From assembly GCA_965215195.1 (NCBI GenBank), contig CBDCDC010000002.1, forward strand, positions 640,001 through 704,000: a DNA stretch of 64,000 nucleotides. Direction: 5' to 3'. The translations under genes were made by a program, and so were the position numbers. Source of the stretch: Candidatus Latescibacterota bacterium (GTDB lineage Bacteria; Latescibacterota; UBA2968; UBA8231). The notes below the pieces were generated by a model. The model saw only the letters and a program-made list of their open reading frames with translations, was not told the DNA's origin and ran no database searches. Below are positions 1 through 64,000 of the stretch, one piece after another (position 1 is the stretch's first letter; the number at the start of each line of letters is the position of its first letter).

Positions 1-603
1 CGCCCCAAGCGAGCGGAAGGTGCGCTGCTCGAGCAACGTCTCCTTAAATGCGAGCACCACGCCGAGGCCAAGGCCGGCGTTGACCAAGCCGGCGACCAAG
101 GCCGTATGCAGGCTGCCGAGGAAGGGCAGCAGGATGTACGGGAAGAGCAACGAGGCCAACAAGGCCCCCAGATAGTCAAGGGACAAAACATTAGATAGGG
201 CTGCGCGCAGCGTACCGTGCCCGCGCAAAAGCCGGGTGATCAGCGGCACTTCCAAGCCGATCAACGCGCCAATCGCCGTGCTCAAAGCCAACATGCCGGT
301 CCTAAAGTGGTCGGTGTAGCCGTAGAGCACGTAGAGCACGCCAACCGAAACCCCACCCAAAAGCCCCAGCCAAATCTCTAGCTGGGCTAGCCGCGTCAAC
401 AGCAGGTGGTCGGCGACAAAGCGCGAAAGCCAAGAGCCAAGCCCCATCGCAGCGAGGAAAAAGCCGATCGTCAGGGAAAACTGCTCGACGCTATTGCCGA
501 GGAAGTAAGACGACACGCTGCCGATGAGGAGCTGATAGACGATGGCGCAAACGGCGGCCGAGAAAATGGCCACCAGCAAAAACAGCACCCCCAGCCTAGG
601 CAT
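1..603 (-). CDS. speE: Membrane-bound polyamine aminopropyltransferase (spermidine synthase-like), N-terminal membrane region; runs off the window
   Basis: Hand translation from ATG at 603: MPRLGVLFLLVAIFSAAVCAIVYQLLIGSVSSYFLGNSVEQFSLTIGFFLAAMGLGSW...IGLEVPLITR...SNVLSLDYLGAL, the typical N-terminal TM region of this family. Start overlaps the upstream stop (596-598). Catalytic domain lies outside the window. Confidence 0.8.
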   Translation of the reverse strand, partial: MPRLGVLFLLVAIFSAAVCAIVYQLLIGSVSSYFLGNSVEQFSLTIGFFLAAMGLGSWLSRFVADHLLLTRLAQLEIWLGLLGGVSVGVLYVLYGYTDHFRTGMLALSTAIGALIGLEVPLITRLLRGHGTLRAALSNVLSLDYLGALLASLLFPYILLPFLGSLHTALVAGLVNAGLGLGVVLAFKETLLEQRTFRSLGA

Positions 604-2257
604 CCCCAAGCCCTCCCAGCGAGGAGGCATGCGCCACGCCGAGGCAGTCCATGGCCTGCTCCGCCGCGAGGATGCCGGAAAATATCGCTTCTTCGCACAG
701 GGGCAGCCCGGTCGCATCGCACGAAGCAAAAAATATCCGCTCCATGGGCTGCTGCCGCCAAGCGGCCATTGGCCCCCACAGCGACCGAGGGCTGGGCCGC
801 ATCATCCCGTGCCCCCAGCGATACAGATCAACGCGCTCTACGAGGTCGTCCAACTCCGGGTGAACTCGGCGCAGATCGGCCATGATCTGTTCGGTCCAAA
901 ATGAATGACCCTGCGAAAGCAAGGTGCGCCGGGCGTCTGCGAGTTGATCGACAAAGGGCCAATAGTACATCAGCACGCGGCCTCCTCCGCCCTGCTGGTG
1001 GTCGGCGACCACGTAGCCCAGCGATGGGCTGTCGTACAAGACATTGTCCCAAGTCGTTTGCTGGGCGGCGAGCGGCTCTTTGAGGAAAATCGCCGCCACC
1101 AACCACGGGCTGTACTCGATGGCTGCCATAGCCTCGGCCTGGGCATCCGGCAGACCCGCAATCGCATAGGGGGCCGTGTGGAGCTTGCCGGCGTACACCA
1201 CGGCCCGGGCGGTCAGTTGCCGTTTTTCCCCGGTCGCCAAGTCGATGTACCCCAACCGCACCTGCGACCGCTCCTCAGCTAGACGAGCCACTAGAGCTTG
1301 TCGCTTTATCTCGTTTTCCCCCAACCTATTAGCGAGTTCCGCAACTAGGTGCCCATTGCCCTCGGGCCACGTCAGGGTGTGGGCTGGATACGCCTCCTCG
1401 ATCCGGTAGTCGTAGAACCTACAGGCATAGTAGTGAATCCCGGCCCAAGCCGAGACTTGGGCTGCCGTGCTGCCGTAGTCGTCGCGGCAGGCGTAATCGA
1501 CCAGCCAGCCGAGCCGGTCGTCGTGCCATCCTTCTTCGCGGAGGTACTGGGCCATGCTGATCTGGTCCAAACGCCGCACCCTTACATCGGCCGTGCTGTA
1601 GCGCAAGGGCATGGCAAAGGCCCGGCGACCGTCTCGACCGCGGTGCAAGGCCCAGCCCAGCATTTCGTCTTCAAAGCGCAACAAGGCTTCGCGCGCCCGG
1701 CCCGATGCGCCGACAAACGGGTCTAGCCCAGCGACCCAGCGACCCCGATAGAAGAGCCGCTCGTGCGGCCAGCGCAGCAGGGCCCCAGCCGCGACCATTG
1801 GCCTATTGGCCGCGTCGTACCCGTCGATGACGCCGATATCTTGCAGTATTTCGTGGATGCAGTCGGCTTCGGCCGGAGGGATGTTGATGTAGTGAGCGCC
1901 CCAGGGAAATACCCGGTCGCCCCAGCGGCCACTGCGACTGGTGCCCCCTAGCTGGTCTTCGAGGTCGAGGAGGCGGAGCCGCTTGACCCCGGACCGACGC
2001 AACTTCCACGCGGCCGCCAAGCCGGAAATTCCACCGCCGACAATGGCGACATCGCACGCCCGCTCAGCCGCGGCAAAATCGGCCCAAGAATGCACGTCGC
2101 GCAGCAGGTGCCCACGCGGCGGTCCCTCGTTGACGATCCGCCCGGGGATTGGCCGCCGCCGGTCAGACGCGCAACCGCTCCAAGCGGCCCAGCCCCCGGC
2201 CGCGGCGAGCGCACCGAAAAATTGCCGGCGGCTAAGGGCCTTCATCCCATGGGCCAC
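596..2257 (-). CDS. FAD/NAD(P)-dependent oxidoreductase (flavin amine oxidase-like) with Tat-type/lipoprotein signal
   Basis: SRRQFFG twin-arginine motif followed by WSGC; GGGISG FAD motif; GGTSRSG and WGAHY; C-terminal RWGHGM. Confidence 0.85.
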   Translation of the reverse strand: MAHGMKALSRRQFFGALAAAGGWAAWSGCASDRRRPIPGRIVNEGPPRGHLLRDVHSWADFAAAERACDVAIVGGGISGLAAAWKLRRSGVKRLRLLDLEDQLGGTSRSGRWGDRVFPWGAHYINIPPAEADCIHEILQDIGVIDGYDAANRPMVAAGALLRWPHERLFYRGRWVAGLDPFVGASGRAREALLRFEDEMLGWALHRGRDGRRAFAMPLRYSTADVRVRRLDQISMAQYLREEGWHDDRLGWLVDYACRDDYGSTAAQVSAWAGIHYYACRFYDYRIEEAYPAHTLTWPEGNGHLVAELANRLGENEIKRQALVARLAEERSQVRLGYIDLATGEKRQLTARAVVYAGKLHTAPYAIAGLPDAQAEAMAAIEYSPWLVAAIFLKEPLAAQQTTWDNVLYDSPSLGYVVADHQQGGGGRVLMYYWPFVDQLADARRTLLSQGHSFWTEQIMADLRRVHPELDDLVERVDLYRWGHGMMRPSPRSLWGPMAAWRQQPMERIFFASCDATGLPLCEEAIFSGILAAEQAMDCLGVAHASSLGGLGDA

Positions 2258-2269
2258 GGGCGGCAGCCC

Positions 2270-2980
2270 TTATTTTGCCATCTTCATTCTGGCCTTGAGC
2301 TGGGCCAGCGAATCATCGACCTTGACCCCCTTGCTGTCGGCGAGGGCCTTGTCGATCTCGTCGTCAACGCTCGTCGCCGCATCGCCCATATCGCCATAGG
2401 CCTCGGCGAGGGCTTCCTGCTCTTCGGCCTTTTCCTTCATCCGTTCGAGCAAGGCCGTAGTGCCCTTGGAGTCGATGTTGGCCAAGTGCTGGTTGATTTT
2501 GCGGGTGGCGTTGGCGGTTTTGGTGCGCGCCTTGAGAGTTACCAGATCGTTTTCGTACGAGGCGATTTTCGACTTTAGATCGTTGACATTGCTCTGTAGC
2601 TTGTTGGCCATGGCCTGTTGGGCTTGGGCCTGTTGGGAGGCTTCTGCATACCGACTCTGGGCCTCCTCAACGCGGGTCAGGGATTCGCGCGCCAAGCGGT
2701 CGGCTTCGGCTTCCTCCATCTGGCCGGACTCGGCCTTTTGCAACAGCAGCATGGCCTTGCGCTCGTAGTCTTGGGCGAGCCGGCGGTGATCTTCGGACTC
2801 GCGGCTGAGCCTGATGGAGATCGCCTTGACCTCGGCGAGGGCCTTGAGACTTTCCTGCAAGTCCTTTTTTAAGTCGCGGATCGCTTGCTCGCTCATCTTG
2901 ATCGGGTCTTCGAGCTTATCCACTAAGGAATGGGCCTCGGCCTGCCCAGTCTTAAACAAGCGTTGAAATATACCTGCCAT
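2270..2980 (-). CDS. pspA: PspA/IM30 family protein
   Basis: N-terminal amphipathic helix GIFQRL, LEDPIKM motif, long coiled coil, LERMKEK and C-terminal LAQLKARM. Confidence 0.9.
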   Translation of the reverse strand: MAGIFQRLFKTGQAEAHSLVDKLEDPIKMSEQAIRDLKKDLQESLKALAEVKAISIRLSRESEDHRRLAQDYERKAMLLLQKAESGQMEEAEADRLARESLTRVEEAQSRYAEASQQAQAQQAMANKLQSNVNDLKSKIASYENDLVTLKARTKTANATRKINQHLANIDSKGTTALLERMKEKAEEQEALAEAYGDMGDAATSVDDEIDKALADSKGVKVDDSLAQLKARMKMAK

Positions 2981-2991
2981 ATCCTATCCTC

Positions 2992-3384
2992 CTATTGGGC
3001 GGCAAAACCCAGTAATTCTTCCCCGTGCTCGACTAAGCCGAGACTAAGGGAGTTGATGGTGCTTTCCAGTTCGTTTAAGTCCAAATTCTCCAGCGCCAGC
3101 GTATTGCGGTAGAGCAGGGAATCGCCTTCCTCGTTGAGGACGAAGGCGCCAAAGACCAAGTCGCGGTTCATCTGCAAGATGCGCTTATATGGCTCGGCGG
3201 CCTTAGCAGCGACCTTGAGGATGAGCTGCTCAATCACCAGCACCGTATCCTCGCAATCGACGACCAAGTTTTGCACCCCCCGCTCCTCGTCGTTGACAAT
3301 GATGATTTCCTCTTCGGGAATTTCCTCGGCGATGGCAAAGCCCAGCTCGAGGACGTACTCCTTTACGGTGGCAAAATCTGCCAT
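2992..3384 (-). CDS. YbjN/CesT-Tir-like chaperone protein
   Basis: Acidic 130 aa with LQMNRDLVFGAFVL and LENLDLNELE motifs; adjacent to pspA as in known Psp variants. Confidence 0.75.
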   Translation of the reverse strand: MADFATVKEYVLELGFAIAEEIPEEEIIIVNDEERGVQNLVVDCEDTVLVIEQLILKVAAKAAEPYKRILQMNRDLVFGAFVLNEEGDSLLYRNTLALENLDLNELESTINSLSLGLVEHGEELLGFAAQ

Positions 3385-3404
3385 AAGCTTCCTCCAATGC
3401 TCGT

Positions 3405-3728
3405 TTAATGGGTCGTCAGGGACTTTTCTAGCTCTTTATAAGCATGCGTCAACTGGGCACACAGGGCGTTGGCCACCTCGCGCTTGGCCGGATCCTGGGC
3501 GTGGCGGTCGGGGTGGTACTGCTTCATCAACCGCTTCCACGCCGCCTTCACCGCTTCCAGATTCGCTCCATAGGGCAGCTCCAGATTGGCGTAGTACCCA
3601 GCGAGGACCGGGTCTTCGGCCGGGGCGGGGGCCGGCTCTGGGGGCCGCCAGTGCCCGTAGGCATCGCGTGGCTCAGCGGCCGTAGTGTGCGCTCGCACGA
3701 CGCGAAATATGCGCGTAAACAAGTCCAT
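3405..3728 (-). CDS. Small J-domain (DnaJ-like) protein
   Basis: YYANLELPYGA...VKAAWKRLMKQYHPDR with intact HPD; N-terminal amphipathic MDLFTRIFRVVRA. Confidence 0.85.
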   Translation of the reverse strand: MDLFTRIFRVVRAHTTAAEPRDAYGHWRPPEPAPAPAEDPVLAGYYANLELPYGANLEAVKAAWKRLMKQYHPDRHAQDPAKREVANALCAQLTHAYKELEKSLTTH

Positions 3729-3770
3729 AAATGGCGAAGATACAAGGGCTAATGGCCCTTGTCCAACCCC

Positions 3771-6700
3771 TCAATAGGCGAGAGAAGAGACGGCCTTTTT
3801 GATAATCGACAAGGCCGCGCTGAACATGCCGATCAGGGCCATACCAACCCCAAAGCCCACGCTCAAGACCATGGCGTATTGCCGCCATTGCTGCTTGCCG
3901 TACCGCTTCCAAAAGTAGTGCCGGGCGATCAGGGCACCGATTATCTGCGGAATGAGAAAATGCGGAATGCCGTTGACGCTTTGGACGTATCCCCAGATCA
4001 TAAAGATCGGCATTCCCAAAAAGGCCATAGCAAAATATGCCGCCAAGCCGAAGCTAGCTGCGCCGATGATGATGGGCCACTTCCTACCGCCGAGGGGATG
4101 GTGCGTATCCTCGTCGATCAGGCCGTCGCCATCGTCGTCGCGGTTGTTGACCAGCTCTTCGTCGATGCCCTCAATGGCCCCGGCTCGATAGGTCAGGCCT
4201 AGCGGGAGAGACGACGCATCGGCCACCAAACCTTGAAGCCGGTCTCCATCCCGCTCCCATTCGACCAGCACCGCTGTCGCGGTCTCCTCCACGACCGCAG
4301 CAAAGGCGGCCCTTACCTCCTCGCTACGCCACGTATCCTGGTCAATGCTTTGGCCGTTGATCGTCATAAGGTAGTCGCCGGCTTGCAAGCCGAAGCGGTG
4401 GCCTAGCCCCTCCTCAGCTACGGTGGCGACGCGCACCGCGTCGTATTCGGTCCAACTCTCGACGAATGACGTGTCCGCCGCAAACTCAAGTCCCAGTGCT
4501 TCCCCCGGCCGGCGCACCACAGCGCGACGCATGGTTTTCTCATCCCGTTCCCAAACGGCAAACACCGAGTCCGCTCCCTGGGTAAAATACCGCTCAATCC
4601 GCTCAGTATCCCATTGCGGGACGCGGAGTTCGACGCCGTTTATCGCACGGAGGCGGTCGCCGTCGGCCAGTCCAAGCTGGCCTCCTAACCCCTCCGGCTC
4701 CACACCCTCGACGAGAGCCGCGATATTGAGGTCGCCGTCGTCGTCCTTGCGGTTGCCGGTAAAGCGCATGTCCTGCCAATAAACCGCAAACATCAAGGGC
4801 ATGTCCGAGGATCGTTGCAAAGCCTCGCCGTCAAAGCTGGGCAGGCGATCCACTTCAAAGTAGAAATCAACCGAATCGCCCGGAGCCAAATTGATCGCAG
4901 CCCGGAAGTTGGGGTTCGGCGTGGCAATCGCCATGCCGTTGGGGGGCCAAAGTAGCTGGGGGCCATCCGACGGAGTATCCGCCTCGGCGTCGATCCTTTG
5001 GGCGGCCTCCGGAGGCGGTGGTGCGTCCCCGCCGCTGAAGTCCGTGTAGAAGTAGCCTGTCTGCGACCAAGGGCCATTAATGCGCTTTACCGGGTCCGGC
5101 ACCTCTAAGTCCCTAGTGGTACTCACCCGCCAGTACCACCAACGGCCATTCTCCAAATTGGGAGGGCTCCACACGACTTGGCCATTGGGCACAATATCCC
5201 CTTCCAACTCCTCTCCGGCGCGCCACATTTTGGGGTACATCGTGCTAGTATAGGCGAGCGCCCGGTCAAAGGCCGCCAGCGGCCAATAGATTTGCGCGTA
5301 TGGGTAGCTCTCCGAGGGAATAGGACCCAAGCGCCAGAGGAAGGTCCAGTACATCAGACTGACCCCTAAGACGATGGGCAACATAAAGAGCTCGGCTTTG
5401 AGCAGACTGGTAAACTTCATCCCGGTCAGTTCGACGATCCTAAACCCCTCGGCATGCCCGCCAAAGTTGCGGGTCGGAAAGGGCACGAACCAGATTTCGA
5501 CCCCGCGAAAGCCGGTCATTAAGCGGATGGCGTCTTCGACATGGGGGATCGAAATGTTTCGGCCAACCAAGCCGTCGAGCCGGGCACTGACAAAGGACAT
5601 GATCGGCGCATAGACAAAGGCGATGAGCACGAAAAGCACCAACAGGCCGGTGCTGACCAAGGTGGGAAACAAGCTCTTGGCCAACACGATTGGATAAATC
5701 GCCGCTACGCAAAACAGCGAAGCGCAAACCCACATATTGAAATCGCCGCGGCCGAGGTGTTTTAAGCAGTACCCCCTCACTTCGGCCGGGCGGAGGCAGT
5801 CCGAGTGCTTGCACATCCCCGACTGATCGCCCCCTTGGAGCTGGAGCTTCTCCCGCACTTCGGCCTGCTTTTCTCGGCCAGTAGAAAAAAGCTGGTGAAA
5901 GCTGACGATGGTGACCGCGATGGTAATGCCAATGGAAAAGGCGCGCCAAAAGTCGATTCCAGTGACGATGGTAGTTTGGATGGTGTGCATGCCGAGTTCC
6001 CAGCGCGGCAGATAGCCCCATGCGTAGAGAAAGGGACTGATGGCCGTGTGTAGCATCACCCCGGCAAAGGAGCCGATCACCCCCCAGAAGGGCACGAACA
6101 ACCCGGCGAATACTGCCCCCAAACTCGTGGAGACCCCCAGCGGCGCAGCCTGTATGATATTGCCGAAATAGGGACTCAACTCCCAGAAGGGAATCGGCAA
6201 GATCGTCACTTTGGAACCCCAGATCTCGGTGATGACCGGGACCCCTACATAGATGACCCCGAATGACGCACCGATAACCGCGCCAATGCTGAACACCGGC
6301 CACTTCCACGTCTCTCGCTCGGCACCCGAATCCTCGGCCAGTGCCATAGCGCTCAACGCCGACATGGGTGCGGTGGGAAAGGGCAATTGCTCGCGGTCGG
6401 AAACGAGCCGGAAGAGCATGTAGCCGGTCGTAAACCAAGCGATGCGGCCCATGATCGTCCCGACCACCAACAGCAGGATCGGAGTCAACCAGTCGCGGTG
6501 AATAAAGGTGCGCTCGGCAATGGCCTCCGAATCGGGCGCGGGTACCCACCAGTCCGGCAAGCGGTGCGCTATCCCGAATAGCTCGGCTTCGGCCGAGGTC
6601 ACAAAGTACTGACGCCAGAGCAAGTCGAGGAACGCGCCCTCTCCGCCGGCGATCAAGGCAGTGGCGACGTACACTAACAGGTAAATCTCTTGGCGCTTGA

Positions 6701-6998
6701 GCGCGGCAAATGATCGCTTGGAGACCTCTAAAAAGAGGATCACCGTCACCCATTGCGCCGCCACGCCTATATCGATACCCGCGTACAGCCCGAGGAACAT
6801 CTCGCCCGGGGTCATAATCAGCGAGATGAAGAGCACACCGATAATGGTACGGCTCGTAAAGCCCTCCTCAAAGCGGTCGGGCGCTTGGAGCAAGTCGCGG
6901 TATTCATCGACCTCACCCCATTGGCGCTCCTTTTTTCGTTTGCGATCAAATAGCTGCTGAAAAGACGCAGACAGTCTTTGAAAAAACGCTTCCATCAT
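3771..6998 (-). CDS. OPT/YSL-like polytopic peptide transporter with inserted FN3-like, tandem PDZ and DxDxDG domains
   Basis: FEEGFTSRTIIGVLF, EQLPFPTAP and many TM segments; ~390-aa soluble insert with two GLxxGDxLxxING PDZ signatures and two DDDGD motifs; ATGA overlap with the upstream gene. Confidence 0.7.
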   Translation of the reverse strand: MMEAFFQRLSASFQQLFDRKRKKERQWGEVDEYRDLLQAPDRFEEGFTSRTIIGVLFISLIMTPGEMFLGLYAGIDIGVAAQWVTVILFLEVSKRSFAALKRQEIYLLVYVATALIAGGEGAFLDLLWRQYFVTSAEAELFGIAHRLPDWWVPAPDSEAIAERTFIHRDWLTPILLLVVGTIMGRIAWFTTGYMLFRLVSDREQLPFPTAPMSALSAMALAEDSGAERETWKWPVFSIGAVIGASFGVIYVGVPVITEIWGSKVTILPIPFWELSPYFGNIIQAAPLGVSTSLGAVFAGLFVPFWGVIGSFAGVMLHTAISPFLYAWGYLPRWELGMHTIQTTIVTGIDFWRAFSIGITIAVTIVSFHQLFSTGREKQAEVREKLQLQGGDQSGMCKHSDCLRPAEVRGYCLKHLGRGDFNMWVCASLFCVAAIYPIVLAKSLFPTLVSTGLLVLFVLIAFVYAPIMSFVSARLDGLVGRNISIPHVEDAIRLMTGFRGVEIWFVPFPTRNFGGHAEGFRIVELTGMKFTSLLKAELFMLPIVLGVSLMYWTFLWRLGPIPSESYPYAQIYWPLAAFDRALAYTSTMYPKMWRAGEELEGDIVPNGQVVWSPPNLENGRWWYWRVSTTRDLEVPDPVKRINGPWSQTGYFYTDFSGGDAPPPPEAAQRIDAEADTPSDGPQLLWPPNGMAIATPNPNFRAAINLAPGDSVDFYFEVDRLPSFDGEALQRSSDMPLMFAVYWQDMRFTGNRKDDDGDLNIAALVEGVEPEGLGGQLGLADGDRLRAINGVELRVPQWDTERIERYFTQGADSVFAVWERDEKTMRRAVVRRPGEALGLEFAADTSFVESWTEYDAVRVATVAEEGLGHRFGLQAGDYLMTINGQSIDQDTWRSEEVRAAFAAVVEETATAVLVEWERDGDRLQGLVADASSLPLGLTYRAGAIEGIDEELVNNRDDDGDGLIDEDTHHPLGGRKWPIIIGAASFGLAAYFAMAFLGMPIFMIWGYVQSVNGIPHFLIPQIIGALIARHYFWKRYGKQQWRQYAMVLSVGFGVGMALIGMFSAALSIIKKAVSSLAY

Positions 6999-9900
6999 TC
7001 TGCTTGCTCAGCTTGGGTTGCGGTGGCCAACATCTGCTCGGCGACCCCACGGTGGTGGGCTTTGGATTCCTCCGCCAGCGTGTGCCAGAGCAGGAACTCT
7101 TTCCGCAACCCATTGATAAAGCGGTGGTTGACCCGCTGCCAGAAGGTGTCCTGCCCGCTGATCCGCTGAATGTAAATCTCCACGGTATAGACGGATTTGA
7201 CTTCGGTGGGCAAAAATTCGAGCTGCATGAACTGACTTACCCCCATGTCGAACGGCGCCAGCCACAGCAGGAGCTGCACCGCGTACTCCGGCCCGCGCTC
7301 GCCGTCTTCGGCGACCAACTGGACCTTCTCGGCGTAGAAGTCGCCGATGGACTCTTCGCTATAGGCACCGAAATACCCGGCCAAAAAGCCGCATAGGCCG
7401 CGCACTTCCCCCTCGCCGACCATAAAGGGAAACTCCATTTCCCAGCGGTCTCCATCAGGGTCCGGCGGCGTCCAGCGGCGGATGGTGTCGGGCACGGCCG
7501 TGCGGGCCGCTACCCTCGCCGGATAGATAGTCGACAGCAAGACCACGGCCATCACGAGCAGGGCCGAGGAAATCGCCGCCATCGACGAGTAATTGAGGCT
7601 TATGCCCCGTAGCAAATCCAACGCGAGGAGTGCTTTGCCCAAACTCTGGCCGAGAATATAGCCCAAGGTAACGCCAATGATCGCATAGACACAGGCTTCG
7701 GCCACGAAAAGCAGGGCAATGTGCAGCGGTGCCAATCCCACCGACGAATAAATGCCGATTTCGCGGAAGCGCTCATAAACAGCCCCCATCATCGCATTGA
7801 GCACAATCAGCGCGGCGATGAACATCGGTATCACCAAGTCCCCCAATCCCTCGACGTCGGGAGACCCAATCGAGGTGTAAGAAAACACCTTAACGGCCGA
7901 TTCGCCCGGCTCCTGCAGGCCGACAAAGAGCGTAATGGCCAGCCGCAGGAGAAAATCCTCGACCATTTCCTGTGTGTGTGCGCCATCCTCCATCCGCACC
8001 GCCACTGAGCGCAACATGCCCCCGGCCTCGCGCAGCGTTCCGTAGGGCAAGACCAGCACATTGTCGGATTCTAGGTGAATGAACGGGCGAATATCGAGGG
8101 CGGATTCATCTACGGCGATGCTCATCTTGTCCTCGGCCACCGGCCCCAGCGCTTGGGCACTCGACATCTGGAAGTCTGCCGGCGTCAGGGACTCGTCGTC
8201 GAGGTCGCGGGTCGCTTCAAAGAGGTCGGGATCGAATACGCCCCGCACCACCAAATCCCGACCAAACACCCGAACCGTCGCCGTGCCCAGTTCCGCCAGA
8301 CCAATGCCCAGTGCCTCGGCCATGCCCGCGGCCATCAGGCAGGTCGCCTCGTCCTCGCGGGTGAAGAAGCTGCCGGCCACCAGCGCTTGGTCAATGCCGG
8401 TGACGCGCACTTCCTCTGGCATCAGCCCCAGCATCCCGGTCGCCCGCACCATGGAGGTATCGCCGCTGACTTCGATGTACTTTTTCTGCTCGTCGTCAAA
8501 GGCCACATACCAGTTGCGCGGCACGACCACCCCTTCGGTGGCAAAGTGGGAGCGGGCGTAGTCGAGCGTCGGGCGGTTTAGCACATTCCAATTGCGGTCG
8601 CGGATCAGCACCCCTTCGTAGGTGCCCTCGTGGTCCATCGCAAAGGCCATGTAGCGGATCTGGGTGTTGAACGAGGTGAAGGAGAGCACCGTAAAGGTGA
8701 GCAGGACCAAGGTCAGCAAGGTCAGCCCGGTGCGCAGCTTGCGTCGGCGCATATTGGAAATGCCGAGCATAAAGGCCGCGTAGCTGGCGCTGGCGCGGTT
8801 GATATCGGTCTCGTGGACGTGAGCTTCCCTCGCCTGATACGCCTTCATATAGCTGTTGAAGCGGGAGCTAATCATGGCCATGACAAAGGCCGCCATGGCC
8901 ATGATGGCAAAGGCCAGCAAGATCACTAGCGGATGGGCGATGGCAAAGGCCGGATGCACCTGAGAGATGGCGATCCAGATCAAAAGCAACAACCCCCCAA
9001 ACCCGGCGAGCTGCCAGCGAATATCCGCGGCCGCAAACAGCAACCGCTCCCCTAAGAAGGCCGTCGGGATGACCAAGGCGAGAAAGAATACCATGCCGCT
9101 GATGACGTCGTTGAGCGTCTGGAGCACTTCCGGGTACGCGCGCGACGTCACCCCCAGCGCGGCCCGCACGTACCCGACATAGCGCTCCCAATCCCTGGCC
9201 TCTTCGGCCTGTCGCGCCTCTTCGATTAGCCCCTTGCCGCGCTGATGCAACCGGGCCAAGCGCTGGTTTTCAATGGCGTGCTCGCGCAAGGTGCGCAGCC
9301 GCGCCTCGTTGAGCTGCCACATGTCTTCAACAGCCAGCATTCCGGTGCGGACCAGCGATTCCTCTCTCAGCACGTAGCCCCGTCCTCGCGCTTGCTTCTC
9401 GTCTTCGTATCCCTCGCTGTTGAGCAAGAGCAGGCGGTTGTCGACAAGCATTTTGATGCCGTCGTCCTCGTCGGCGTCCTGCGGCCCAAAGACCACCCCG
9501 ACGGCCTCGCCTTCGTCAAATCCCCGCGCCAGTCCAAACTGCTGAGGTGCCACCCCGCTGCGGTCGACGATCTTGATCCCCTTGAACGACCGGAGATAGC
9601 GCGGGTCAATCATGCTGTAGAAGGGCCGCGAGATACTGCGGAAGACGACGATGATCTTTTCGTTGGTATTCCAGCGAATTTTGCTGTCGATCATCCACCC
9701 GTTCACGACCCCGCCGCTGAACTTTTGCGCCCGTTCCGAAAGGTCGGGCGCGAACGCGATTTCCCCGGTCGCCGGATCGACTTGGTAGGCCGCTACGGGA
9801 TAGGCCCCGGTGCGCAAGCCGGCGATGTCGGCCACGCCTTGGCCATCGGTGAGGTGGTACTGGGCCCCGCGAAGTCCCTTGTGCGACTTGAACCAAGGAT

Positions 9901-11398
9901 TAACTACTACAATGGCGTTGGCGATCGGACGGTCCGGCACTTGGCTTTTGCGTGGAAACGAGCGCACCTTGACCCGCAAAGAGCGCAATTTGTCTTTGAG
10001 TACTGGACCAAAGTCTTCGAGGTCGGCAAACAGGGCTTCGTCGTTTACGGCCCGCGCCAGCATGGCGTTGAGCAGGCTGCTCTGGCGGGACAGATTGTCG
10101 ATATTCATCCGCTCGGGTGTATCAAACGGGGTATCGACGATATAGCGGGCGTCGTTGACGGTCACAAACGACAGCGAGATGATCCCAGCAGTCAGCGCCT
10201 GCTCCCCACTGACCGAGACTCCACCCGGTACGAAGGTGGACCAGTCCATGCCGCGAATTGGGCTGATCCCATTGGCCAGCGGCCGCTCCTGCTCCAAGCC
10301 CAACCGAGCGGCCTCCTCCGCGGCATAGGCCGTAAAACGCCGCCCAAAGGGCACGAAGAACCGCTTGAGGTCGTAGCTAAAGGTATTGTTCCAGATCCCC
10401 AGCCCAGCCGACTGACTCGTCAAATCAATGCAGATGAAGAGCTTGGGCTTGAGCGGCTCTTCCATCCGCTCGGCGTAGTAGGGATGGAGGCGGGCGTGGC
10501 GCTCGAGGAAGTGGACAATCCCCTGCTGAGCTTGGAAATGCGCACCCGTGGCCACCAGCACGACCGGCCGCCGCGGGGGATGGCGCACCAGATGCTCGGC
10601 CAGTGCCAGCAGCGCAGCGATGCCGCTGGTCGCTTCGGCCGCCGGCGCCAAGGCCGGCACCACGGACATGCCGTCGTAGTAGCTTTCGATGACAATGGTC
10701 TCGTCGGCCAGCGCCGGATCCGTGCCGGGGAGCCGGCCCCAGATATTCCAAGCCGTCTCGCGCTGCCAGTCCATCCGCCCCTTGAGCACGACTGGAGTTG
10801 GATGCTGGAGCAATCGCTCTTTGAGTTGCAATCCGGCCGCTCGTTCAATCCAAAAGCGCGGGATGTCCAGCGGTGCGGTGGAGTACTTGGCCGCCGCTTG
10901 ATTGCGCGTAGTCTCCTCCGGCTCGATAAAGACGATGGCGCGTGCGCCCAGCGAGGCGGCCTGCAACCAGCGGCTCCAGCTATTGAACTCCATCAGCACC
11001 ACCCGGCCGTCGAGTTCGCGGCCGGCGTAATCGGTCCACTCGCCGTCCCCGCCGTAGATCATCTCTCCCTTGTATTCGGGCAGGGTCGGGGTGCGGACCA
11101 AGTTGGGCCACAGGCCGTAGAGGGCGTAGCGCTCTCCGCTCTCTGGGAGGAGCAACTCGCCGCCTTGGTCGATGGGCACGGTGACTTCAAAGGATTCGCG
11201 GGTCAGCTCGGGCAAGCCGATCTCGCGCAGGCGTTGCTCCACGTAATCTGCGGCCGCAGCCGCCCCGGGATAGCCGCTCACCCTAGAGCCGAGCGACGAC
11301 AGATAAGCGACGGTTTCGCGCACCCCGTCCTCGCGCGCCCAACCGCCGTCTGCGGCTAGCGCGAGAGCGCATAAGATGTAGTACGCCGAGTGCTTCAT
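6995..11398 (-). CDS. Large fusion: signal peptide + PA/M28 peptidase-like domain + FtsX/MacB-like permease
   Basis: Start ATG 11398 overlaps upstream TGA (ATGA); GSRVSGYPGAAAAADYV, PA-like GARAIVFIE, M28-like VIESYYD; FtsX motifs NMRRRKLRTGLTLL and VYERFREIGIYSSVG. Confidence 0.8.
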   Translation of the reverse strand: MKHSAYYILCALALAADGGWAREDGVRETVAYLSSLGSRVSGYPGAAAAADYVEQRLREIGLPELTRESFEVTVPIDQGGELLLPESGERYALYGLWPNLVRTPTLPEYKGEMIYGGDGEWTDYAGRELDGRVVLMEFNSWSRWLQAASLGARAIVFIEPEETTRNQAAAKYSTAPLDIPRFWIERAAGLQLKERLLQHPTPVVLKGRMDWQRETAWNIWGRLPGTDPALADETIVIESYYDGMSVVPALAPAAEATSGIAALLALAEHLVRHPPRRPVVLVATGAHFQAQQGIVHFLERHARLHPYYAERMEEPLKPKLFICIDLTSQSAGLGIWNNTFSYDLKRFFVPFGRRFTAYAAEEAARLGLEQERPLANGISPIRGMDWSTFVPGGVSVSGEQALTAGIISLSFVTVNDARYIVDTPFDTPERMNIDNLSRQSSLLNAMLARAVNDEALFADLEDFGPVLKDKLRSLRVKVRSFPRKSQVPDRPIANAIVVVNPWFKSHKGLRGAQYHLTDGQGVADIAGLRTGAYPVAAYQVDPATGEIAFAPDLSERAQKFSGGVVNGWMIDSKIRWNTNEKIIVVFRSISRPFYSMIDPRYLRSFKGIKIVDRSGVAPQQFGLARGFDEGEAVGVVFGPQDADEDDGIKMLVDNRLLLLNSEGYEDEKQARGRGYVLREESLVRTGMLAVEDMWQLNEARLRTLREHAIENQRLARLHQRGKGLIEEARQAEEARDWERYVGYVRAALGVTSRAYPEVLQTLNDVISGMVFFLALVIPTAFLGERLLFAAADIRWQLAGFGGLLLLIWIAISQVHPAFAIAHPLVILLAFAIMAMAAFVMAMISSRFNSYMKAYQAREAHVHETDINRASASYAAFMLGISNMRRRKLRTGLTLLTLVLLTFTVLSFTSFNTQIRYMAFAMDHEGTYEGVLIRDRNWNVLNRPTLDYARSHFATEGVVVPRNWYVAFDDEQKKYIEVSGDTSMVRATGMLGLMPEEVRVTGIDQALVAGSFFTREDEATCLMAAGMAEALGIGLAELGTATVRVFGRDLVVRGVFDPDLFEATRDLDDESLTPADFQMSSAQALGPVAEDKMSIAVDESALDIRPFIHLESDNVLVLPYGTLREAGGMLRSVAVRMEDGAHTQEMVEDFLLRLAITLFVGLQEPGESAVKVFSYTSIGSPDVEGLGDLVIPMFIAALIVLNAMMGAVYERFREIGIYSSVGLAPLHIALLFVAEACVYAIIGVTLGYILGQSLGKALLALDLLRGISLNYSSMAAISSALLVMAVVLLSTIYPARVAARTAVPDTIRRWTPPDPDGDRWEMEFPFMVGEGEVRGLCGFLAGYFGAYSEESIGDFYAEKVQLVAEDGERGPEYAVQLLLWLAPFDMGVSQFMQLEFLPTEVKSVYTVEIYIQRISGQDTFWQRVNHRFINGLRKEFLLWHTLAEESKAHHRGVAEQMLATATQAEQAE

Positions 11399-13557
11399 AC
11401 CCAAAAAATGGAGTTCCCCACTTTTCCCGTGAAGTAATCTACGACCAGCCACAGTCCATTACACGAAACCTGCCCGCAGATCAGCCCGAGAAAGAACATC
11501 TGACTGCGGCGGTACAAGGCCACCCCGCCAAAGCGCATGATCATCTTCTTGATACACCAAGCCAAGAACACGCTAAACCACACGTGGTTGAGCATGCCGT
11601 TGGCGCCAATGGGAAAGCCGATGGGATGCACCGGCCACCAAGGCAGGCGCTGCCGCGCCCCCATCATCGCCACCATCACCAGCCCACCGCCGGCCAAAAA
11701 CCCCAGCCCCGGCCAGTACGCGCCCGCCGGCTCCATATTGCGGAGCGCGTTGTTGTACGCGGTTTCGGGCGCGCCTTTGAAAAACCAACCGTTGAGGTTT
11801 ACGCCGCCGTGCTGGTAGGCCATGTGAAAAATCATCCAAAACGAACCGAGGGCCCCGATGAACAGCGCGAGAATAATAGCCCAAAACACCAGCCGCCGCA
11901 GCCGCGGCTCCATCTCCTCGATCAGCTTGAGGGCATTGGTGCAGGTCGCCATGACGAACACCCGTATATCCGCGCCCCACATGTAGGCCAACGACAAGTT
12001 CCACACCCCAGTCCGGCTCACCAGATCGGTCCCCAAGCCCAAAATTACCAAATCGGGGGCCGTCATCGGGGCGCGCACGGCCGCTAGGCCGGCTTCGGCC
12101 ACGATCCGCGTTATCCCCAGAAAGACGAGCAAGGCCAAGACGACAAAAACAAACGCCACCCACAGCGGCGTCCCCATGATCCACAGCCACCACGACATGA
12201 CCAAGACCCCGCCCACAGCACCGAAAAATGACCAGCGATAGGACATGATCTCATCCCCATCCTCCACCTCTGGGGCCCAGCCGAGGGCCTTTTTACACAC
12301 ATTGCACAAGTGTTCCCTCCCCACCCACAAACCAACCCCGACCATGGCCAGCAAGGCACCAACCCCTTGATAGGCCATCAGGGAAACGTCGGCTACGCCG
12401 AAGACGACCTTCTGCTCGGACGTCACGCCGGCGAGCGCGAAGAGCTCCTTTTCAAACTTGGCTAAGATGTGAAAAAACCAGATACCGGCGGCGATATTGG
12501 CATTGATGAAGTACGAAAAGCCGATCATGGCGAAGCTGACGACCAAGCTCAAGCTCTGCTTTTCTACTAAGGGTAAGGGCATCGCCCAAGAGAGGGAGAA
12601 AATCGGAAAGGCCGCGTCGTAGCGATGCAGGGCTTGCAGACTGCCGAAAAAGAGCGGCAGACTAAAACCGGCCCACATGGCTGGCTGGCGAAAAAAGGTA
12701 TTGATTGTAAGCCCGCGTTCCTCTCCGCGCACCATGGCCAACCCTACCTGCGTGAGCGGATAGGGCAATCGCTCGCGCTCCATCCACTGCCGGCGGACGA
12801 TGACCGCGACCGACACCATAGTCACGTATAGTGCTAAAAGAAAGACCGCCCACCAGCACAAAGGCTCGACCCACGCCGCGTAGGGAATCGCCTCCCCGGG
12901 GGCCAGCCCTTCGTAAAAGGCCTTGCTGTCGCGCCCATCGTCGACCAGTACCGGGCGCGCGGAAAAATGGGGAAAGAGCACTTCCCGCCACTTGTTTTCC
13001 GGCGAGGCAAAGTAAAACACCGCCGTGATCATCGGCAGAATTTGCTCGCTCAGGCCCATGGTGCAAAGCGCTGAGACGATCAACAGCATGACGTAAACGA
13101 GAATCAGCTCGGCCCGGTTGAGGACCAAACTCCGCCCGGAAAAAACCAATACCATGTTGAGCAGGGACGAGGCGAGGAGGAAGGTGGCAAAGAAAAAACC
13201 TAGGGCAAACGGGTTGAGGGGCGCCGCCCAGCCATAGTAGAAGCCGTAGAGTGCGCACGATACTGCGGCCCAAACTACCGCACCCAGCGGGCTAGCAGCG
13301 ACCTTGAACAGCACATTGAGCAGCCCGATGAGCACTAAAAACAAAAAAATGGCCCCCGGCGTACTGAAGTCCAAGGCCATGTAGGAGCCGCGTATGATCA
13401 TGTTGCCGTACGGAGCGCCGACCGCTAGGAAAAAGCTGAGGAATGACCCCACCCAAAATGCACGCATGGTTAGCCGCTGGGTCCCGGGCGGTGCCAGAAG
13501 GGCTTGGCCGCGCCCGGCGAGGTGGTTCAGGTAGTGGATCGGCAAGCGTCTTAGCAA
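11395..13557 (-). CDS. DUF6785/DUF6784-type polytopic membrane protein
   Basis: RRQWMERERLPYPL and WWPVHPIGF motifs, many TM helices. Start uncertain: TTG 13557 after AGGGAG, or ATG 13467; the ORF-track start 13815 overlaps the divergent gene. Confidence 0.7.
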   Translation of the reverse strand: MLRRLPIHYLNHLAGRGQALLAPPGTQRLTMRAFWVGSFLSFFLAVGAPYGNMIIRGSYMALDFSTPGAIFLFLVLIGLLNVLFKVAASPLGAVVWAAVSCALYGFYYGWAAPLNPFALGFFFATFLLASSLLNMVLVFSGRSLVLNRAELILVYVMLLIVSALCTMGLSEQILPMITAVFYFASPENKWREVLFPHFSARPVLVDDGRDSKAFYEGLAPGEAIPYAAWVEPLCWWAVFLLALYVTMVSVAVIVRRQWMERERLPYPLTQVGLAMVRGEERGLTINTFFRQPAMWAGFSLPLFFGSLQALHRYDAAFPIFSLSWAMPLPLVEKQSLSLVVSFAMIGFSYFINANIAAGIWFFHILAKFEKELFALAGVTSEQKVVFGVADVSLMAYQGVGALLAMVGVGLWVGREHLCNVCKKALGWAPEVEDGDEIMSYRWSFFGAVGGVLVMSWWLWIMGTPLWVAFVFVVLALLVFLGITRIVAEAGLAAVRAPMTAPDLVILGLGTDLVSRTGVWNLSLAYMWGADIRVFVMATCTNALKLIEEMEPRLRRLVFWAIILALFIGALGSFWMIFHMAYQHGGVNLNGWFFKGAPETAYNNALRNMEPAGAYWPGLGFLAGGGLVMVAMMGARQRLPWWPVHPIGFPIGANGMLNHVWFSVFLAWCIKKMIMRFGGVALYRRSQMFFLGLICGQVSCNGLWLVVDYFTGKVGNSIFWV

Positions 13558-13596
13558 GTGGAGCTCCCTGCTGTATCGCAATGGCGTATTGTGGTG

Positions 13597-13606
13597 TATT
13601 ATAATA
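13597..13606. promoter_or_regulatory. Palindromic TATTATAATA giving TATAAT on both strands between divergent genes
   Basis: Perfect 10-bp palindrome in the short intergenic region; no convincing -35 at canonical spacing. Confidence 0.35.
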
Positions 13607-13672
13607 AGCCGCCTAACCGATTGGGACAACGCGAGTTGACGGCATCGGTATTTGGGAGTTTTTTCCCTAGAT

Positions 13673-14800
13673 ATGGAACTCGACTTCCTCCAGCTCGCCA
13701 AGCCCCTCATCCGCGCCCCCACAGCCCCTTTCCACGAGCATTTTGCCTTTGGCATCGCGCACGCATTCGCAGCCGAGCGGCCTCTAATCCAAGTGCTCGG
13801 CGACCGCGGTGGCAACAGCTTGCTGCTCTACGACGGCCGAGGCCAACAGGAGGAGGACGAATTTCTCGTCTTGACTGCCCATCTCGACCACCCCGGCTTA
13901 GTGTGGAGAACATCGCTGGGGCCAGGCCGAGCGCTGTTCGAAATCCTCGGCGGCGTCGAACTGGAGCAGGCTCTAGCGACGGGCGTGCGCCTATTCGACC
14001 TGAATCGCCCGGCTACCCAGCGCGGCAGCCCCGGGACCATCGTCCGCACGGTGGAAGAGGAAGGAGCGCACTATCCCCTAGTTGAAGTGGTCGCAGCACC
14101 CGATAGCCTCCAAGGCCCGGGGACCTTTGCGATGTGGGATTTGCCGGCCTTTAGGGTGCGGGGGCGGCGCTTGAGCGGGCGGGCGATCGACGATTTGGCC
14201 GGCGCGGCCGTGGCTTTGTGCGTCTTGGATTCCCTAGTCCGCCAGCGAGCCTCGGCCCGCGTCGGCGTCTTGCTCACGCGTGCGGAAGAGGTGGGTTTCG
14301 TGGGTATGCTCGCCGCGCTAGAGGCCAAGTTCTTGCCGCGCCGCGCACTCTACATCAACATCGAGTGCTCTAGCGTGGCGGCTGGAGCGGTGCTGGGCGC
14401 GGGGCCGATCTTGCGGGTGGGCGATCGGCTCTGGGTTTTCGACCCGGACATCAGCAGCGGATTGGCGGCACTGGCCGACGAATTGACCGCCCAACAGCCC
14501 TCTTTCCACTACCAACGCAAGCTGATGGACAGCGGTGCTTGCGAAGCCACTCCCCTCATGCAGGCCGATTACCGCACGGGCGCGGTGGCGCTGCCCCTTG
14601 GCAACTATCACAACTCGGGGCCGGGTGCGCAATTGGCCCCAGAATACATCAGCCTCGACGATGCCTGCGGGCTGGTGCGCCTCCTCGTCCACGTGGCCGA
14701 GCGTGGCCTTGGCACCGGGCTGGCGCATTCGGCCGCTGCGCTCGACTCGATGCTCGCCGACCGACTGGCGCAATACCGCGACCGCCTACTCCCCCTGTAG
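13673..14800 (+). CDS. M20/M42/M28 family metallopeptidase
   Basis: Metal ligand motifs TAHLDH, RAIDDLAG, RAEEVG, NIEC and NYHN; no signal peptide; ATG 13673. Confidence 0.85.
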   Translation: MELDFLQLAKPLIRAPTAPFHEHFAFGIAHAFAAERPLIQVLGDRGGNSLLLYDGRGQQEEDEFLVLTAHLDHPGLVWRTSLGPGRALFEILGGVELEQALATGVRLFDLNRPATQRGSPGTIVRTVEEEGAHYPLVEVVAAPDSLQGPGTFAMWDLPAFRVRGRRLSGRAIDDLAGAAVALCVLDSLVRQRASARVGVLLTRAEEVGFVGMLAALEAKFLPRRALYINIECSSVAAGAVLGAGPILRVGDRLWVFDPDISSGLAALADELTAQQPSFHYQRKLMDSGACEATPLMQADYRTGAVALPLGNYHNSGPGAQLAPEYISLDDACGLVRLLVHVAERGLGTGLAHSAAALDSMLADRLAQYRDRLLPL

Positions 14801-15079
14801 CAGCAGGCACTCCACCGCCGCCTTCCTACTGAGAAGCAAGTCGCCAGAGCAGGATCGTGCCATCGCCAGACCCATTAGGCTTGTAACTTGAACACCAAGC
14901 AGCCAGCGTATTTCTCGGCGCAAGTCGCGTATGGCTTGTGCGGTCTGTTCGGCAATGCCTTCTAACCGTCCTAGGCGGCGGTCGTTACTTCTTGACGAAA
15001 CGGGCTACCTCGCCGGGCCTTTTTGGTTGCTGGTCTCTCCAACAAACTCAATTAACGCTCTCGTATAATTGCGAAATAG

Positions 15080-15856
15080 CTAGACGATGGTCCATCCTCC
15101 ATCCACCACCAGCGTGTGGCCGGTTATCATGGCCGCGGCATCCGACGCCAAAAAGATCACCGGGGCCGACATTTCCTCTGGCTCGGCCAAGGCACCGCGC
15201 AGCAAATTTTTGCTCTTCACCGCATCGGCAAAGGCTTGGCTTTCGCGCATCGCGGTTTCGGCCAGCGGCGAGCGGGTCACGGTTGGGGCAACCGCGTTGA
15301 CCCGTATCTGGTACTCGGCCCATTCCGCGGCCATGGTCCGCGTCAGGTTGTTGACCCCGCCCTTGGCACCCGAATAAGGACCGCGCTCCGGCGCACCGAC
15401 CACGCCTGCTTGGGACGAGATATTGACGATATTGCCCCCCTCCCCCTGGGCGATCATTTGCCGCGCGGCAATCTGGCTACAGAAAAACACATTCTTCAGG
15501 TTGGCATCGACGATCAAGTCGTAGAGCGCTTCGTCGTAGTCGAGGATTTTGCCGACCTTGTTGTAGCCGGCGTTGTTGACCAGCACGTCAATCCGCCCCA
15601 AGTGCGCTACGACCGCAGCCATAAAACGCTCGATAGAGCGTACGTCTGTTACGTCGAGTCGGTGGTAGAAGCACGTCCCGCCCGCAGCCTCGATCTCCGC
15701 GGCCAGCGTTTGCAACTCGGCCGTGGTGCGGCTGCCAACGGCCACGCACGCACCTGACTGAACACATTCTAAAGCAATCGTCCGGCCAATCCCCCGGCCA
15801 GCCCCGGTGACAATGACGACCTTTCCTTCTAGACCAAAACGCGCTAGCGGTGGCAT
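15080..15856 (-). CDS. SDR family oxidoreductase
   Basis: TGAGRGIG, NNAG, catalytic YSGAK; ATG 15856 after GAGGAG. Confidence 0.92.
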   Translation of the reverse strand: MPPLARFGLEGKVVIVTGAGRGIGRTIALECVQSGACVAVGSRTTAELQTLAAEIEAAGGTCFYHRLDVTDVRSIERFMAAVVAHLGRIDVLVNNAGYNKVGKILDYDEALYDLIVDANLKNVFFCSQIAARQMIAQGEGGNIVNISSQAGVVGAPERGPYSGAKGGVNNLTRTMAAEWAEYQIRVNAVAPTVTRSPLAETAMRESQAFADAVKSKNLLRGALAEPEEMSAPVIFLASDAAAMITGHTLVVDGGWTIV

Positions 15857-15867
15857 TTTTCCCCTCC

Positions 15868-17049
15868 TCAATAATCGGCGTCGGCGGCCCGTTGCAGCGC
15901 ACCAGCCGGAAAGACCGACACTTTCGCGCCAGCCCGGTGGTGTTTTTCCAATTCGCTCAATACGGCCTCCCAAGTTTTGCAGAAAATAACCCCCGCGCCA
16001 AAGAGCGAGGCCGCATCCCACTTGTTGATCCCTGGCGAAAATAAAAGGGTGCGCCGGGCCGGCTGGCCGGGCTTTCCCCGCAGCGCCGTGCCCGGCCCCA
16101 ACACCGAATGCCAACCCAGCCCCTCCGGGCTAGCCGAGCACATGACGGTCGTCGAGTTTTCCTTGAAGGGGTTTTTCTCGGTTCCGCCCAACGGCGTCAT
16201 GGCCAATCCGGCTTGGCACAGTTCCGTATCCTTGGGAAAGGCGTTGAACACCCCAATGTCAAAGGCGTCGGGCACTTGGGTAGCGTACTGCTCGCGCCCC
16301 AACTCGCAGCCCCGTTCAAAGGCCGCGTCCGTGTCCCCGGCCACCAAGGCCGAGATCTCCAAGCTCTCGTTGAGCAGCGGGTTGACGATATAACGGAGCC
16401 CGGCCATCTTCGCCACCTCGGACAGGTGGGCGCGAAAATTCGCATGCACGTGGCGGTGATTGAGCATGATCGTCTGCTGCCCACAAGCACCGGGGATGAG
16501 CAATTTGGCCCCGCCGCCGAACATCCCCCCGCGCGGCGTGATCATCCCCAAGGCGATGCGGACCTCGCAGGAGGTCATATCGCGGTTGACCCAAATCGGC
16601 ACCCCGCGGCTGGAGTAGCCTAAAAATTCCAAGTTCTCGTACGCATTGTGGTTGAGCACCTGCATGGTGTCGACGATGTCCAACCCGATCTTCTTGACCA
16701 AGTCGTCGCGGGTCATCGGGCGGTGGGCCGCTAAGGCGCAGATGATCTTTACCGCGTCGGCCCCAATCCCGGCCGCGGCTAGCTCCTCGAGGATATATGG
16801 CAAGAGCCGAAAAGCCGGCGTGGGGCGCGACAGGTCGTCCACCAAGATGGCCGCCGAAGACCGGCCGCGGGCGAATTCGCGCAGGGGTGGAGCGCCGATG
16901 GCCTCTTGCAGGGCCCGGCGAATCCCGGCGTCGCCAATGTCCGGCCCGCCCCGCATGTGGTGTACCGCCACTTCCCAGCGGTCGGGAAACTCCATTTTGA
17001 ACGGGGCCTTGCCGTACCAAGCGGCCCAAGGGACGAGAATTTCCTGCAT
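15868..17049 (-). CDS. LarA family (lactate racemase domain, nickel-pincer) protein
   Basis: DDLSRPTP, AAHRPMT, NHNA and GGGAKLLIPG motifs; ATG 17049 after AAGGAG. Confidence 0.8.
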   Translation of the reverse strand: MQEILVPWAAWYGKAPFKMEFPDRWEVAVHHMRGGPDIGDAGIRRALQEAIGAPPLREFARGRSSAAILVDDLSRPTPAFRLLPYILEELAAAGIGADAVKIICALAAHRPMTRDDLVKKIGLDIVDTMQVLNHNAYENLEFLGYSSRGVPIWVNRDMTSCEVRIALGMITPRGGMFGGGAKLLIPGACGQQTIMLNHRHVHANFRAHLSEVAKMAGLRYIVNPLLNESLEISALVAGDTDAAFERGCELGREQYATQVPDAFDIGVFNAFPKDTELCQAGLAMTPLGGTEKNPFKENSTTVMCSASPEGLGWHSVLGPGTALRGKPGQPARRTLLFSPGINKWDAASLFGAGVIFCKTWEAVLSELEKHHRAGAKVSVFPAGALQRAADADY

Positions 17050-17072
17050 GGTTTCTCCTTTGGTGACAGATG

Positions 17073-17285
17073 TTACGCGGTGCCTAACAGGTGCCTGGCC
17101 GCCCGCATGCACATCGCCGATGGTCGCCGCCGACAGGTCTGATTTATACACCAACCCGCTCAAAATCGCAAGATCGGCCAGATTCGTGGTCAACCAACGC
17201 CTCCAATGAGGCTGTCGGTGCGGTGGGTTGCTCGGTGTCGATGACGTCAGGTGGAGGGCGAAGTGATGGCATCAAATTCGGCCAT
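17073..17285 (-). pseudogene. Telescoped relic of an Rpn-like gene paralog
   Basis: About nine collinear 8-28 bp patches match 27747-29585, from the start (ATGGCCGAATTTGAT vs ATGCCCGAATTTGAT) to just past the stop. Confidence 0.75.
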
Positions 17286-17402
17286 AAGCGATGCCTTGGA
17301 GGATTGAGAGGACGGGTCGGTTCCAAACGTCCGTTTGGTGAGGTTGCGCGTTTTTGAGGACGCTGGCAGCCGACATCTCGCTGCAATTGCGTTCTCGTTC
17401 TA

Positions 17403-18167
17403 CTAATAAAGGCCCATGGCCCGCAGGTTGCGCAGGCTCACACCCAAGCTGTCAAACGGGTCGCCCGGGCAGGTGTCTTGCTCGATCAAGTACCACTCAA
17501 TCTGCGCTCTTTTACAGGCCGTGAGAATGGGCTCCCACTCCAAGTTCCCCTCCCCCACTGCGGCAAAGCATTGTTTGGCACCGTCCATGCTCAGGTCCTT
17601 TAGATGGACGATGTGCATGCGGTCGCGCAACTTGTCCAACCACGAGACCGGGTTGCCGCCGCCGTGTTGGATCCAATAGGTATCTATTTCAAAGGAAAAG
17701 ACAGCCGGGTCGCTCTCCTCGCGGAGGATGTCCAGCCCGGTGCGTCCCTCAAATCGCTCCAGCTCGAAGCTGTGGTTGTGGTAGCTAAAGGTCAGGCCCG
17801 CGGCAATGAGCGGACGCACGGCCTCCGAAGCCTCGGCTGCAAAGCGGACAAAGCCCTCGCGGGATCGGTATTCTTGGGGCAAGCCGCCGATGGCCACGTG
17901 GCGGCACCCCCACATCTGGTGCTCCTCGACGACGGCTTGCGGCTCGTCGCAGATGCGCTGGTAGCTAGTGTGCGTGGCCGCGATCTGTACCCCCTCGGCC
18001 TCGCTTATGGCGGCCAGTTCGGCCGGTGGGATCGCTCCTAGGGCCGAGGCTTGCACGGCCTCGTACCCGAGTGCTCGCACCTTGGCAAAGGTCTGGCGAA
18101 TGGCATCCGGGGTTTTGGTATAATCGCGCACCGTAAACAACTGCGCGCCAATTGCTGAAATAGGCAT
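17403..18167 (-). CDS. Sugar phosphate isomerase/epimerase (IolE/XylA-like TIM barrel)
   Basis: QLFTVRD, YHNHSFE, EIDTYW, HLKD, VGEG and IEQD motifs. Confidence 0.88.
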   Translation of the reverse strand: MPISAIGAQLFTVRDYTKTPDAIRQTFAKVRALGYEAVQASALGAIPPAELAAISEAEGVQIAATHTSYQRICDEPQAVVEEHQMWGCRHVAIGGLPQEYRSREGFVRFAAEASEAVRPLIAAGLTFSYHNHSFELERFEGRTGLDILREESDPAVFSFEIDTYWIQHGGGNPVSWLDKLRDRMHIVHLKDLSMDGAKQCFAAVGEGNLEWEPILTACKRAQIEWYLIEQDTCPGDPFDSLGVSLRNLRAMGLY

Positions 18168-18260
18168 GTGGTCTCCTGTGTCTTGTGAACTCCGCGCAAT
18201 ATAGCCGTCGTCCCGCCGAGCGTCAATTCAGCGATAGCTACGCATTAACCCCCAAGCCAG

Positions 18261-19553
18261 CTACCCATCTGTGAAGTAATCTTTGGTGCCCTTGGCGAGG
18301 ACGGCGTCGCCGATCCGATTCAAGGCGTGAACGTACGCAGCAGTGCGCGGCGCAATGCCCTGCTCTTGGGCAATGGCCCAAATGCGCTCGGTTTCCTCGA
18401 CCATCATCTGCTTGAGCCGCTGGTTGACTTCCTCTAGGGTCCAGTACAGGCCCTGGCGATTCTGCACCCATTCGAAATAGCTCACGGTCACGCCGCCGGC
18501 ATTGACCAAGATGTCGGGGAATACAACCACGTCCCGCTGGCGCAGGATCGCGTCGGCCCCCGGGGTGGTAGGGCCGTTGGCCAGTTCGTACACCGCCTTG
18601 GCCTTGATGTCGCCGGCATTGGCCTCGGTGATCTGGTTTTCCAAGGCGGCCGGGGCGAGGATATCGACGTCGAGCGCGAGCAATTCCTCGTTGGTGATGG
18701 TCTCGTGCTCGACGATGCTGCATACCGTGCCTTCGCAGTACACCGCCTTGAGGGTGCGGGTCGAGTCCTTGAACTGGCGTACGCTGGGGATGTCGAGTCC
18801 TTCGCGCCGGTAAATGCCTCCCTTGGAGTCGCTTACGGCTACAACCTTGTAACCGGCATTGAAGAGCAATTCGGCGACGATGGCCCCGGCATTGCCAAAG
18901 CCTTGCACGGCCACGGTCGTGTCGGCCGGCGAGCCGCTTGAGCCTATCTTGGGCCAAGTCGCCTCAATGGTAAAAAAAGCGCCCATCGCAGTCGCCGTAT
19001 CGCGCCCTAGACTGCCACCCATGGTCAAGGGCTTGCCGGTGATGACCGCCGGGGTGATTTGCCGCTTGATAATGCTGTACTCATCCACCATCCAACCCAT
19101 GATCATCTGATTGGTATAGACGTCCGGCGCGGGAATGTCGATGTCCGGGCCGATGAAGTCGGCCACCGCCTCGACATAGCCCCGGCTGAGTCGTTCCAGC
19201 TCAAAATGGGACAGTTCCTTGGGATTGACCGTGATGCCGCCTTTGCCGCCGCCAAAGGGCAAATTGGCCACCGCGCATTTGAAGGTCATCCAGAAGGCCA
19301 AAGACTGGACCTCGTCGCTGGACACGTCTGGGTGGTAGCGAATGCCGCCTTTGGTCGGGCCTCGGGTGTCGTCGTAGCGCACCCGGTAACCCGGGAAAAT
19401 GCGCAACGCGCCGTTGTCCATGCGCACCGGGATGGAGACTTTCAAACTCGACTTGGGCAACTTGAGCCGCTCAATGGCGTCCTCGGAAATGGTCGCGTAC
19501 GCAAGTGCTTCGTCGAGCCGTTGGCTGGCGTCGCTAAACAAAGATTGGGACAT
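18261..19553 (-). CDS. gdhA: Glu/Leu/Phe/Val dehydrogenase (glutamate dehydrogenase)
   Basis: GPTKGGIRYHP, PFGGGKGG, PAPDV, QGFGNAG, NAGGVTVSYFEWVQN. Confidence 0.93.
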   Translation of the reverse strand: MSQSLFSDASQRLDEALAYATISEDAIERLKLPKSSLKVSIPVRMDNGALRIFPGYRVRYDDTRGPTKGGIRYHPDVSSDEVQSLAFWMTFKCAVANLPFGGGKGGITVNPKELSHFELERLSRGYVEAVADFIGPDIDIPAPDVYTNQMIMGWMVDEYSIIKRQITPAVITGKPLTMGGSLGRDTATAMGAFFTIEATWPKIGSSGSPADTTVAVQGFGNAGAIVAELLFNAGYKVVAVSDSKGGIYRREGLDIPSVRQFKDSTRTLKAVYCEGTVCSIVEHETITNEELLALDVDILAPAALENQITEANAGDIKAKAVYELANGPTTPGADAILRQRDVVVFPDILVNAGGVTVSYFEWVQNRQGLYWTLEEVNQRLKQMMVEETERIWAIAQEQGIAPRTAAYVHALNRIGDAVLAKGTKDYFTDG

Positions 19554-19658
19554 GGGAAATTCTCCTAAGTGATAGGTTGGATTCTTAGTACACGACCCCT
19601 AAAGTAGGCGACCTTTACTTTGAGTACGCATTTTCTGCTGTTTCCGATGGGTGCGGGC

Positions 19659-19698
19659 TCGAGGGCGTCCCCCCTCGACGAGGGCAAGATGCCCTCGA
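19659..19698. repeat. Tandem REP-like GC-rich hairpins
   Basis: TCGAGGG-cgtccc-CCCTCGA immediately followed by CGAGGGC-aagat-GCCCTCG in the Uma2-gdh intergenic region. Confidence 0.6.
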
Positions 19699-19785
19699 TC
19701 CTTGGCAGGCTGAGGGCTGGTGTCGTGTAGCAAGGGTTGGATTAATGCATTTGCTATGCTGGAGTACGGCAGTGCAATTCCATCC

Positions 19786-20391
19786 CTAGGACGTTCTCTG
19801 CGATCGCGGCACCTCACTCGCGGGAAATTCGACTTTTGCATAGATCGCACGCAAGGATAGTTGGCAACCAATGGAAACGAGATCAAACTCGTCGTCGAAT
19901 GCGCTAAATTCGGTCAGGAGCCACTGGGGCCCTTGCCGAAAATAGCGTTCGACGCATAGCCTGTTTTGGGCAACGAGCAGGTATTCTCGCAGCGACTCAA
20001 GTTGCCGATAGTGGGCAAATTTCTCCCCCCGATCATAGGCTTCGGTCGAGGGCGAGAGAACTTCTATCAGAACGGTCGGATTGAGGAGAGTATCGAGGTC
20101 GCTGTCCTCAAAGCGGGGTTCCGCACAGACAACGACCACATCCGGGTAGGTGTATAGCCCCGCTGGATCGACCTTTACGCGCATGTCGTTGCTATAGATC
20201 TCGCAAGGCCGCTCTCGCAACTGGACGTGAAGCTCACTCGCCATATTAACGGCGATGAGATTGTGCTCTCGACTGGCACCGACCACTGCATAGACGCGAC
20301 CGTTTAGGTATTCGCTTTTGGTCGTGGCCTTGCGTTCCAAAACGAGGTATTCCTCTGGAGTCAGGTAGGATGGTGCAGCAATGGATTCCAC
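19786..20391 (-). CDS. Uma2 family endonuclease
   Basis: TPEEYL, EYLNG, YPDVVV, EVLSPSTEAYDRGEKF, EYLLVAQ. Confidence 0.92.
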   Translation of the reverse strand: MESIAAPSYLTPEEYLVLERKATTKSEYLNGRVYAVVGASREHNLIAVNMASELHVQLRERPCEIYSNDMRVKVDPAGLYTYPDVVVVCAEPRFEDSDLDTLLNPTVLIEVLSPSTEAYDRGEKFAHYRQLESLREYLLVAQNRLCVERYFRQGPQWLLTEFSAFDDEFDLVSIGCQLSLRAIYAKVEFPASEVPRSQRTS

Positions 20392-20459
20392 GACAGCCTC
20401 CTATTCGTCTATTGCCAATCTCGCAGCAACACCCGTCTGGGTCAAGTAGCGTCTCCTCC

Positions 20460-21686
20460 CTACTTCTCACCTAAAAATCCCCGCAGCAAAACCGCCGTTC
20501 CCACCGTCCCCACCCCGGCCAGCAGCGCCATGACGCCCACGGCTCCTTGTGCGCCCCAAGCCTCGGCCATTGCCCCGCTCTGCAAGCGGCCAAAGGGACC
20601 GACGCCAATGGCCACGACCAAGGTACTCATCGCGCGGCTCCGCATCTCGTCCGAGGATTCGACCAAGATGATGCTGCTCTGCATAATGCTAAAGCCCGCC
20701 TGCCCCAACCCAGAGCAAAACAGCATCGCCAAGGCGAGGCCAAAGGTCCCGCTAAAGGCAAAGGCGGCGATGCCCGTACACGAAAGCAACGAGCCGGCGA
20801 CAAAGAGCCATTCGTTGCTCAGCTTCCCGCGGCTTAGCTGGACCGCGGCCAAGCCCACAATCGCCCCGCCCCCACTAGCCGCGCCCAACCACCCCATGGC
20901 CTCCGGGCCGCGCCCGAATACGTCGCGCGCAAAAACCGGCAGCAGGTTCATGTAGGGGAAAGCCCAGACGTTCATAAAGATCGTGATGAGAAAAACGCCG
21001 AATATCGGCGCAGAGGCCCGCATACTGGCCCACCCCTGCCGCCCGGCCCACCCCGCCGCCCACGTGCCCGCACTAGGCGCTTTGGAGCCTGTCTTGAGGC
21101 CGGCTAACAAAAACAGCGCCAAGGTGCCTAGCCCAACCAACACCAGCAGGCCCCCCAAGCTACCATAGGCCGCGGTGACATAGCCCGCCGCTAGGGGGCC
21201 AGCAATGCGCGTAAAGCCCTGAATGACGTTCTCCAGCACCATGGCATCAACCGTGCGGGCCTTGCCCACTAGATCGGGCACCATGCTGCGCCGGGTCGGC
21301 CAATCCAGCGCCCAAGAGGCTCCCAATGCCAGCGACACCACCGACAAATGCCACAGTTCAAGCCGCCCCCAAAAGAGCAATAGTGCCAATAGCCCCGTCC
21401 CCAGCACATTGACCAACTGCAGGGTCCAAACGATGTAGCGCCGCTTAAAGCGATCGGTAATCACCGCGCCGAACAAACCCATAATCAGCAGGGGGATGGC
21501 GCGGTAAAAGCCGATGACTTGGACCCACCACGGAGAGTTAGTCAGCTCCAAAGCCAGCCACCCCAACACCAGCAGCTCCATCCACATGGCCTGCCACCAA
21601 AGGCCATTGGCCAACCACAGGCGCACGAAATCGCCATTGGCCAAGGGTTCGAGGACGTTCCCTCTGCCGAATTTTACGCTGTGCAT
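20460..21686 (-). CDS. MFS transporter
   Basis: About 12 TM helices, GAVITDRFKRR motif A, EMRSRAMS. Confidence 0.88.
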   Translation of the reverse strand: MHSVKFGRGNVLEPLANGDFVRLWLANGLWWQAMWMELLVLGWLALELTNSPWWVQVIGFYRAIPLLIMGLFGAVITDRFKRRYIVWTLQLVNVLGTGLLALLLFWGRLELWHLSVVSLALGASWALDWPTRRSMVPDLVGKARTVDAMVLENVIQGFTRIAGPLAAGYVTAAYGSLGGLLVLVGLGTLALFLLAGLKTGSKAPSAGTWAAGWAGRQGWASMRASAPIFGVFLITIFMNVWAFPYMNLLPVFARDVFGRGPEAMGWLGAASGGGAIVGLAAVQLSRGKLSNEWLFVAGSLLSCTGIAAFAFSGTFGLALAMLFCSGLGQAGFSIMQSSIILVESSDEMRSRAMSTLVVAIGVGPFGRLQSGAMAEAWGAQGAVGVMALLAGVGTVGTAVLLRGFLGEK

Positions 21687-21739
21687 CGCTCTCTTGCTGG
21701 AGTCATTGGTCGCGCCAACCAGCCCATGGGAGATTCAAC

Positions 21740-22000
21740 ATGTCTGTGGAGGAAAAACTAAGAGACCTCAACCTACAACTTCCCCCGCCACCGCCCTTTG
21801 ACCTTCGTCTCCGGTCAGTTGCCCCTACCAGCCGGCCGGATTCAAGGGCGCGGGATATGCGGCCGCCAAGTTGTGCGCCCTCAAAGCCGAAACCGGCGAC
21901 CTCGACGCGGTCTCCATTGTCCGCTTGGGAATTCGGCACACGCCAACGGGGTCAATGGCGCTTCCGATCTGCTGGCCTCAGTCCTCGGAGATAAGGGGTC
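21740..22000 (+). pseudogene. RidA/YjgF family pseudogene with several deletions and frameshifts
   Basis: Family motifs spread over different frames: MSVEEKLRDLNLQLPPPPP, TFVSGQLP, GYAAAKLCALKAETGDLDAV, VNGASDLLASVLGDKG; the C-terminal catalytic Arg region is missing. Confidence 0.8.
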
Positions 22001-22029
22001 GCCAGCTTGCCGCTGGGAGCGGCCGTGGG

Positions 22030-23928
22030 CTAGGAAGCCTCGCGTTCTTCCGACTGCGGAGCATTGCCGTTGGCCTGCGGCTCGGCGGTGGAATTGCTGG
22101 GCGATGGCTCTTGCTTGGACCTAGGTGGTAGCTCTATCCCGTGCTCTGAGAGCAAGTTGTGCAGTTGATCGCCATCCATTACCTCATCCTCGAAGAGTAT
22201 CTCGACGACGTCCTCCAGCGCTTGGCGATGCTGGGTGAGCAGGGCCTTGGCCCGCACGTACCCCGCGCCGATGATGCCCTTGATTTCTTCGTCGATGAGT
22301 TTGGCCGTCTCATCGCTGTACGCGCGATCGGCCGGGGTCATGCCCAGTACCTGTTGCGAGCGGTCCGTTCGGTGGGCTACCAAGCCAATCCGCTGGCTCA
22401 TGCCAAACTCTTTGACCATCCGCTCGGCCATTTGCGTGGCCTGCTGCAAGTCGTTGGCCGCGCCAGTGGATATTTCGCCAAAGACGATCTCCTCGGCTGC
22501 CCGACCGCCCAAGATCGCGGCCAAGGCATCCTGCAGCTCCTCCTTGGTCATTAGATAGCGATCCTCCAGCGGCATATTCAGGGTGTAGCCCAAGGCGGCG
22601 ATGCCCCGCGATACAATGGAGATCTTCTGGACGGGATTGGCCTCGGGCAAAATCTCGCCGACGATGGCGTGGCCGGCCTCGTGGTACGCGACGATCCGGC
22701 GCTCCTTCTCGTTGAGCACCCGGCTCTTGCGCTCCAGCCCAGCCACCGAGCGCTCAATCGCCTCTTCCAGTTCGGACATGGTGATGGAATTTTTATCTCT
22801 CCGTGCCGCCAACAGGGCCGCTTCATTGACTATATTGGCCAAGTCCGCACCGGCAAAACCCGGAGTGCGCACGGCCAGTTTGTGCAGATCTACGTCTGGG
22901 GCCAGCTTGACTTCCTTGGCATGGATCTGGAGGATGGCGGCGCGACCCTTGACATCGGGCCGATCCACGGCCACGGTGCGGTCGAAGCGGCCGGGCCGCA
23001 GCAAGGCCGGGTCGAGGATTTCCGGCCGGTTGGTCGCCGCCATGAGGATCACGCCGGCGTTGGTGTCGAAGCCGTCGAGCTCGGTGAGGAGCTGGTTGAG
23101 CGTCTGCTCGCGCTCGTCGTGCCCGCCAAAAGAGCCCGCCCCCCGCGCCTTGCCCAAGGCGTCGAGCTCGTCGATGAAGATAATGGCCGGGGCGTGTTTT
23201 TTGGCCTGGTCAAAAAGGTCGCGTACGCGCGCGGCCCCTACCCCGACGAACATCTCGACAAAATCCGAGCCGCTGAGGGAGAAAAAGGGTACGCTCGCCT
23301 CGCCGGCGACGGCCTTGGCCAACAGCGTCTTACCCGTGCCTGGAGACCCCACGAGTAAGACCCCGCGCGGAATCCGGCCGCCGAGGGCCTGAAATCGCTC
23401 GGGGGTGCGCAAAAACTCGACGATCTCCAGCAGCTCTTCTTTGGCTTCGTCAATGCCCGCTACATCGTCGAAGGTAATGCCCGTCCCCTTCTCCATGTAC
23501 ACCTTGGCCTTGCTCTTGCCGATGGACATCAGACCACCGGCCCCCCCGCTCATGCGACGGACGATAAACAGCCAGATCCCCACAAAGATCAGCGCGGGCA
23601 GGATCCACGACAAAAGCTGCGTAAACCAATTGCTGCTCGGCTCGCGGGTAAACTCAACTTGGTGTTCTTCGAGCAGGCCGATGAGCTCGGGATCGTCGAT
23701 GGCAGCAGTGCGGAAGCTGATCTCTTGGCCATTGACATGGGCGCGGCCGCGGATGAACTCGCCGCTGAAGGTACACTCAATGACCTGACCGCTTTTGATC
23801 GATTCGCGGAACTGGCTGTATGGGAGGGTTTCAACTTGGTTGGCAAAATAGTCTTTCAGACTCAGGATCAAAAGCAGCGTAAGGACGGCGTACGCAATGG
23901 AAAGCTGGGTCTTTTTCTCAAATTTCAT
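22030..23928 (-). CDS. ftsH: ATP-dependent zinc metalloprotease FtsH
   Basis: Two N-terminal TMs, [29 protein letters not shown]. Confidence 0.96.
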
Positions 23929-24046
23929 GCGCTATTTTCCAATGCCAAGACGCGCTCTTCCACCCCTTAGTGAAAGGGTAAAAGGGCCAAATTTTTGCGG
24001 TTTTGAAGATAACCGGCGGCCTAGATGTGGTCAAGGTGAGGGGCCG

Positions 24047-25309
24047 CTAGCCGAGCAAGCCGGGCGTTTCCAGTACCTCCTTGAGCCGCGCGAGGAATCG
24101 GGCACCCAGTGCGCCATCGACCACGCGGTGATCCGCGGCCAGCGTCAAGGTCAGTTGCGGGCGCACGGCAAATGCGTCTGCTCCAGAAGCTACCACCCGG
24201 TTTTCTATGGCCCCGACGGCCAAGATCGCCACTTGGGGAGGGTTGATGATCGCAGTAAAGCGGGAGACGCCGAACATGCCCAAATTCGAAATGGTAAAGG
24301 TGCCGCCCAGCATGTCGTCGGGGCGCAACTGGCCGCGGCGCGCCGCGTCGATCAGCCGCGTCCCTTCTAAGGCGATTTCCTCGATTGTCTTTGCGGCCGC
24401 ATCGCGAATGACCGGAACCACCAAGCCCTGCTCGGCCGCCACGGCAATGCCGACGTTGACTTGGGAGGCATAGCGGAAATGACCGCCCTCTGCCAAGCTG
24501 TTGACGCGCGGGAATTCGCTTAGGGTGCGAGCCGTGGCTTTGACGATCAGATCGTTGAAGGAGATTTTTTTGCCCTCTAGCTGGTAGCCGGTGCGGAATT
24601 GCTGCAACCACACGGCCGACACATCCATGCTGAGGTGGATGTGGGGGATCTGTTGGTAGCTGGCCGTCAGCCGCTCGGCCGCCACTTGCTCGGCCCGGCT
24701 CAACTCAATCAACCCTTCGGCGACCGGGACTGCTGAGGTCGGAGTCGGGGCTAGCCGGGCTTGTTCGACCAAAGTCAACACATCGGCGCTGACGATCCGG
24801 CCCCCGGGGCCACTGCCATTGACGCCGGACAGGTCGAGGCCGTGCTCGGCAGCTATTTTGCGCGCTTTGGGCGAGGTCTTATGCGGCCGCCGCCCGTCGG
24901 TAGCAACGGAAGGGGCTGGGGCCTGTGGGGCTGGGGCTGGCGAGGTCGGGGTTGGCGCAGCAGCAGAAGTTGCCGGTGGAGCCGAGTCGCTCGGAGTAGT
25001 AGCCGGAGCCGGGGACAGCGATGGAGCCGGGTCACTCGGAGCGGCAGTCACGTACGAGTCAATGTTTTCGTCGGCAGAAGCAATGACGCCGATCATCGTC
25101 GATACTGGTACTTCTTGGCCGACCGGCACCAGAATTTTGCGCAGAATTCCGTCGGCCTGCGCCTCGACTTCCATCGTCACCTTGTCGGTGGCGATTTCCA
25201 ACAGGGCTTGGCCCTTTTGCACTTCCTCGCCTTCTTCTACCAACCAAGCGCTTATTGCGCCGCTTTCCATGGTCAGCCCCAATTTGGGCATGACGATCTC
25301 AGTAGCCAT
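24047..25309 (-). CDS. Dihydrolipoamide acyltransferase (E2) family protein
   Basis: Lipoyl motif TDKVTME, Ala/Pro linker, E3-binding GSGPGGRI, TISNLG, DHRVVDG. Confidence 0.93.
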   Translation of the reverse strand: MATEIVMPKLGLTMESGAISAWLVEEGEEVQKGQALLEIATDKVTMEVEAQADGILRKILVPVGQEVPVSTMIGVIASADENIDSYVTAAPSDPAPSLSPAPATTPSDSAPPATSAAAPTPTSPAPAPQAPAPSVATDGRRPHKTSPKARKIAAEHGLDLSGVNGSGPGGRIVSADVLTLVEQARLAPTPTSAVPVAEGLIELSRAEQVAAERLTASYQQIPHIHLSMDVSAVWLQQFRTGYQLEGKKISFNDLIVKATARTLSEFPRVNSLAEGGHFRYASQVNVGIAVAAEQGLVVPVIRDAAAKTIEEIALEGTRLIDAARRGQLRPDDMLGGTFTISNLGMFGVSRFTAIINPPQVAILAVGAIENRVVASGADAFAVRPQLTLTLAADHRVVDGALGARFLARLKEVLETPGLLG

Positions 25310-25489
25310 ATCTCTCTCAGTCTAAAGGGATGCAAAGTCAGCCTTGTAAAATAATTGGCCAGAAAAGCTGGTCAATGCAGCGTGGGAGCTATCGCGAGCT
25401 TTCGTTCCACCAAGTGACCGGCTATATTGACCTCCGGCACACTGCAAACGCCTTGTTTTTTCTTTCATCAAACGCGCGACGAGCGGACC

Positions 25490-25951
25490 TTGGCGGCCAT
25501 TACCCGCGACTTCACAGCTACTACCTTTGTCGTCCACGAGGGGGCCACCCTCTTGCTGTGGCACAAGAAAATGCAGGCTTGGCTGCCCCCAGGCGGCCAC
25601 ATCGACCCGGGCGAGCTGCCCGAAGAAGCCGCCCTCCGCGAAGTGCGCGAAGAAACCGGACTAACCGTCGAGTTGTTGGGCCGTCAACAGCAGTGGGGGC
25701 AAGTCGCTGTCCTGCACCGCCCCGCGTGTATCCTCCTAGAGGATATCGAACCGGGCCATCAGCACATAGACCTGATTTACTTTAGCCGCGTCGTAAGCGG
25801 GTGCGCCCGCATCAATCCCCGCGAGGCCACGCAATTGCGCTGGTGCAACCACGCGGCCTTGGGCGATGCGGCCATCGCCGAGGACATTCGCATCCTCGGA
25901 CGCCGCGCCATTGCCTCCATACATGCAGGAGAAGTGGTACGCTGTGGCTAG
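25490..25951 (+). CDS. NUDIX hydrolase
   Basis: Nudix box GGHIDPGELPEEAALREVREETGL; probable TTG start at 25490. Confidence 0.88.
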   Translation: MAAITRDFTATTFVVHEGATLLLWHKKMQAWLPPGGHIDPGELPEEAALREVREETGLTVELLGRQQQWGQVAVLHRPACILLEDIEPGHQHIDLIYFSRVVSGCARINPREATQLRWCNHAALGDAAIAEDIRILGRRAIASIHAGEVVRCG

Positions 25952-26888
25952 GACGGCCTTGATCTACCATCCCGATGCCTTGCTGCACGACACGGGCGAG
26001 GGTCATCCAGAGCGCCGCACGCGGTTGGAATCCATTGTCCAACACCTAAAAGACCGCTCTCTGTGGGACGAGGTTCTGCACCTGCAGCCACAGTTGGCAC
26101 CGCGTCAAGCCCTGCTCAGAGCCCACTCGCCGGCCCACTTGGACCGAGTGGCGGACCTCGCACGAGTCGAGCGGCCTATCTATGTGTCCCAAGGCACCGC
26201 CGCCTCTTCCGGCACGCACCGCGCCGCCCTCCTCGCGGCTGGTGCTCCCTTAACCGCCATTGACGCCCTGCTCGCCGGGCGCGCCGACCATGCCTTCTGC
26301 TGCATGAGGCCCCCGGGCCATCACGCCGAAGTCGAGGAAATCATGGGCTTTTGCTTCTTCAACAATGTGGCGATCGCCGCTCACTACTTGCGGGCCGAAT
26401 GCGGCTGCGACAAAGTGGCGATCATCGACTGGGACGTCCATCACGGCAATGGCACGCAGCACATCTTTGAGGCCGATGGCTCGGTATTTTTTTGCAGCAT
26501 CCATCAATCGCCCCTCTATCCGGGCACCGGTGCGGCCGACGAGCGCGGGCTGGGAGCGGGCCGCGGCCAAACCTTGAATATCCCGGTTCCGGCCGGCAGC
26601 ACGGATGCCGATTACCGCGGCCATTTTACTGACACCATCATTCCAGCCATAGACCAGTTCCAACCAGACTTCATCCTCCTGTCGGCTGGTTTTGACGCCC
26701 ATCGCAGCGATCCCCTAGGGCAGATCCTGCTCAGCGCAGAGGGCTATGGCCAGCTAACCGAGCTGGTGCTCCAACTCGCCACCCGCCACTGCGCGGGCCG
26801 CCTCGTCTCCCTGCTAGAGGGCGGCTACGACTTAGAGGCGACCGCCGCTTCCGTGGCTGCTCACTTAAGCACCCTGCTGGCGGCTTGA
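25944..26888 (+). CDS. Histone deacetylase family protein
   Basis: HPER, RPPGHHA, GFCFFNN, DWDVHHGNG, SAGFDAH, LEGGY; GTG start overlaps the NUDIX stop. Confidence 0.93.
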   Translation: MARTALIYHPDALLHDTGEGHPERRTRLESIVQHLKDRSLWDEVLHLQPQLAPRQALLRAHSPAHLDRVADLARVERPIYVSQGTAASSGTHRAALLAAGAPLTAIDALLAGRADHAFCCMRPPGHHAEVEEIMGFCFFNNVAIAAHYLRAECGCDKVAIIDWDVHHGNGTQHIFEADGSVFFCSIHQSPLYPGTGAADERGLGAGRGQTLNIPVPAGSTDADYRGHFTDTIIPAIDQFQPDFILLSAGFDAHRSDPLGQILLSAEGYGQLTELVLQLATRHCAGRLVSLLEGGYDLEATAASVAAHLSTLLAA

Positions 26889-27589
26889 GGCTTGGTAAAT
26901 ACGTGAATAGCGATTGAATTCCACGTCTCGACTCGCGTTTCGCGCCGCTGACTATAGCCTTGGGCGACGAGCCGCGCGACAAAGTCGTCGGCGTCCTTGC
27001 GCTGCGGATCCCCGAGGTAAAATCGGCCGCCGGGCAACAGCAGCCTGTACAGGATGCGCTCGAGATAGCGGTGGTTCTTCTTTTCGTAAATAATGTCCGA
27101 CCCCACCAAGCACTCGCGCGGTGCCCCCACGGGATTGCGCCAGTCCAAATAGGCCACCCGATGGTTGTGCCCGACCCGGTTGAGCTGGGCATTGTGGGCG
27201 GCGAAAATCAGCGCATCCTCCACGAAATCGGTCGCTTCGACGCGCCAACCTAACTTGGCTAAGGCAATGCCTACCAGCCCCAAACCGCAGCCTAATTCGC
27301 AGACCCAACCTGCGGGGATTGGCTCCTCGGCGCGGCAAAACCACTGGGCCATGGCCAACGCCGTCGGCCACAGTTCGGCCCAATAGGGAAAGCGCTCCGC
27401 CCCCTCGAACCGCCCCTCGCGCTCAATCATGCTGTCCAACAAAGCACCCACATCGCCGACTTCTGTCATCTGTAGATCGCAGCCCGCTGCCAAGGGGCGA
27501 CGCACCTGCCGAGTGTCGTACTTGCGCAGGGTGCGGCGAATCTGCCGCTCGCTGTAGTGCTTCACGGCTGCTGGTGTCGCCTGTAACAT
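26861..27589 (-). CDS. Class I SAM-dependent methyltransferase (lysine methyltransferase METTL21/22-like)
   Basis: PYWAELWP, ELGCGLG, ATD, LDW, GSDIIYE. Confidence 0.85.
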   Translation of the reverse strand: MLQATPAAVKHYSERQIRRTLRKYDTRQVRRPLAAGCDLQMTEVGDVGALLDSMIEREGRFEGAERFPYWAELWPTALAMAQWFCRAEEPIPAGWVCELGCGLGLVGIALAKLGWRVEATDFVEDALIFAAHNAQLNRVGHNHRVAYLDWRNPVGAPRECLVGSDIIYEKKNHRYLERILYRLLLPGGRFYLGDPQRKDADDFVARLVAQGYSQRRETRVETWNSIAIHVFTKPQAASRVLK

Positions 27590-27647
27590 GGATAGACAGG
27601 ATGGGGATTCCTGCGCAGAGAGAGTCCTCTCGTCATCTTTTACTTAC

Positions 27648-27732
27648 TGACGTTACGCACCTATAGCCCTTCTACTTCCTTCATATGCGGCGGGGGCCAC
27701 CCGCGCTCTCAAGGTACCCGTGCGTAACGTCA
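27648..27732. repeat. 85-bp element with 13-bp perfect terminal inverted repeats (MITE-like)
   Basis: TGACGTTACGCAC at 27648-27660 and GTGCGTAACGTCA at 27720-27732; a 21-mer covering the left end recurs at 56912-56932. Confidence 0.6.
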
Positions 27733-27937
27733 TTGAATACCTAGCATTACGCGGTGCCCCTACTCGGATTCGTCTAACAGGCGTCTAAAGGCTTCGAGGC
27801 TGGGCACCTGTATGGCCGCCCGATGTAATTGCTTGAGACGTGGCACATCGTCGATGGCCCCAAGGCGAGCGGCTAACCGGCGGACTTCCTCCGGCGGAAA
27901 GCGAAGGGCCAACACGTCGAGGATAAATTCTCGGCTC

Positions 27938-27997
27938 CCCTGCTCAATGCCCTGCTCAATGCCCTGCTCAATGCCCTGCTCAATGCCCTGCTCAATG
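27938..27997. repeat. Five perfect 12-bp tandem repeats CCCTGCTCAATG encoding (GIEQ)n
   Basis: Directly visible; typical of Rpn/DUF4351-type C-termini. Confidence 0.92.
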
Positions 27998-28084
27998 CCT
28001 TCCTCGCGGGCTTGTTGGGTCAGGTATTGGGCAAACGATGATTCGCGGATCAGGTCCATGATCCCCTCCTGAGAAAGAATAGTA

Positions 28085-28969
28085 ACCAATGGTGCTAGTG
28101 AGTTGACCGTGGTCGAGGTAGTTCCTACGCTGAGGGTGTCCCCCCTTCCAGCGAAGGAGCGTCCCATGACCACGGCCGAGTTTATAATAGCCCTCTTCTA
28201 TCGGATCGACAACCAGATGGGCGATGTGCCCAAACACCCCCAAGCCGCCTTATATCCCAGCGAAACGGTGACCCTGGCGGTTCTATATGCGCTCAAAGGG
28301 GACGGCAAACGGGCGTTTTATCGCTGGGTAGTGCGCGATTGGCGCGCCTTTTTCCCGCGCCTGCCCGAACGCACCCGCTTGTTCCGCCTGTTTGTCGCCC
28401 ATGCGGACTGGACCGATCGCTTTCGAGCGGACCCCACCCCCTTAGGCGTGATCGATAGCTATGGCATCGAGTTGATCCATCCAGTACGCGAAGGCCGCTC
28501 CGCTCACCCTATCGGCCAGAAAGGGTTGTCCAATCACCGCTGGATCGTCGGCGGCAAGCTGGGCTTGATCGTCAACCAGTGGGGCTTGATCGTCGATTGG
28601 GATTGTAACACGGCCAATGTCCACGATTCGGTCTTTCACCCGATGATTGGTCGCTACGAAGAGCAGATGATCCTCCTCAGCGACCAAGGCTTTCATGCCA
28701 AAGAAGGTGATCCGGCTAATCTGAAAGTGTGTCCCCGCAAAACCTGGGGCGACCGGATGGTCATCGAGACCGTCTTTTCGATGCTGACCCGCATTGGCCG
28801 GTTCAAGCGACAGACCCATCGAGCTTGGGCCTACTTTAGAGCGCATCTGAGCGCGGCCATGGCCGCCTTTAACCTGCTGGCACAGTGGCATGGATTGCAA
28901 CCGGATGAAAATGGATTCGTCCCGTTGTCCATCGCGGAATTTAGCTTGTAGCCCACTAGCACCATTGGT
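28085..28969 (+). mobile_element. IS982-like insertion sequence, 885 bp
   Basis: Perfect 16-bp TIR ACCAATGGTGCTAGTG (28085-28100 and 28954-28969); 5-bp target duplication TAGTA (28080-28084 and 28970-28974). Confidence 0.9.
28166..28951 (+). CDS. DDE transposase (IS982-like)
   Basis: FPRLPERTRLFR, VIDSYGI, ANVHD, SDQGF, RMVIETVFS; AAGGAG RBS before ATG 28166. Confidence 0.88.
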   Translation: MTTAEFIIALFYRIDNQMGDVPKHPQAALYPSETVTLAVLYALKGDGKRAFYRWVVRDWRAFFPRLPERTRLFRLFVAHADWTDRFRADPTPLGVIDSYGIELIHPVREGRSAHPIGQKGLSNHRWIVGGKLGLIVNQWGLIVDWDCNTANVHDSVFHPMIGRYEEQMILLSDQGFHAKEGDPANLKVCPRKTWGDRMVIETVFSMLTRIGRFKRQTHRAWAYFRAHLSAAMAAFNLLAQWHGLQPDENGFVPLSIAEFSL

Positions 28970-29679
28970 TAGTAGCAATGGTTGCCGGCGCATACACCAA
29001 CCCGCTGAGCACCAACAGGCTACTGAGCAAGTTGCCCCGCGCCGCCTCGGCCAGCGGCAGGGCTTGAGCCGCCTGCACACACTGACGCAGCCAATCCACC
29101 GACGCTTGCCCCGCTGGCTGCATCAACGGCGCAAACGGCAGCAGTCCCACAGGTCCCGACTCGAGGATGCGCTGGCCGTCTTGCTCGCTCAACCGCAGCA
29201 CTTGGTACTCAATCAGAATGCGGTGGCCGGAGCGATCTTGGAGATAGTGCCCCGGATCGCGCCGGCCGGCCTCCGGTCGCAGGTAGATCACGATGGCATA
29301 TACCGGCAGACCGTATTGCTCAATAAGCCGCCCGATGTAACCGGCCATCCGCTGCGGCATCGGCCGGTGCGTACTATCGATGGTTTGAAATTCCGTATGA
29401 ACCAATCCCTCTTCGCCGCCGATCCGCACGCTCAGGAGGCTGTCGGTTTGGCGCATCTCAACGGTGCGTTGCTCCGGGTCCATCACGTCGATGACTTCGA
29501 CGTCGTCGCGGCCGAGGGTGAAGCGGACGAAATCGTCGGGATAGTGTTGAATCAAGTATTTGGAGACAATATCAAATTCGGGCATCGGTATGGCCTTGGG
29601 TTAGGACCCGCTCTGTTGTCCCTTCGATAGGTAGTGTGCGGACTGAAGGCGGCTTGTCAACGGGCGGGGAGGCCACTGG

Positions 29680-30702
29680 TCACTCTTGTCCTTCCTTAAC
29701 GACCATGATCCTCTGCTTAACCTCGGCGATGCGCTCTTCATTCATGGCGACGGTGTGATTGTTCTCTGCGGAAAAACTGCCCTGCGGGTAGTAAGGCTGT
29801 CCGTACAGGGGGTACGCCTCGCTGCGCAGGTGAGCCAAGGTGTGGTGGCCGGTGCGCCGCTTGCGGATGTGCCGCAAGGCCCCGATATCGACTTCGGAGA
29901 CGACGATTTTTTCTCCTATTCCCGGATCGGCTTGGGCGAGGATGCGGCCGTCGAAATCGACCACCATGGAGCCGCCCGGCCAAGAAAAGGGGGGATAGTC
30001 CCTCAGCTCGGCTCCTTGGTTGGCGGCGAGCACATAGGCCGTATTTTCGAGGGCCCGACAGCGATTGACCGTCGTCCACCAATCCAGCGGCGGCGTCGCA
30101 CCCCAAGGGTCCATATAGGCCGAGACGCGAACGAGAATTTCGGCACCGCGGGCTGTGAGCTGGCGCAGGGGCTCGGGAAAGAGCCAGTCGTAGCAAATCG
30201 CCGCGCCAATGCAGCCGATGGGCGTCCGGGCCACCGGAAACAGTTCGTCCTCATAGTCGGCCAAGTCGTGGGGGCTGGTGTGGACTTCCCAAGGGATCCA
30301 AGGATTGACCTTGCGGTACTTGTACCACAGCCCCTCCGGCCCGAGCAGGCAGGTCGTGTTGAACACCTTGCCCGGCCACTGGGGATCCTCTTCGAGAAAG
30401 GTGGCCGTTTGGATGTACACGCCCAATTCGCGGGCCTTTTCCTCCAAGCGGGCCGTGTGCTCGTTGGGAATGGGAACGGTTAGTTTGGCCAGCAAGCTCT
30501 TGGCGGTGGGATAGATCGGGGCGGCATGGCCAAATTCGGGAAAGGCCAGCAACTTGACGTCCATAAACGGCCCGTAGCCTTCAACGGCCATTTCGACCAT
30601 TTCGACCATGCGAGCCGTGTTGCGGGCCATTTCAGAGCGGTCGGTGGGATTGGGTTGGGCAACCTGACAGGCGGCCACCCCGTAGCGCAGTTCATCCGCC
30701 AT
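29680..30702 (-). CDS. Nitrilase-related carbon-nitrogen hydrolase
   Basis: Catalytic triad motifs FPEF, YRK, ICYD. Confidence 0.9.
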   Translation of the reverse strand: MADELRYGVAACQVAQPNPTDRSEMARNTARMVEMVEMAVEGYGPFMDVKLLAFPEFGHAAPIYPTAKSLLAKLTVPIPNEHTARLEEKARELGVYIQTATFLEEDPQWPGKVFNTTCLLGPEGLWYKYRKVNPWIPWEVHTSPHDLADYEDELFPVARTPIGCIGAAICYDWLFPEPLRQLTARGAEILVRVSAYMDPWGATPPLDWWTTVNRCRALENTAYVLAANQGAELRDYPPFSWPGGSMVVDFDGRILAQADPGIGEKIVVSEVDIGALRHIRKRRTGHHTLAHLRSEAYPLYGQPYYPQGSFSAENNHTVAMNEERIAEVKQRIMVVKEGQE

Positions 30703-31792
30703 GGGTTTTTCTCTTCGTCTTCCACACTTTGGGCGTTCCGCGCCGCTGTTCGATCAACTCGGCGACAACGCTGACCGCGATTTCAGCCGGCGTGTCCGCC
30801 CCGATGTTGGCCCCGATCGGCGCAAAGACGGCGTCCAAGCACTGTGGGTCCCCACCGCGCTCGGCGATCCGCCGCCACAAAATGAGCTTCTTGCGCTCGC
30901 TGCCCAGCATTCCGATGTAGCACGCCGGCGTCTTGATCGCCGCTTCGACGACGATTTCATCGTGCTGGTGGCCGCGCGTGGCCGCGACGATGTAGGACTG
31001 GTCGTCGATGGGCAACTGGGCGAATACCCCCTCCATGCCGGCGACTAAGCACTCGTCGGCCTGGGGATGCCGCGTGGGATTGGCAAAGACCGGGCGGTCG
31101 TCAATGAGGACGACGCGGAAGCCCACGTTTTTGGCCAGCGCACAAATCTGCCCGCCTACGTGGCCTCCACCGAAGATGTAGAGCACAGGTTCGGGCAAGA
31201 ACGGCTCGATAAATACTTCCGCGGCCTCGCCCAGCTCGGCACTTGGGTCCAGCGCACAGACAAGGCCGCGCGCGCGCACGAGCACCTCAGGTAAGCACTC
31301 CTCCACCTGGCGATCGGCTGCGGACGTGCCCAGCGAGCCGCAGGTGCGGCCGTCGGCCCCTAACCACAGCCGCCCTTCCCCGGTGGGGTCAAAACGGCGC
31401 TTGAGCAGAGTCGCCAGCGCACAACCAGTGCGTACCTGACGCGCTGCTAGTACGCGGCCATAGAAGTCGGCTGCCTCGTCCGGCTCGATAACTTCGGTGT
31501 AAATCCGCACACTGCCGCCGCAATTTAAGCCGCTTTCTCCGGCTTGCTTTTCCGTCATGGTGTAGCGCAGGAGTTGGTTTTCGCCGGTCTCGAGCGCAGT
31601 GCGGCCAGCGCTCAAGACCTCGGCTTCGAGGCATCCGCCGCCTATAGTCCCGACCACGTCCCCTTGCTCGGCGACGATCATTTTGGCCCGCTCGCTCATG
31701 GGAATTGAGCCGCTGCTCCACACCAGCGAGGCCAAGGCCATTCGCTCGCCCTGCCCCTTGCGCCGAACAATTTCAGTGAGAATGTCGTCCAT
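30692..31792 (-). CDS. xdhC: XdhC/CoxI family molybdoenzyme maturation factor
   Basis: GTIGGGCLE, CGG, FGGGHVG, TRGHQHD, YIGMLGS, APIG...TPAEIAVS. Confidence 0.92.
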   Translation of the reverse strand: MDDILTEIVRRKGQGERMALASLVWSSGSIPMSERAKMIVAEQGDVVGTIGGGCLEAEVLSAGRTALETGENQLLRYTMTEKQAGESGLNCGGSVRIYTEVIEPDEAADFYGRVLAARQVRTGCALATLLKRRFDPTGEGRLWLGADGRTCGSLGTSAADRQVEECLPEVLVRARGLVCALDPSAELGEAAEVFIEPFLPEPVLYIFGGGHVGGQICALAKNVGFRVVLIDDRPVFANPTRHPQADECLVAGMEGVFAQLPIDDQSYIVAATRGHQHDEIVVEAAIKTPACYIGMLGSERKKLILWRRIAERGGDPQCLDAVFAPIGANIGADTPAEIAVSVVAELIEQRRGTPKVWKTKRKTHGG

Positions 31793-31795
31793 AAT

Positions 31796-32401
31796 TTACT
31801 TTGGCCAGTGGGCCAACTCGCGCTGGTAATCGGCTGGCGTGTCCATGTCGGTCAGAATGGCGGCCTCTGCCACAGGCAACTCGCACGTATCCTCGGGATG
31901 GCCCCGGGTCACCGCGTTCAATCCCACGTCCAGCGGCAAGGCCAAAATTTCCGCCCGGTAGGCGTTGCGAATCAATACGGGATGACCCCTTTTTCCGTTG
32001 GCAATGGGTATGATGATACCTGCGCTGCTCTGGTTTCTCGCCTGCAAAACCTGCTCTACTACGGCGCCGCTCAGCCGCGGTTGGTCGCCTAGGCAAATCA
32101 AGTAATCGGCGGCTCTATCCACCGCTCGCAGCCCGCATTGTACAGAGGAGAGCATACCCGTTTGATAGCCGGCATTGACAACCCAACGGACCGGATAAGC
32201 GGCCAATACCGGGGCGATGTCTGTAGCGCGGTGGCCGAGCACCACCACCGTCTGGTCCAATCGCCGCCCCACGACCTCGGCGATCCATTCGATGGCCGCC
32301 CGACCCCCCAAAGGCAATAGCTGCTTGAGCTGCCCCATGCGGGTGGACATGCCCGCCGCCAAAATGATGCCGGCCACCCGGCCCGTCTCATCTGTTCGCA
32401 T
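31796..32401 (-). CDS. mocA: Molybdenum cofactor cytidylyltransferase-like nucleotidyltransferase
   Basis: ILAAGMSTRMGQLKQLL, LGDQP, GHPV, DMDTPADY; adjacent to xdhC. Confidence 0.85.
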   Translation of the reverse strand: MRTDETGRVAGIILAAGMSTRMGQLKQLLPLGGRAAIEWIAEVVGRRLDQTVVVLGHRATDIAPVLAAYPVRWVVNAGYQTGMLSSVQCGLRAVDRAADYLICLGDQPRLSGAVVEQVLQARNQSSAGIIIPIANGKRGHPVLIRNAYRAEILALPLDVGLNAVTRGHPEDTCELPVAEAAILTDMDTPADYQRELAHWPK

Positions 32402-32440
32402 CTACTTCAATCTACGTCCACAGGCGAATCGCGCCAATGC

Positions 32441-33688
32441 TCACGACCCCAACCGGCGACCAGCGAGAACGCCACTGGCCCAAGCCCATTGGAAGTTAAA
32501 TCCGCCCAAGTCGGCGTGAATATCAACCATCTCACCGGCAAAATACAGGCCGGGCACCAAAAAGGATTCGAGCGTATCGGGATTGATGTCCTCGGTGCAT
32601 ACGCCCCCGATCGTCACTTCGGCGTAGTCAAAGGGCCTCGGGCCGCTGACCGCGATCGGCCAATTCGTCAGGCACTGGGCGAGCTGCCAGCGCACACCCT
32701 TGCCGAGTTGATCGACCCGCTGCGCCGCGTCAAACCCCAAATGATCCAACAGGGGCCGCACCAATTTACTGGAAAGCAGGCCGGCGAAACTCAGCGCTAG
32801 CGAGCGATGGGGATGGCGCTGCCAGCGCTCTTTGAGCAATTGGCTGATTGCTTCCGGGCTGCGGCCGGGGAAGAAATTGACCCGCAGCACGGCGCGCTTT
32901 GCCCCCAATTCGGGAACCAAGCGAGCGCTGAGGTTTAATATGGCAAACCCGGAGACCCCGTACTTCGTAAAGAGCAAGTCGTCTGTATCAACGGCCTCGC
33001 GCCCCCCTTTGAGCGCGACGCGCACCTCGGCTCGGACCTTAAGCCCCTGCACGCGGGCGACGTATTTTTCCGGGCTAATTAGCGGCACCAACCCGGGCTT
33101 GAGCTCGGTGAGCTGGTGCCCCATGGCCACGGCCAAGTCCATACCCGAGCGATCGGCCCCCAAGCGGGCGAGGCTGACGCCGCCGCTGGCCAATATCACG
33201 CGCGCTGCGGTGTAGCACTGCCCCGCGGCACCGCGCAACTCAAAGCGAGACGAGTTAGGGGCGCGGCCCATGTCCACCACCTTGGCATTGGTTTCGACGC
33301 GGACGCCTAGGCAGCGCATGCGGTCCGCGAGCAAATCGACGACCGCCTGCGCTTGATCCGACACTGGAAAGAGGCGCTGCCGTTTTTCTTCGCGGAACTC
33401 AATTCCTAGATCGGCAAAAAACGCCAAAGTTTCCTCTAAGCGGAATTGGTCGAGCGCGCTGCGGACAAAGCGCGGATGCGTACCGTGGTAGTGCCTGAGA
33501 TCGTCCGCCGCCCTATTCGTCAGATTGCAGCGTCCATTGCCTGAAATCAAGATCTTCCGCCCCAATTTTCCGCTGCCTTCAAGCAGGGTCACCTGCTCGC
33601 CCGCCTCCGCGGCGACAATCGCCGCTAACATCCCAGCGGCTCCCCCTCCGACCACTATGCAATCTCTTGATTTCAAGCCGATTTCCAC
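32441..33688 (-). CDS. HI0933/BaiN family flavoprotein
   Basis: GGGAAG, GRKILISGNGRCNLTN, VTIGGV, GLYFAGE, GGFNFQWAWASG. Confidence 0.93.
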   Translation of the reverse strand: MEIGLKSRDCIVVGGGAAGMLAAIVAAEAGEQVTLLEGSGKLGRKILISGNGRCNLTNRAADDLRHYHGTHPRFVRSALDQFRLEETLAFFADLGIEFREEKRQRLFPVSDQAQAVVDLLADRMRCLGVRVETNAKVVDMGRAPNSSRFELRGAAGQCYTAARVILASGGVSLARLGADRSGMDLAVAMGHQLTELKPGLVPLISPEKYVARVQGLKVRAEVRVALKGGREAVDTDDLLFTKYGVSGFAILNLSARLVPELGAKRAVLRVNFFPGRSPEAISQLLKERWQRHPHRSLALSFAGLLSSKLVRPLLDHLGFDAAQRVDQLGKGVRWQLAQCLTNWPIAVSGPRPFDYAEVTIGGVCTEDINPDTLESFLVPGLYFAGEMVDIHADLGGFNFQWAWASGVLAGRRLGS

Positions 33689-33760
33689 ATGACTAAAGTT
33701 ATTATAAAAACAATGAGATAGAACGGTTTTATTTCCCCGGTCAAACCAAGCGTCTTTAGC

Positions 33761-33789
33761 TTGACATGACCTCGTTTATTCTCTATGTT
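33761..33789 (+). promoter_or_regulatory. Sigma-70-type promoter
   Basis: TTGACA (33761-33766), 17-bp spacer, TATGTT (33784-33789), 45 bp upstream of ATG 33835. Confidence 0.6.
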
Positions 33790-33834
33790 GTCTAACTTTG
33801 GTAAATATAAAAACGCGCTGAGTCAGGATATTCC

Positions 33835-36156
33835 ATGGCAGACCTCACAGGAGCGGCGACGGACGAGCAACCGCTCGCGTCCACTAGCCAAAGCCAACCT
33901 CCGATTTTTCCCGCGCTCCACGAAGAAGTCGAAACCTCAATCTGCAAAGAGGGTATTTCCTTTGTCTTTGAAATCCGCTCTGTCTCGGCCGTCGTCCAAT
34001 TTATCTACACGCCCATTGATGGAACCTTCGCCGATATCGAGGTAGAAGTCAACAATGGCGACCCGATCAAACCGGCCGAAGATGGCGGGATTGCCGTGGA
34101 AATGGGCGGCTCAGTCTGGCCGGCTAACAGCGAAGAAGTAGAGCGGCACTTCATCTCCTGCGAGCAAGTCGGCGATTGCGTCGAAGCCCGCTGGCAGTGG
34201 AAGTTAGGCGAAGAACAAGCCAACTTCCTCTACCGGTTCCGCATCCGCGGCAAGTCCCTCGTCGTGGAAATTGAGGGCGGGCATGGCAAGGGAACCGGCC
34301 TCTCGCTCGGCCGAGTCACCGGGGCCTTGCATCCGCGCCTGATCACCATCCCTTATTTCAACTTCGGCGACAACTATCCGCGCATCCTCTGCACGTCAGG
34401 CTACTTCTTGTCTAGCTTCGTGGATTGGCACTATTCGCGAGCTTCCAGCCTGTACGCCCCGCCCGAAGCAGAGTCTCAGCGCCTCGTCCAACTCAACGGC
34501 GGCTGTAGCTACGCCAGCCAAGGCGACGGCAAGCGCAGCGATTTTCAGGAGCGCTGGCTCATAACGGTCTCCACCCAATACGAAGAAGTCCTCCCGTCCT
34601 TTTCCACGGTTGAGGTTGAGCGAAGCGAAACGCTAGCCGATTGGGTCTGGTACAACATCCCCTATATCGACGCCTCCCAAGAAAGCTACGTCGAGCTGTA
34701 CGAGAACATGCGCCAACTCAAGCTAATGGGCGTCGATCACCTGCTGCTCAATCACCCCAGCGAGACTTGGCACGATGGCGACGGCGACGCTGCGCTCGTG
34801 GTGGAAGGAGCCGAGGGTAAAGGCGGCGAAGATGCCCTCGGCGAGTACCTCGAGGCCCTGTCCGATCTGGGCTATAAAACCAGCCTCCAAGTCAACTACC
34901 GCCACATCGCCCCTACCAGCCCCTATTGGCGGCCCGAACTGGCGGCCCAGCTCGCCGATGGTGCCCCGACTCCGACCGGACCGGGGCTCTATTTGCTCAA
35001 GCCATCCGAGGCACTGGTACGCGCCCCCGAACACGCAAGTACCATCCTCGACAAATACCCCTGCGACGCGCTATACGTAAGTGAACACGCCGAGGTGCCG
35101 CATTGGGAATTCAACGACTTAGGCGACGCGTCAGCAACCGGCCACTTGGCGAGCAGCTATGCCCTGCAACAGAGCGTCCTCCGCTCCCAAGCCCAAGCCG
35201 GCTTGGCCATTGGCAGCGGCGGCAACCACTGGCTCTACGCTGGCGTCCTGACCGGCTATCTCGCCCGCATGGTCGGAGCCGACCCCAGCCGCATCCCACC
35301 GCTGGTGGATTTCGACCTGCAAAATCTCCATACCGTTGAGACCGATGCGGGTATAGGGACCATCGACCAGTACTTTGCTGGGCACATCCCCCAAGGCGAG
35401 AAACACAGCCGCAGTGCCTATCTCGACCGCTATCTCGCCGCTACCGCGGCCTTTGGCCACGCCTGTCTGCTCCCCGACCAGCTAGAGTGGGGCATCGCTT
35501 CTATAGCCAAGTCCTATTACATGCTGCGCGAACTGCAAAAGCACTATCTCCGCGTCCCGGTGCGCTCCATCGCCTACTGCCACAACGACCAGTTTCTGGA
35601 GACCAACGACGCGTTGCTTTCCGGTGCATTTGCCCAAGGACAGGTGCGGGTGACGTACGACAATGGCCTCGAAGTCTATGCCAACCTCGGCTGGGACCAG
35701 CCTTGGACCGTCCACCGGAATGATGCGGCCTACCACCTTCCCCCAGGCTCGTTTTGCGCCTATAAGGACTCATCCCTGCTGGTCTATTCGGCCGACGCCG
35801 GCGCGGGCCGCATAGACTACGCCTCTTGCGAGGACTATTTGTTCGTCGATACCCGAGGGCAACGGGGACAATTTGGCCCGGTCGAGCTCGACGGTGCCGC
35901 CGCCCTTAAAGAGCGCAAATGGGAAATCGACGTAGTGCCCTTTGGGTGCCAAGCCGATATAGTGATCGACGTAGGCCAGTTCTGGCCAGACCGCAAACTG
36001 CCCCCGTTGCGCCTTTTGGCCTTTAAGGACGAGGACGAGGCACCCGACATCTACCGCGCCGACATGGAAGGGGACCGCGTCCGCTTCAAGCCGCTGGAGG
36101 ACGTAGTCACCTATCGCATCGCCCTGCCCGAGTGGATGGTCGAACCCGGTCGCTAG
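33835..36156 (+). CDS. Large acidic hypothetical protein, probable glycoside-hydrolase-like fold
   Basis: 773-aa ORF with promoter and RBS; beta-rich N- and C-termini around an alpha/beta core (PLVDFDL, NHWLYAG); no signal peptide. Fold is inferred. Confidence 0.55.
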   Translation: MADLTGAATDEQPLASTSQSQPPIFPALHEEVETSICKEGISFVFEIRSVSAVVQFIYTPIDGTFADIEVEVNNGDPIKPAEDGGIAVEMGGSVWPANSEEVERHFISCEQVGDCVEARWQWKLGEEQANFLYRFRIRGKSLVVEIEGGHGKGTGLSLGRVTGALHPRLITIPYFNFGDNYPRILCTSGYFLSSFVDWHYSRASSLYAPPEAESQRLVQLNGGCSYASQGDGKRSDFQERWLITVSTQYEEVLPSFSTVEVERSETLADWVWYNIPYIDASQESYVELYENMRQLKLMGVDHLLLNHPSETWHDGDGDAALVVEGAEGKGGEDALGEYLEALSDLGYKTSLQVNYRHIAPTSPYWRPELAAQLADGAPTPTGPGLYLLKPSEALVRAPEHASTILDKYPCDALYVSEHAEVPHWEFNDLGDASATGHLASSYALQQSVLRSQAQAGLAIGSGGNHWLYAGVLTGYLARMVGADPSRIPPLVDFDLQNLHTVETDAGIGTIDQYFAGHIPQGEKHSRSAYLDRYLAATAAFGHACLLPDQLEWGIASIAKSYYMLRELQKHYLRVPVRSIAYCHNDQFLETNDALLSGAFAQGQVRVTYDNGLEVYANLGWDQPWTVHRNDAAYHLPPGSFCAYKDSSLLVYSADAGAGRIDYASCEDYLFVDTRGQRGQFGPVELDGAAALKERKWEIDVVPFGCQADIVIDVGQFWPDRKLPPLRLLAFKDEDEAPDIYRADMEGDRVRFKPLEDVVTYRIALPEWMVEPGR

Positions 36157-36160
36157 CGCT

Positions 36161-37192
36161 TTGTCCGATCCGTCCGCCCCCTTTCTCCAAGCCTGTCGGG
36201 GCCAAGTGCCAGCGACTCCTCCCATCTGGATCATGCGCCAAGCTGGCCGCATCCTCAAGCCGTACCGCGATCTGCGCCAGCGGCACGGCTCCCTACTCAA
36301 ACTTTTCAAAACTCCCGAGCTCGCCGCTGAAATTACCCTCATGCCGGTCGATCTGCTCGGGGTTGATGCGGCCATTCTCTTTACCGATCTGGTGACGCCC
36401 TTAGAGGCACTCGGCTGCGAGCTGACCTACGCGCCTGGCCCGGTTTTGGCCCGCCCAATCCGCTCCCCGGCCGACATCAACGGCCTCCGCAACCCCGTCC
36501 CGGAGGACGACCTCGCCTACGTCTTAGAAGCCGCACGGCTAGCGCACAACGCCCTGCCGCCAGCCATCCCGCTCATCGGGTATGCCGGCGGGCCTTTTAC
36601 CTTGGCCACTTGGCTAGTGGAAGGGGGCCACGCCAAGGACTTTCCGGCCTTTCGCCGCATGATCCACAGCAACCCCGCCCTCGCCCACCGGCTACTCGAC
36701 CTGCTCAGCGACCTCAGCGGCCGCTTCTTGCGCGCCCAGATCGAGGCCGGGGCCCAAGCCGTCCAGATATTCGACACTTCCATTGGCTTGTTGTCTCCGG
36801 CGCAATTCAACGAATTCGCCCTGCCCTATGTGCAGCGGGTTTGCCGCAGCCTCGCACCGCTGAATGCCCCGGTCATTTACTTTCCGCTCGCCGGGGCGCA
36901 AAACCTGTCCTGCTTTGGCCGCGTCGGTGCCCACGTCCTGAGCCTCGATTGGCGGATCGACTTAGATGCAGCTTACGGATTGTTCGGGGATACCATGCCT
37001 TTACAGGGCAATCTAGATCCCTGCGCCCTCTACGGCTCGGAGGCGAGCATTGCCGGGGCTGCCCAGCGCATTCTAGAGCAGGGCCGGGGCCGCCCTCACA
37101 TCTTCAACTTGGGGCACGGCGTCTATCCAGACACGCCTTGTGAAAAGGTCAAATTGCTAGTGGATGCGGTGCATCAGTTCGCGCAAACTTGA
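36161..37192 (+). CDS. hemE: Uroporphyrinogen decarboxylase
   Basis: PIWIMRQAGR, DAAILFTD, QIFD, LQGNLDP, HIFNLGHG. Confidence 0.95.
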   Translation: MSDPSAPFLQACRGQVPATPPIWIMRQAGRILKPYRDLRQRHGSLLKLFKTPELAAEITLMPVDLLGVDAAILFTDLVTPLEALGCELTYAPGPVLARPIRSPADINGLRNPVPEDDLAYVLEAARLAHNALPPAIPLIGYAGGPFTLATWLVEGGHAKDFPAFRRMIHSNPALAHRLLDLLSDLSGRFLRAQIEAGAQAVQIFDTSIGLLSPAQFNEFALPYVQRVCRSLAPLNAPVIYFPLAGAQNLSCFGRVGAHVLSLDWRIDLDAAYGLFGDTMPLQGNLDPCALYGSEASIAGAAQRILEQGRGRPHIFNLGHGVYPDTPCEKVKLLVDAVHQFAQT

Positions 37193-37204
37193 GGGGGGCA
37201 GCCG

Positions 37205-37441
37205 ATGGAAAGCACAAAAAGCACAGAAAAAGGCATGACGCGACGGCACACCTTTTTCTGTATTAACAAAGACCGGCATACCGCTTCGTCCAAGGTCATC
37301 AACGCCCAGCGCAAGGAGATTAGCGTCTTCGGCCAGCGGGTGCGCGGCTGGATCGTGACCACCGAAGAGCCGGTCATCGACAAGGACATCTCCCTCGACG
37401 AATCAACCCAAGGAGCAATGCCCCACCGCGACCCGGAATGA
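37205..37441 (+). CDS. Small hypothetical protein
   Basis: ATG 12 bp after the hemE stop with GAGGGGG RBS; fills the gap to the convergent gene. Confidence 0.5.
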   Translation: MESTKSTEKGMTRRHTFFCINKDRHTASSKVINAQRKEISVFGQRVRGWIVTTEEPVIDKDISLDESTQGAMPHRDPE

Positions 37442-37453
37442 GGGCCCCAGTAC

Positions 37454-37936
37454 TTAGCGCACCCAAGAGAATTTGTTTTCCAACCAAGTGCCTATTTCTC
37501 GCGGCGGGTCGTTCCACTTCTCGCCTGGGCCGAGAAATTGCCCGCGGACATCCTCGCTGGTATCAAAGCCCGACCACAAGTCCGGGAACTCGTCGTGGAT
37601 CAAGGCCTCTACTTGGTCGCTTATGCCCTGCGCGTGGTAGGAAATAACCTCGTCGGCTTCGCTCTTGCCCAGTTCTTCAGTCAGATGTGCGGCCATCCCG
37701 CTACTGGCGACAAAGGTAAATTCAATGGCCGAGTCTTCGGTCAGCTTTAGGTCGATGCGGTAGGCCGGATAGCTCAGTTTTAACCCCAATACAGATAGCT
37801 GCAACTGCAACCACTCGGCTTCAGTGACCTCGCGCGTGCTATTCAGGGTGCTCCAGTGCAATTCAGCCCGAACCCCTAGGGGACTTAACAGGACCAACGC
37901 GAGGAGCGAACATATCGCCGTGCGGCTCAATGGCAT
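37454..37936 (-). CDS. Secreted hypothetical protein
   Basis: ATG 37936 after AAGGCGG; signal peptide MPLSRTAICSLLALVLLSPLGVRA. Confidence 0.6.
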   Translation of the reverse strand: MPLSRTAICSLLALVLLSPLGVRAELHWSTLNSTREVTEAEWLQLQLSVLGLKLSYPAYRIDLKLTEDSAIEFTFVASSGMAAHLTEELGKSEADEVISYHAQGISDQVEALIHDEFPDLWSGFDTSEDVRGQFLGPGEKWNDPPREIGTWLENKFSWVR

Positions 37937-37985
37937 TGCACAACCGCCTTTCAAGAAACTGGAGCTAGCCCAGCGACCAACTCCC

Positions 37986-38504
37986 TCAGGCTGCGGAGGA
38001 AAAGTTCTCTTCGATAAAACGGACGATGTACCTAAACGAGACCAAGCCAACCGGGCGGTCGTCATCGTCCAACAGCGGCACGTGGCGGAAGCCGTGGATA
38101 CTCATCAAATGCAGAGCATGCTGCACGGCCGCATCGGCTTTGAGCGCGGTGGGCCGCGGCGTCATCAGGCTCTCGACCGCGATCTGTTCCAGATTGCCGA
38201 TCAAGCCCGCCACCCGGTAGAGGACGTCGCGCTCGGTAAATATGCCAATTAGCTGCCCGCTCTCGCCGGTCACCAACACGCAACCGACGTGCCGCTCCTT
38301 GAGCAGCGAGATGACCTCGGCCAACGGGGTGGTTGGCGACACGCAGACCAGTTCCTGCGGATTGAGCGCGGAAAGCGGCTCGGTGAAAATTTCCTTGAAC
38401 TCCCCGCTTCCCCAATCTTGGTACGCTTCGCTCAGGCTCTGGCCGCACTCCTCGCAGAGGTCAACTCCAGAGATATTGTCGTGGGAACACGAAGGGCAAA
38501 TCAA
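37986..38504 (-). CDS. Zinc-ribbon + CBS-pair protein
   Basis: CPSC-x10-CEEC N-terminus; GIFTERD and FRHVP CBS motifs; TTG start after AGGAGA. Confidence 0.85.
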   Translation of the reverse strand: MICPSCSHDNISGVDLCEECGQSLSEAYQDWGSGEFKEIFTEPLSALNPQELVCVSPTTPLAEVISLLKERHVGCVLVTGESGQLIGIFTERDVLYRVAGLIGNLEQIAVESLMTPRPTALKADAAVQHALHLMSIHGFRHVPLLDDDDRPVGLVSFRYIVRFIEENFSSAA

Positions 38505-38515
38505 TGGCTCTTCTC

Positions 38516-39535
38516 CTATTCGACGACCCAAGTATCGCCCGCGCTAAACAGGGCCGCGAGATCGCCTGCACCCCGCTGTTGGGTCGTCGCGGCGACTTGG
38601 TCGAACAGCAACTCGGTGTAGGTCGGCCGGTCGAGGGCGCGCAGTACGCCAAAGGGCAGCGGCAGCAAGGGGTATTCCATTCGGCTGAGCATATAGGCGT
38701 AGCTGGCGTTTTCGCGCCCTTCGCGATGCACAACCAACTCGTCTGCGGCCACGTCGCTGAGCGCGACGACCTCGGGCTCGGTGCCGTTCATGCGAATGCC
38801 TCGGTCCCGGTCCTTGCCAAAGACGAGGGGCTGTCCCTCCTCCAAGAACACGATATTGTCGTCGCGCACGTCCGAATCCGTGGTGTGCTGCCAAGCCGTG
38901 GGGTTGAGCACGACGCAGTTTTGGTAGATCTCGACAAAGGCTGCGCCCTCGTGTTGGGCCGCTCGTCTGAGCACGTAGCTCAGGTGCTTGGTATTGGTGT
39001 CCTGCGTGCGGGCGACAAAGGTCGCTTCGGCACTCAGCGCCACGGATATCGGATTGAGCGGATAGTCAATCGACCCCATGGGGGTAGAGGTGGTGCGGTG
39101 CCCTAGCAGCGAGGTCGGCGAGTACTGGCCCTTGGTAAGCCCGTAGATGCGGTTGTTGAACAGAATAATTTTCAGATCGACATTGCGCCGGAGGCTGTGC
39201 AGGAGATGATTGCCACCAATCGAGAGCCCGTCGCCATCGCCGGTGATGACCCAGACGCTCAAATCTGGGTTGGCCGTCTTGATCCCGGTGGCGATCGTGG
39301 GTGCGCGCCCGTGGATCGAGTGAATGCCGTACGTATTCATGTAGTAGGGAAAGCGGCTAGAGCAGCCAATCCCAGAGACGAATACGATGTTTTCCCGCGG
39401 GACCCCCACTTCGGGCAGCATCTTTTGCATTTGGGCCAAAATCGCGTAGTCGCCGCACCCGGGACACCAGCGGACCTCTTGGTCGGAGACGAAATCCTTG
39501 CGGCTCAACCTAGTTTCTACAACAGCTTCGGCCAT
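38516..39535 (-). CDS. korB: 2-oxoacid:ferredoxin oxidoreductase subunit beta
   Basis: WCPGCGD, SGIGCS, HGRA, GDGD...NN, YGLTKGQ. Confidence 0.93.
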   Translation of the reverse strand: MAEAVVETRLSRKDFVSDQEVRWCPGCGDYAILAQMQKMLPEVGVPRENIVFVSGIGCSSRFPYYMNTYGIHSIHGRAPTIATGIKTANPDLSVWVITGDGDGLSIGGNHLLHSLRRNVDLKIILFNNRIYGLTKGQYSPTSLLGHRTTSTPMGSIDYPLNPISVALSAEATFVARTQDTNTKHLSYVLRRAAQHEGAAFVEIYQNCVVLNPTAWQHTTDSDVRDDNIVFLEEGQPLVFGKDRDRGIRMNGTEPEVVALSDVAADELVVHREGRENASYAYMLSRMEYPLLPLPFGVLRALDRPTYTELLFDQVAATTQQRGAGDLAALFSAGDTWVVE

Positions 39536-39550
39536 CTCGAGCTCCCTGCT

Positions 39551-41425
39551 TTAGCTTAGCACTTGGCGAATTTTGTCGGCCACTTCCCGAATTTGGAAGG
39601 GGCATCCTTGGACCTTGTTCAGCTTGACGACGCGCACCGGGAAGTGCGCCTGGACCAACAGGGCCAATTGGCCGAGGTTCAGCTCGGGCACCAACACTTG
39701 CTTGTAGCGACCGAGCGCGTTGCCGAGGTTGCGGGGAAACGGGTTCAAGTAGCGCAGGTGCGCGCAGGCCACGTCGAAGCCCTCGCTGCGCACTTGCTCA
39801 ACGGCGGCGCGAATGGCACCGTAGGTTCCCCCCCAGCCCAAGACCAGCAGATCTCCTTGCTCGGGGCCGGTCACTTCCAGTTCGGGAATGAAGCGGGCAA
39901 TGCCGCGGATTTTGTCGGCTCGGACGTGGACGATGCGCTCGTGGTCTTCGGGCGCGTAGGAGACATTGCCCGTCACATCTTGCTTGCCCAAGCCGCCGAT
40001 CCGGTGCTCCATCCGCGGCGTCCCCGGCAAAACCCAGGGCCTAGCCAAGGTCTGCGGGTCGCGCATGTAGGGTTGGTACCCGTCGGGATCGGTGTACGGC
40101 TCGGCATCAATGGCCGCGATTGAATCTGGGTCTGGTATTTTCCACGGCTCGGAGTTGTTGGCCACGTACCCGTCGGACAGGAGAAAAACCGGCGTCATAT
40201 AGCGAATGGCAATGCGGAAGGCCTCGATGGCTATGTCGAAGCATTCGCCCGGGGTCGCCGGAGCAAGGACCGGGATCGGGCTTTCGCCGTTGCGTCCGTA
40301 GAGCACCTCCAGCAAATCGGCCTGCTCGGTCTTGGTGGGCAAGCCCGTGCTGGGGCCGCCGCGCTGGACATCAATGACCACCAGCGGCAGTTCCATAACT
40401 ACGGCCAAATTGATCCCCTCGCTCTTGAGCGCGATCCCCGGGCCGCTGCTGGCGGTAGCTGCGAGACTGCCGGCAAAGGCCGCGCCAATTACCGAGCCCA
40501 TGGCCGCGATCTCGTCCTCGGCTTGGAACGTCCGCACATCGAAGTTCTTCAGTGCTGCCAAGCCCTCTAGTATGGTGCTAGCTGGCGTGATGGGGTACGA
40601 GCCGTAAAAGAGCGGTTTGCCGGCCTTTTGCGCGGCCGTTACTAGCCCCAAGACGAGCGCGTCGTTGCCGGTGATCCGCTTGTACACCCCCGGTTCGACA
40701 ACCTGCCGCCTCGGCACCAAGACCTGTGTCTGAAAGGTCTCGGCCGTTTCGCCGTAGTAGTAGCCCGCTTTCAAGGCCCTCGTATTGGCCTCAACGACCT
40801 CGGGCCGGCCGGCGAACTTGGTCTCGTAAAACTTGAGCGTGTAGTCGAGCGGGCGGTCGAACATCCAAAACACCAAGCCCAAGACAAAGGCATTCTTGCA
40901 CCTGTCCTTCGCTTGGTTGCTCATGCCTTCGATGTCGGCGAGGGCATTGCGGGTCAGGGTGGTCAAGGGGACCGTATGCACGTCGTAGCCGCTGAGGCTG
41001 CCGTCTTCGAGCGGGTTTTTCTCGTACCCGGCCTTGCGGAGGCCATTGCGATTGAACGGATCGGTATTGACGATGATGGTCCCGCCCGGCTCGAGATCGG
41101 GCAAATTGGCCTTGAGCGCGGCCGGATTCATCGCCACCAGCACTTGGGGCGAATCGCCGGCCGTGTAGAGATCGTTGGCGGCAAAGTTGACCTGATAGCC
41201 GCTCAGCCCAGGGATGGTCCCAGCCGGGGCGCGGATTTCGGCGGGAATGTCGGGGAAAGTGCTGACATCGTTGCCCACCACGGCCGAAGTATTGGTAAAC
41301 TGCCCGCCGGTTAGCTGCATCCCATCGCCCGAATCGCCGGAAAATGAGATGACGACAGATTGGCGTTCTTCTTGCGAGTGCTCTCGCTTGCTTGTAGGTG
41401 CCGACAAGGCCACGATTTCGGCCAT
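39551..41425 (-). CDS. korA: 2-oxoacid:ferredoxin oxidoreductase subunit alpha (gamma-alpha fusion)
   Basis: GDSGDGMQLTG, YPITPAS, QAEDEIAA, QRGGPSTGLPT; ATG 41425 after AAGGAGG. Confidence 0.93.
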   Translation of the reverse strand: MAEIVALSAPTSKREHSQEERQSVVISFSGDSGDGMQLTGGQFTNTSAVVGNDVSTFPDIPAEIRAPAGTIPGLSGYQVNFAANDLYTAGDSPQVLVAMNPAALKANLPDLEPGGTIIVNTDPFNRNGLRKAGYEKNPLEDGSLSGYDVHTVPLTTLTRNALADIEGMSNQAKDRCKNAFVLGLVFWMFDRPLDYTLKFYETKFAGRPEVVEANTRALKAGYYYGETAETFQTQVLVPRRQVVEPGVYKRITGNDALVLGLVTAAQKAGKPLFYGSYPITPASTILEGLAALKNFDVRTFQAEDEIAAMGSVIGAAFAGSLAATASSGPGIALKSEGINLAVVMELPLVVIDVQRGGPSTGLPTKTEQADLLEVLYGRNGESPIPVLAPATPGECFDIAIEAFRIAIRYMTPVFLLSDGYVANNSEPWKIPDPDSIAAIDAEPYTDPDGYQPYMRDPQTLARPWVLPGTPRMEHRIGGLGKQDVTGNVSYAPEDHERIVHVRADKIRGIARFIPELEVTGPEQGDLLVLGWGGTYGAIRAAVEQVRSEGFDVACAHLRYLNPFPRNLGNALGRYKQVLVPELNLGQLALLVQAHFPVRVVKLNKVQGCPFQIREVADKIRQVLS

Positions 41426-41473
41426 GCACACGACCTCCTTAAAAAGAAAAAATCCTCGCCCCGCAGCCCATGC

Positions 41474-41941
41474 TCAAGCTCCCTCTTTGGTGCGGGCTAT
41501 GCGCTCGGGGTCAGGCGGCAGATTGTAGATGTCTTCGGGAAACTGATCGGTGAGAAAGCGGATGACCTCGTGTTGGGGCAAATTCCCCTTTATGCGGCCG
41601 TTTTCATCTACAATCGGCACGTTGCGGTAGTCGCCAGCGTTCATCAGCCGCAGGGCAAAACTGATCGGCTGCTGGGCATCCAAGCTATGCGGATCGCGGG
41701 TCATAAACTCGGCCACCGGCCGCGTCCACGTCGCCGGCTGGTCGGCCACCTTAGTGAGCGCATCGCGCTCGGTAAAAATCCCCACCAAGCGGCCGTCCTC
41801 TTCCACCAGCACGGCGCTGACGTGTTGGTGGCGCATTTTCTTGAGCGCTTCGACGACCGGGTCCTGCGGGTCGCACACCGCGTACCCGTCCAGATCCAGA
41901 TGGCCGATGACCTCTTCATGTAACTTCTGCACAACCTTCAT
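41474..41941 (-). CDS. CBS-pair protein
   Basis: GIFTERD, MTRDP, YRNVPIVD. Confidence 0.88.
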   Translation of the reverse strand: MKVVQKLHEEVIGHLDLDGYAVCDPQDPVVEALKKMRHQHVSAVLVEEDGRLVGIFTERDALTKVADQPATWTRPVAEFMTRDPHSLDAQQPISFALRLMNAGDYRNVPIVDENGRIKGNLPQHEVIRFLTDQFPEDIYNLPPDPERIARTKEGA

Positions 41942-42140
41942 TGGAAAGCCCCTTTATCGGGGCCTGAATACCGCATTATTCACCTCTTTTACTTGAGCAT
42001 CTATATTCAAAAAAAGATAGATAGGAGCGATACAACCCGCAAGGTAATATGTTGCAACGACGCTGCGGCCTTTACTTTTAAGCCTTTGGGCCGTAAAGCC
42101 ATACCGCGGAAGCCCAAGTCTTGTCGCGCCTTGGGAGTCA

Positions 42141-44231
42141 TCAGCGCGCCAAATCCACCACCCAATCCGCGGCCGCCCGCACCATCGGATGCCGGTCGGC
42201 AACCACGACCGTGGCCCCCCGATCCACCAGCCCCCGCAAGGCCGCAATCATCAAGCGCACGTCTTCCGGGTGATCGCCGCTGGCCGGGTCGTCGATCAGC
42301 ACCCAAGTGCGCTGAGAAGCCCGCGTCGATTCGAGCGCCAGCCGCAGCCGCAACCACTCCCCCCGCTCCAGCCCCTGCACTTCTTGCCCCAAAAGCAGAT
42401 AGCCGAGGCCGCAGCCGACTGCTGCCTCTAGGCGCGGGCGAATTGAGTCGTGCCGGGCAAAGTGGGTGCGAGCCTCTTCCAAGGTCATGCCCAACACATC
42501 GGCCATGCTCGCGCCGCGCAGGGTCACCTCGCAGATTTCGTCTCGGTATCTGCGGCCCGTGCAAGCGGCGCAAGCGAGGGCTATATCTTCTATAAACTCC
42601 AAATCGAAGTAGCATTGGCCGCGGCCTTCGCAGCTCGGACAGCGCCCCCCCGGCCGATCCAACAAGAACGCGTCCCGAGGCCAGCCACGCGCCGTTGCAA
42701 CGGGCGCTGCGGCGTACAAATCGGCGATGCGCTCGAAAAGACCTAGGCCTGCCAAAACCGTGGCCTTGCCGCGCGGAGCTTCTACCGTTGCAACTCGGCT
42801 GTTCCTCGGTGCGCCCGCAGCGGCGTACTCGACGGGCCGCCCCTTGAGCAGCGGTAGCAAGACCTCGTGCAGCAAGCGGGTTTTGCCGCTGCCGGAAGGC
42901 CCGCACACGCAGGTCAACTTCCCGTGCGGCAGCTCAATAGCAAGCGGCCCGACCACACCGCTCCCGCGCATGACCAACGCGGGCGTAGCTTGCGCGGCGA
43001 CTCGTTCCTCATCCGCTCCATTTAGCTCCATCTCGGTCGCCTCCCCCACTTGCGCCCGCCCCTCTGCAAACGCCCAGACCTCGTCCGCGACTGCCACGAG
43101 TTCAGGCGTGTGGTCCAACAACAGCGCGGTATTGCCGCCAGCGACCAGTCGGCGCAGACCCGCCGCGACCGCGTCCAACGGGCTGCCCAACCCCTCTAAA
43201 ATGTAGAGGATGCCCGTCAGGCCGCTGCTGAGACAGGACGCCAGTTGCAGGCGCTGCCACTCGCCCGCCGCCAGCGATTCGAGCCGGCGGCTCAACGGCA
43301 GGTGCTCCAGTCCCAAGCCGCAGGCTTCGGCGAGCGCGTCCTCTACTTTGGCGCGTCCATGATGAGCAGCGGCCAGCTCGCGCAACGAGCCAAGGGGAGC
43401 GTCCAATAGCTCGTCCATGGTGCGGCCGTGCAGAGTCATTTGACCCGCTAAGGACTGGTCCGCCTCAGCCAACGGCTCGTACTGGCGGCCGCATTCATTG
43501 CAGGTCGGCTGCTGGTTCAAGTGCATCATCTCGCTGGTCCCGTCCACCCAAACCACTGTCCGCCCCGCCGAAATAGAGCGGCTCACGCGCACGGCTTCTA
43601 AAAAGCGCACACTGGCGTTCGGGTCTGGCACCAAGCGATCCACCACGACGTGTACCTCGCTTTCGCTACTGGGCAATGCCGGCCCGGCACCTGCCAACCG
43701 CTGGATCTGGCCGTCGATAGCGACTCGCGTAAATCCGGCCTGCGCGAGCTGGTGCCACATGCCTGCGTTCCGCAGGGTCAAAGGGGCCAGCACCAAACAG
43801 CGGGAGCCTGGATAAACGCGGGCCACCGCGCGCTCCACCTCATCGGCCGCATAGCTGCGGCAGATTCCGCTGCATTCGCGGCAGTGCATCTGACCCTCTT
43901 CCAACATGATCTGCGCCAAAATCCCGTCTAGCTGCAAGTAGGACCCGACCGTGCCCCCGCGACGCGGTGCCCCCAAATAAATGGTCGGCGGCAAGCCCGA
44001 GATCTCATCTACATCAGCGCACACCGTCCCGCCAACGTTCTCGCGTTCAGCCGGAGACAGGGCCTGCATGTAGCGCCGACGGCTCTCGGCGTAGAGGATT
44101 TCTAAGGCCATGGCGCGGCGGCCGCTGCGGCTGCGGCCGGTAAAGCAAATGACCCGGCCCAGCGGCAAGTCCATATTGACGTTGGCGAGACCGCCCGCCC
44201 GGGCACCGCGCACACAGAGGGTGGCTTTCAA
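42141..44231 (-). CDS. Degenerate, shortened UvrA-like ABC protein
   Basis: LYAESRRRY, zinc fingers (CREC, CNEC, GRCPSCEG, CAAC), second Walker A GPSGSGKT; first Walker A and both signature motifs are altered. Confidence 0.8.
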   Translation of the reverse strand: MKATLCVRGARAGGLANVNMDLPLGRVICFTGRSRSGRRAMALEILYAESRRRYMQALSPAERENVGGTVCADVDEISGLPPTIYLGAPRRGGTVGSYLQLDGILAQIMLEEGQMHCRECSGICRSYAADEVERAVARVYPGSRCLVLAPLTLRNAGMWHQLAQAGFTRVAIDGQIQRLAGAGPALPSSESEVHVVVDRLVPDPNASVRFLEAVRVSRSISAGRTVVWVDGTSEMMHLNQQPTCNECGRQYEPLAEADQSLAGQMTLHGRTMDELLDAPLGSLRELAAAHHGRAKVEDALAEACGLGLEHLPLSRRLESLAAGEWQRLQLASCLSSGLTGILYILEGLGSPLDAVAAGLRRLVAGGNTALLLDHTPELVAVADEVWAFAEGRAQVGEATEMELNGADEERVAAQATPALVMRGSGVVGPLAIELPHGKLTCVCGPSGSGKTRLLHEVLLPLLKGRPVEYAAAGAPRNSRVATVEAPRGKATVLAGLGLFERIADLYAAAPVATARGWPRDAFLLDRPGGRCPSCEGRGQCYFDLEFIEDIALACAACTGRRYRDEICEVTLRGASMADVLGMTLEEARTHFARHDSIRPRLEAAVGCGLGYLLLGQEVQGLERGEWLRLRLALESTRASQRTWVLIDDPASGDHPEDVRLMIAALRGLVDRGATVVVADRHPMVRAAADWVVDLAR

Positions 44232-46135
44232 GGATGGGCCTGCGTCATGGAATCGATTTTCGCCTGCAAGCGCACGTCGTCGGGATTGTGTGCGTACAAA
44301 AACGCCCAGTGGGCTTCTGCTGCGCCGGGACGCCCCAAGCGCAAGAGCACTTCCCCGCGCCGGTAGTGCGCTTGGACGTGGTTGGAGTCGAGTTCGAGGG
44401 CCCGGGCAAAGGCATCCGCCGCGGCTTGGTCATTGCCCTGCTTGGCGTACACCAAGCCGAGGTTGAAATGCGCTCGGGCGTACTGCGGGTCAAGTGCAAG
44501 GGCCTGGGCAAAATGTTGCGCCGCCGCCGCCAGCTCTCCCAGCCGATAGTAGCACAGGCCGAGGTTGTTGTGCAGGCCGGGCGCGGGCCGAGCGCGGCTA
44601 AAGGCCGCAATCGCCGCCTCGTACTGGCCCGCGCCGAAGCGCTCTAACCCGCGTCTGATGTCCGAGTCGCCGCCTTCTTGTTGCGCCACTACGGCCGCTA
44701 GACCAGAGGCCGCGGGTGCAAAGGACGGGTCAATGCGCAGGGCCTCGCGGAACATGTTCTCGGCCGCCGCCCAATCCCCTCGGCGTTGGTACAGGGTGCC
44801 GAAATTGTAGTAATCGACCCGTTTGCGAGTCAGCCGCTCGGCCCCGGCGTCCCGGTAGTTGACCGGCAGCGCGACTAGGGCCACCAATAGGCACGACCCC
44901 AGCAGCCGGCCATGCGCCCCACCCGCCACCCAAGCCGCGGCGTTGGCCATCCAGCAAGCCGCGTAGAGCAAAATCACCGGCACGACGGGCAGGCGGTATT
45001 CCGAGGACGTGAAGAAAAGCAGGCACGCGGCCAGATAGCTCGCCAGATACAGGTCGAGCAGGGACGAGCGGCGACTGGTGGCCCAACCCGCGACCGCCAG
45101 CGGGGCCACCAGCCCCCACCCCAAAACGCACCAGCGCAACAGGGGCACCAAGTCCCGCGCCAAGTACAGACTCAGGTTGTTTTGCGCCTCGACTCCGTTC
45201 CAGAACATGTAGAGTTTGCGGCCTTGCAGCGCGAGGTACGCGAGGGGATTTTCCACGGCAAAGCGCAAGCCGGCCATGAGCCAAAATCTGGAGGCTTGGG
45301 CCGCAGTCAACTCCCGGCCGGTGCGCGCCTCGGCCTCGCGGATAAAGGCCTCGCGCTCCAAGTCCGGCTCGGCACTGGGCAGGAAATCGACCTGCGCGTA
45401 GATGCCGTTGGCCGCGGGGTGGTTGCCCACGTAGAAGTTCATCCCGGCTGAGGACGTGGTCAGCAGCCACTCGCCCCCGACGAGCAAGTTGCGCCAAGCC
45501 ACCGCACCCACCACGAGGCCGCAGCCCACGACCACCAACCCCCACTGCCGCCAACCACACCAGCCCGCGACCGCCGCGACAAACAGCAAGACCATGGGCC
45601 GCGCCGTAGCCGAAAGCCCCAACAGCAAGCCAGCACCCCACACCCCTTGCGCGTGCGCTAGGCAATACAGGGCCGCGAGATTCAGAAAGGTGATCGGCGC
45701 GGCGGTCAGCAGGGCCCCGTCGTAGAACACATACGGCTGATAGATCGCCGCCATGCCCGCGGCCAATAAGCCAATTCTTGCGCTCCATAATTTCCGGCCC
45801 AGCGCGTAGATCAAATAGCAACTACCCGTTCCCAGCGCGGCCTGCACCAAGCCAACCCACCAGTATTCAGCTCCCAACAGCGCGTAAATGGCGGCCAAAA
45901 AGTAGGAGTAAAACGGATTCATAAAAAAAGGCCGGTCGCCCAGCCAATCGCCCGCGACAATGGCCCGGGCGCGGCGATCGTAGAACTCGGAGTCGATCAG
46001 GAGCACGTCGAAGAGCGGCGTGTCAACCGCTTGGTAGAGATAGGCTAGGCGCACACCGAGAGCGGCGCTTAGGATTGCCCAGAGGATGGCTTCCTCGCGC
46101 TTCAGCCGCACCGCGCCGATACCTATGGTCGACAT
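44228..46135 (-). CDS. GT-C (GT39/PMT-like) glycosyltransferase with C-terminal TPR repeats
   Basis: N-terminal TM then LIDSEFY, ARP, NFYVGN, EYRLP; TPR motifs AHFNLG and HNNLG. Confidence 0.8.
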   Translation of the reverse strand: MSTIGIGAVRLKREEAILWAILSAALGVRLAYLYQAVDTPLFDVLLIDSEFYDRRARAIVAGDWLGDRPFFMNPFYSYFLAAIYALLGAEYWWVGLVQAALGTGSCYLIYALGRKLWSARIGLLAAGMAAIYQPYVFYDGALLTAAPITFLNLAALYCLAHAQGVWGAGLLLGLSATARPMVLLFVAAVAGWCGWRQWGLVVVGCGLVVGAVAWRNLLVGGEWLLTTSSAGMNFYVGNHPAANGIYAQVDFLPSAEPDLEREAFIREAEARTGRELTAAQASRFWLMAGLRFAVENPLAYLALQGRKLYMFWNGVEAQNNLSLYLARDLVPLLRWCVLGWGLVAPLAVAGWATSRRSSLLDLYLASYLAACLLFFTSSEYRLPVVPVILLYAACWMANAAAWVAGGAHGRLLGSCLLVALVALPVNYRDAGAERLTRKRVDYYNFGTLYQRRGDWAAAENMFREALRIDPSFAPAASGLAAVVAQQEGGDSDIRRGLERFGAGQYEAAIAAFSRARPAPGLHNNLGLCYYRLGELAAAAQHFAQALALDPQYARAHFNLGLVYAKQGNDQAAADAFARALELDSNHVQAHYRRGEVLLRLGRPGAAEAHWAFLYAHNPDDVRLQAKIDSMTQAHP

Positions 46136-46148
46136 GCTCTAGGGCAAC

Positions 46149-48197
46149 TCACGGCTGCACAACCCAATAGTGAAACGAAACAATCGGCCGCAAATCGCCG
46201 CCAAAGTGGATCGGCTGGGTCTCGATCTCGACGCGGCCGCGCACATCCGCGGCCGGTATCTGGCCGACGGCCAGTTCGAGCCACTGGCGGCCCGGCCCGC
46301 CCGGCAGCTCCACAGCGGCGATCTGCTTTCCATTGGCTACCACTGCAAAGTGCTGGGCAATGCCCGTAACCGTGCGCATGATTACAGCCGCCGGTTGGCC
46401 GGCGTTTAGCGCCACCTCCATCCGCTCGCCCCCGGTTATCGTCCGGCCCCCGTCGATGTACGCGGCTTGGGGATCGTCGGTAGCGCTCAGCACCAGCAGC
46501 AAGTTTGCCTCCCCGCTGCCGGGGACCCACACCTTAGACTGATAGCCGTGCCGACGTTCGCTTTCCAAGTTGGCGACATCCACTTTATCGATCACCCGCC
46601 AGCCCTCCTCTAAGAGTGCCTCGTTGCGGATGGGCTCGCCGCTGAGATCAGCGGCCCAGTGGGCCTGATACAACACCTTCTCGGCATCTATAATCGACGG
46701 CTCAAAGACGCGGATGCGGTGCAGCGGCTGCAAGAAGAGGCCTTCGGGGAAATTGAACCAATTGGGGAAAATGGCGAAGTACTGGGGGCGCTGGTCCGGC
46801 CGCATGGCTTCCAGCCGCTCGAATAGCGACCCGCTCCCGTGCCGCCAAGGCTGGCTGTTCCCGGCCGTGGTCAACCCGACTAAGTCGATGGTGTGGCGGC
46901 GGCTGAAGTAGCGCAGAGCACCAGCGTCGTTGACGGCAATGCGCGCACCGGAAGGCAGCTCGGCGTCTATAAAGTGCGCCATCTCGACCTGCTGGTTGCG
47001 GATATCGCTGCAATTTTCCCCGTACGCAACCGCGAAAAACCCCACCGACATCAACCCCCACAAGCCGAAAAAGCAAGCCAATCCCCGCGCCAGCTTGCGG
47101 CCCCACGCCCCCCCGGCCGCGTCCAAGCGACCCAAGCCCAAGGCGACAAAGAGAATGTAGAGCGGCAAGAACGGCTGCTGGTAGCGGTTGAAGTGGGCGT
47201 CGTATTCGACGAGGGTACAGGTGATTAAAACGCCGCCGACAAACCACGCCCCGCCCAATGCCGCTGCCCCAAGCCGCCGCTCGGACAGCTCGCCCCAGAG
47301 CCGATAGCTTAGCTCGGCGCAAAAAAATAGCGCCACAAACGGGGCAAACACCACGCGGCGGTAGTTGCCGTCGTACGCATACAAATGGACGCTGGTCTGA
47401 TGCCCCAGCGACCCGGCGAGGATTCCTTTGACAAATTCGGCAAAGTCGAAAAAGACGGCGCGGATCTGCTCGGGCAACGAGCCGTGCGGTTCGGCAAAGC
47501 GCCATTTGGCCTCGACTCCAGACGCCCCGGCCTCTCCCGTACACCAAGCCAGCAGCAGGGCCTGGAGCGCGTACGCTCCCAAAGGCACTCCCCACGGCCA
47601 GTTCAATGCCCGGCGATAGGCGACTAGCGCCAGCAGCAGCAAGACCAAGGCGATCCCCTCGGGCCGCGCCAACGCCAGCACGGCCGCCGCCAGCGGAGCA
47701 AGCCGGTCGTCTGTTAGGTATAGATACAGGGTCAGCAAGATGGCGCAGGCAAAGAGGCCGATGGCCATGCCGCTGTAGTAGCCCCACAGCAGCGGGCCGC
47801 ACAACAAGAACATCAACGCGGCCACCCAGCCGCTGAACGGGCCGCCCAACCTGCGGCCCAGCAGCAGGAGCAGCCACGCGCTCAACCCGAGCCACCCAAC
47901 TCCCAACGCCAACGCGTACAGCGCAATCCCCATCCCCTCCAGCCCCAGCCAAAAGCCCGGCACCAGCAGCAAAGTGTACAGCAGACTAGTCGCGCCGGCC
48001 GTTGGCTCAGCGCCGGTATTGTATTCGAGGAAGTGCCCTTGCGCCGCTTGCCGCGCGTACTGGAAATAGATGAAGGAATCGTCCAGCGGCAGGGCCAAGC
48101 GGCCGCCGGTGTGGTAGAGCATGGAGGCCGCAAAGACCACAAGCCACAAAAGGGCCAAGCCCCCAAGGATGGCCCCCTCTCGTCGAATTGCGTTCAT
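46149..48197 (-). CDS. GT-C-type membrane glycosyltransferase-like protein
   Basis: LDDSFIYFQYA, GATSLLY, ARPEG, RYQQP, DAGALRY...IDLVGL. Confidence 0.7.
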   Translation of the reverse strand: MNAIRREGAILGGLALLWLVVFAASMLYHTGGRLALPLDDSFIYFQYARQAAQGHFLEYNTGAEPTAGATSLLYTLLLVPGFWLGLEGMGIALYALALGVGWLGLSAWLLLLLGRRLGGPFSGWVAALMFLLCGPLLWGYYSGMAIGLFACAILLTLYLYLTDDRLAPLAAAVLALARPEGIALVLLLLALVAYRRALNWPWGVPLGAYALQALLLAWCTGEAGASGVEAKWRFAEPHGSLPEQIRAVFFDFAEFVKGILAGSLGHQTSVHLYAYDGNYRRVVFAPFVALFFCAELSYRLWGELSERRLGAAALGGAWFVGGVLITCTLVEYDAHFNRYQQPFLPLYILFVALGLGRLDAAGGAWGRKLARGLACFFGLWGLMSVGFFAVAYGENCSDIRNQQVEMAHFIDAELPSGARIAVNDAGALRYFSRRHTIDLVGLTTAGNSQPWRHGSGSLFERLEAMRPDQRPQYFAIFPNWFNFPEGLFLQPLHRIRVFEPSIIDAEKVLYQAHWAADLSGEPIRNEALLEEGWRVIDKVDVANLESERRHGYQSKVWVPGSGEANLLLVLSATDDPQAAYIDGGRTITGGERMEVALNAGQPAAVIMRTVTGIAQHFAVVANGKQIAAVELPGGPGRQWLELAVGQIPAADVRGRVEIETQPIHFGGDLRPIVSFHYWVVQP

Positions 48198-48335
48198 TTA
48201 CAAGTGAAGTTGCAAAACTCTAAGTGCGTGGAGGATTATTGAGTGCTGCGTCCGAGCGACGCACTACCGATTATTGCGCAGCGCCGAATATAATATAGAT
48301 TGAACCCCATCACGACTCTAACCCATCGAAAGATC

Positions 48336-49151
48336 ATGCGCCCACTTTACTTTTTGCCCTTGTGGCTACTCGTCCCGGCCGCCCTTGGCGCGGCCCCTCC
48401 CTTTGACCACGGCTCCTTTGACCAAGTGCTGCAAGAATACGTGGATGACCAAGGCTTGGTCCGCTACGCCGCCCTAGCCGCAGACCGCGCCCAGCTCGAC
48501 GCCTATGTCGATAGCCTCGGCCACTACAGCCCCGCAAGTCATCCCGGCCGCTTCCCCACCCGCGAACACGAGCTGGCTTATTGGATCAATGCGTACAACG
48601 CCTTTGTCCTGCGCGGCGTCATCGACGCCTATCCCATCGCCAGCGTTAAGGACGCCTTTGTGTTCAGCGGCTTTTTTAACCGCCAGACCTTTGTCGCTGG
48701 AGGGCGCGAGATGACGCTGGATCACGTTGAAAACAAAATTATCCGACCAACCTACCAAGAGCCGAGGATCCACTTTGCGGTCAACTGCGCGGCCTTGAGC
48801 TGCCCGCAACTGGAAAACCGGGCCTTTACCGGCCCGGAGCTCGACGCCCGCTTGGAACGGGCGCTAACGCGCTTTGCCCAAGACCCCAACCACGTGCGCC
48901 TGCAAGGGACGCGGCTCTACCTGTCCAAAATTCTCGACTGGTACGGAGGAGATTTCTCGGCTTGGTTCCCGCCCGACCGCCCCAATCCCGACGACATGCC
49001 CACCATCGTCAACTACCTACGCCCGTACCTTCCCCCAGACCTAGCCGCCGGGCTGACCGAGGATGTAGCTGTCGAATACAACGACTACGACTGGGCGCTC
49101 AACGAGGACAAAGAAACGGGAAGCCCCCGTCCAGCGGCAGACTCCCCGTAA
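48336..49151 (+). CDS. DUF547 domain-containing secreted protein
   Basis: AYWINAYNA, EPRIHFAVNCAALSCP, LSKILDWY, YDWALN; signal peptide. Confidence 0.88.
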   Translation: MRPLYFLPLWLLVPAALGAAPPFDHGSFDQVLQEYVDDQGLVRYAALAADRAQLDAYVDSLGHYSPASHPGRFPTREHELAYWINAYNAFVLRGVIDAYPIASVKDAFVFSGFFNRQTFVAGGREMTLDHVENKIIRPTYQEPRIHFAVNCAALSCPQLENRAFTGPELDARLERALTRFAQDPNHVRLQGTRLYLSKILDWYGGDFSAWFPPDRPNPDDMPTIVNYLRPYLPPDLAAGLTEDVAVEYNDYDWALNEDKETGSPRPAADSP

Positions 49152-49175
49152 TCGACCTAACGCCGTTTTGGCGTC

Positions 49176-50018
49176 TTATGAGAAAAACGGATTGTGCGTC
49201 TTTTCTTCGCCGACGGTGGTCGCCGGCCCATGCCCAGGGAAGAGGACGGTTTCTTCGCCTAGCGCGAGTACCTTCTCGGCCACTGCTTGGCGCTGCATCC
49301 GGTAGTTAGCCACGCTGCGGGTGCCCCCGAGCGAACCCGCGAAAAGCGCGTCCCCGACAAAGGCCATTTCCTCGTGGACTAAGCTGATGCCGCCCGCAGT
49401 ATGCCCGGGCGTGGAGCGAACCTCAAAGCGCAATTTGCCGATGTGTACGACCTCACCTTCCTCTAGCTGGCCCGCGATTTGATCGGCCAAGCGGCCCATG
49501 AGGGCCAAGTCGCCGCTGTGGAGCCGCGCTGGCGCGGCCGTGGCGCGGCCAATCTCGGCGAGGGCACTGATGTGGTCTCGGTGGCCGTGCGTCAGCAAGA
49601 TCTGTTCAACCGCTAGCCCGGAGGCGGCCAAGCACTGGAGGATTTTATCCGCGTCGAACCCCGGGTCAATGACCGCAGCTTGGCCCGTTGCCGCACAGCC
49701 GACGATGTAGCCGTTCATCAGAAAACCGCTGCCGAGTACCATCATCTCCACCTGCGCCCCGGCCATTGAGCGCCCTGCCGGATTGCGCGGGAAAAACGCC
49801 TGCGCTGCGCTCGCCTGCAATTTGCCCGGGTGCAACCCGAGCGCCTCGGCCAGCCGCTCAATGGCGTCTACAGTCGGGACCAGTTCGCAGTCTTCGATCC
49901 TTGCGATATCCCCGGCAGCCATCCCCACCTGATCGGCCAGTGCTGCGACTGCAATTTCCTGCCCGCGTCGGGCCTTGGCGACGATGTCGCCGAACTCGTC
50001 CTCTAATTGCGCGTACAT
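49176..50018 (-). CDS. XRE-type HTH + MBL-fold metallo-hydrolase
   Basis: N-terminal LEDEFGDIVAKARRG HTH; THGHRDH, PGHT, GDALF, PGHG. Confidence 0.88.
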   Translation of the reverse strand: MYAQLEDEFGDIVAKARRGQEIAVAALADQVGMAAGDIARIEDCELVPTVDAIERLAEALGLHPGKLQASAAQAFFPRNPAGRSMAGAQVEMMVLGSGFLMNGYIVGCAATGQAAVIDPGFDADKILQCLAASGLAVEQILLTHGHRDHISALAEIGRATAAPARLHSGDLALMGRLADQIAGQLEEGEVVHIGKLRFEVRSTPGHTAGGISLVHEEMAFVGDALFAGSLGGTRSVANYRMQRQAVAEKVLALGEETVLFPGHGPATTVGEEKTHNPFFS

Positions 50019-50024
50019 GTTCCC

Positions 50025-50660
50025 TCAGTATTCAAGGCTTGAACTGGCTTGCAAGCTACCCAAGAACTCATCAAAGCTAACGGCCCATTGCTCAACGGTC
50101 TGGGCCGGTCCAGTCATCTTGAAAAACACCGTGCCCGAGCGGTGGACAGCAATGGCCCCAAGCATCCGGTAGCCGGCTTGGGGCTCGGCGTTCCCCATCC
50201 CCATTCCCCCGGAAAAGGTGCCGCTGACATCGACTCCGGTTATCTCGATATCCCCCACCTGCCGCGTCCAACGCCGCCCTTGGCCCGGCTGGCCATCCTC
50301 CTGTTTGAACTGGCCATACCAACGCTCAATGTTGGCCTCTACGCTTCCACCTTGCCCCGGGCCGAAGAAAAATATGCCCAGCGTCGCTTCTCCGGCCGGG
50401 CCGGGCAGGCCGTATTGGGCCACCCGCATGGAGCTGGACGGCTGCTGCGCCACCCAGCCCTTGGGGGCCACCGCGCTGAGAGGCCCTAGGGCTTGGCGGC
50501 CGCTCGCCTGACCCAAAGGGGGCGCTGGCGTCGCACTGCTGGGCGTTGTGGAGCGGGCGGTGAGTCCCCGCTCGGCCATGGCCGCGGCCGGCTCTTGGTC
50601 GCTGAAATTTTGGCTGCACCCGATGGCCCCAAAGATCCCAGCCAATATCCATTTAGTCAT
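50025..50660 (-). CDS. Hypothetical lipoprotein
   Basis: MTKWILAGIFGAIGC lipobox; GGSVEANIERWYGQF and FFKMTGP motifs. Confidence 0.65.
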   Translation of the reverse strand: MTKWILAGIFGAIGCSQNFSDQEPAAAMAERGLTARSTTPSSATPAPPLGQASGRQALGPLSAVAPKGWVAQQPSSSMRVAQYGLPGPAGEATLGIFFFGPGQGGSVEANIERWYGQFKQEDGQPGQGRRWTRQVGDIEITGVDVSGTFSGGMGMGNAEPQAGYRMLGAIAVHRSGTVFFKMTGPAQTVEQWAVSFDEFLGSLQASSSLEY

Positions 50661-50784
50661 GAGTTGCTCCACTTTAACCTCGTTGTTTAAGGGCTCCAGC
50701 ACTTTGTCGCGCTGGTAATCCAGAAGGTTTTCGTCCTCCTACTGCGAATTTAGAGCGCGAAAATAAGGCCGTTCTCGCACGGGC

Positions 50785-50856
50785 TGTCAACTTTCTTCCG
50801 GCGCACTTGCGCATGCAGGTTTTGGTTTGACAAACTGGCTCTGCATCGGTTAAGAT
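50785..50856. promoter_or_regulatory. Divergent sigma-70-type promoters
   Basis: Plus strand TTGACA 50827-50832 with TAAGAT 50851-50856 (18-bp spacer); minus strand TTGACA at 50790-50785. Confidence 0.5.
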
Positions 50857-50888
50857 AGCCGCCAACCTGTACCCGCCTCAACTAGCCC

Positions 50889-52388
50889 ATGTCGCGCAAC
50901 AGTCGCCCATACCTCTCATTGAGTTGGATCCTGCTTGCGGTCCTCCTGCTCCCAGCCGGACGCACACGGGCCGCGGACGATCTTCAGCGCATCCACCGCA
51001 TTGTCATCCACGGCCTCGAGCGCACTGACGAACAGATCATTCGCCGCGAATTGCTCTTCGCCGCAGGCGATGTCCTCGACTCCACCCGCGTTGCCGAGAC
51101 AGCGCGCAACCTGCGGCGCTTGTTTTTTATCGGCGAAGTACATATCCGCTTGCTCAACTGCCCCGATGGCGTCGAGGTGACGGTTTCGGTAGAGGAGCTC
51201 TACTCGCGTGCCTTATCCCCTTTGATCTCGGGACAAATCGACGAATTGAGCTTCGGGGTGATCGCGCTCGATTACAATTTTCGCGGGCGCGGCCAACGCC
51301 TGCGCTTGGGCCTCGAAGACCAAGCCATTTCCGGTCCTTGGGCCGAGTTGCTCTTGGCCGAGCCGCGGCTCGGCGGCACCCGGTGCGCCCTAGCAGCCCA
51401 CCTCGGCGCAGGGGCCGAAGGCCATGACCATGCCTTAACCCTCGCGCGGCCCTTTGCCACGCTGGCCGATCGCCGCGCCTATGGCTTTTCCCTGTCTAGT
51501 CAAAAGGCCGTGCGGCGTTTGTACTTAGAGGGCCGGTTAAAAATGCGCTACCAAGACGCGCTCGACAGCGGTCGCATCTGGCTGATCCGCTCCTATGGTG
51601 CGCAGACGAAGATACGTCCCTCAGTGCAATTGCGCGTCACTCGACGCCGCTTTACCGCGAGTTCGATGGGGCCAGCACCCTCCGACCGGACGCGGATCGT
51701 GCCGAGCGTGGGCCTCCTCGTGTGGCACCCCCGCTATAAGCGCACCCGCTACATGCGCGACTTAGGCCCGCTAGAAGACTTGCAAACGGGCAGTTGGCTG
51801 TCGCTGCATTGGGGCTTCGTCCATCGCGCATTGGGATCGGATCGGACCTTTTCCTTTTATCAAGCCCAACTGGCCCCCCGCTTCGAGCCTACCAAGCGCA
51901 GCTACGCCGAGCTGACCTTGTTCGCCAGCACGTACCGAGGCGAGGGGAAATTTTACAACCTCTTCGCCTCGGCATCCGCAACCGCGTACTGCCGCCTAAG
52001 AGTGGCTCACTCGCTCGCCTTGCGCACCTCTTGGGAAGTACTACACCGCAGCGAGGACGTCGCCCAGCTCCTCCTCGGCCTAGAGCGCGGCTTGCGCGGC
52101 TATGCCCCGCGGCGCTACGACGGCACTAGGCGCGTGCTCTTCAACCTAGAAGCGCGTCCGACTTGGGTTCGCCGGCCTTGGTACACCCTCGCCGGTGCCG
52201 CCTTTGTGGATTGCGGCGCGGCTTGGACACCCAACAGCAAAAAGGCAAATTTGGTCTGTTCCCCAGGCTTGGGCATTCGCTTAGGCTGGCCCAAGGTGTA
52301 CAACACGCCGGTATTTCGCGGCGATATCGCCTACGGATTAGACGAGAGTACTTATGTGTTATCCGTGGGATTGGGGCAGTACTTTTAG
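50889..52388 (+). CDS. BamA/TamA (Omp85) family outer-membrane protein with a POTRA domain
   Basis: Signal peptide, IVIHGLERTDEQIIRRELLF POTRA, NFRGRGQ, LRGY, C-terminal LGQYF. Confidence 0.85.
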   Translation: MSRNSRPYLSLSWILLAVLLLPAGRTRAADDLQRIHRIVIHGLERTDEQIIRRELLFAAGDVLDSTRVAETARNLRRLFFIGEVHIRLLNCPDGVEVTVSVEELYSRALSPLISGQIDELSFGVIALDYNFRGRGQRLRLGLEDQAISGPWAELLLAEPRLGGTRCALAAHLGAGAEGHDHALTLARPFATLADRRAYGFSLSSQKAVRRLYLEGRLKMRYQDALDSGRIWLIRSYGAQTKIRPSVQLRVTRRRFTASSMGPAPSDRTRIVPSVGLLVWHPRYKRTRYMRDLGPLEDLQTGSWLSLHWGFVHRALGSDRTFSFYQAQLAPRFEPTKRSYAELTLFASTYRGEGKFYNLFASASATAYCRLRVAHSLALRTSWEVLHRSEDVAQLLLGLERGLRGYAPRRYDGTRRVLFNLEARPTWVRRPWYTLAGAAFVDCGAAWTPNSKKANLVCSPGLGIRLGWPKVYNTPVFRGDIAYGLDESTYVLSVGLGQYF

Positions 52389-52452
52389 CTAGTGCGAACC
52401 TTTTGGCATACTTGGAGCGTTTATTAAAAAACCCAACGCAAAAGGAGGAGCT

Positions 52453-53508
52453 ATGAACGCCAAACTACTCATCCTGCTCGGCGCGGCCCTGTGTGTGCTT
52501 AGCACGCAAGTTAGTCGCGCCCAGAACCACGCCCAAGCGACGTTTGCCGGGGGGTGTTTCTGGTGCATCGAAGCGCCCTTTGACAAGGTCGAGGGGGTCG
52601 TCTCAGCCGTTTCTGGCTACACTGGCGGCGAGCGCGAAAATCCGACCTACAAGCAAGTCAGCTCCGGCGCGACCCAGCACATAGAGTCCGTCTTGGTCAC
52701 CTTTGACCCCGAGGTCGTCTCTTATAGCCAGCTTCTCGACCTCTACTGGCGTCAATTCGACCCCACGGACCGAGGGGGGTCCTTTTACGACCGCGGCCAT
52801 CAATATACCTCGGCCATATTTTACCACGACGAAGAGCAACGCGCCCTAGCCGCAGCCAGCAAACAGGCCCTCGACGCGTCGGGCCGCTTTGACAAACCCA
52901 TCGTCACGCCCATCCGCCCAGCCGCTACGTTTTATCAGGCCGAGGAATACCACCAAGACTACTATCTAAAGAATCCCCAGCACTACAAGCGCTATCGCCG
53001 GGGATCGGGCCGCGACCGCTTTATCGAAGAGACGTGGGGCAAAGACCTCCCGGTGCCAACGGCCAGCGTCCAATACGCCAAACCTCCCACCGACACCTTG
53101 CGCGCCAAACTCACGGACTTGCAATTTCAGGTCACGCAGGAAGACGCGACCGAGCGGCCCTTCCGCAACCTGTACTGGGATAACAAGGCAGCGGGCATCT
53201 ACGTCGATATCGTTTCGGGCGAACCCCTCTTTAGCTCGCAGCACAAGTTCAAATCCGGCACCGGCTGGCCCAGTTTTACCCAGCCCTTAGAGCCGGATCA
53301 CATCGTTGAGCACACCGACAATTCGCTGTTTATGACTCGCGTTGAGGTGCGCAGCAAATACGCCGACTCGCATCTCGGGCACGTCTTTGCGGACGGCCCG
53401 GCCCCCACCGGGCTGCGCTACTGCATCAACTCGGCTGCCCTGCGCTTTATTCCCGTCGAGGATTTAGCCAAGGAAGGCTATGGCGAATATGCCCCCCTCT
53501 TCAAGTAA
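52453..53508 (+). CDS. msrAB: Bifunctional peptide methionine sulfoxide reductase MsrA/MsrB, secreted
   Basis: [36 protein letters not shown]; signal peptide. Confidence 0.95.
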
Positions 53509-53703
53509 AGCGCGCATCAACCGCGCAGCCCGTTTGTGAGAGTTTCCGTGGCAGTATTGCTTTTAAGGCCGCTGTCGGTCGCGCCGTCCCTGATTGGGGC
53601 ACTCCTGAAGTCGGAAAGGCCCAGCGTCTTCCACAGATGAACTCTGCGGAATCCATCTACGACACACGCCACGCAAGCACCAGAGTATCCACGATCACTG
53701 TCG

Positions 53704-55266
53704 CTAGTCGGACTTGTTTGGAGTACTTCGATGAAGCGTTCGGCGATCTGGGCGAGACGCCGGCCGCAACAGGGCGGCGCGGAGACGTCTGAACGCCCGC
53801 CGCAGAACCGCGCGCCCGAGCCACCGGACGAACCACCAAGCCGCAACGGGACCGTCGACCCGCCGCCACCCGGCCCGCACAGAGTGCCAACCCTCTGCCC
53901 AGCGCGCTAGCGCGTCGCCGGCCGCCGGCCGCAGCTTCCGGGGCGGAATCGTCACCACCTCGCCGAAGTCGGAGGCCTCCCACGGCGTACGCGCCGCTCG
54001 ATGCAGCGCCCACGCCCGCGCGATCGACGCGCGGGAACCGTCGGGAAACACCGACCTCCCGATCACCGCAGTCCCCAGCTCGGCGTTCAGCTTGCGCACC
54101 ACGTCCGCGGGCAGCCGCCGCCCGGCGGGCAGCACGACGTGGAACGCGGATGCGGGGAACTCTTCCAATGCCGAGCGGGTCGGCGCCACCCGCACCCGCG
54201 GGTCCGGACCCAACTGGCGCTCCAGCCACTCCCGACCCGCATCGTCCCCACGCAACTCCACCCGCACCACCAGATCGTGCATCGGGCCGGACAGCACCTG
54301 CTCAACGGTCTCCAGCAGACGCTCCGCCGGCACGCCGTCCCCGCGCAGTGTCACCACGTACTGCGGCACCGTGAAGGTCCGCCCCGTCAGGCCGGTGCGG
54401 AACCCGCGGTGCGCGATCAGGTGGACGCACTTCGCCCGCTGCAGCTTCAGGCTCCGGTCCTTTTCCGCCCGTCCCTCCTCCCGGGGACCCTGGTGATAGG
54501 CAAACGCGTCCCGCACCGGCACCAGCAGCCCGCCCCGCGTATAGGCCCGGTAGGCCAACTCAGTGTCCTCCATGCCCCATTGCGTGAACGACTCGTCGAA
54601 TCCCCCCACCAGCTCGTAGAACTCCCGGCGGATGCCGAAATTCGCGCCCACTATGAACCTGAACGGATCATCCGCCTTCGACGTCAAATCGTCGGTTCTG
54701 CGCAGGTGGGATTCGACCCACGACGGATCCACTTTCCGTCCCTCGAACAGCTCCTGCAGGGTCCCCGGCCGCTTCCGGATCATCTCGCCGTCCACGCCGT
54801 CCACCGGCACATGAGCCCGCAGACCCAGCGTCACCGCGTCCGGAACCGCGTGATGCCAGCGCGCGTGCGCCGCTAGCCAGTCCGCCTCCGGCAACATGTC
54901 AGCGTCGAGAAACACCACGATGTCGTGCGCCGCCGTACGCACCCCGGTGTTGCGCGCCCGCGCCAGCCCGAAGCCCCGGTCCTCCTGCCGCACCACCTTC
55001 ACCTCCAGCGGCGTCGAGCGCGGCCACGCCAGCACCTCCGGCGAGCCGTCGTCGACCACCACCACCTCGAAGAGAGCCCGCGGATACGTCTGGCTCTCCA
55101 GCGCCGCCAGCGTTCGCGCCAGCACCTCCGGCTGCGCGTAGTACGGCACGACCACGCTCACCGGCAGCACCGGCGTGAACGCCTCAAGGACGGGCACCGA
55201 CACCCGCCGATAGTCGTTGTACCAGACAAGCTGCGATTGCGGGGCACCGTGCTGCACTTCAACCAT
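53704..55266 (-). CDS. GT2 family glycosyltransferase
   Basis: VVVVDDGS, ARARNTG, FLDAD, GGFDE, WGMEDTE; start uncertain (55266, 55269 or 55299). Confidence 0.85.
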   Translation of the reverse strand: MVEVQHGAPQSQLVWYNDYRRVSVPVLEAFTPVLPVSVVVPYYAQPEVLARTLAALESQTYPRALFEVVVVDDGSPEVLAWPRSTPLEVKVVRQEDRGFGLARARNTGVRTAAHDIVVFLDADMLPEADWLAAHARWHHAVPDAVTLGLRAHVPVDGVDGEMIRKRPGTLQELFEGRKVDPSWVESHLRRTDDLTSKADDPFRFIVGANFGIRREFYELVGGFDESFTQWGMEDTELAYRAYTRGGLLVPVRDAFAYHQGPREEGRAEKDRSLKLQRAKCVHLIAHRGFRTGLTGRTFTVPQYVVTLRGDGVPAERLLETVEQVLSGPMHDLVVRVELRGDDAGREWLERQLGPDPRVRVAPTRSALEEFPASAFHVVLPAGRRLPADVVRKLNAELGTAVIGRSVFPDGSRASIARAWALHRAARTPWEASDFGEVVTIPPRKLRPAAGDALARWAEGWHSVRAGWRRVDGPVAAWWFVRWLGRAVLRRAFRRLRAALLRPASRPDRRTLHRSTPNKSD

Positions 55267-55390
55267 CACGTGAGATCTTCCACTACACCGTCTAGCCATT
55301 GAGGCGTACAGACGAATCCCTCGCGGCGAAATCCAGCCCTACGACGTCCCCGCCGACAGCAACATGGTTTCCGTTTATACGTAGGAGCTA

Positions 55391-55475
55391 TCCCCCCGGC
55401 CTCCTTGCCGCGTCGGCAAGGAGGAGCAGTCGCCGTTTCCCCCTTCCTGAGAGGAAGGGGGGCTAGGGGGGTAGG
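55391..55475. repeat. REP-like double hairpin
   Basis: CTCCTTGCCG-cgt-CGGCAAGGAG and CCCCCTTCCT-gag-AGGAAGGGGG, followed by GCTAGGGGGGTAGG. Confidence 0.65.
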
Positions 55476-55631
55476 TTGATGAGCGCTAGAGCTTAGTGTC
55501 CGAGAAGAATTTTGAGGGGGGGTAAATCATTGTTTTTTAATGACTTATGGCAATAAAATTCGACAGTATTTTCAAGCGTAGAACGAGGCGCAGCCATCGC
55601 AGCAAGTGCCGCTCCCTGCGGCAGAAATGCA

Positions 55632-55680
55632 AACGACCAGACAACCTCCCCCAGCATCGGGAGCGGTTTGTCCGGTCGTT
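55632..55680 (-). terminator. Hairpin downstream of tRNA-Asn
   Basis: AACGACCAGACAA / TTGTCCGGTCGTT 12/13 inverted repeat just after the CCA end; weak U-tract. Confidence 0.45.
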
Positions 55681-55687
55681 GTCTAAG

Positions 55688-55763
55688 TGGCTCCGCGGGT
55701 AGGATTCGAACCTACGACCAAGTGGTTAACAGCCACCCGCTCTGCCAGCTGAGCTACCGCGGA
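55688..55763 (-). tRNA. tRNA-Asn (GTT)
   Basis: 76-nt cloverleaf TCCGCGG...CCGCGGAGCCA, anticodon loop CT-GTT-AA, T-loop GGTTCGAATCC. Confidence 0.96.
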
Positions 55764-55863
55764 ATGAACAAATATATTAACGAAAAATCGGGCAAAAATC
55801 AAATAAGGCCAAGACGCCAGCGGCCCTATGCGCCCATTTTTCTCACTCCGCAGCAGCGGACGA

Positions 55864-56709
55864 TTAATCCGCGTAGTACTCCTTGAGGGAGTCGCAGCGA
55901 GCGGGATGGCGGAGCTTCTGCAGGGCCTTTTCTTTGATTTGCCGCACCCGCTCCCGAGTGCGCCCGACGTAGGCCCCGATCTTCTCCAAGGTCATCGGCT
56001 CGTGCCCATCCAATCCGTAATACATCTTCAAGACGCGCGCCTCGCCCTCGCTCAGAGAGTGCATGGCGTTGAAAATCTCCGCTTTGAGCTCGTCGCTGGA
56101 GAGGAGCTCGTCGCTGGAAGGCTGGCTGTAATCGGGAATCAGATCGCCGAAACAGCGATCCGGCTCGGATTCATCGCAGGGCATCTCCAGCGAAACTGGT
56201 CTTTGGGCCAACCGCAATAGGAGATCCATGTCGCCGGGTTCGAGATCTAGCTCTTCGGCTATTTCCTCTACTTCCGGGGGACGCCCCAGCCCCTGTTCGA
56301 GCTTGTTGAGCACCCTGTTGACGCGAGTCAACTCGCCGATGCGATTCAGTGGCAACCGCACGATGCGCGACTGATTCGCCAATGCTTGCAGAATCGACTG
56401 GCGGATCCACCACACGGCATAAGAAATGAATTTGAAGCCTTTGGTGCCGTCAAAGCGCTTGGCGGCGATAATAAGCCCCAAGTTCCCCTCGTTGATCAAG
56501 TCCGAAAGCGGCAAGCCCAAATTCTGATACTGCTTCGCCACACTTACGACAAAGCGCAAGTTAGCTTTGACCAGATCGGATAGTGCCTCTTCATCGCCCT
56601 CTTTTATTTGCTGGGCAATGGCCACTTCAGCCTCGGACGATAGCCCGACAGCATCCTCAATCTCGTGGAAATACTGATCTACGATAGAATCGGTCTGCAA
56701 GGTAGTCAT
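55864..56709 (-). CDS. RNA polymerase sigma-70 factor, short RpoD/RpoS-like (no region 1.1)
   Basis: ANLRFVVSVAKQY, DLINEGNLGL, KFISYAVWWIRQ, TRERVRQI. Confidence 0.93.
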   Translation of the reverse strand: MTTLQTDSIVDQYFHEIEDAVGLSSEAEVAIAQQIKEGDEEALSDLVKANLRFVVSVAKQYQNLGLPLSDLINEGNLGLIIAAKRFDGTKGFKFISYAVWWIRQSILQALANQSRIVRLPLNRIGELTRVNRVLNKLEQGLGRPPEVEEIAEELDLEPGDMDLLLRLAQRPVSLEMPCDESEPDRCFGDLIPDYSQPSSDELLSSDELKAEIFNAMHSLSEGEARVLKMYYGLDGHEPMTLEKIGAYVGRTRERVRQIKEKALQKLRHPARCDSLKEYYAD

Positions 56710-57027
56710 AACTTGACGCCTCCTGTTGCTAATGAGCCAGCATGGGGACTCGTGGCTGCATTAAGCTATGATGGTACCTAATATCGCAGGGAGTTTCGGA
56801 TGCGGGGGGGAATACATCCGAAAGCAAAGCGGTTTTGATTTTGAATAAACCGAATAGAAGAGGATTCAATTAATATAGGGTCTGAATATTATATAATCAA
56901 CTGTTTTTTTATTTACTTACTGACGTTACGCAGCTTACCGGAAAATGCTTCATTTACCCCAATCTCTTGTACATCCCGTTTCAAGTGAATTACAAGATAT
57001 AGAGTAGCTTAACTGTTTGTGTTTGGC

Positions 57028-58470
57028 TTAATCCATGCCGATGGCTTCTTTGGCCAGCCGGAGACAGCGCTCGACATCGTAATCGCGCAGAATGGTAATT
57101 TTCTGGGTTTCCAACGAGCCTTCGGCGTGAATGGCCAGCAGTTCGTTATAACCACCAAAAGTTGAAGCCGTCAGGTCGCGTACCAAGTTGATCGCCTTCA
57201 GCCGCGCCTCGGCATCGACGCCGCTCCCACCACCCAAGAAGTGTTCGATATAGCCCTTAGTCTCGGGATTGGCCAAGTCCTCTTCCGACGGCCCGGTGAC
57301 CACCAGTCCTCCGGCGATGTCCTGGACCCAAGACGCGGCTTGGTGATAGTTATTGGCAAAGTGGAATTTAGCCAAGTTGGTGAAGACGATATTGGGCACA
57401 GCCGTACCGTTTGCCGCGATGCGGCAATCGTGGGCCGCGGCCAGGGTCAGTCCTCGGACGGTCTCGGCATAGGTGATGAGCCGGGTCAGTTTCTCGCGCA
57501 CGTGGCCGGCCTTGGCGATGCCGTTGTACTGGGCTAGGAGCGCCGCCGCCCCAATAAAGAGGTCGCACAGCGGCGGTTTGTACGAGGCGGCCGTAAAGCG
57601 GTGAAATTCCACGAAGGCGTTGGCCAGCGGCCCGGCGTATTGCCACTCCCCTTTGAGGAAGACGCGCTCGTGGGGAATAAAGACATCGTCGAAGATGGTC
57701 AGCGTGTCGATCATGCGGTGCTCGGAGCTGACCGGGTGGTGGAACTTGCTCACCGGAGGCGAGCCAAAGGGGCTGGCAATTAGCTTGATCCCCGGGGTAT
57801 TGACCGGTGCGGCAAAGGCAACGGCATAGGCCGCGTCCGCAGCCTTGAGCGCACGAGTCGGCAAGACGATGAGTTCATCGACGTACGGGGCGCATGTCGT
57901 ATGGGCCTTGGCCCCGCGCACCACGACTCCATCGCTCCGCTCCTCGACAATGTGGACGTAGTAATCGGGGTGCGCTTGCTGCGAGGGCAAGAGGCTGCGG
58001 TCACCCTTTACGTCGGTTTGGGCCACGGCCAAGCTCAGGTCGCGCTGCTTGCACTCGCGGTGAAAGGCTTGTACGCGTGCGTTGTATTGTCCACCGGCAT
58101 TTTTGTCCAAATGGTCGGAAACCAAGTCGAGGGCGAAGAGTGCATCGGTGCCAATTTCCTTGATTAGCAATACCACGCTGCTGCCCAGCCGCGTCGAACG
58201 CTCAATCATCTCGCGTCGGTTGAGCAAATCTTCGGCCTCCGTCGGCGTCTTAAAGTAGCGACTGACCGGTTCGCCCAGCTCTCCATCGCTCCAAGTCATC
58301 AGGTCGCGGTGCGCCGGGTCCTCGGCCAGTTCAAAGTCCAAGGCGACGTGATTCACCCCAATCCCTAAGTCGTCGTGCGCGGTTACATCCTCAACCCGCT
58401 CTCCCCGATGGTACACCTCGCGCCCGTCGCGCAAGCCCTCTCTAAATTCGGCCGCACTACGCAAGCCCAT
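57028..58470 (-). CDS. HpaB/AbfD family flavoprotein (4-hydroxyphenylacetate 3-hydroxylase / 4-hydroxybutyryl-CoA dehydratase family)
   Basis: LRDGREVY, AQTDVKGDRS, GVVVRGAKAHTT, FDDVFIPHERVF, DIAGG, HAEGS. Confidence 0.85.
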   Translation of the reverse strand: MGLRSAAEFREGLRDGREVYHRGERVEDVTAHDDLGIGVNHVALDFELAEDPAHRDLMTWSDGELGEPVSRYFKTPTEAEDLLNRREMIERSTRLGSSVVLLIKEIGTDALFALDLVSDHLDKNAGGQYNARVQAFHRECKQRDLSLAVAQTDVKGDRSLLPSQQAHPDYYVHIVEERSDGVVVRGAKAHTTCAPYVDELIVLPTRALKAADAAYAVAFAAPVNTPGIKLIASPFGSPPVSKFHHPVSSEHRMIDTLTIFDDVFIPHERVFLKGEWQYAGPLANAFVEFHRFTAASYKPPLCDLFIGAAALLAQYNGIAKAGHVREKLTRLITYAETVRGLTLAAAHDCRIAANGTAVPNIVFTNLAKFHFANNYHQAASWVQDIAGGLVVTGPSEEDLANPETKGYIEHFLGGGSGVDAEARLKAINLVRDLTASTFGGYNELLAIHAEGSLETQKITILRDYDVERCLRLAKEAIGMD

Positions 58471-58486
58471 AAGGCCCTTTTCCCTT

Positions 58487-60760
58487 TCAATTTCTCAGTG
58501 GTTTACCCGTGTGCAGCATGTGCGCAATGCGCTGTCGCGTGCGCTCGGTGCCGCATAGTTGCAGAAAGACCTCGCGTTCCAAATTAAGCAAGTGGCGCAC
58601 CCCTACTTTCCGGCGCGCCCCACCACCTCCCGTAAGCACCCGCGCCAGCCCGCGTCCTACGACCGCGTCGTGCTCGCTGAGCTGCCCAGCAGCCCGGCCT
58701 TCATCTAGGCGCTCGTGCAAAAGCGCCAGCCCTTCGTCTCCAGTGACCTCTACTCCATCCGGCGCATCAGCGCAGTAGCCGGCGGCGAGCAGGCTGCGCA
58801 ATTTGGCTGCGGCCCGCTTTAGGAGTTGGCCTTCGGCAAAGGCAATCTCGTCCTCAGTGCCGAGGAGGCCCCACGCTCGGGCTTGGAAGGCGTTGTCGCT
58901 GAAGTTCCCGGTAAAAATCGTCTCAAACGCGGATGCTATATCGCTTGCTCCCCTCCGCGCCATCTCCATACAGCCGCCGCTGCCGGGGATCAGGCCGACC
59001 TTGGTCTCCACCAAGCCCATGCCTAGTTCAGCCGTCGCCACGCGTGCATTGGCCCCCAAGGCAAACTCGCACCCGCCTCCCAGCACCAAGCCGCGAAGGG
59101 CCGCGACGACCGGAAAAGGCGCGTAGCACAGCGCTTGCACGGCCTCTTGAAAGGCCGCGACAAACGCCTCCAGACCCGGCCAATCGCTCTCATCGACGAG
59201 CTTGGCCACGTGCTTCAAGTCGGCACCGACCGAGAACAAGCGGCCAGATCCGGCGAGCACCAAGCCGGCAAAGGGGGCCGTATCCACCGCACGATGGACA
59301 GCTTCCAGCGCCGCTGGCCCCAAGGCGTTCATCTTGCCGCTGAAAACCAGTGCCCCCAGTCCATCGTCCAACTCGACCAAGTACGCCCCAGCATTGGACC
59401 AGATGGCTCGCTCGGCAGCTAGCTTATCCCAATCGTCTGCTGGCGGTTGCCAGCTTTCGCGCCGCAACCGGGTCGGCGAGAACGCGCCCTGCTCTCCGTA
59501 GAAATGCGTTTCACCTGCGGTGAGCAATTGGGCCGCGAGATCGGGTACGCGCTGTTGGTGGGCTTCCAGAGCACTGACGACTTCTTCGACGCCGAAGAGA
59601 TCCCACAACTCAAAAGGCCCTAGCGCCCAGTTAAATCCCCAACGCATAGCCTGATCGATTTGGACGATATCACCAGCTATGTCGGCGGCGTGCTCGGCGG
59701 CGTAGGCTAGCACAGCCGTGAGATGCGCCCTCCCTAGCTGGCCCCACGCGCCTGGATCCTCCCATAAGGCGCGGAGGCGGCGCACTGGGGAACGCTCGCT
59801 CAATGCCGATTCCAAGGTCTTTACCTTTTGCACGGGTCGGTACGCGAAGGTCTCCAAGTCGAGGGCCTCGATGCCCGCCTCGGCCTTGCGGTAGAACCCG
59901 GCATTGACCTTGGCCCCGAGCAAATTCTCCTCCAACATTCGCCGATAAAATGCCGGCAGAGCAAAAAGCGACCGCCACGGATCCGCCGGCAACCCCTCGT
60001 AGCTGGTCTCGGCCACATGTGCGACCGTGTCCAAGCCCACGATGTCGCAAACGCGCAAGGTCGCGCTTGGGGGCCGCCCCATCAGGGGGCCGGTCAGCGC
60101 GTCAACTTCGGCCACGTCCAACCCGTTCCGCTCCATCCTCTGCAACATGTCGCAGACCGCGAAAATCCACAGGCGATTGCCGATGAAATTAGGCGTATCC
60201 CGGCTACAGACCACGCCCTTGCCCAACTCCCCAGTGAGGAAATCCCCCATCTGCTGGACGATGGCCGGCTCGGTGTCAGGCCCGGGTATGACTTCGACCA
60301 GCTTCATGTAGCGCGGCGGATTAAAGAAATGCACCCCGAGGAAGCGGCGGCTAAACTCCGGCGACCGGCCGCGAGCCAACTCGGCGATAGATAGCCCCGA
60401 GGTATTGCTGCTAATGACCAATCCGTCGTGCAGGTACGGCTCCAGCCGAGCCAGCAACGCCCGCTTGGGCGCGTGCGCTTCTACTACGGCTTCAATAACC
60501 CAATCGGCCGCTCCAACGCAGGCTAGATCCTCCATGCTCCCCAGCTCAATGCGTTGGGCCATCTCCGCTAGATAGAAAGCGGGAGGCCGGCTCGCGAGGG
60601 CCTTCTCCAGCCCCTGACGTGCGCGGCCCGCCTCATCGCCGGCCAGCGGCAAGTCGAGGAGGCGCACCTTGTGGCCCGCACAGGCGAGCAGAGCCGCGAT
60701 TTGCCCTCCCATGACCCCGGCACCGAGTACCACTACATTTTTCACGTTTTCATTCGCCAT
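58487..60760 (-). CDS. 3-hydroxyacyl-CoA dehydrogenase / enoyl-CoA hydratase (FadN-like)
   Basis: GAGVMG, IEAVVE, SNTSG, HFFNPPRY, LGGGCE, GLIPGSGG, TGKPLRN. Confidence 0.92.
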   Translation of the reverse strand: MANENVKNVVVLGAGVMGGQIAALLACAGHKVRLLDLPLAGDEAGRARQGLEKALASRPPAFYLAEMAQRIELGSMEDLACVGAADWVIEAVVEAHAPKRALLARLEPYLHDGLVISSNTSGLSIAELARGRSPEFSRRFLGVHFFNPPRYMKLVEVIPGPDTEPAIVQQMGDFLTGELGKGVVCSRDTPNFIGNRLWIFAVCDMLQRMERNGLDVAEVDALTGPLMGRPPSATLRVCDIVGLDTVAHVAETSYEGLPADPWRSLFALPAFYRRMLEENLLGAKVNAGFYRKAEAGIEALDLETFAYRPVQKVKTLESALSERSPVRRLRALWEDPGAWGQLGRAHLTAVLAYAAEHAADIAGDIVQIDQAMRWGFNWALGPFELWDLFGVEEVVSALEAHQQRVPDLAAQLLTAGETHFYGEQGAFSPTRLRRESWQPPADDWDKLAAERAIWSNAGAYLVELDDGLGALVFSGKMNALGPAALEAVHRAVDTAPFAGLVLAGSGRLFSVGADLKHVAKLVDESDWPGLEAFVAAFQEAVQALCYAPFPVVAALRGLVLGGGCEFALGANARVATAELGMGLVETKVGLIPGSGGCMEMARRGASDIASAFETIFTGNFSDNAFQARAWGLLGTEDEIAFAEGQLLKRAAAKLRSLLAAGYCADAPDGVEVTGDEGLALLHERLDEGRAAGQLSEHDAVVGRGLARVLTGGGGARRKVGVRHLLNLEREVFLQLCGTERTRQRIAHMLHTGKPLRN

Positions 60761-61007
60761 TTTTCCCTCCCGTCGGGAAGAGGGAGAGTTGATCCGGGTT
60801 TGGGGGCATCGCCCTCCCGCGCAAGAGCAGCGGCCCCTCGTGGTGCAGGGACAACCAGTGCTCGATCTCGCTCTGGCGAAACCGCACTAGCCTGCCAAAT
60901 CTATAGTGGGGAATCTGGCCTCGACGAACGAAGCGATGCACAGTGGAGGGCGAACAGCGGAGATAGGCGGCGACCTCTCCGACGATCATCATCTGTTTCT
61001 GCCCCAT
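60750..61007 (-). CDS. Excisionase-type (HTH_17) DNA-binding protein
   Basis: EVAAYLRCSPSTVHRFVRRGQIPHYRFGRLVRF. Confidence 0.85.
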   Translation of the reverse strand: MGQKQMMIVGEVAAYLRCSPSTVHRFVRRGQIPHYRFGRLVRFRQSEIEHWLSLHHEGPLLLRGRAMPPNPDQLSLFPTGGKNGE

Positions 61008-61025
61008 AGCTCTGCACCCAAGTGC

Positions 61026-61466
61026 TCAGCAACGCAGAAGGCGGTCGGCGATAAAGAAATTGTTGTCAGTCTCTTGGATAGAAACTTCGATGTGGTACTG
61101 ATAACCGCGCCGTGGGAACAGCTTCTGCAATATCTCGACTGCTTGGCCGAGGCAGTACTCAGCTACGTTTTCTACACTCGGATTTTCGCCTGGCATGACC
61201 ACGACTCCCTGCGGATCGAAGAGCTTGGGATCGAGAAAGGTCGTATCCCGTGCGGAAATCAACATCTTGTGGTCCAAGAATTTGAAGATGTCCTTGAGCG
61301 CACCGAAGTCAACGGACATATCTAGTTTTGCCAGCCGCGGAAAGCACTCGGTGCGGACGACAAACGCGCCGCGCCAAGTATGCCCGTGGACGTAGGCGCA
61401 TTTGCCATCGTAGTCTAGCTGCCGATGGGCGGCGTGGAACTTACCTCGGGCCTTAATGGTCTCCAT
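61026..61466 (-). CDS. queD: 6-carboxytetrahydropterin synthase / PTPS family protein
   Basis: FHAAHR, CAYVHGH, VDFG, LDH, PSVENVA, ETDNN. Confidence 0.85.
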   Translation of the reverse strand: METIKARGKFHAAHRQLDYDGKCAYVHGHTWRGAFVVRTECFPRLAKLDMSVDFGALKDIFKFLDHKMLISARDTTFLDPKLFDPQGVVVMPGENPSVENVAEYCLGQAVEILQKLFPRRGYQYHIEVSIQETDNNFFIADRLLRC

Positions 61467-61725
61467 GCGAGCTATCTCCCCCGACCCCTGCCAGCGCTTT
61501 CTCCAAGCGAGTGCGGTAGTACCAAGTCCCCACCGACGCGAGGGCCTGCAACGCGATGACGTAGTAGAGTGCCTTGCCAGTCGCTCGCACCCACTCTGCT
61601 GTCGAGACCGTGGTTAGGATGATGATGAGCGCGAAAGCCGCGAGTATGACCCCGGTGTTGATGCGGAGCATCTTCTGGCATAGTGCCAGTGCTTTGTGCC
61701 GGGCTGCGTTGGTGTCTTCCGCCAT
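61453..61725 (-). CDS. Small two-TM hypothetical protein
   Basis: Two hydrophobic segments; starts 3 bp after the dxr stop and overlaps the queD start. Confidence 0.6.
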   Translation of the reverse strand: MAEDTNAARHKALALCQKMLRINTGVILAAFALIIILTTVSTAEWVRATGKALYYVIALQALASVGTWYYRTRLEKALAGVGGDSSHGDH

Positions 61726-61728
61726 AAA

Positions 61729-62895
61729 TTATCCCGTCTGCCCGGCGACCCACTCCCGGGCCAGCCGCCGGGCGCAGCGGTCCTCGTCTAATATGGATTC
61801 GAGGGAAACCGCCCCCTGCGTGCCGCAGTGCGCAAGCACGTCGCAGTTCAGGTCGGCGATATCGAGGAACCCGATTTGCCGCGCCAAAAAAGCTCCCACA
61901 GCTTCCTCATTGGCCGCGTTGAGAGCGGCTGGAAAGGTTCCGCCACTCCGACCTGCTTGGTAGCACAGATCCAGACCGGGAAAATTCGCTCTGTCCGGAG
62001 CGGCGAAACTCAGCTGGCCCACTTGCTCGAGGTCGAGGTTGTCGAGAGGCACCGCCCGCCGCTCTGGGTGGGTTAGCGCGTATTGGATCGGCAGCAGCAT
62101 ATCGGTCTTGCCCATGTGAGCCAACAGCGATCCATCGGCGAATTCAACCAGTGCATGCACAACGGACTGGCGGTGGACGACCACATCCACTTGTTCGACC
62201 GCCACGCCAAAGAGCCAAGCAGCCTCAATGACTTCAAAGCCCTTGTTCATCAGGGTTGCCGAATCCACGCTGATTTTGGGACCCATTTTCCAAGTGGGGT
62301 GATCGAGGGCCTGCTCTGGGGTGATGTCGCGCATTTGCTCGCGGCTGTGCCCAAAGAACGGCCCCCCAGAGGCCGTGAGGATGATCCGCTTCAGGCTTTT
62401 GCGATTTTCGCCCTTCAGGCACTGCCAAATGGCATTGGGCTCGCTGTCCAACGGCAGCACGGTCCCCCCGCCGCGCCGGGCTTGCTGCAAAATTAGCCCG
62501 CCGGCCATAACCAAGGGCTCCTTGTTGGCCATAGCCACGGTCTTGCCTTGCGCCAACGCCGCCAGCGTCGGAGCGAGGCCGATGGCACCGACGAGCCCAT
62601 TGAGCACTAGATCGGCCTCCGGCATGGTGGCTAGCTCGCACAGCCCCTCTTCGCCGCAAACTACCTCGACCCGCGGCACTGTGCTCTGCACCTGTTTTCT
62701 AGCTTCGGCGTCTAGAGCGCAGATTTTTTGCGGCTGCCAGCGGCGGGCACGTGCGATCAGCTTTTCGACCTTGGTCCCACCTCCTAAGCCCACGACCTCG
62801 TACCCATCTCCCAAGTTTTCGAGGACCTTGAAACACGTGTCGCCAATGGACCCGGTGCAGCCGAGGACGACGATTTTTTTAGGGTCGTCAGCCAT
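61729..62895 (-). CDS. dxr: 1-deoxy-D-xylulose-5-phosphate reductoisomerase
   Basis: LGCTGSIG, ANKE, PLDSE, TASGGPF, HPTWKMGPKISVDSATLMNKGFEVIEA; ATG 62895. Confidence 0.95.
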   Translation of the reverse strand: MADDPKKIVVLGCTGSIGDTCFKVLENLGDGYEVVGLGGGTKVEKLIARARRWQPQKICALDAEARKQVQSTVPRVEVVCGEEGLCELATMPEADLVLNGLVGAIGLAPTLAALAQGKTVAMANKEPLVMAGGLILQQARRGGGTVLPLDSEPNAIWQCLKGENRKSLKRIILTASGGPFFGHSREQMRDITPEQALDHPTWKMGPKISVDSATLMNKGFEVIEAAWLFGVAVEQVDVVVHRQSVVHALVEFADGSLLAHMGKTDMLLPIQYALTHPERRAVPLDNLDLEQVGQLSFAAPDRANFPGLDLCYQAGRSGGTFPAALNAANEEAVGAFLARQIGFLDIADLNCDVLAHCGTQGAVSLESILDEDRCARRLAREWVAGQTG

Positions 62896-62911
62896 TTCAG
62901 TTGGGGCGAAT

Positions 62912-64000
62912 TTAGCTGCTGTCGCCCCCTCTGCGGCCTCCGTTGCGCGGTCGACGACCGCTCCCATTGCGGGCATCGTTGTTGCGCCGGTCGCCGCGGC
63001 CCCGCTCGGTGTGGCGCACCACCTGCGTCTGGCGCACGACCACGACCTTGACTTGGCCCGCAAAGGTCAATTCGGCCTTGACGCGCTCGGCTATATCGAA
63101 TGCCAGCATCTCGGCGTCTTCGTCCCCGATCTGTTCGCCGCAGACCATGACGCGAATTTCGCGGCCAGCGTTGATAGCGTACACGTCTTTAACGCCTTCA
63201 AACGAAGTCGCGATTTCTTCCAAGCGCATGATGCGGCGGGTATAGCCTTCGAGATCTTCGCGCCGCCCCCCGGGCCGTATCGACGATATGGTATCGGCCG
63301 CCTTGACCAAGAAGCAGATCGGCGATAGACGCTCGTGGTCCTCGTGGTGCTCGGCGATGACTTCCCTGACGATCGGATGCTCGTTGAATCGCTCGCTCAG
63401 CTTAATGCCCAATTCGACGTGGCCCCCTTCCATCTCCTTGCTGACGGTCTTGCCGATATCGTGCAAGAGGCCCGCCCGCTTGGCCAACGCCACATCTAAT
63501 CCTACCTCGGCGGCCATCCCCCCGGACAAATGGGCGACCTCTAGGCAGTGCTGTAGGAGGTTTTGCCCAAAGCTAGCGCGATATTTGAGCATGCCCACGT
63601 AATAGGGCAAATCGGCGTGGTATTGGCGGGCCCCAATCTCGCTGAGAGCACTCTTGCCGACCTCGACCATGTCTTGGTCTAGGGCCTTGCGGCACTTCTC
63701 TACCACTTCCTCGATTCTGGTCGGAGTAAAGCCGCCACCGCCAATTAGCTGATGCATCGCACGACTGGCCACTTCGCGCCGCGCTGGATCGTAGGACGAA
63801 AGCAACACGGCGTCGGGCGTATCATCGACCACGACTTTGACTCCGGTCGCCGTCTCAAATGCGCGCACATTGCGCCCTTCCTTGCCGATGATGCGACTTT
63901 TGATTCCCTCGTTGGGCAAGGGCACGGTCGAGGTGACCAAGTGGACGGTCTCTTCAACTGCACAGCGCTGAATGGCTTGGGCGATGATTTTTTTGGCTTC
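62912..64000 (-). CDS. rny: Ribonuclease Y (5' end outside the window)
   Basis: KH domain RIIGKEGRNVR, HD motif LLHDIGK, YAINAGREIRV. Confidence 0.92.
   Translation of the reverse strand, partial: EAKKIIAQAIQRCAVEETVHLVTSTVPLPNEGIKSRIIGKEGRNVRAFETATGVKVVVDDTPDAVLLSSYDPARREVASRAMHQLIGGGGFTPTRIEEVVEKCRKALDQDMVEVGKSALSEIGARQYHADLPYYVGMLKYRASFGQNLLQHCLEVAHLSGGMAAEVGLDVALAKRAGLLHDIGKTVSKEMEGGHVELGIKLSERFNEHPIVREVIAEHHEDHERLSPICFLVKAADTISSIRPGGRREDLEGYTRRIMRLEEIATSFEGVKDVYAINAGREIRVMVCGEQIGDEDAEMLAFDIAERVKAELTFAGQVKVVVVRQTQVVRHTERGRGDRRNNDARNGSGRRPRNGGRRGGDSS

Follow-up and report, generated by a model that had tools for sequence, protein, structure and literature searches.

A Latescibacterota membrane cassette of two OPT-fold permease candidates and a giant MacB/FtsX-type protein with a degenerate peptidase head

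In this study, we analysed a stretch of 64,000 nucleotides (the window) from Candidatus Latescibacterota bacterium (GCA_965215195.1, contig CBDCDC010000002.1, positions 640,001-704,000, forward strand). The genes and features discussed below are as follows.

1..588, minus strand: 5' part of the gene for a 501-aa spermine/spermidine-synthase-domain protein, which leaves the window
596..2257, minus strand: FAD amine oxidase-like protein (Pfam Amino_oxidase, E 5.4e-16)
2270..2980, minus strand: PspA/IM30 family protein (Pfam PspA_IM30, E 1e-43)
2992..3384, minus strand: CesT/Tir-type chaperone-like protein (Pfam CesT_Tir_1, E 2.9e-45)
3405..3728, minus strand: small DnaJ-domain protein (Pfam DnaJ, E 7.2e-9), 42 bp downstream of g3
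3771..6998, minus strand: g3, putative divergent OPT-family permease of 1075 aa (hhalign; Pfam OPT matches of relatives)
4299..4751, minus strand: two PDZ domains, g3 residues ~750-900 (PDZ_6)
6995..6998, minus strand: ATGA stop/start overlap of g2 and g3 (sequence read)
6995..11398, minus strand: g2, giant MacB/FtsX-type subunit of 1467 aa (Pfam FtsX, PDB sequence match, Foldseek)
7076..7456, minus strand: cytoplasmic alpha/beta domain, g2 residues ~1315-1441
7487..8797, minus strand: MacB/LolC/FtsX-type module (TM1, periplasmic core domain, TM2-4), g2 residues ~868-1304
9989..11323, minus strand: PA/M28 aminopeptidase-like ectodomain with degenerate metal and catalytic site, g2 residues ~26-470 (2ek8 match, motif alignment)
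11395..11398, minus strand: ATGA stop/start overlap of g1 and g2 (sequence read)
11395..13464, minus strand: g1, DUF6785 + DUF6784 polytopic membrane protein with predicted OPT/Yellow-Stripe fold (Pfam, AF2 model, Foldseek)
13673..14800, plus strand: divergent M42-family aminopeptidase without signal peptide (Pfam Peptidase_M42, alignment with TET1 2cf4)

The open reading frames of g1, g2 and g3 span 11395-13815, 6995-11452 and 3771-6998 on the minus strand, with probable starts at ATG 13464 for g1 and ATG 11398 for g2. From ATG 13464, g1 comprises 689 aa, and its start possibly lies upstream, up to 13581. The junctions read ...GTATGAAG at 11398-11395 (g1/g2) and ...GAATGATG at 6998-6995 (g2/g3). 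Both ATGA overlaps are therefore real, which confirms the triplet of joined, very large membrane genes reported in the initial annotation.

Members of the OPT/YSL superfamily import oligopeptides or metal chelates in a proton-coupled manner. Pfam assigned g1 to DUF6785 (E 2.8e-103, 346.6 bits, cut-off 25) and DUF6784 (E 3.5e-28, 98.2 bits, cut-off 26.4), and its AF2 model (pLDDT 87, pTM 0.90) found barley YS1 (HvYS1, 7wsr_A) as best Foldseek match (E 6.7e-7, probability 1.00, TM 0.56/0.63), with runner-up matches at E 0.025 or worse. As modelled, g1 carries the fold of this Yellow-Stripe (OPT) transporter. The g1 and g3 families were aligned by hhalign over 453 columns (probability 96%, E 4e-9), and because of this profile comparison g3 is considered a distant homologue of g1; BLASTP also aligned the two proteins. 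Five of the 14 scanned representatives of the g3 family matched Pfam OPT, four with scores exceeding the cut-off (25.8 bits), and g3 relatives cover nearly the full length of the model, by which g3 appears nearer than g1 to canonical OPT. The initial annotation had pointed to an OPT-like motif common to two of the three proteins, and both versions, ERLPYP in g1 and EQLPFP in g3, are indeed present; E-[RKQ]-L-P-[FY]-P is retained in 74 of the 78 full-length g3-family representatives. Like the fold of g1, this E-x-L-P-[FY]-P motif links the cassette to OPT/YSL proteins (PF03169), and membership of both polytopic proteins in the superfamily is supported. The cassette differs from known OPT/YSL transporters in a sequence identity of only ~11%, in the Pfam placement (DUF6785/DUF6784 for g1, no family for g3), and in that two different members are co-encoded, both of which are linked, at times by fusion, to a MacB-type protein. 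Furthermore, g3 harbors large insertions, with one preceding its last helices. Inserted here is the PDZ pair (PDZ_6 in two stretches, E 1e-12, 48 bits, cut-off 27); relatives carry a Reg_prop insertion. The pair is present in the loci of 23 close relatives and absent from one locus (L004) and from all seven orthologous cassettes of other genera, a distribution that suggests a genus-level insertion.

In order from the N-terminus, g2 consists of a signal peptide, the PA/M28-like head, a beta-sandwich with a helical region, three TM helices, a MacB-type module of four TM helices plus periplasmic core domain, and a C-terminal alpha/beta domain; seven hydrophobic segments lie at residues 758, 793, 815, 888, 1181, 1214 and 1268. 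The head matched aminopeptidase 2ek8 in a PDB sequence search (E 7.5e-5), and g2 paralogues matched Pfam Peptidase_M28, PA and MacB_PCD; the PA/M28 assignment was made because of these matches. Together with the hits of g2 to Pfam FtsX (E 3.1e-11) and to MacB, they bear out the previously noted fusion of a PA/M28 head to an FtsX/MacB permease. Similarity to the PA-domain M28 aminopeptidase of Aneurinibacillus (2ek8) covers the PA domain and continues through the first half of the catalytic domain. However, unlike 2ek8-type enzymes, the domain is membrane-tethered, and its active site is degenerate. Across the six g2 paralogues of this genome, aligned on positions that we take to be the canonical M28 motifs, H-x-D has become Y/H-Y-D, with Tyr for the first His in three paralogues, among them the g2 studied here. 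Glu stands at the position of the bridging Asp, and His-Phe or His-His takes the place of the catalytic Glu-Glu, a pair found in none of the six. The suspected pseudo-peptidase nature of the head is upheld by this alignment, and the replaced Glu-Glu and altered metal ligands speak against an active M28 metallopeptidase. In nicastrin and the transferrin receptor, inactive M28-like ectodomains have a receptor role.

Residues 868-1304 of g2 matched MacB, LolC/E and FtsX in structure comparisons (Foldseek to MacB 5gko_A, E 3.1e-10, and to LolC/E; VIA Z 13-15), and the MacB periplasmic domain 3ftj was superimposed with Z 13.3 and rmsd 3.2 over 177 residues. As in type VII ABC systems (MacB, LolCDE, FtsEX, YbbAP, HrtBA, YtrEF, BceAB), the module shows the 4-TM FtsX topology, in which TM1 and TM2 flank a periplasmic core domain of the Porter/Sabre type, and an invariant TM2-TM3 junction: the stretch YERFREIGIYSSVGLAP (YERFREIG...GLAP) is invariant or nearly so in 35 sequences. 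In MacB, this junction is where the major coupling helix touches the ATPase, according to the accessible text of PMC5985334. By analogy, it may be a conserved cytoplasmic coupling element in g2 that contacts an ATPase. In contrast to type VII ABC systems, g2 has ~870 extra N-terminal residues (head, beta-sandwich, three TM helices), the cassette here has no fused or adjacent ATPase, and the partners of g2 are permeases of secondary-transporter fold rather than adaptors, lipoprotein carriers or hydrolases. The C-terminal domain of g2 is not an ABC ATPase. Pfam and Atlas searches gave no match, and the only similarities, all weak (Z 8.0-8.8), were to the C-terminal domain of Aha1 and to domains of the START-like and KA1 types.

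The divergent gene encodes, as proposed before, a predicted M42-family peptidase without signal peptide (Pfam Peptidase_M42, E 2.5e-15, 56.7 bits, cut-off 23.2). Its distance to g1 is not the ~115 bp given earlier; it amounts to 208 bp from ATG 13464, or to ~70-90 bp if g1 starts upstream, up to 13581. TET1 (2cf4) could be aligned over the motifs AHLDH, IDD and AEEVG (H, D and EE matched). At the fourth ligand position the aligned residue is Asn, and the alignment ends before the last His. Of 25 close relatives, 21 have the peptidase gene in divergent orientation next to this orthologue group (the other four lack it), and so do five of seven cassettes of other genera. M42 is best described from this distribution as a lineage-level accessory in several genera of one family. 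Downstream of g3, the DnaJ-CesT-PspA adjacency recurs in L063, L064, L065 and L079, four cassettes that represent three other genera of this family, and PspA is absent from the cassettes L047, L066 and L067; the PspA link, too, appears restricted to the family. Since the PDZ pair is genus-specific and the M42 and PspA links are confined to the family, none of these belongs to the core. The part given to the M42 peptidase and the PDZ domains in the initial annotation is weakened by these distributions.

The genome contains six g2 paralogues, corresponding to six cassettes. For five of them, a DUF6785 gene and a g3-like gene are both located only a few genes away, in an order that varies. Members of the g2 family were found in 155 of 168 Latescibacterota genomes, covering 13 of 14 families. 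In the synteny search suggested by the initial annotation, the genes were found to co-occur in other genomes: among 20 further g2 loci, 15 have a g1-like neighbour, 12 a g3-like one and 19 at least one of the two. Three of four long frames tested hold M28/FtsX, DUF6785 and DUF6784 in a single open frame, and g2 and DUF6785 are joined in a single polypeptide at three verified loci, each of a different genus. Because the neighbourhood is conserved phylum-wide and g2-DUF6785 fusions occur in relatives, the genomic evidence supports that g1, g2 and g3 are parts of one system. Literature searches found no description of such a machine, in line with the earlier statement that no characterised complex has this composition. 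The cassette is conserved and probably encodes an unstudied membrane machine.

In three deep families, the gene order is g2, g3, X294, PqqD-like, FtsX228 and ABC ATPase, and these deep relatives of the cassette encode the small FtsX and a LolD-like ATPase in cis. The ATPase is found in cis at L048, L049 and L050 and nearby at L070, L075 and L080. In the present genome, the PqqD-like, small FtsX and ATPase genes are single-copy and unlinked to the cassette, and RmlD and GT2 glycosyltransferase genes precede the FtsX228-ATPase pair. Of 168 genomes, 148 have exactly one FtsX228 orthologue, whereas none was found in the 13 genomes of the single family that also lacks g2; DUF6785 was absent from all five tested genomes of that family. 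Because of the synteny elsewhere and this one shared family-level absence, we infer that FtsX228 and its ATPase probably drive g2 in trans. The initial annotation had passed over the six-fold paralogy, the phylum-wide occurrence of the g2 family and its fusion to DUF6785, the FtsX and ATPase that are probably encoded in trans, the PqqD-like and X294 genes and the downstream CesT-PspA-spermine-synthase-DUF4178 module.

In our model, to which we assign a probability of roughly 0.5, the triplet, which represents one of the six paralogous cassettes of an inner-membrane module found across the phylum, would act as a multi-subunit uptake device, most likely for peptide-like nutrients. The basis of this reading is the folds, homologies, degenerate active site, synteny, fusion and phyletic pattern described above; from these we infer a physical complex, the direction of transport, the substrate and the use of an ATPase in trans. 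The secreted PA/M28-like head, lacking the catalytic Glu-Glu and seated on the MacB/LolC-type membrane module, may capture a peptide-like oligomer in the periplasm together with the periplasmic core domain. The oligomer would then be passed to the OPT-fold permeases and carried across the membrane. OPT/YSL proteins import, and YS1 is a dimer for which an elevator mechanism was proposed (accessible text of PMC9691689); this dimer fits a g1/g3 pair, which would probably form as in the YS1 homodimer and act with g2. The single-copy 228-aa FtsX and the LolD/MacB-like ATPase, in-cassette in deep-branching relatives, probably power g2 in trans. The PDZ pair of g3, the M42 aminopeptidase and the CesT-PspA-polyamine membrane-maintenance module are lineage-specific extras of this copy, and the cytoplasmic aminopeptidase could trim imported peptides. 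It is possible, although we consider it only tentatively, that the machine is a hybrid primary/secondary transporter, in which one type VII ABC motor (single-copy small FtsX plus ATPase) docks onto interchangeable MacB-type giants and loads or gates an OPT-fold elevator heterodimer by mechanotransmission. If so, a single motor would be shared by many cassettes of different substrate specificity, of which this genome has six and small genomes have one, encoded in cis.

Several observations count against this model. Neither g1 nor g3 matched Pfam OPT at E <= 0.01, no ATPase gene was found in the window or flanking the six cassettes, and the five other cassettes lack both M42 and PspA. About 40 other DUF6785 genes of this genome adjoin T9SS-tail secreted, FG-GAP/ASPIC and PMT_2-TPR glycosyltransferase-like proteins, with no peptidase beside them. 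The PqqD-like peptide-binding protein of the ancestral cassette makes peptide maturation or export equally possible, and characterised type VII ABC systems, as far as covered by the accessible text of PMC5985334, move no substrate inward across their own membrane. Potentially, g2 might instead expel, extract or present a molecule as MacAB, LolCDE and YbbAP do, the OPT-fold proteins delivering it outward; the cargo could be an intermediate, lipid-linked or of a surface glycan, or else a modified peptide that the PqqD-like protein recognises. Every solved relative of the g2 module acts outward or periplasmically (Foldseek; PMC5985334, accessible text), the ancestral cassette contains X294 alongside the PqqD-like protein, DUF6785 paralogues are neighbours of T9SS cargo and PMT_2-TPR proteins, and glycosyltransferase and RmlD genes precede the FtsX228-ATPase pair. 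Nevertheless, we regard export as rather unlikely: barley YS1, a characterised OPT/YSL member, is an importer (PMC9691689, accessible text), the cassettes contain no visible RiPP precursor or modifying enzyme, and a cytoplasmic M42 aminopeptidase is tied to this orthologue group.

Two further explanations appear much less probable than uptake. The proteins might form no complex at all but be co-regulated independent transporters, with g2 as an orphan MacB-type permease of separate role. Orphan FtsX-type permease families exist, and g2 weakly matched ADOP (TIGR03434, E 3e-4); this is hard to reconcile with the g2-DUF6785 single polypeptides of three genera and with a neighbourhood that survives gene-order changes across 13 families. 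It is also improbable that the cassette is an envelope-stress sensor or quality-control device, in which the PDZ domains and dead peptidase head would bind misfolded or mislocalised envelope proteins by their exposed termini and signal to the PspA module. The PDZ pair and the closely spaced DnaJ-domain, CesT and PspA genes (gaps of 42, 20 and 11 bp from g3 onwards), an adjacency shared by three other genera, are consistent with it. However, orthologues outside the genus and L004 lack the PDZ pair, the five other cassettes and L047, L066 and L067 lack PspA, and the g3/DnaJ gap holds a promoter-like match. Moreover, CesT-PspA-spermine synthase-DUF4178 was described as a standalone module (Ravi et al., 2024, PMC11237479, accessible text).

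The downstream genes belong to this class, since the CesT/Tir-PspA dyad, a spermine-synthase-domain membrane protein and DUF4178 are all encoded; the DUF4178 gene and a gene for a 231-aa protein come next, beyond the window edge, and locus L083 matched Pfam Spermine_synth (E 5e-35) and DUF4178 (E 8.2e-15). The accessible text of PMC11237479 names no OPT/FtsX-cassette partner and mentions FtsX once, for HAAS fusions. In contrast to the CesT/Tir-PspA operons described there, the module trails an OPT/FtsX cassette here, with a DnaJ-domain protein and an FAD amine oxidase as additional members.

Three very large membrane protein genes, named g1, g2 and g3 in this study, form a cassette on the minus strand with a peptidase gene divergent to it:

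11395-13815 (probable start ATG 13464), minus strand: g1, Pfam DUF6785 (E 2.8e-103) and DUF6784 (E 3.5e-28)
6995-11452 (ATG 11398), minus strand: g2, Pfam FtsX (E 3.1e-11)
3771-6998, minus strand: g3, Pfam PDZ_6 in two stretches (E 1e-12)
13673-14800, plus strand: divergent peptidase, Pfam Peptidase_M42 (E 2.5e-15)

As noted in the initial annotation, the sequence reads ATGA at 11398-11395 and at 6998-6995, and therefore the stop of each gene overlaps the start of the next. The distance of about 115 bp to the peptidase gene had to be corrected, since it measures 208 bp when g1 starts at ATG 13464, and 70-90 bp if the g1 start lies further upstream. Scans for promoters and terminators found nothing beyond weak consensus matches, among them a promoter-like site upstream of g1 (13629-13601). 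The closest relatives in the genome collection are MAGs named as Latescibacterota, a few of which carry a Gemmatimonadota label.

DUF6785 has 47 matches in the genome of the window (44 full length), which also encodes six full-length g2 paralogues and five g3-type genes. Five of the g2 genes have a DUF6785 gene as well as a g3-type gene no more than a few genes away, in three different arrangements, and the remaining g2 gene is neighboured by a DUF6785 gene and an ammonium transporter gene. Of 168 genomes of the phylum, 155 encode a member of the g2 family, and 13 of the 14 families are represented. Nine loci of other genomes showed a g1-like neighbour in six cases and a g3-like neighbour in six. 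Among a further 20 loci, some on short contigs, 15 showed a g1-like neighbour, 12 a g3-like one and 19 at least one of the two. Moreover, M28, MacB_PCD and FtsX are followed by DUF6785 and DUF6784 in one open frame (2,094-2,661 codons) at three loci from three genera:

L044:7699-13980: g2 and DUF6785/DUF6784 in one polypeptide
L045:7402-14241: g2 and DUF6785/DUF6784 in one polypeptide
L046:6181-14163: g2 and DUF6785/DUF6784 in one polypeptide

None of the six g2 genes in the genome of the window is fused to DUF6785. The phylum-wide g2 survey lists 23 further candidates, open frames of 2,090-2,148 aa with a fusion-like appearance. A 2220-aa open frame at locus L047 was rejected as a DUF6785-g2 fusion, as Pfam finds FtsX alone in what is a chance open stretch. 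In the Atlas, several clusters of 1,599-1,863-aa proteins combining FtsX and M28 have no recorded taxa, and lower-scoring archaeal FtsX clusters are leads. At one paralogous cassette (L041, G000:C2:1899001-1919000), toxin-antitoxin-type genes (HicB-like and PIN-domain) lie between and beside DUF6785 and g2, and an ExbB/ExbD/ExbD set and an FGE-sulfatase-like gene are found nearby. In a distant genome (G010, region L010:C1), one g2 homologue contains a single in-frame TAG, with the remaining match in a separate frame; either the copy is broken or the assembly is wrong at this point.

The AlphaFold2 model of g1, built on 22 paralogues (pLDDT 87, pTM 0.90), has barley Yellow Stripe 1 as its only strong PDB match (7wsr_A, E 6.7e-7, TM 0.56/0.63; 7wst_A); the next structures follow at E 0.025 or worse. 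BLASTP between g1 and g3 fell short of significance (E 0.19) and placed ERLPYP of g1 on EQLPFP of g3, the OPT-like motif which had been ascribed to both genes at the outset and which 74 of 78 full-length g3-family representatives keep as E-[RKQ]-L-P-[FY]-P. Profile comparison of the g1 family (44 sequences) with the g3 family (11 sequences) was significant (probability 96%, E 4e-9, 453 columns). A 660-aa paralogue of g3 has 907 relatives at E <= 0.001, 295 of them at E <= 1e-30, among 1.84 billion representatives. Of 14 scanned g3 relatives, five matched Pfam OPT (four above the cut-off), one has PDZ domains and two have Reg_prop repeats (one above the cut-off). The Yellow Stripe 1 fold, the profile match, the OPT matches of the relatives and the conserved motif thus indicate that the OPT superfamily includes both g1 and g3, as two distinct members. 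Yellow Stripe 1 is a dimer with core and scaffold domains, for which an elevator mechanism was proposed (PMC9691689). In a similar way, g1 may pair with g3 as a heterodimer. Residues ~391-415 of g3 (window 5750-5830), in a loop between two membrane blocks, form a Cys/His-rich stretch (C-x4-C ... C-x2-H), potentially a small metal-binding element.

The g2 protein has seven hydrophobic segments in a 3 + 4 arrangement. Towards the N terminus it is similar to the PA-domain M28 aminopeptidase 2ek8 (E 7.5e-5), and the g2 paralogues match Pfam Peptidase_M28, PA and MacB_PCD. At what we take to be the canonical M28 motif positions, the Glu-Glu pair is replaced by His-Phe or His-His and the bridging Asp by Glu in all six paralogues, and the first His by Tyr in three, including g2 of the window. 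Residues 480-1467, modelled from 35 sequences (pLDDT 79), resemble MacB, LolC/E, YtrF, HrtB and FtsX (Foldseek E 3.1e-10; VIA Z 13-15). The last ~130 residues gave matches of Z 8-8.8 only, to Aha1 C-terminal, START-like and KA1 folds; judged by its model, this domain is no ATPase, and an Atlas search with it returned no usable match. A predicted complex of g1 with g2 residues 1185-1467 scored 0.27 against a mark of 0.32, which counts neither for nor against. At the junction of TM2 and TM3, YERFREIGIYSSVGLAP is invariant or nearly so across the 35 sequences. In MacB, the major coupling helix between TM2 and TM3 contacts the ATPase (PMC5985334). We infer that g2 probably still docks an ATPase, which would come in trans.

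Neither the window nor the flanks of the six cassettes contain an ABC ATPase gene. In three deep-branching families with a single g2 per genome, the gene order is g2, g3, 294-aa protein, PqqD-like, 228-aa FtsX (FtsX228, which has no periplasmic domain) and ABC ATPase. At three loci of another family, a related ATPase gene lies upstream of the cassette, adjoining g1 in two of them (L070, L080) and, in L075, at a distance of ~5.5 kb from g2. The genome of the window contains a single orthologous FtsX228-ATPase pair (57% and 74% identity; C2:1364227-1365705), located after RmlD and GT2 genes, and a single pair of the accessory genes X330 and PqqD in another cassette. FtsX228 occurs once per genome in 148 of 168 genomes. 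It is absent from f10, the one family without g2 (0 of 13 genomes); the FtsX permeases of five f10 genomes, which are 93-97% complete, are all of the ordinary 410-510-aa kind, and none of the five has DUF6785. This co-absence is weak as statistics, since it is one shared absence among related genomes. An orphan LolD-like ATPase (C2:3379883-3380635) was considered as second motor candidate.

Several features of this copy are lineage-specific. The PDZ pair of g3 is found at loci of 23 close relatives and is missing from L004 and from each of the seven cassettes that are orthologous in other genera (L047, L063-L067, L079). Three of the seven are also Pfam-negative for PDZ; topology reasoning gave conflicting membrane sides for the insertion. 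An intact divergent peptidase had been proposed as part of the system. The M42 gene does align its H, D and EE motifs with TET1, but the fourth ligand position is uncertain. Of 25 close relatives with available flank, 21 have the gene upstream in divergent orientation, as do L047, L063, L065, L066 and L079; it is missing in L064 and L067 and has no paralogue at the other cassettes of the genome. Downstream of g3, genes for DnaJ-domain, CesT_Tir_1, PspA, FAD amine oxidase, spermine-synthase-domain and DUF4178 proteins follow with gaps of 42, 20, 11, 12, 7 and 12 bp. They fit a described class in which CesT/Tir-PspA is accompanied by TM-spermine synthase and DUF4178 (Ravi et al., 2024; PMC11237479). 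PspA adjoins the cassette in 22 close relatives and in L063, L064, L065 and L079, and this adjacency is lost in L047, L066 and L067. Four metatranscriptome studies yielded contigs over the region from g1 to the amine-oxidase gene (30 of 30 bins in run X3); these come from relatives, as they are mostly 90-95% alike. With DNA carry-over possible, this coverage is at most a hint of expression. No contig of the four studies bridges the gap between g3 and DnaJ (3729-3770), where RNA contigs of relatives end or diverge. A weak sigma-70-like match lies in this gap (3765-3737, 9 of 12), and transcription of the PspA module may start from a separate promoter.

We favour, with a probability of about 0.5, the view that the cassette serves uptake. 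In the periplasm, an oligomer would be captured by the head and the core domain of g2; the OPT-fold pair of g1 and g3 would carry it inward, and the single FtsX228-ATPase pair would serve as motor. The main rival, which we regard as rather unlikely, is that the cassette works outward, as all characterised type VII systems do; it is favoured by the PqqD-like protein and by the surface proteins and glycosyltransferases encoded beside other DUF6785 genes. A role in stress sensing is improbable, as it draws on the lineage-specific parts only, and that g1, g2 and g3 are independent transporters has little probability, being hard to reconcile with the g2-DUF6785 fusions. Full-text searches returned no paper on DUF6785/DUF6784, and in searches for FtsX with M28 in Latescibacter, or for FtsX, MacB or an orphan permease with the OPT family, no title or abstract concerns such a system.

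If uptake holds true, OPT secondary carriers and MacB-type ABC modules, both thought to act alone and the latter not translocating across their own membrane, would be built into one machine, in which a secondary carrier is coupled in a new way to substrate capture and possibly to ATP. Such a machine would provide a first functional context for two Pfam DUFs with ~45 occurrences in the genome of the window, help to explain the acquisition of oligomeric nutrients in an uncultured phylum and offer a testable case of several cassettes served by one shared motor.

About 40 further DUF6785 genes of the same genome stand without g2, for example at L053-L062 (G000:C1:183001-196000, C2:276001-290000, C2:512001-527000, C2:3058001-3078000). 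Many belong to clusters that recur in the genome and also encode secreted proteins bearing T9SS-type tails (CHU_C/FlgD_ig) and F5/8-type-C domains, FG-GAP/ASPIC proteins, a ~870-aa secreted family without Pfam match, PMT_2-TPR proteins and ~840-aa multi-TM spermine-synthase-domain proteins, which looks like a second kind of DUF6785 locus. The remaining window is otherwise housekeeping, apart from a Uma2-family endonuclease-like gene (19786-20391) and a DDE-transposase-like ORF (28166-28951).
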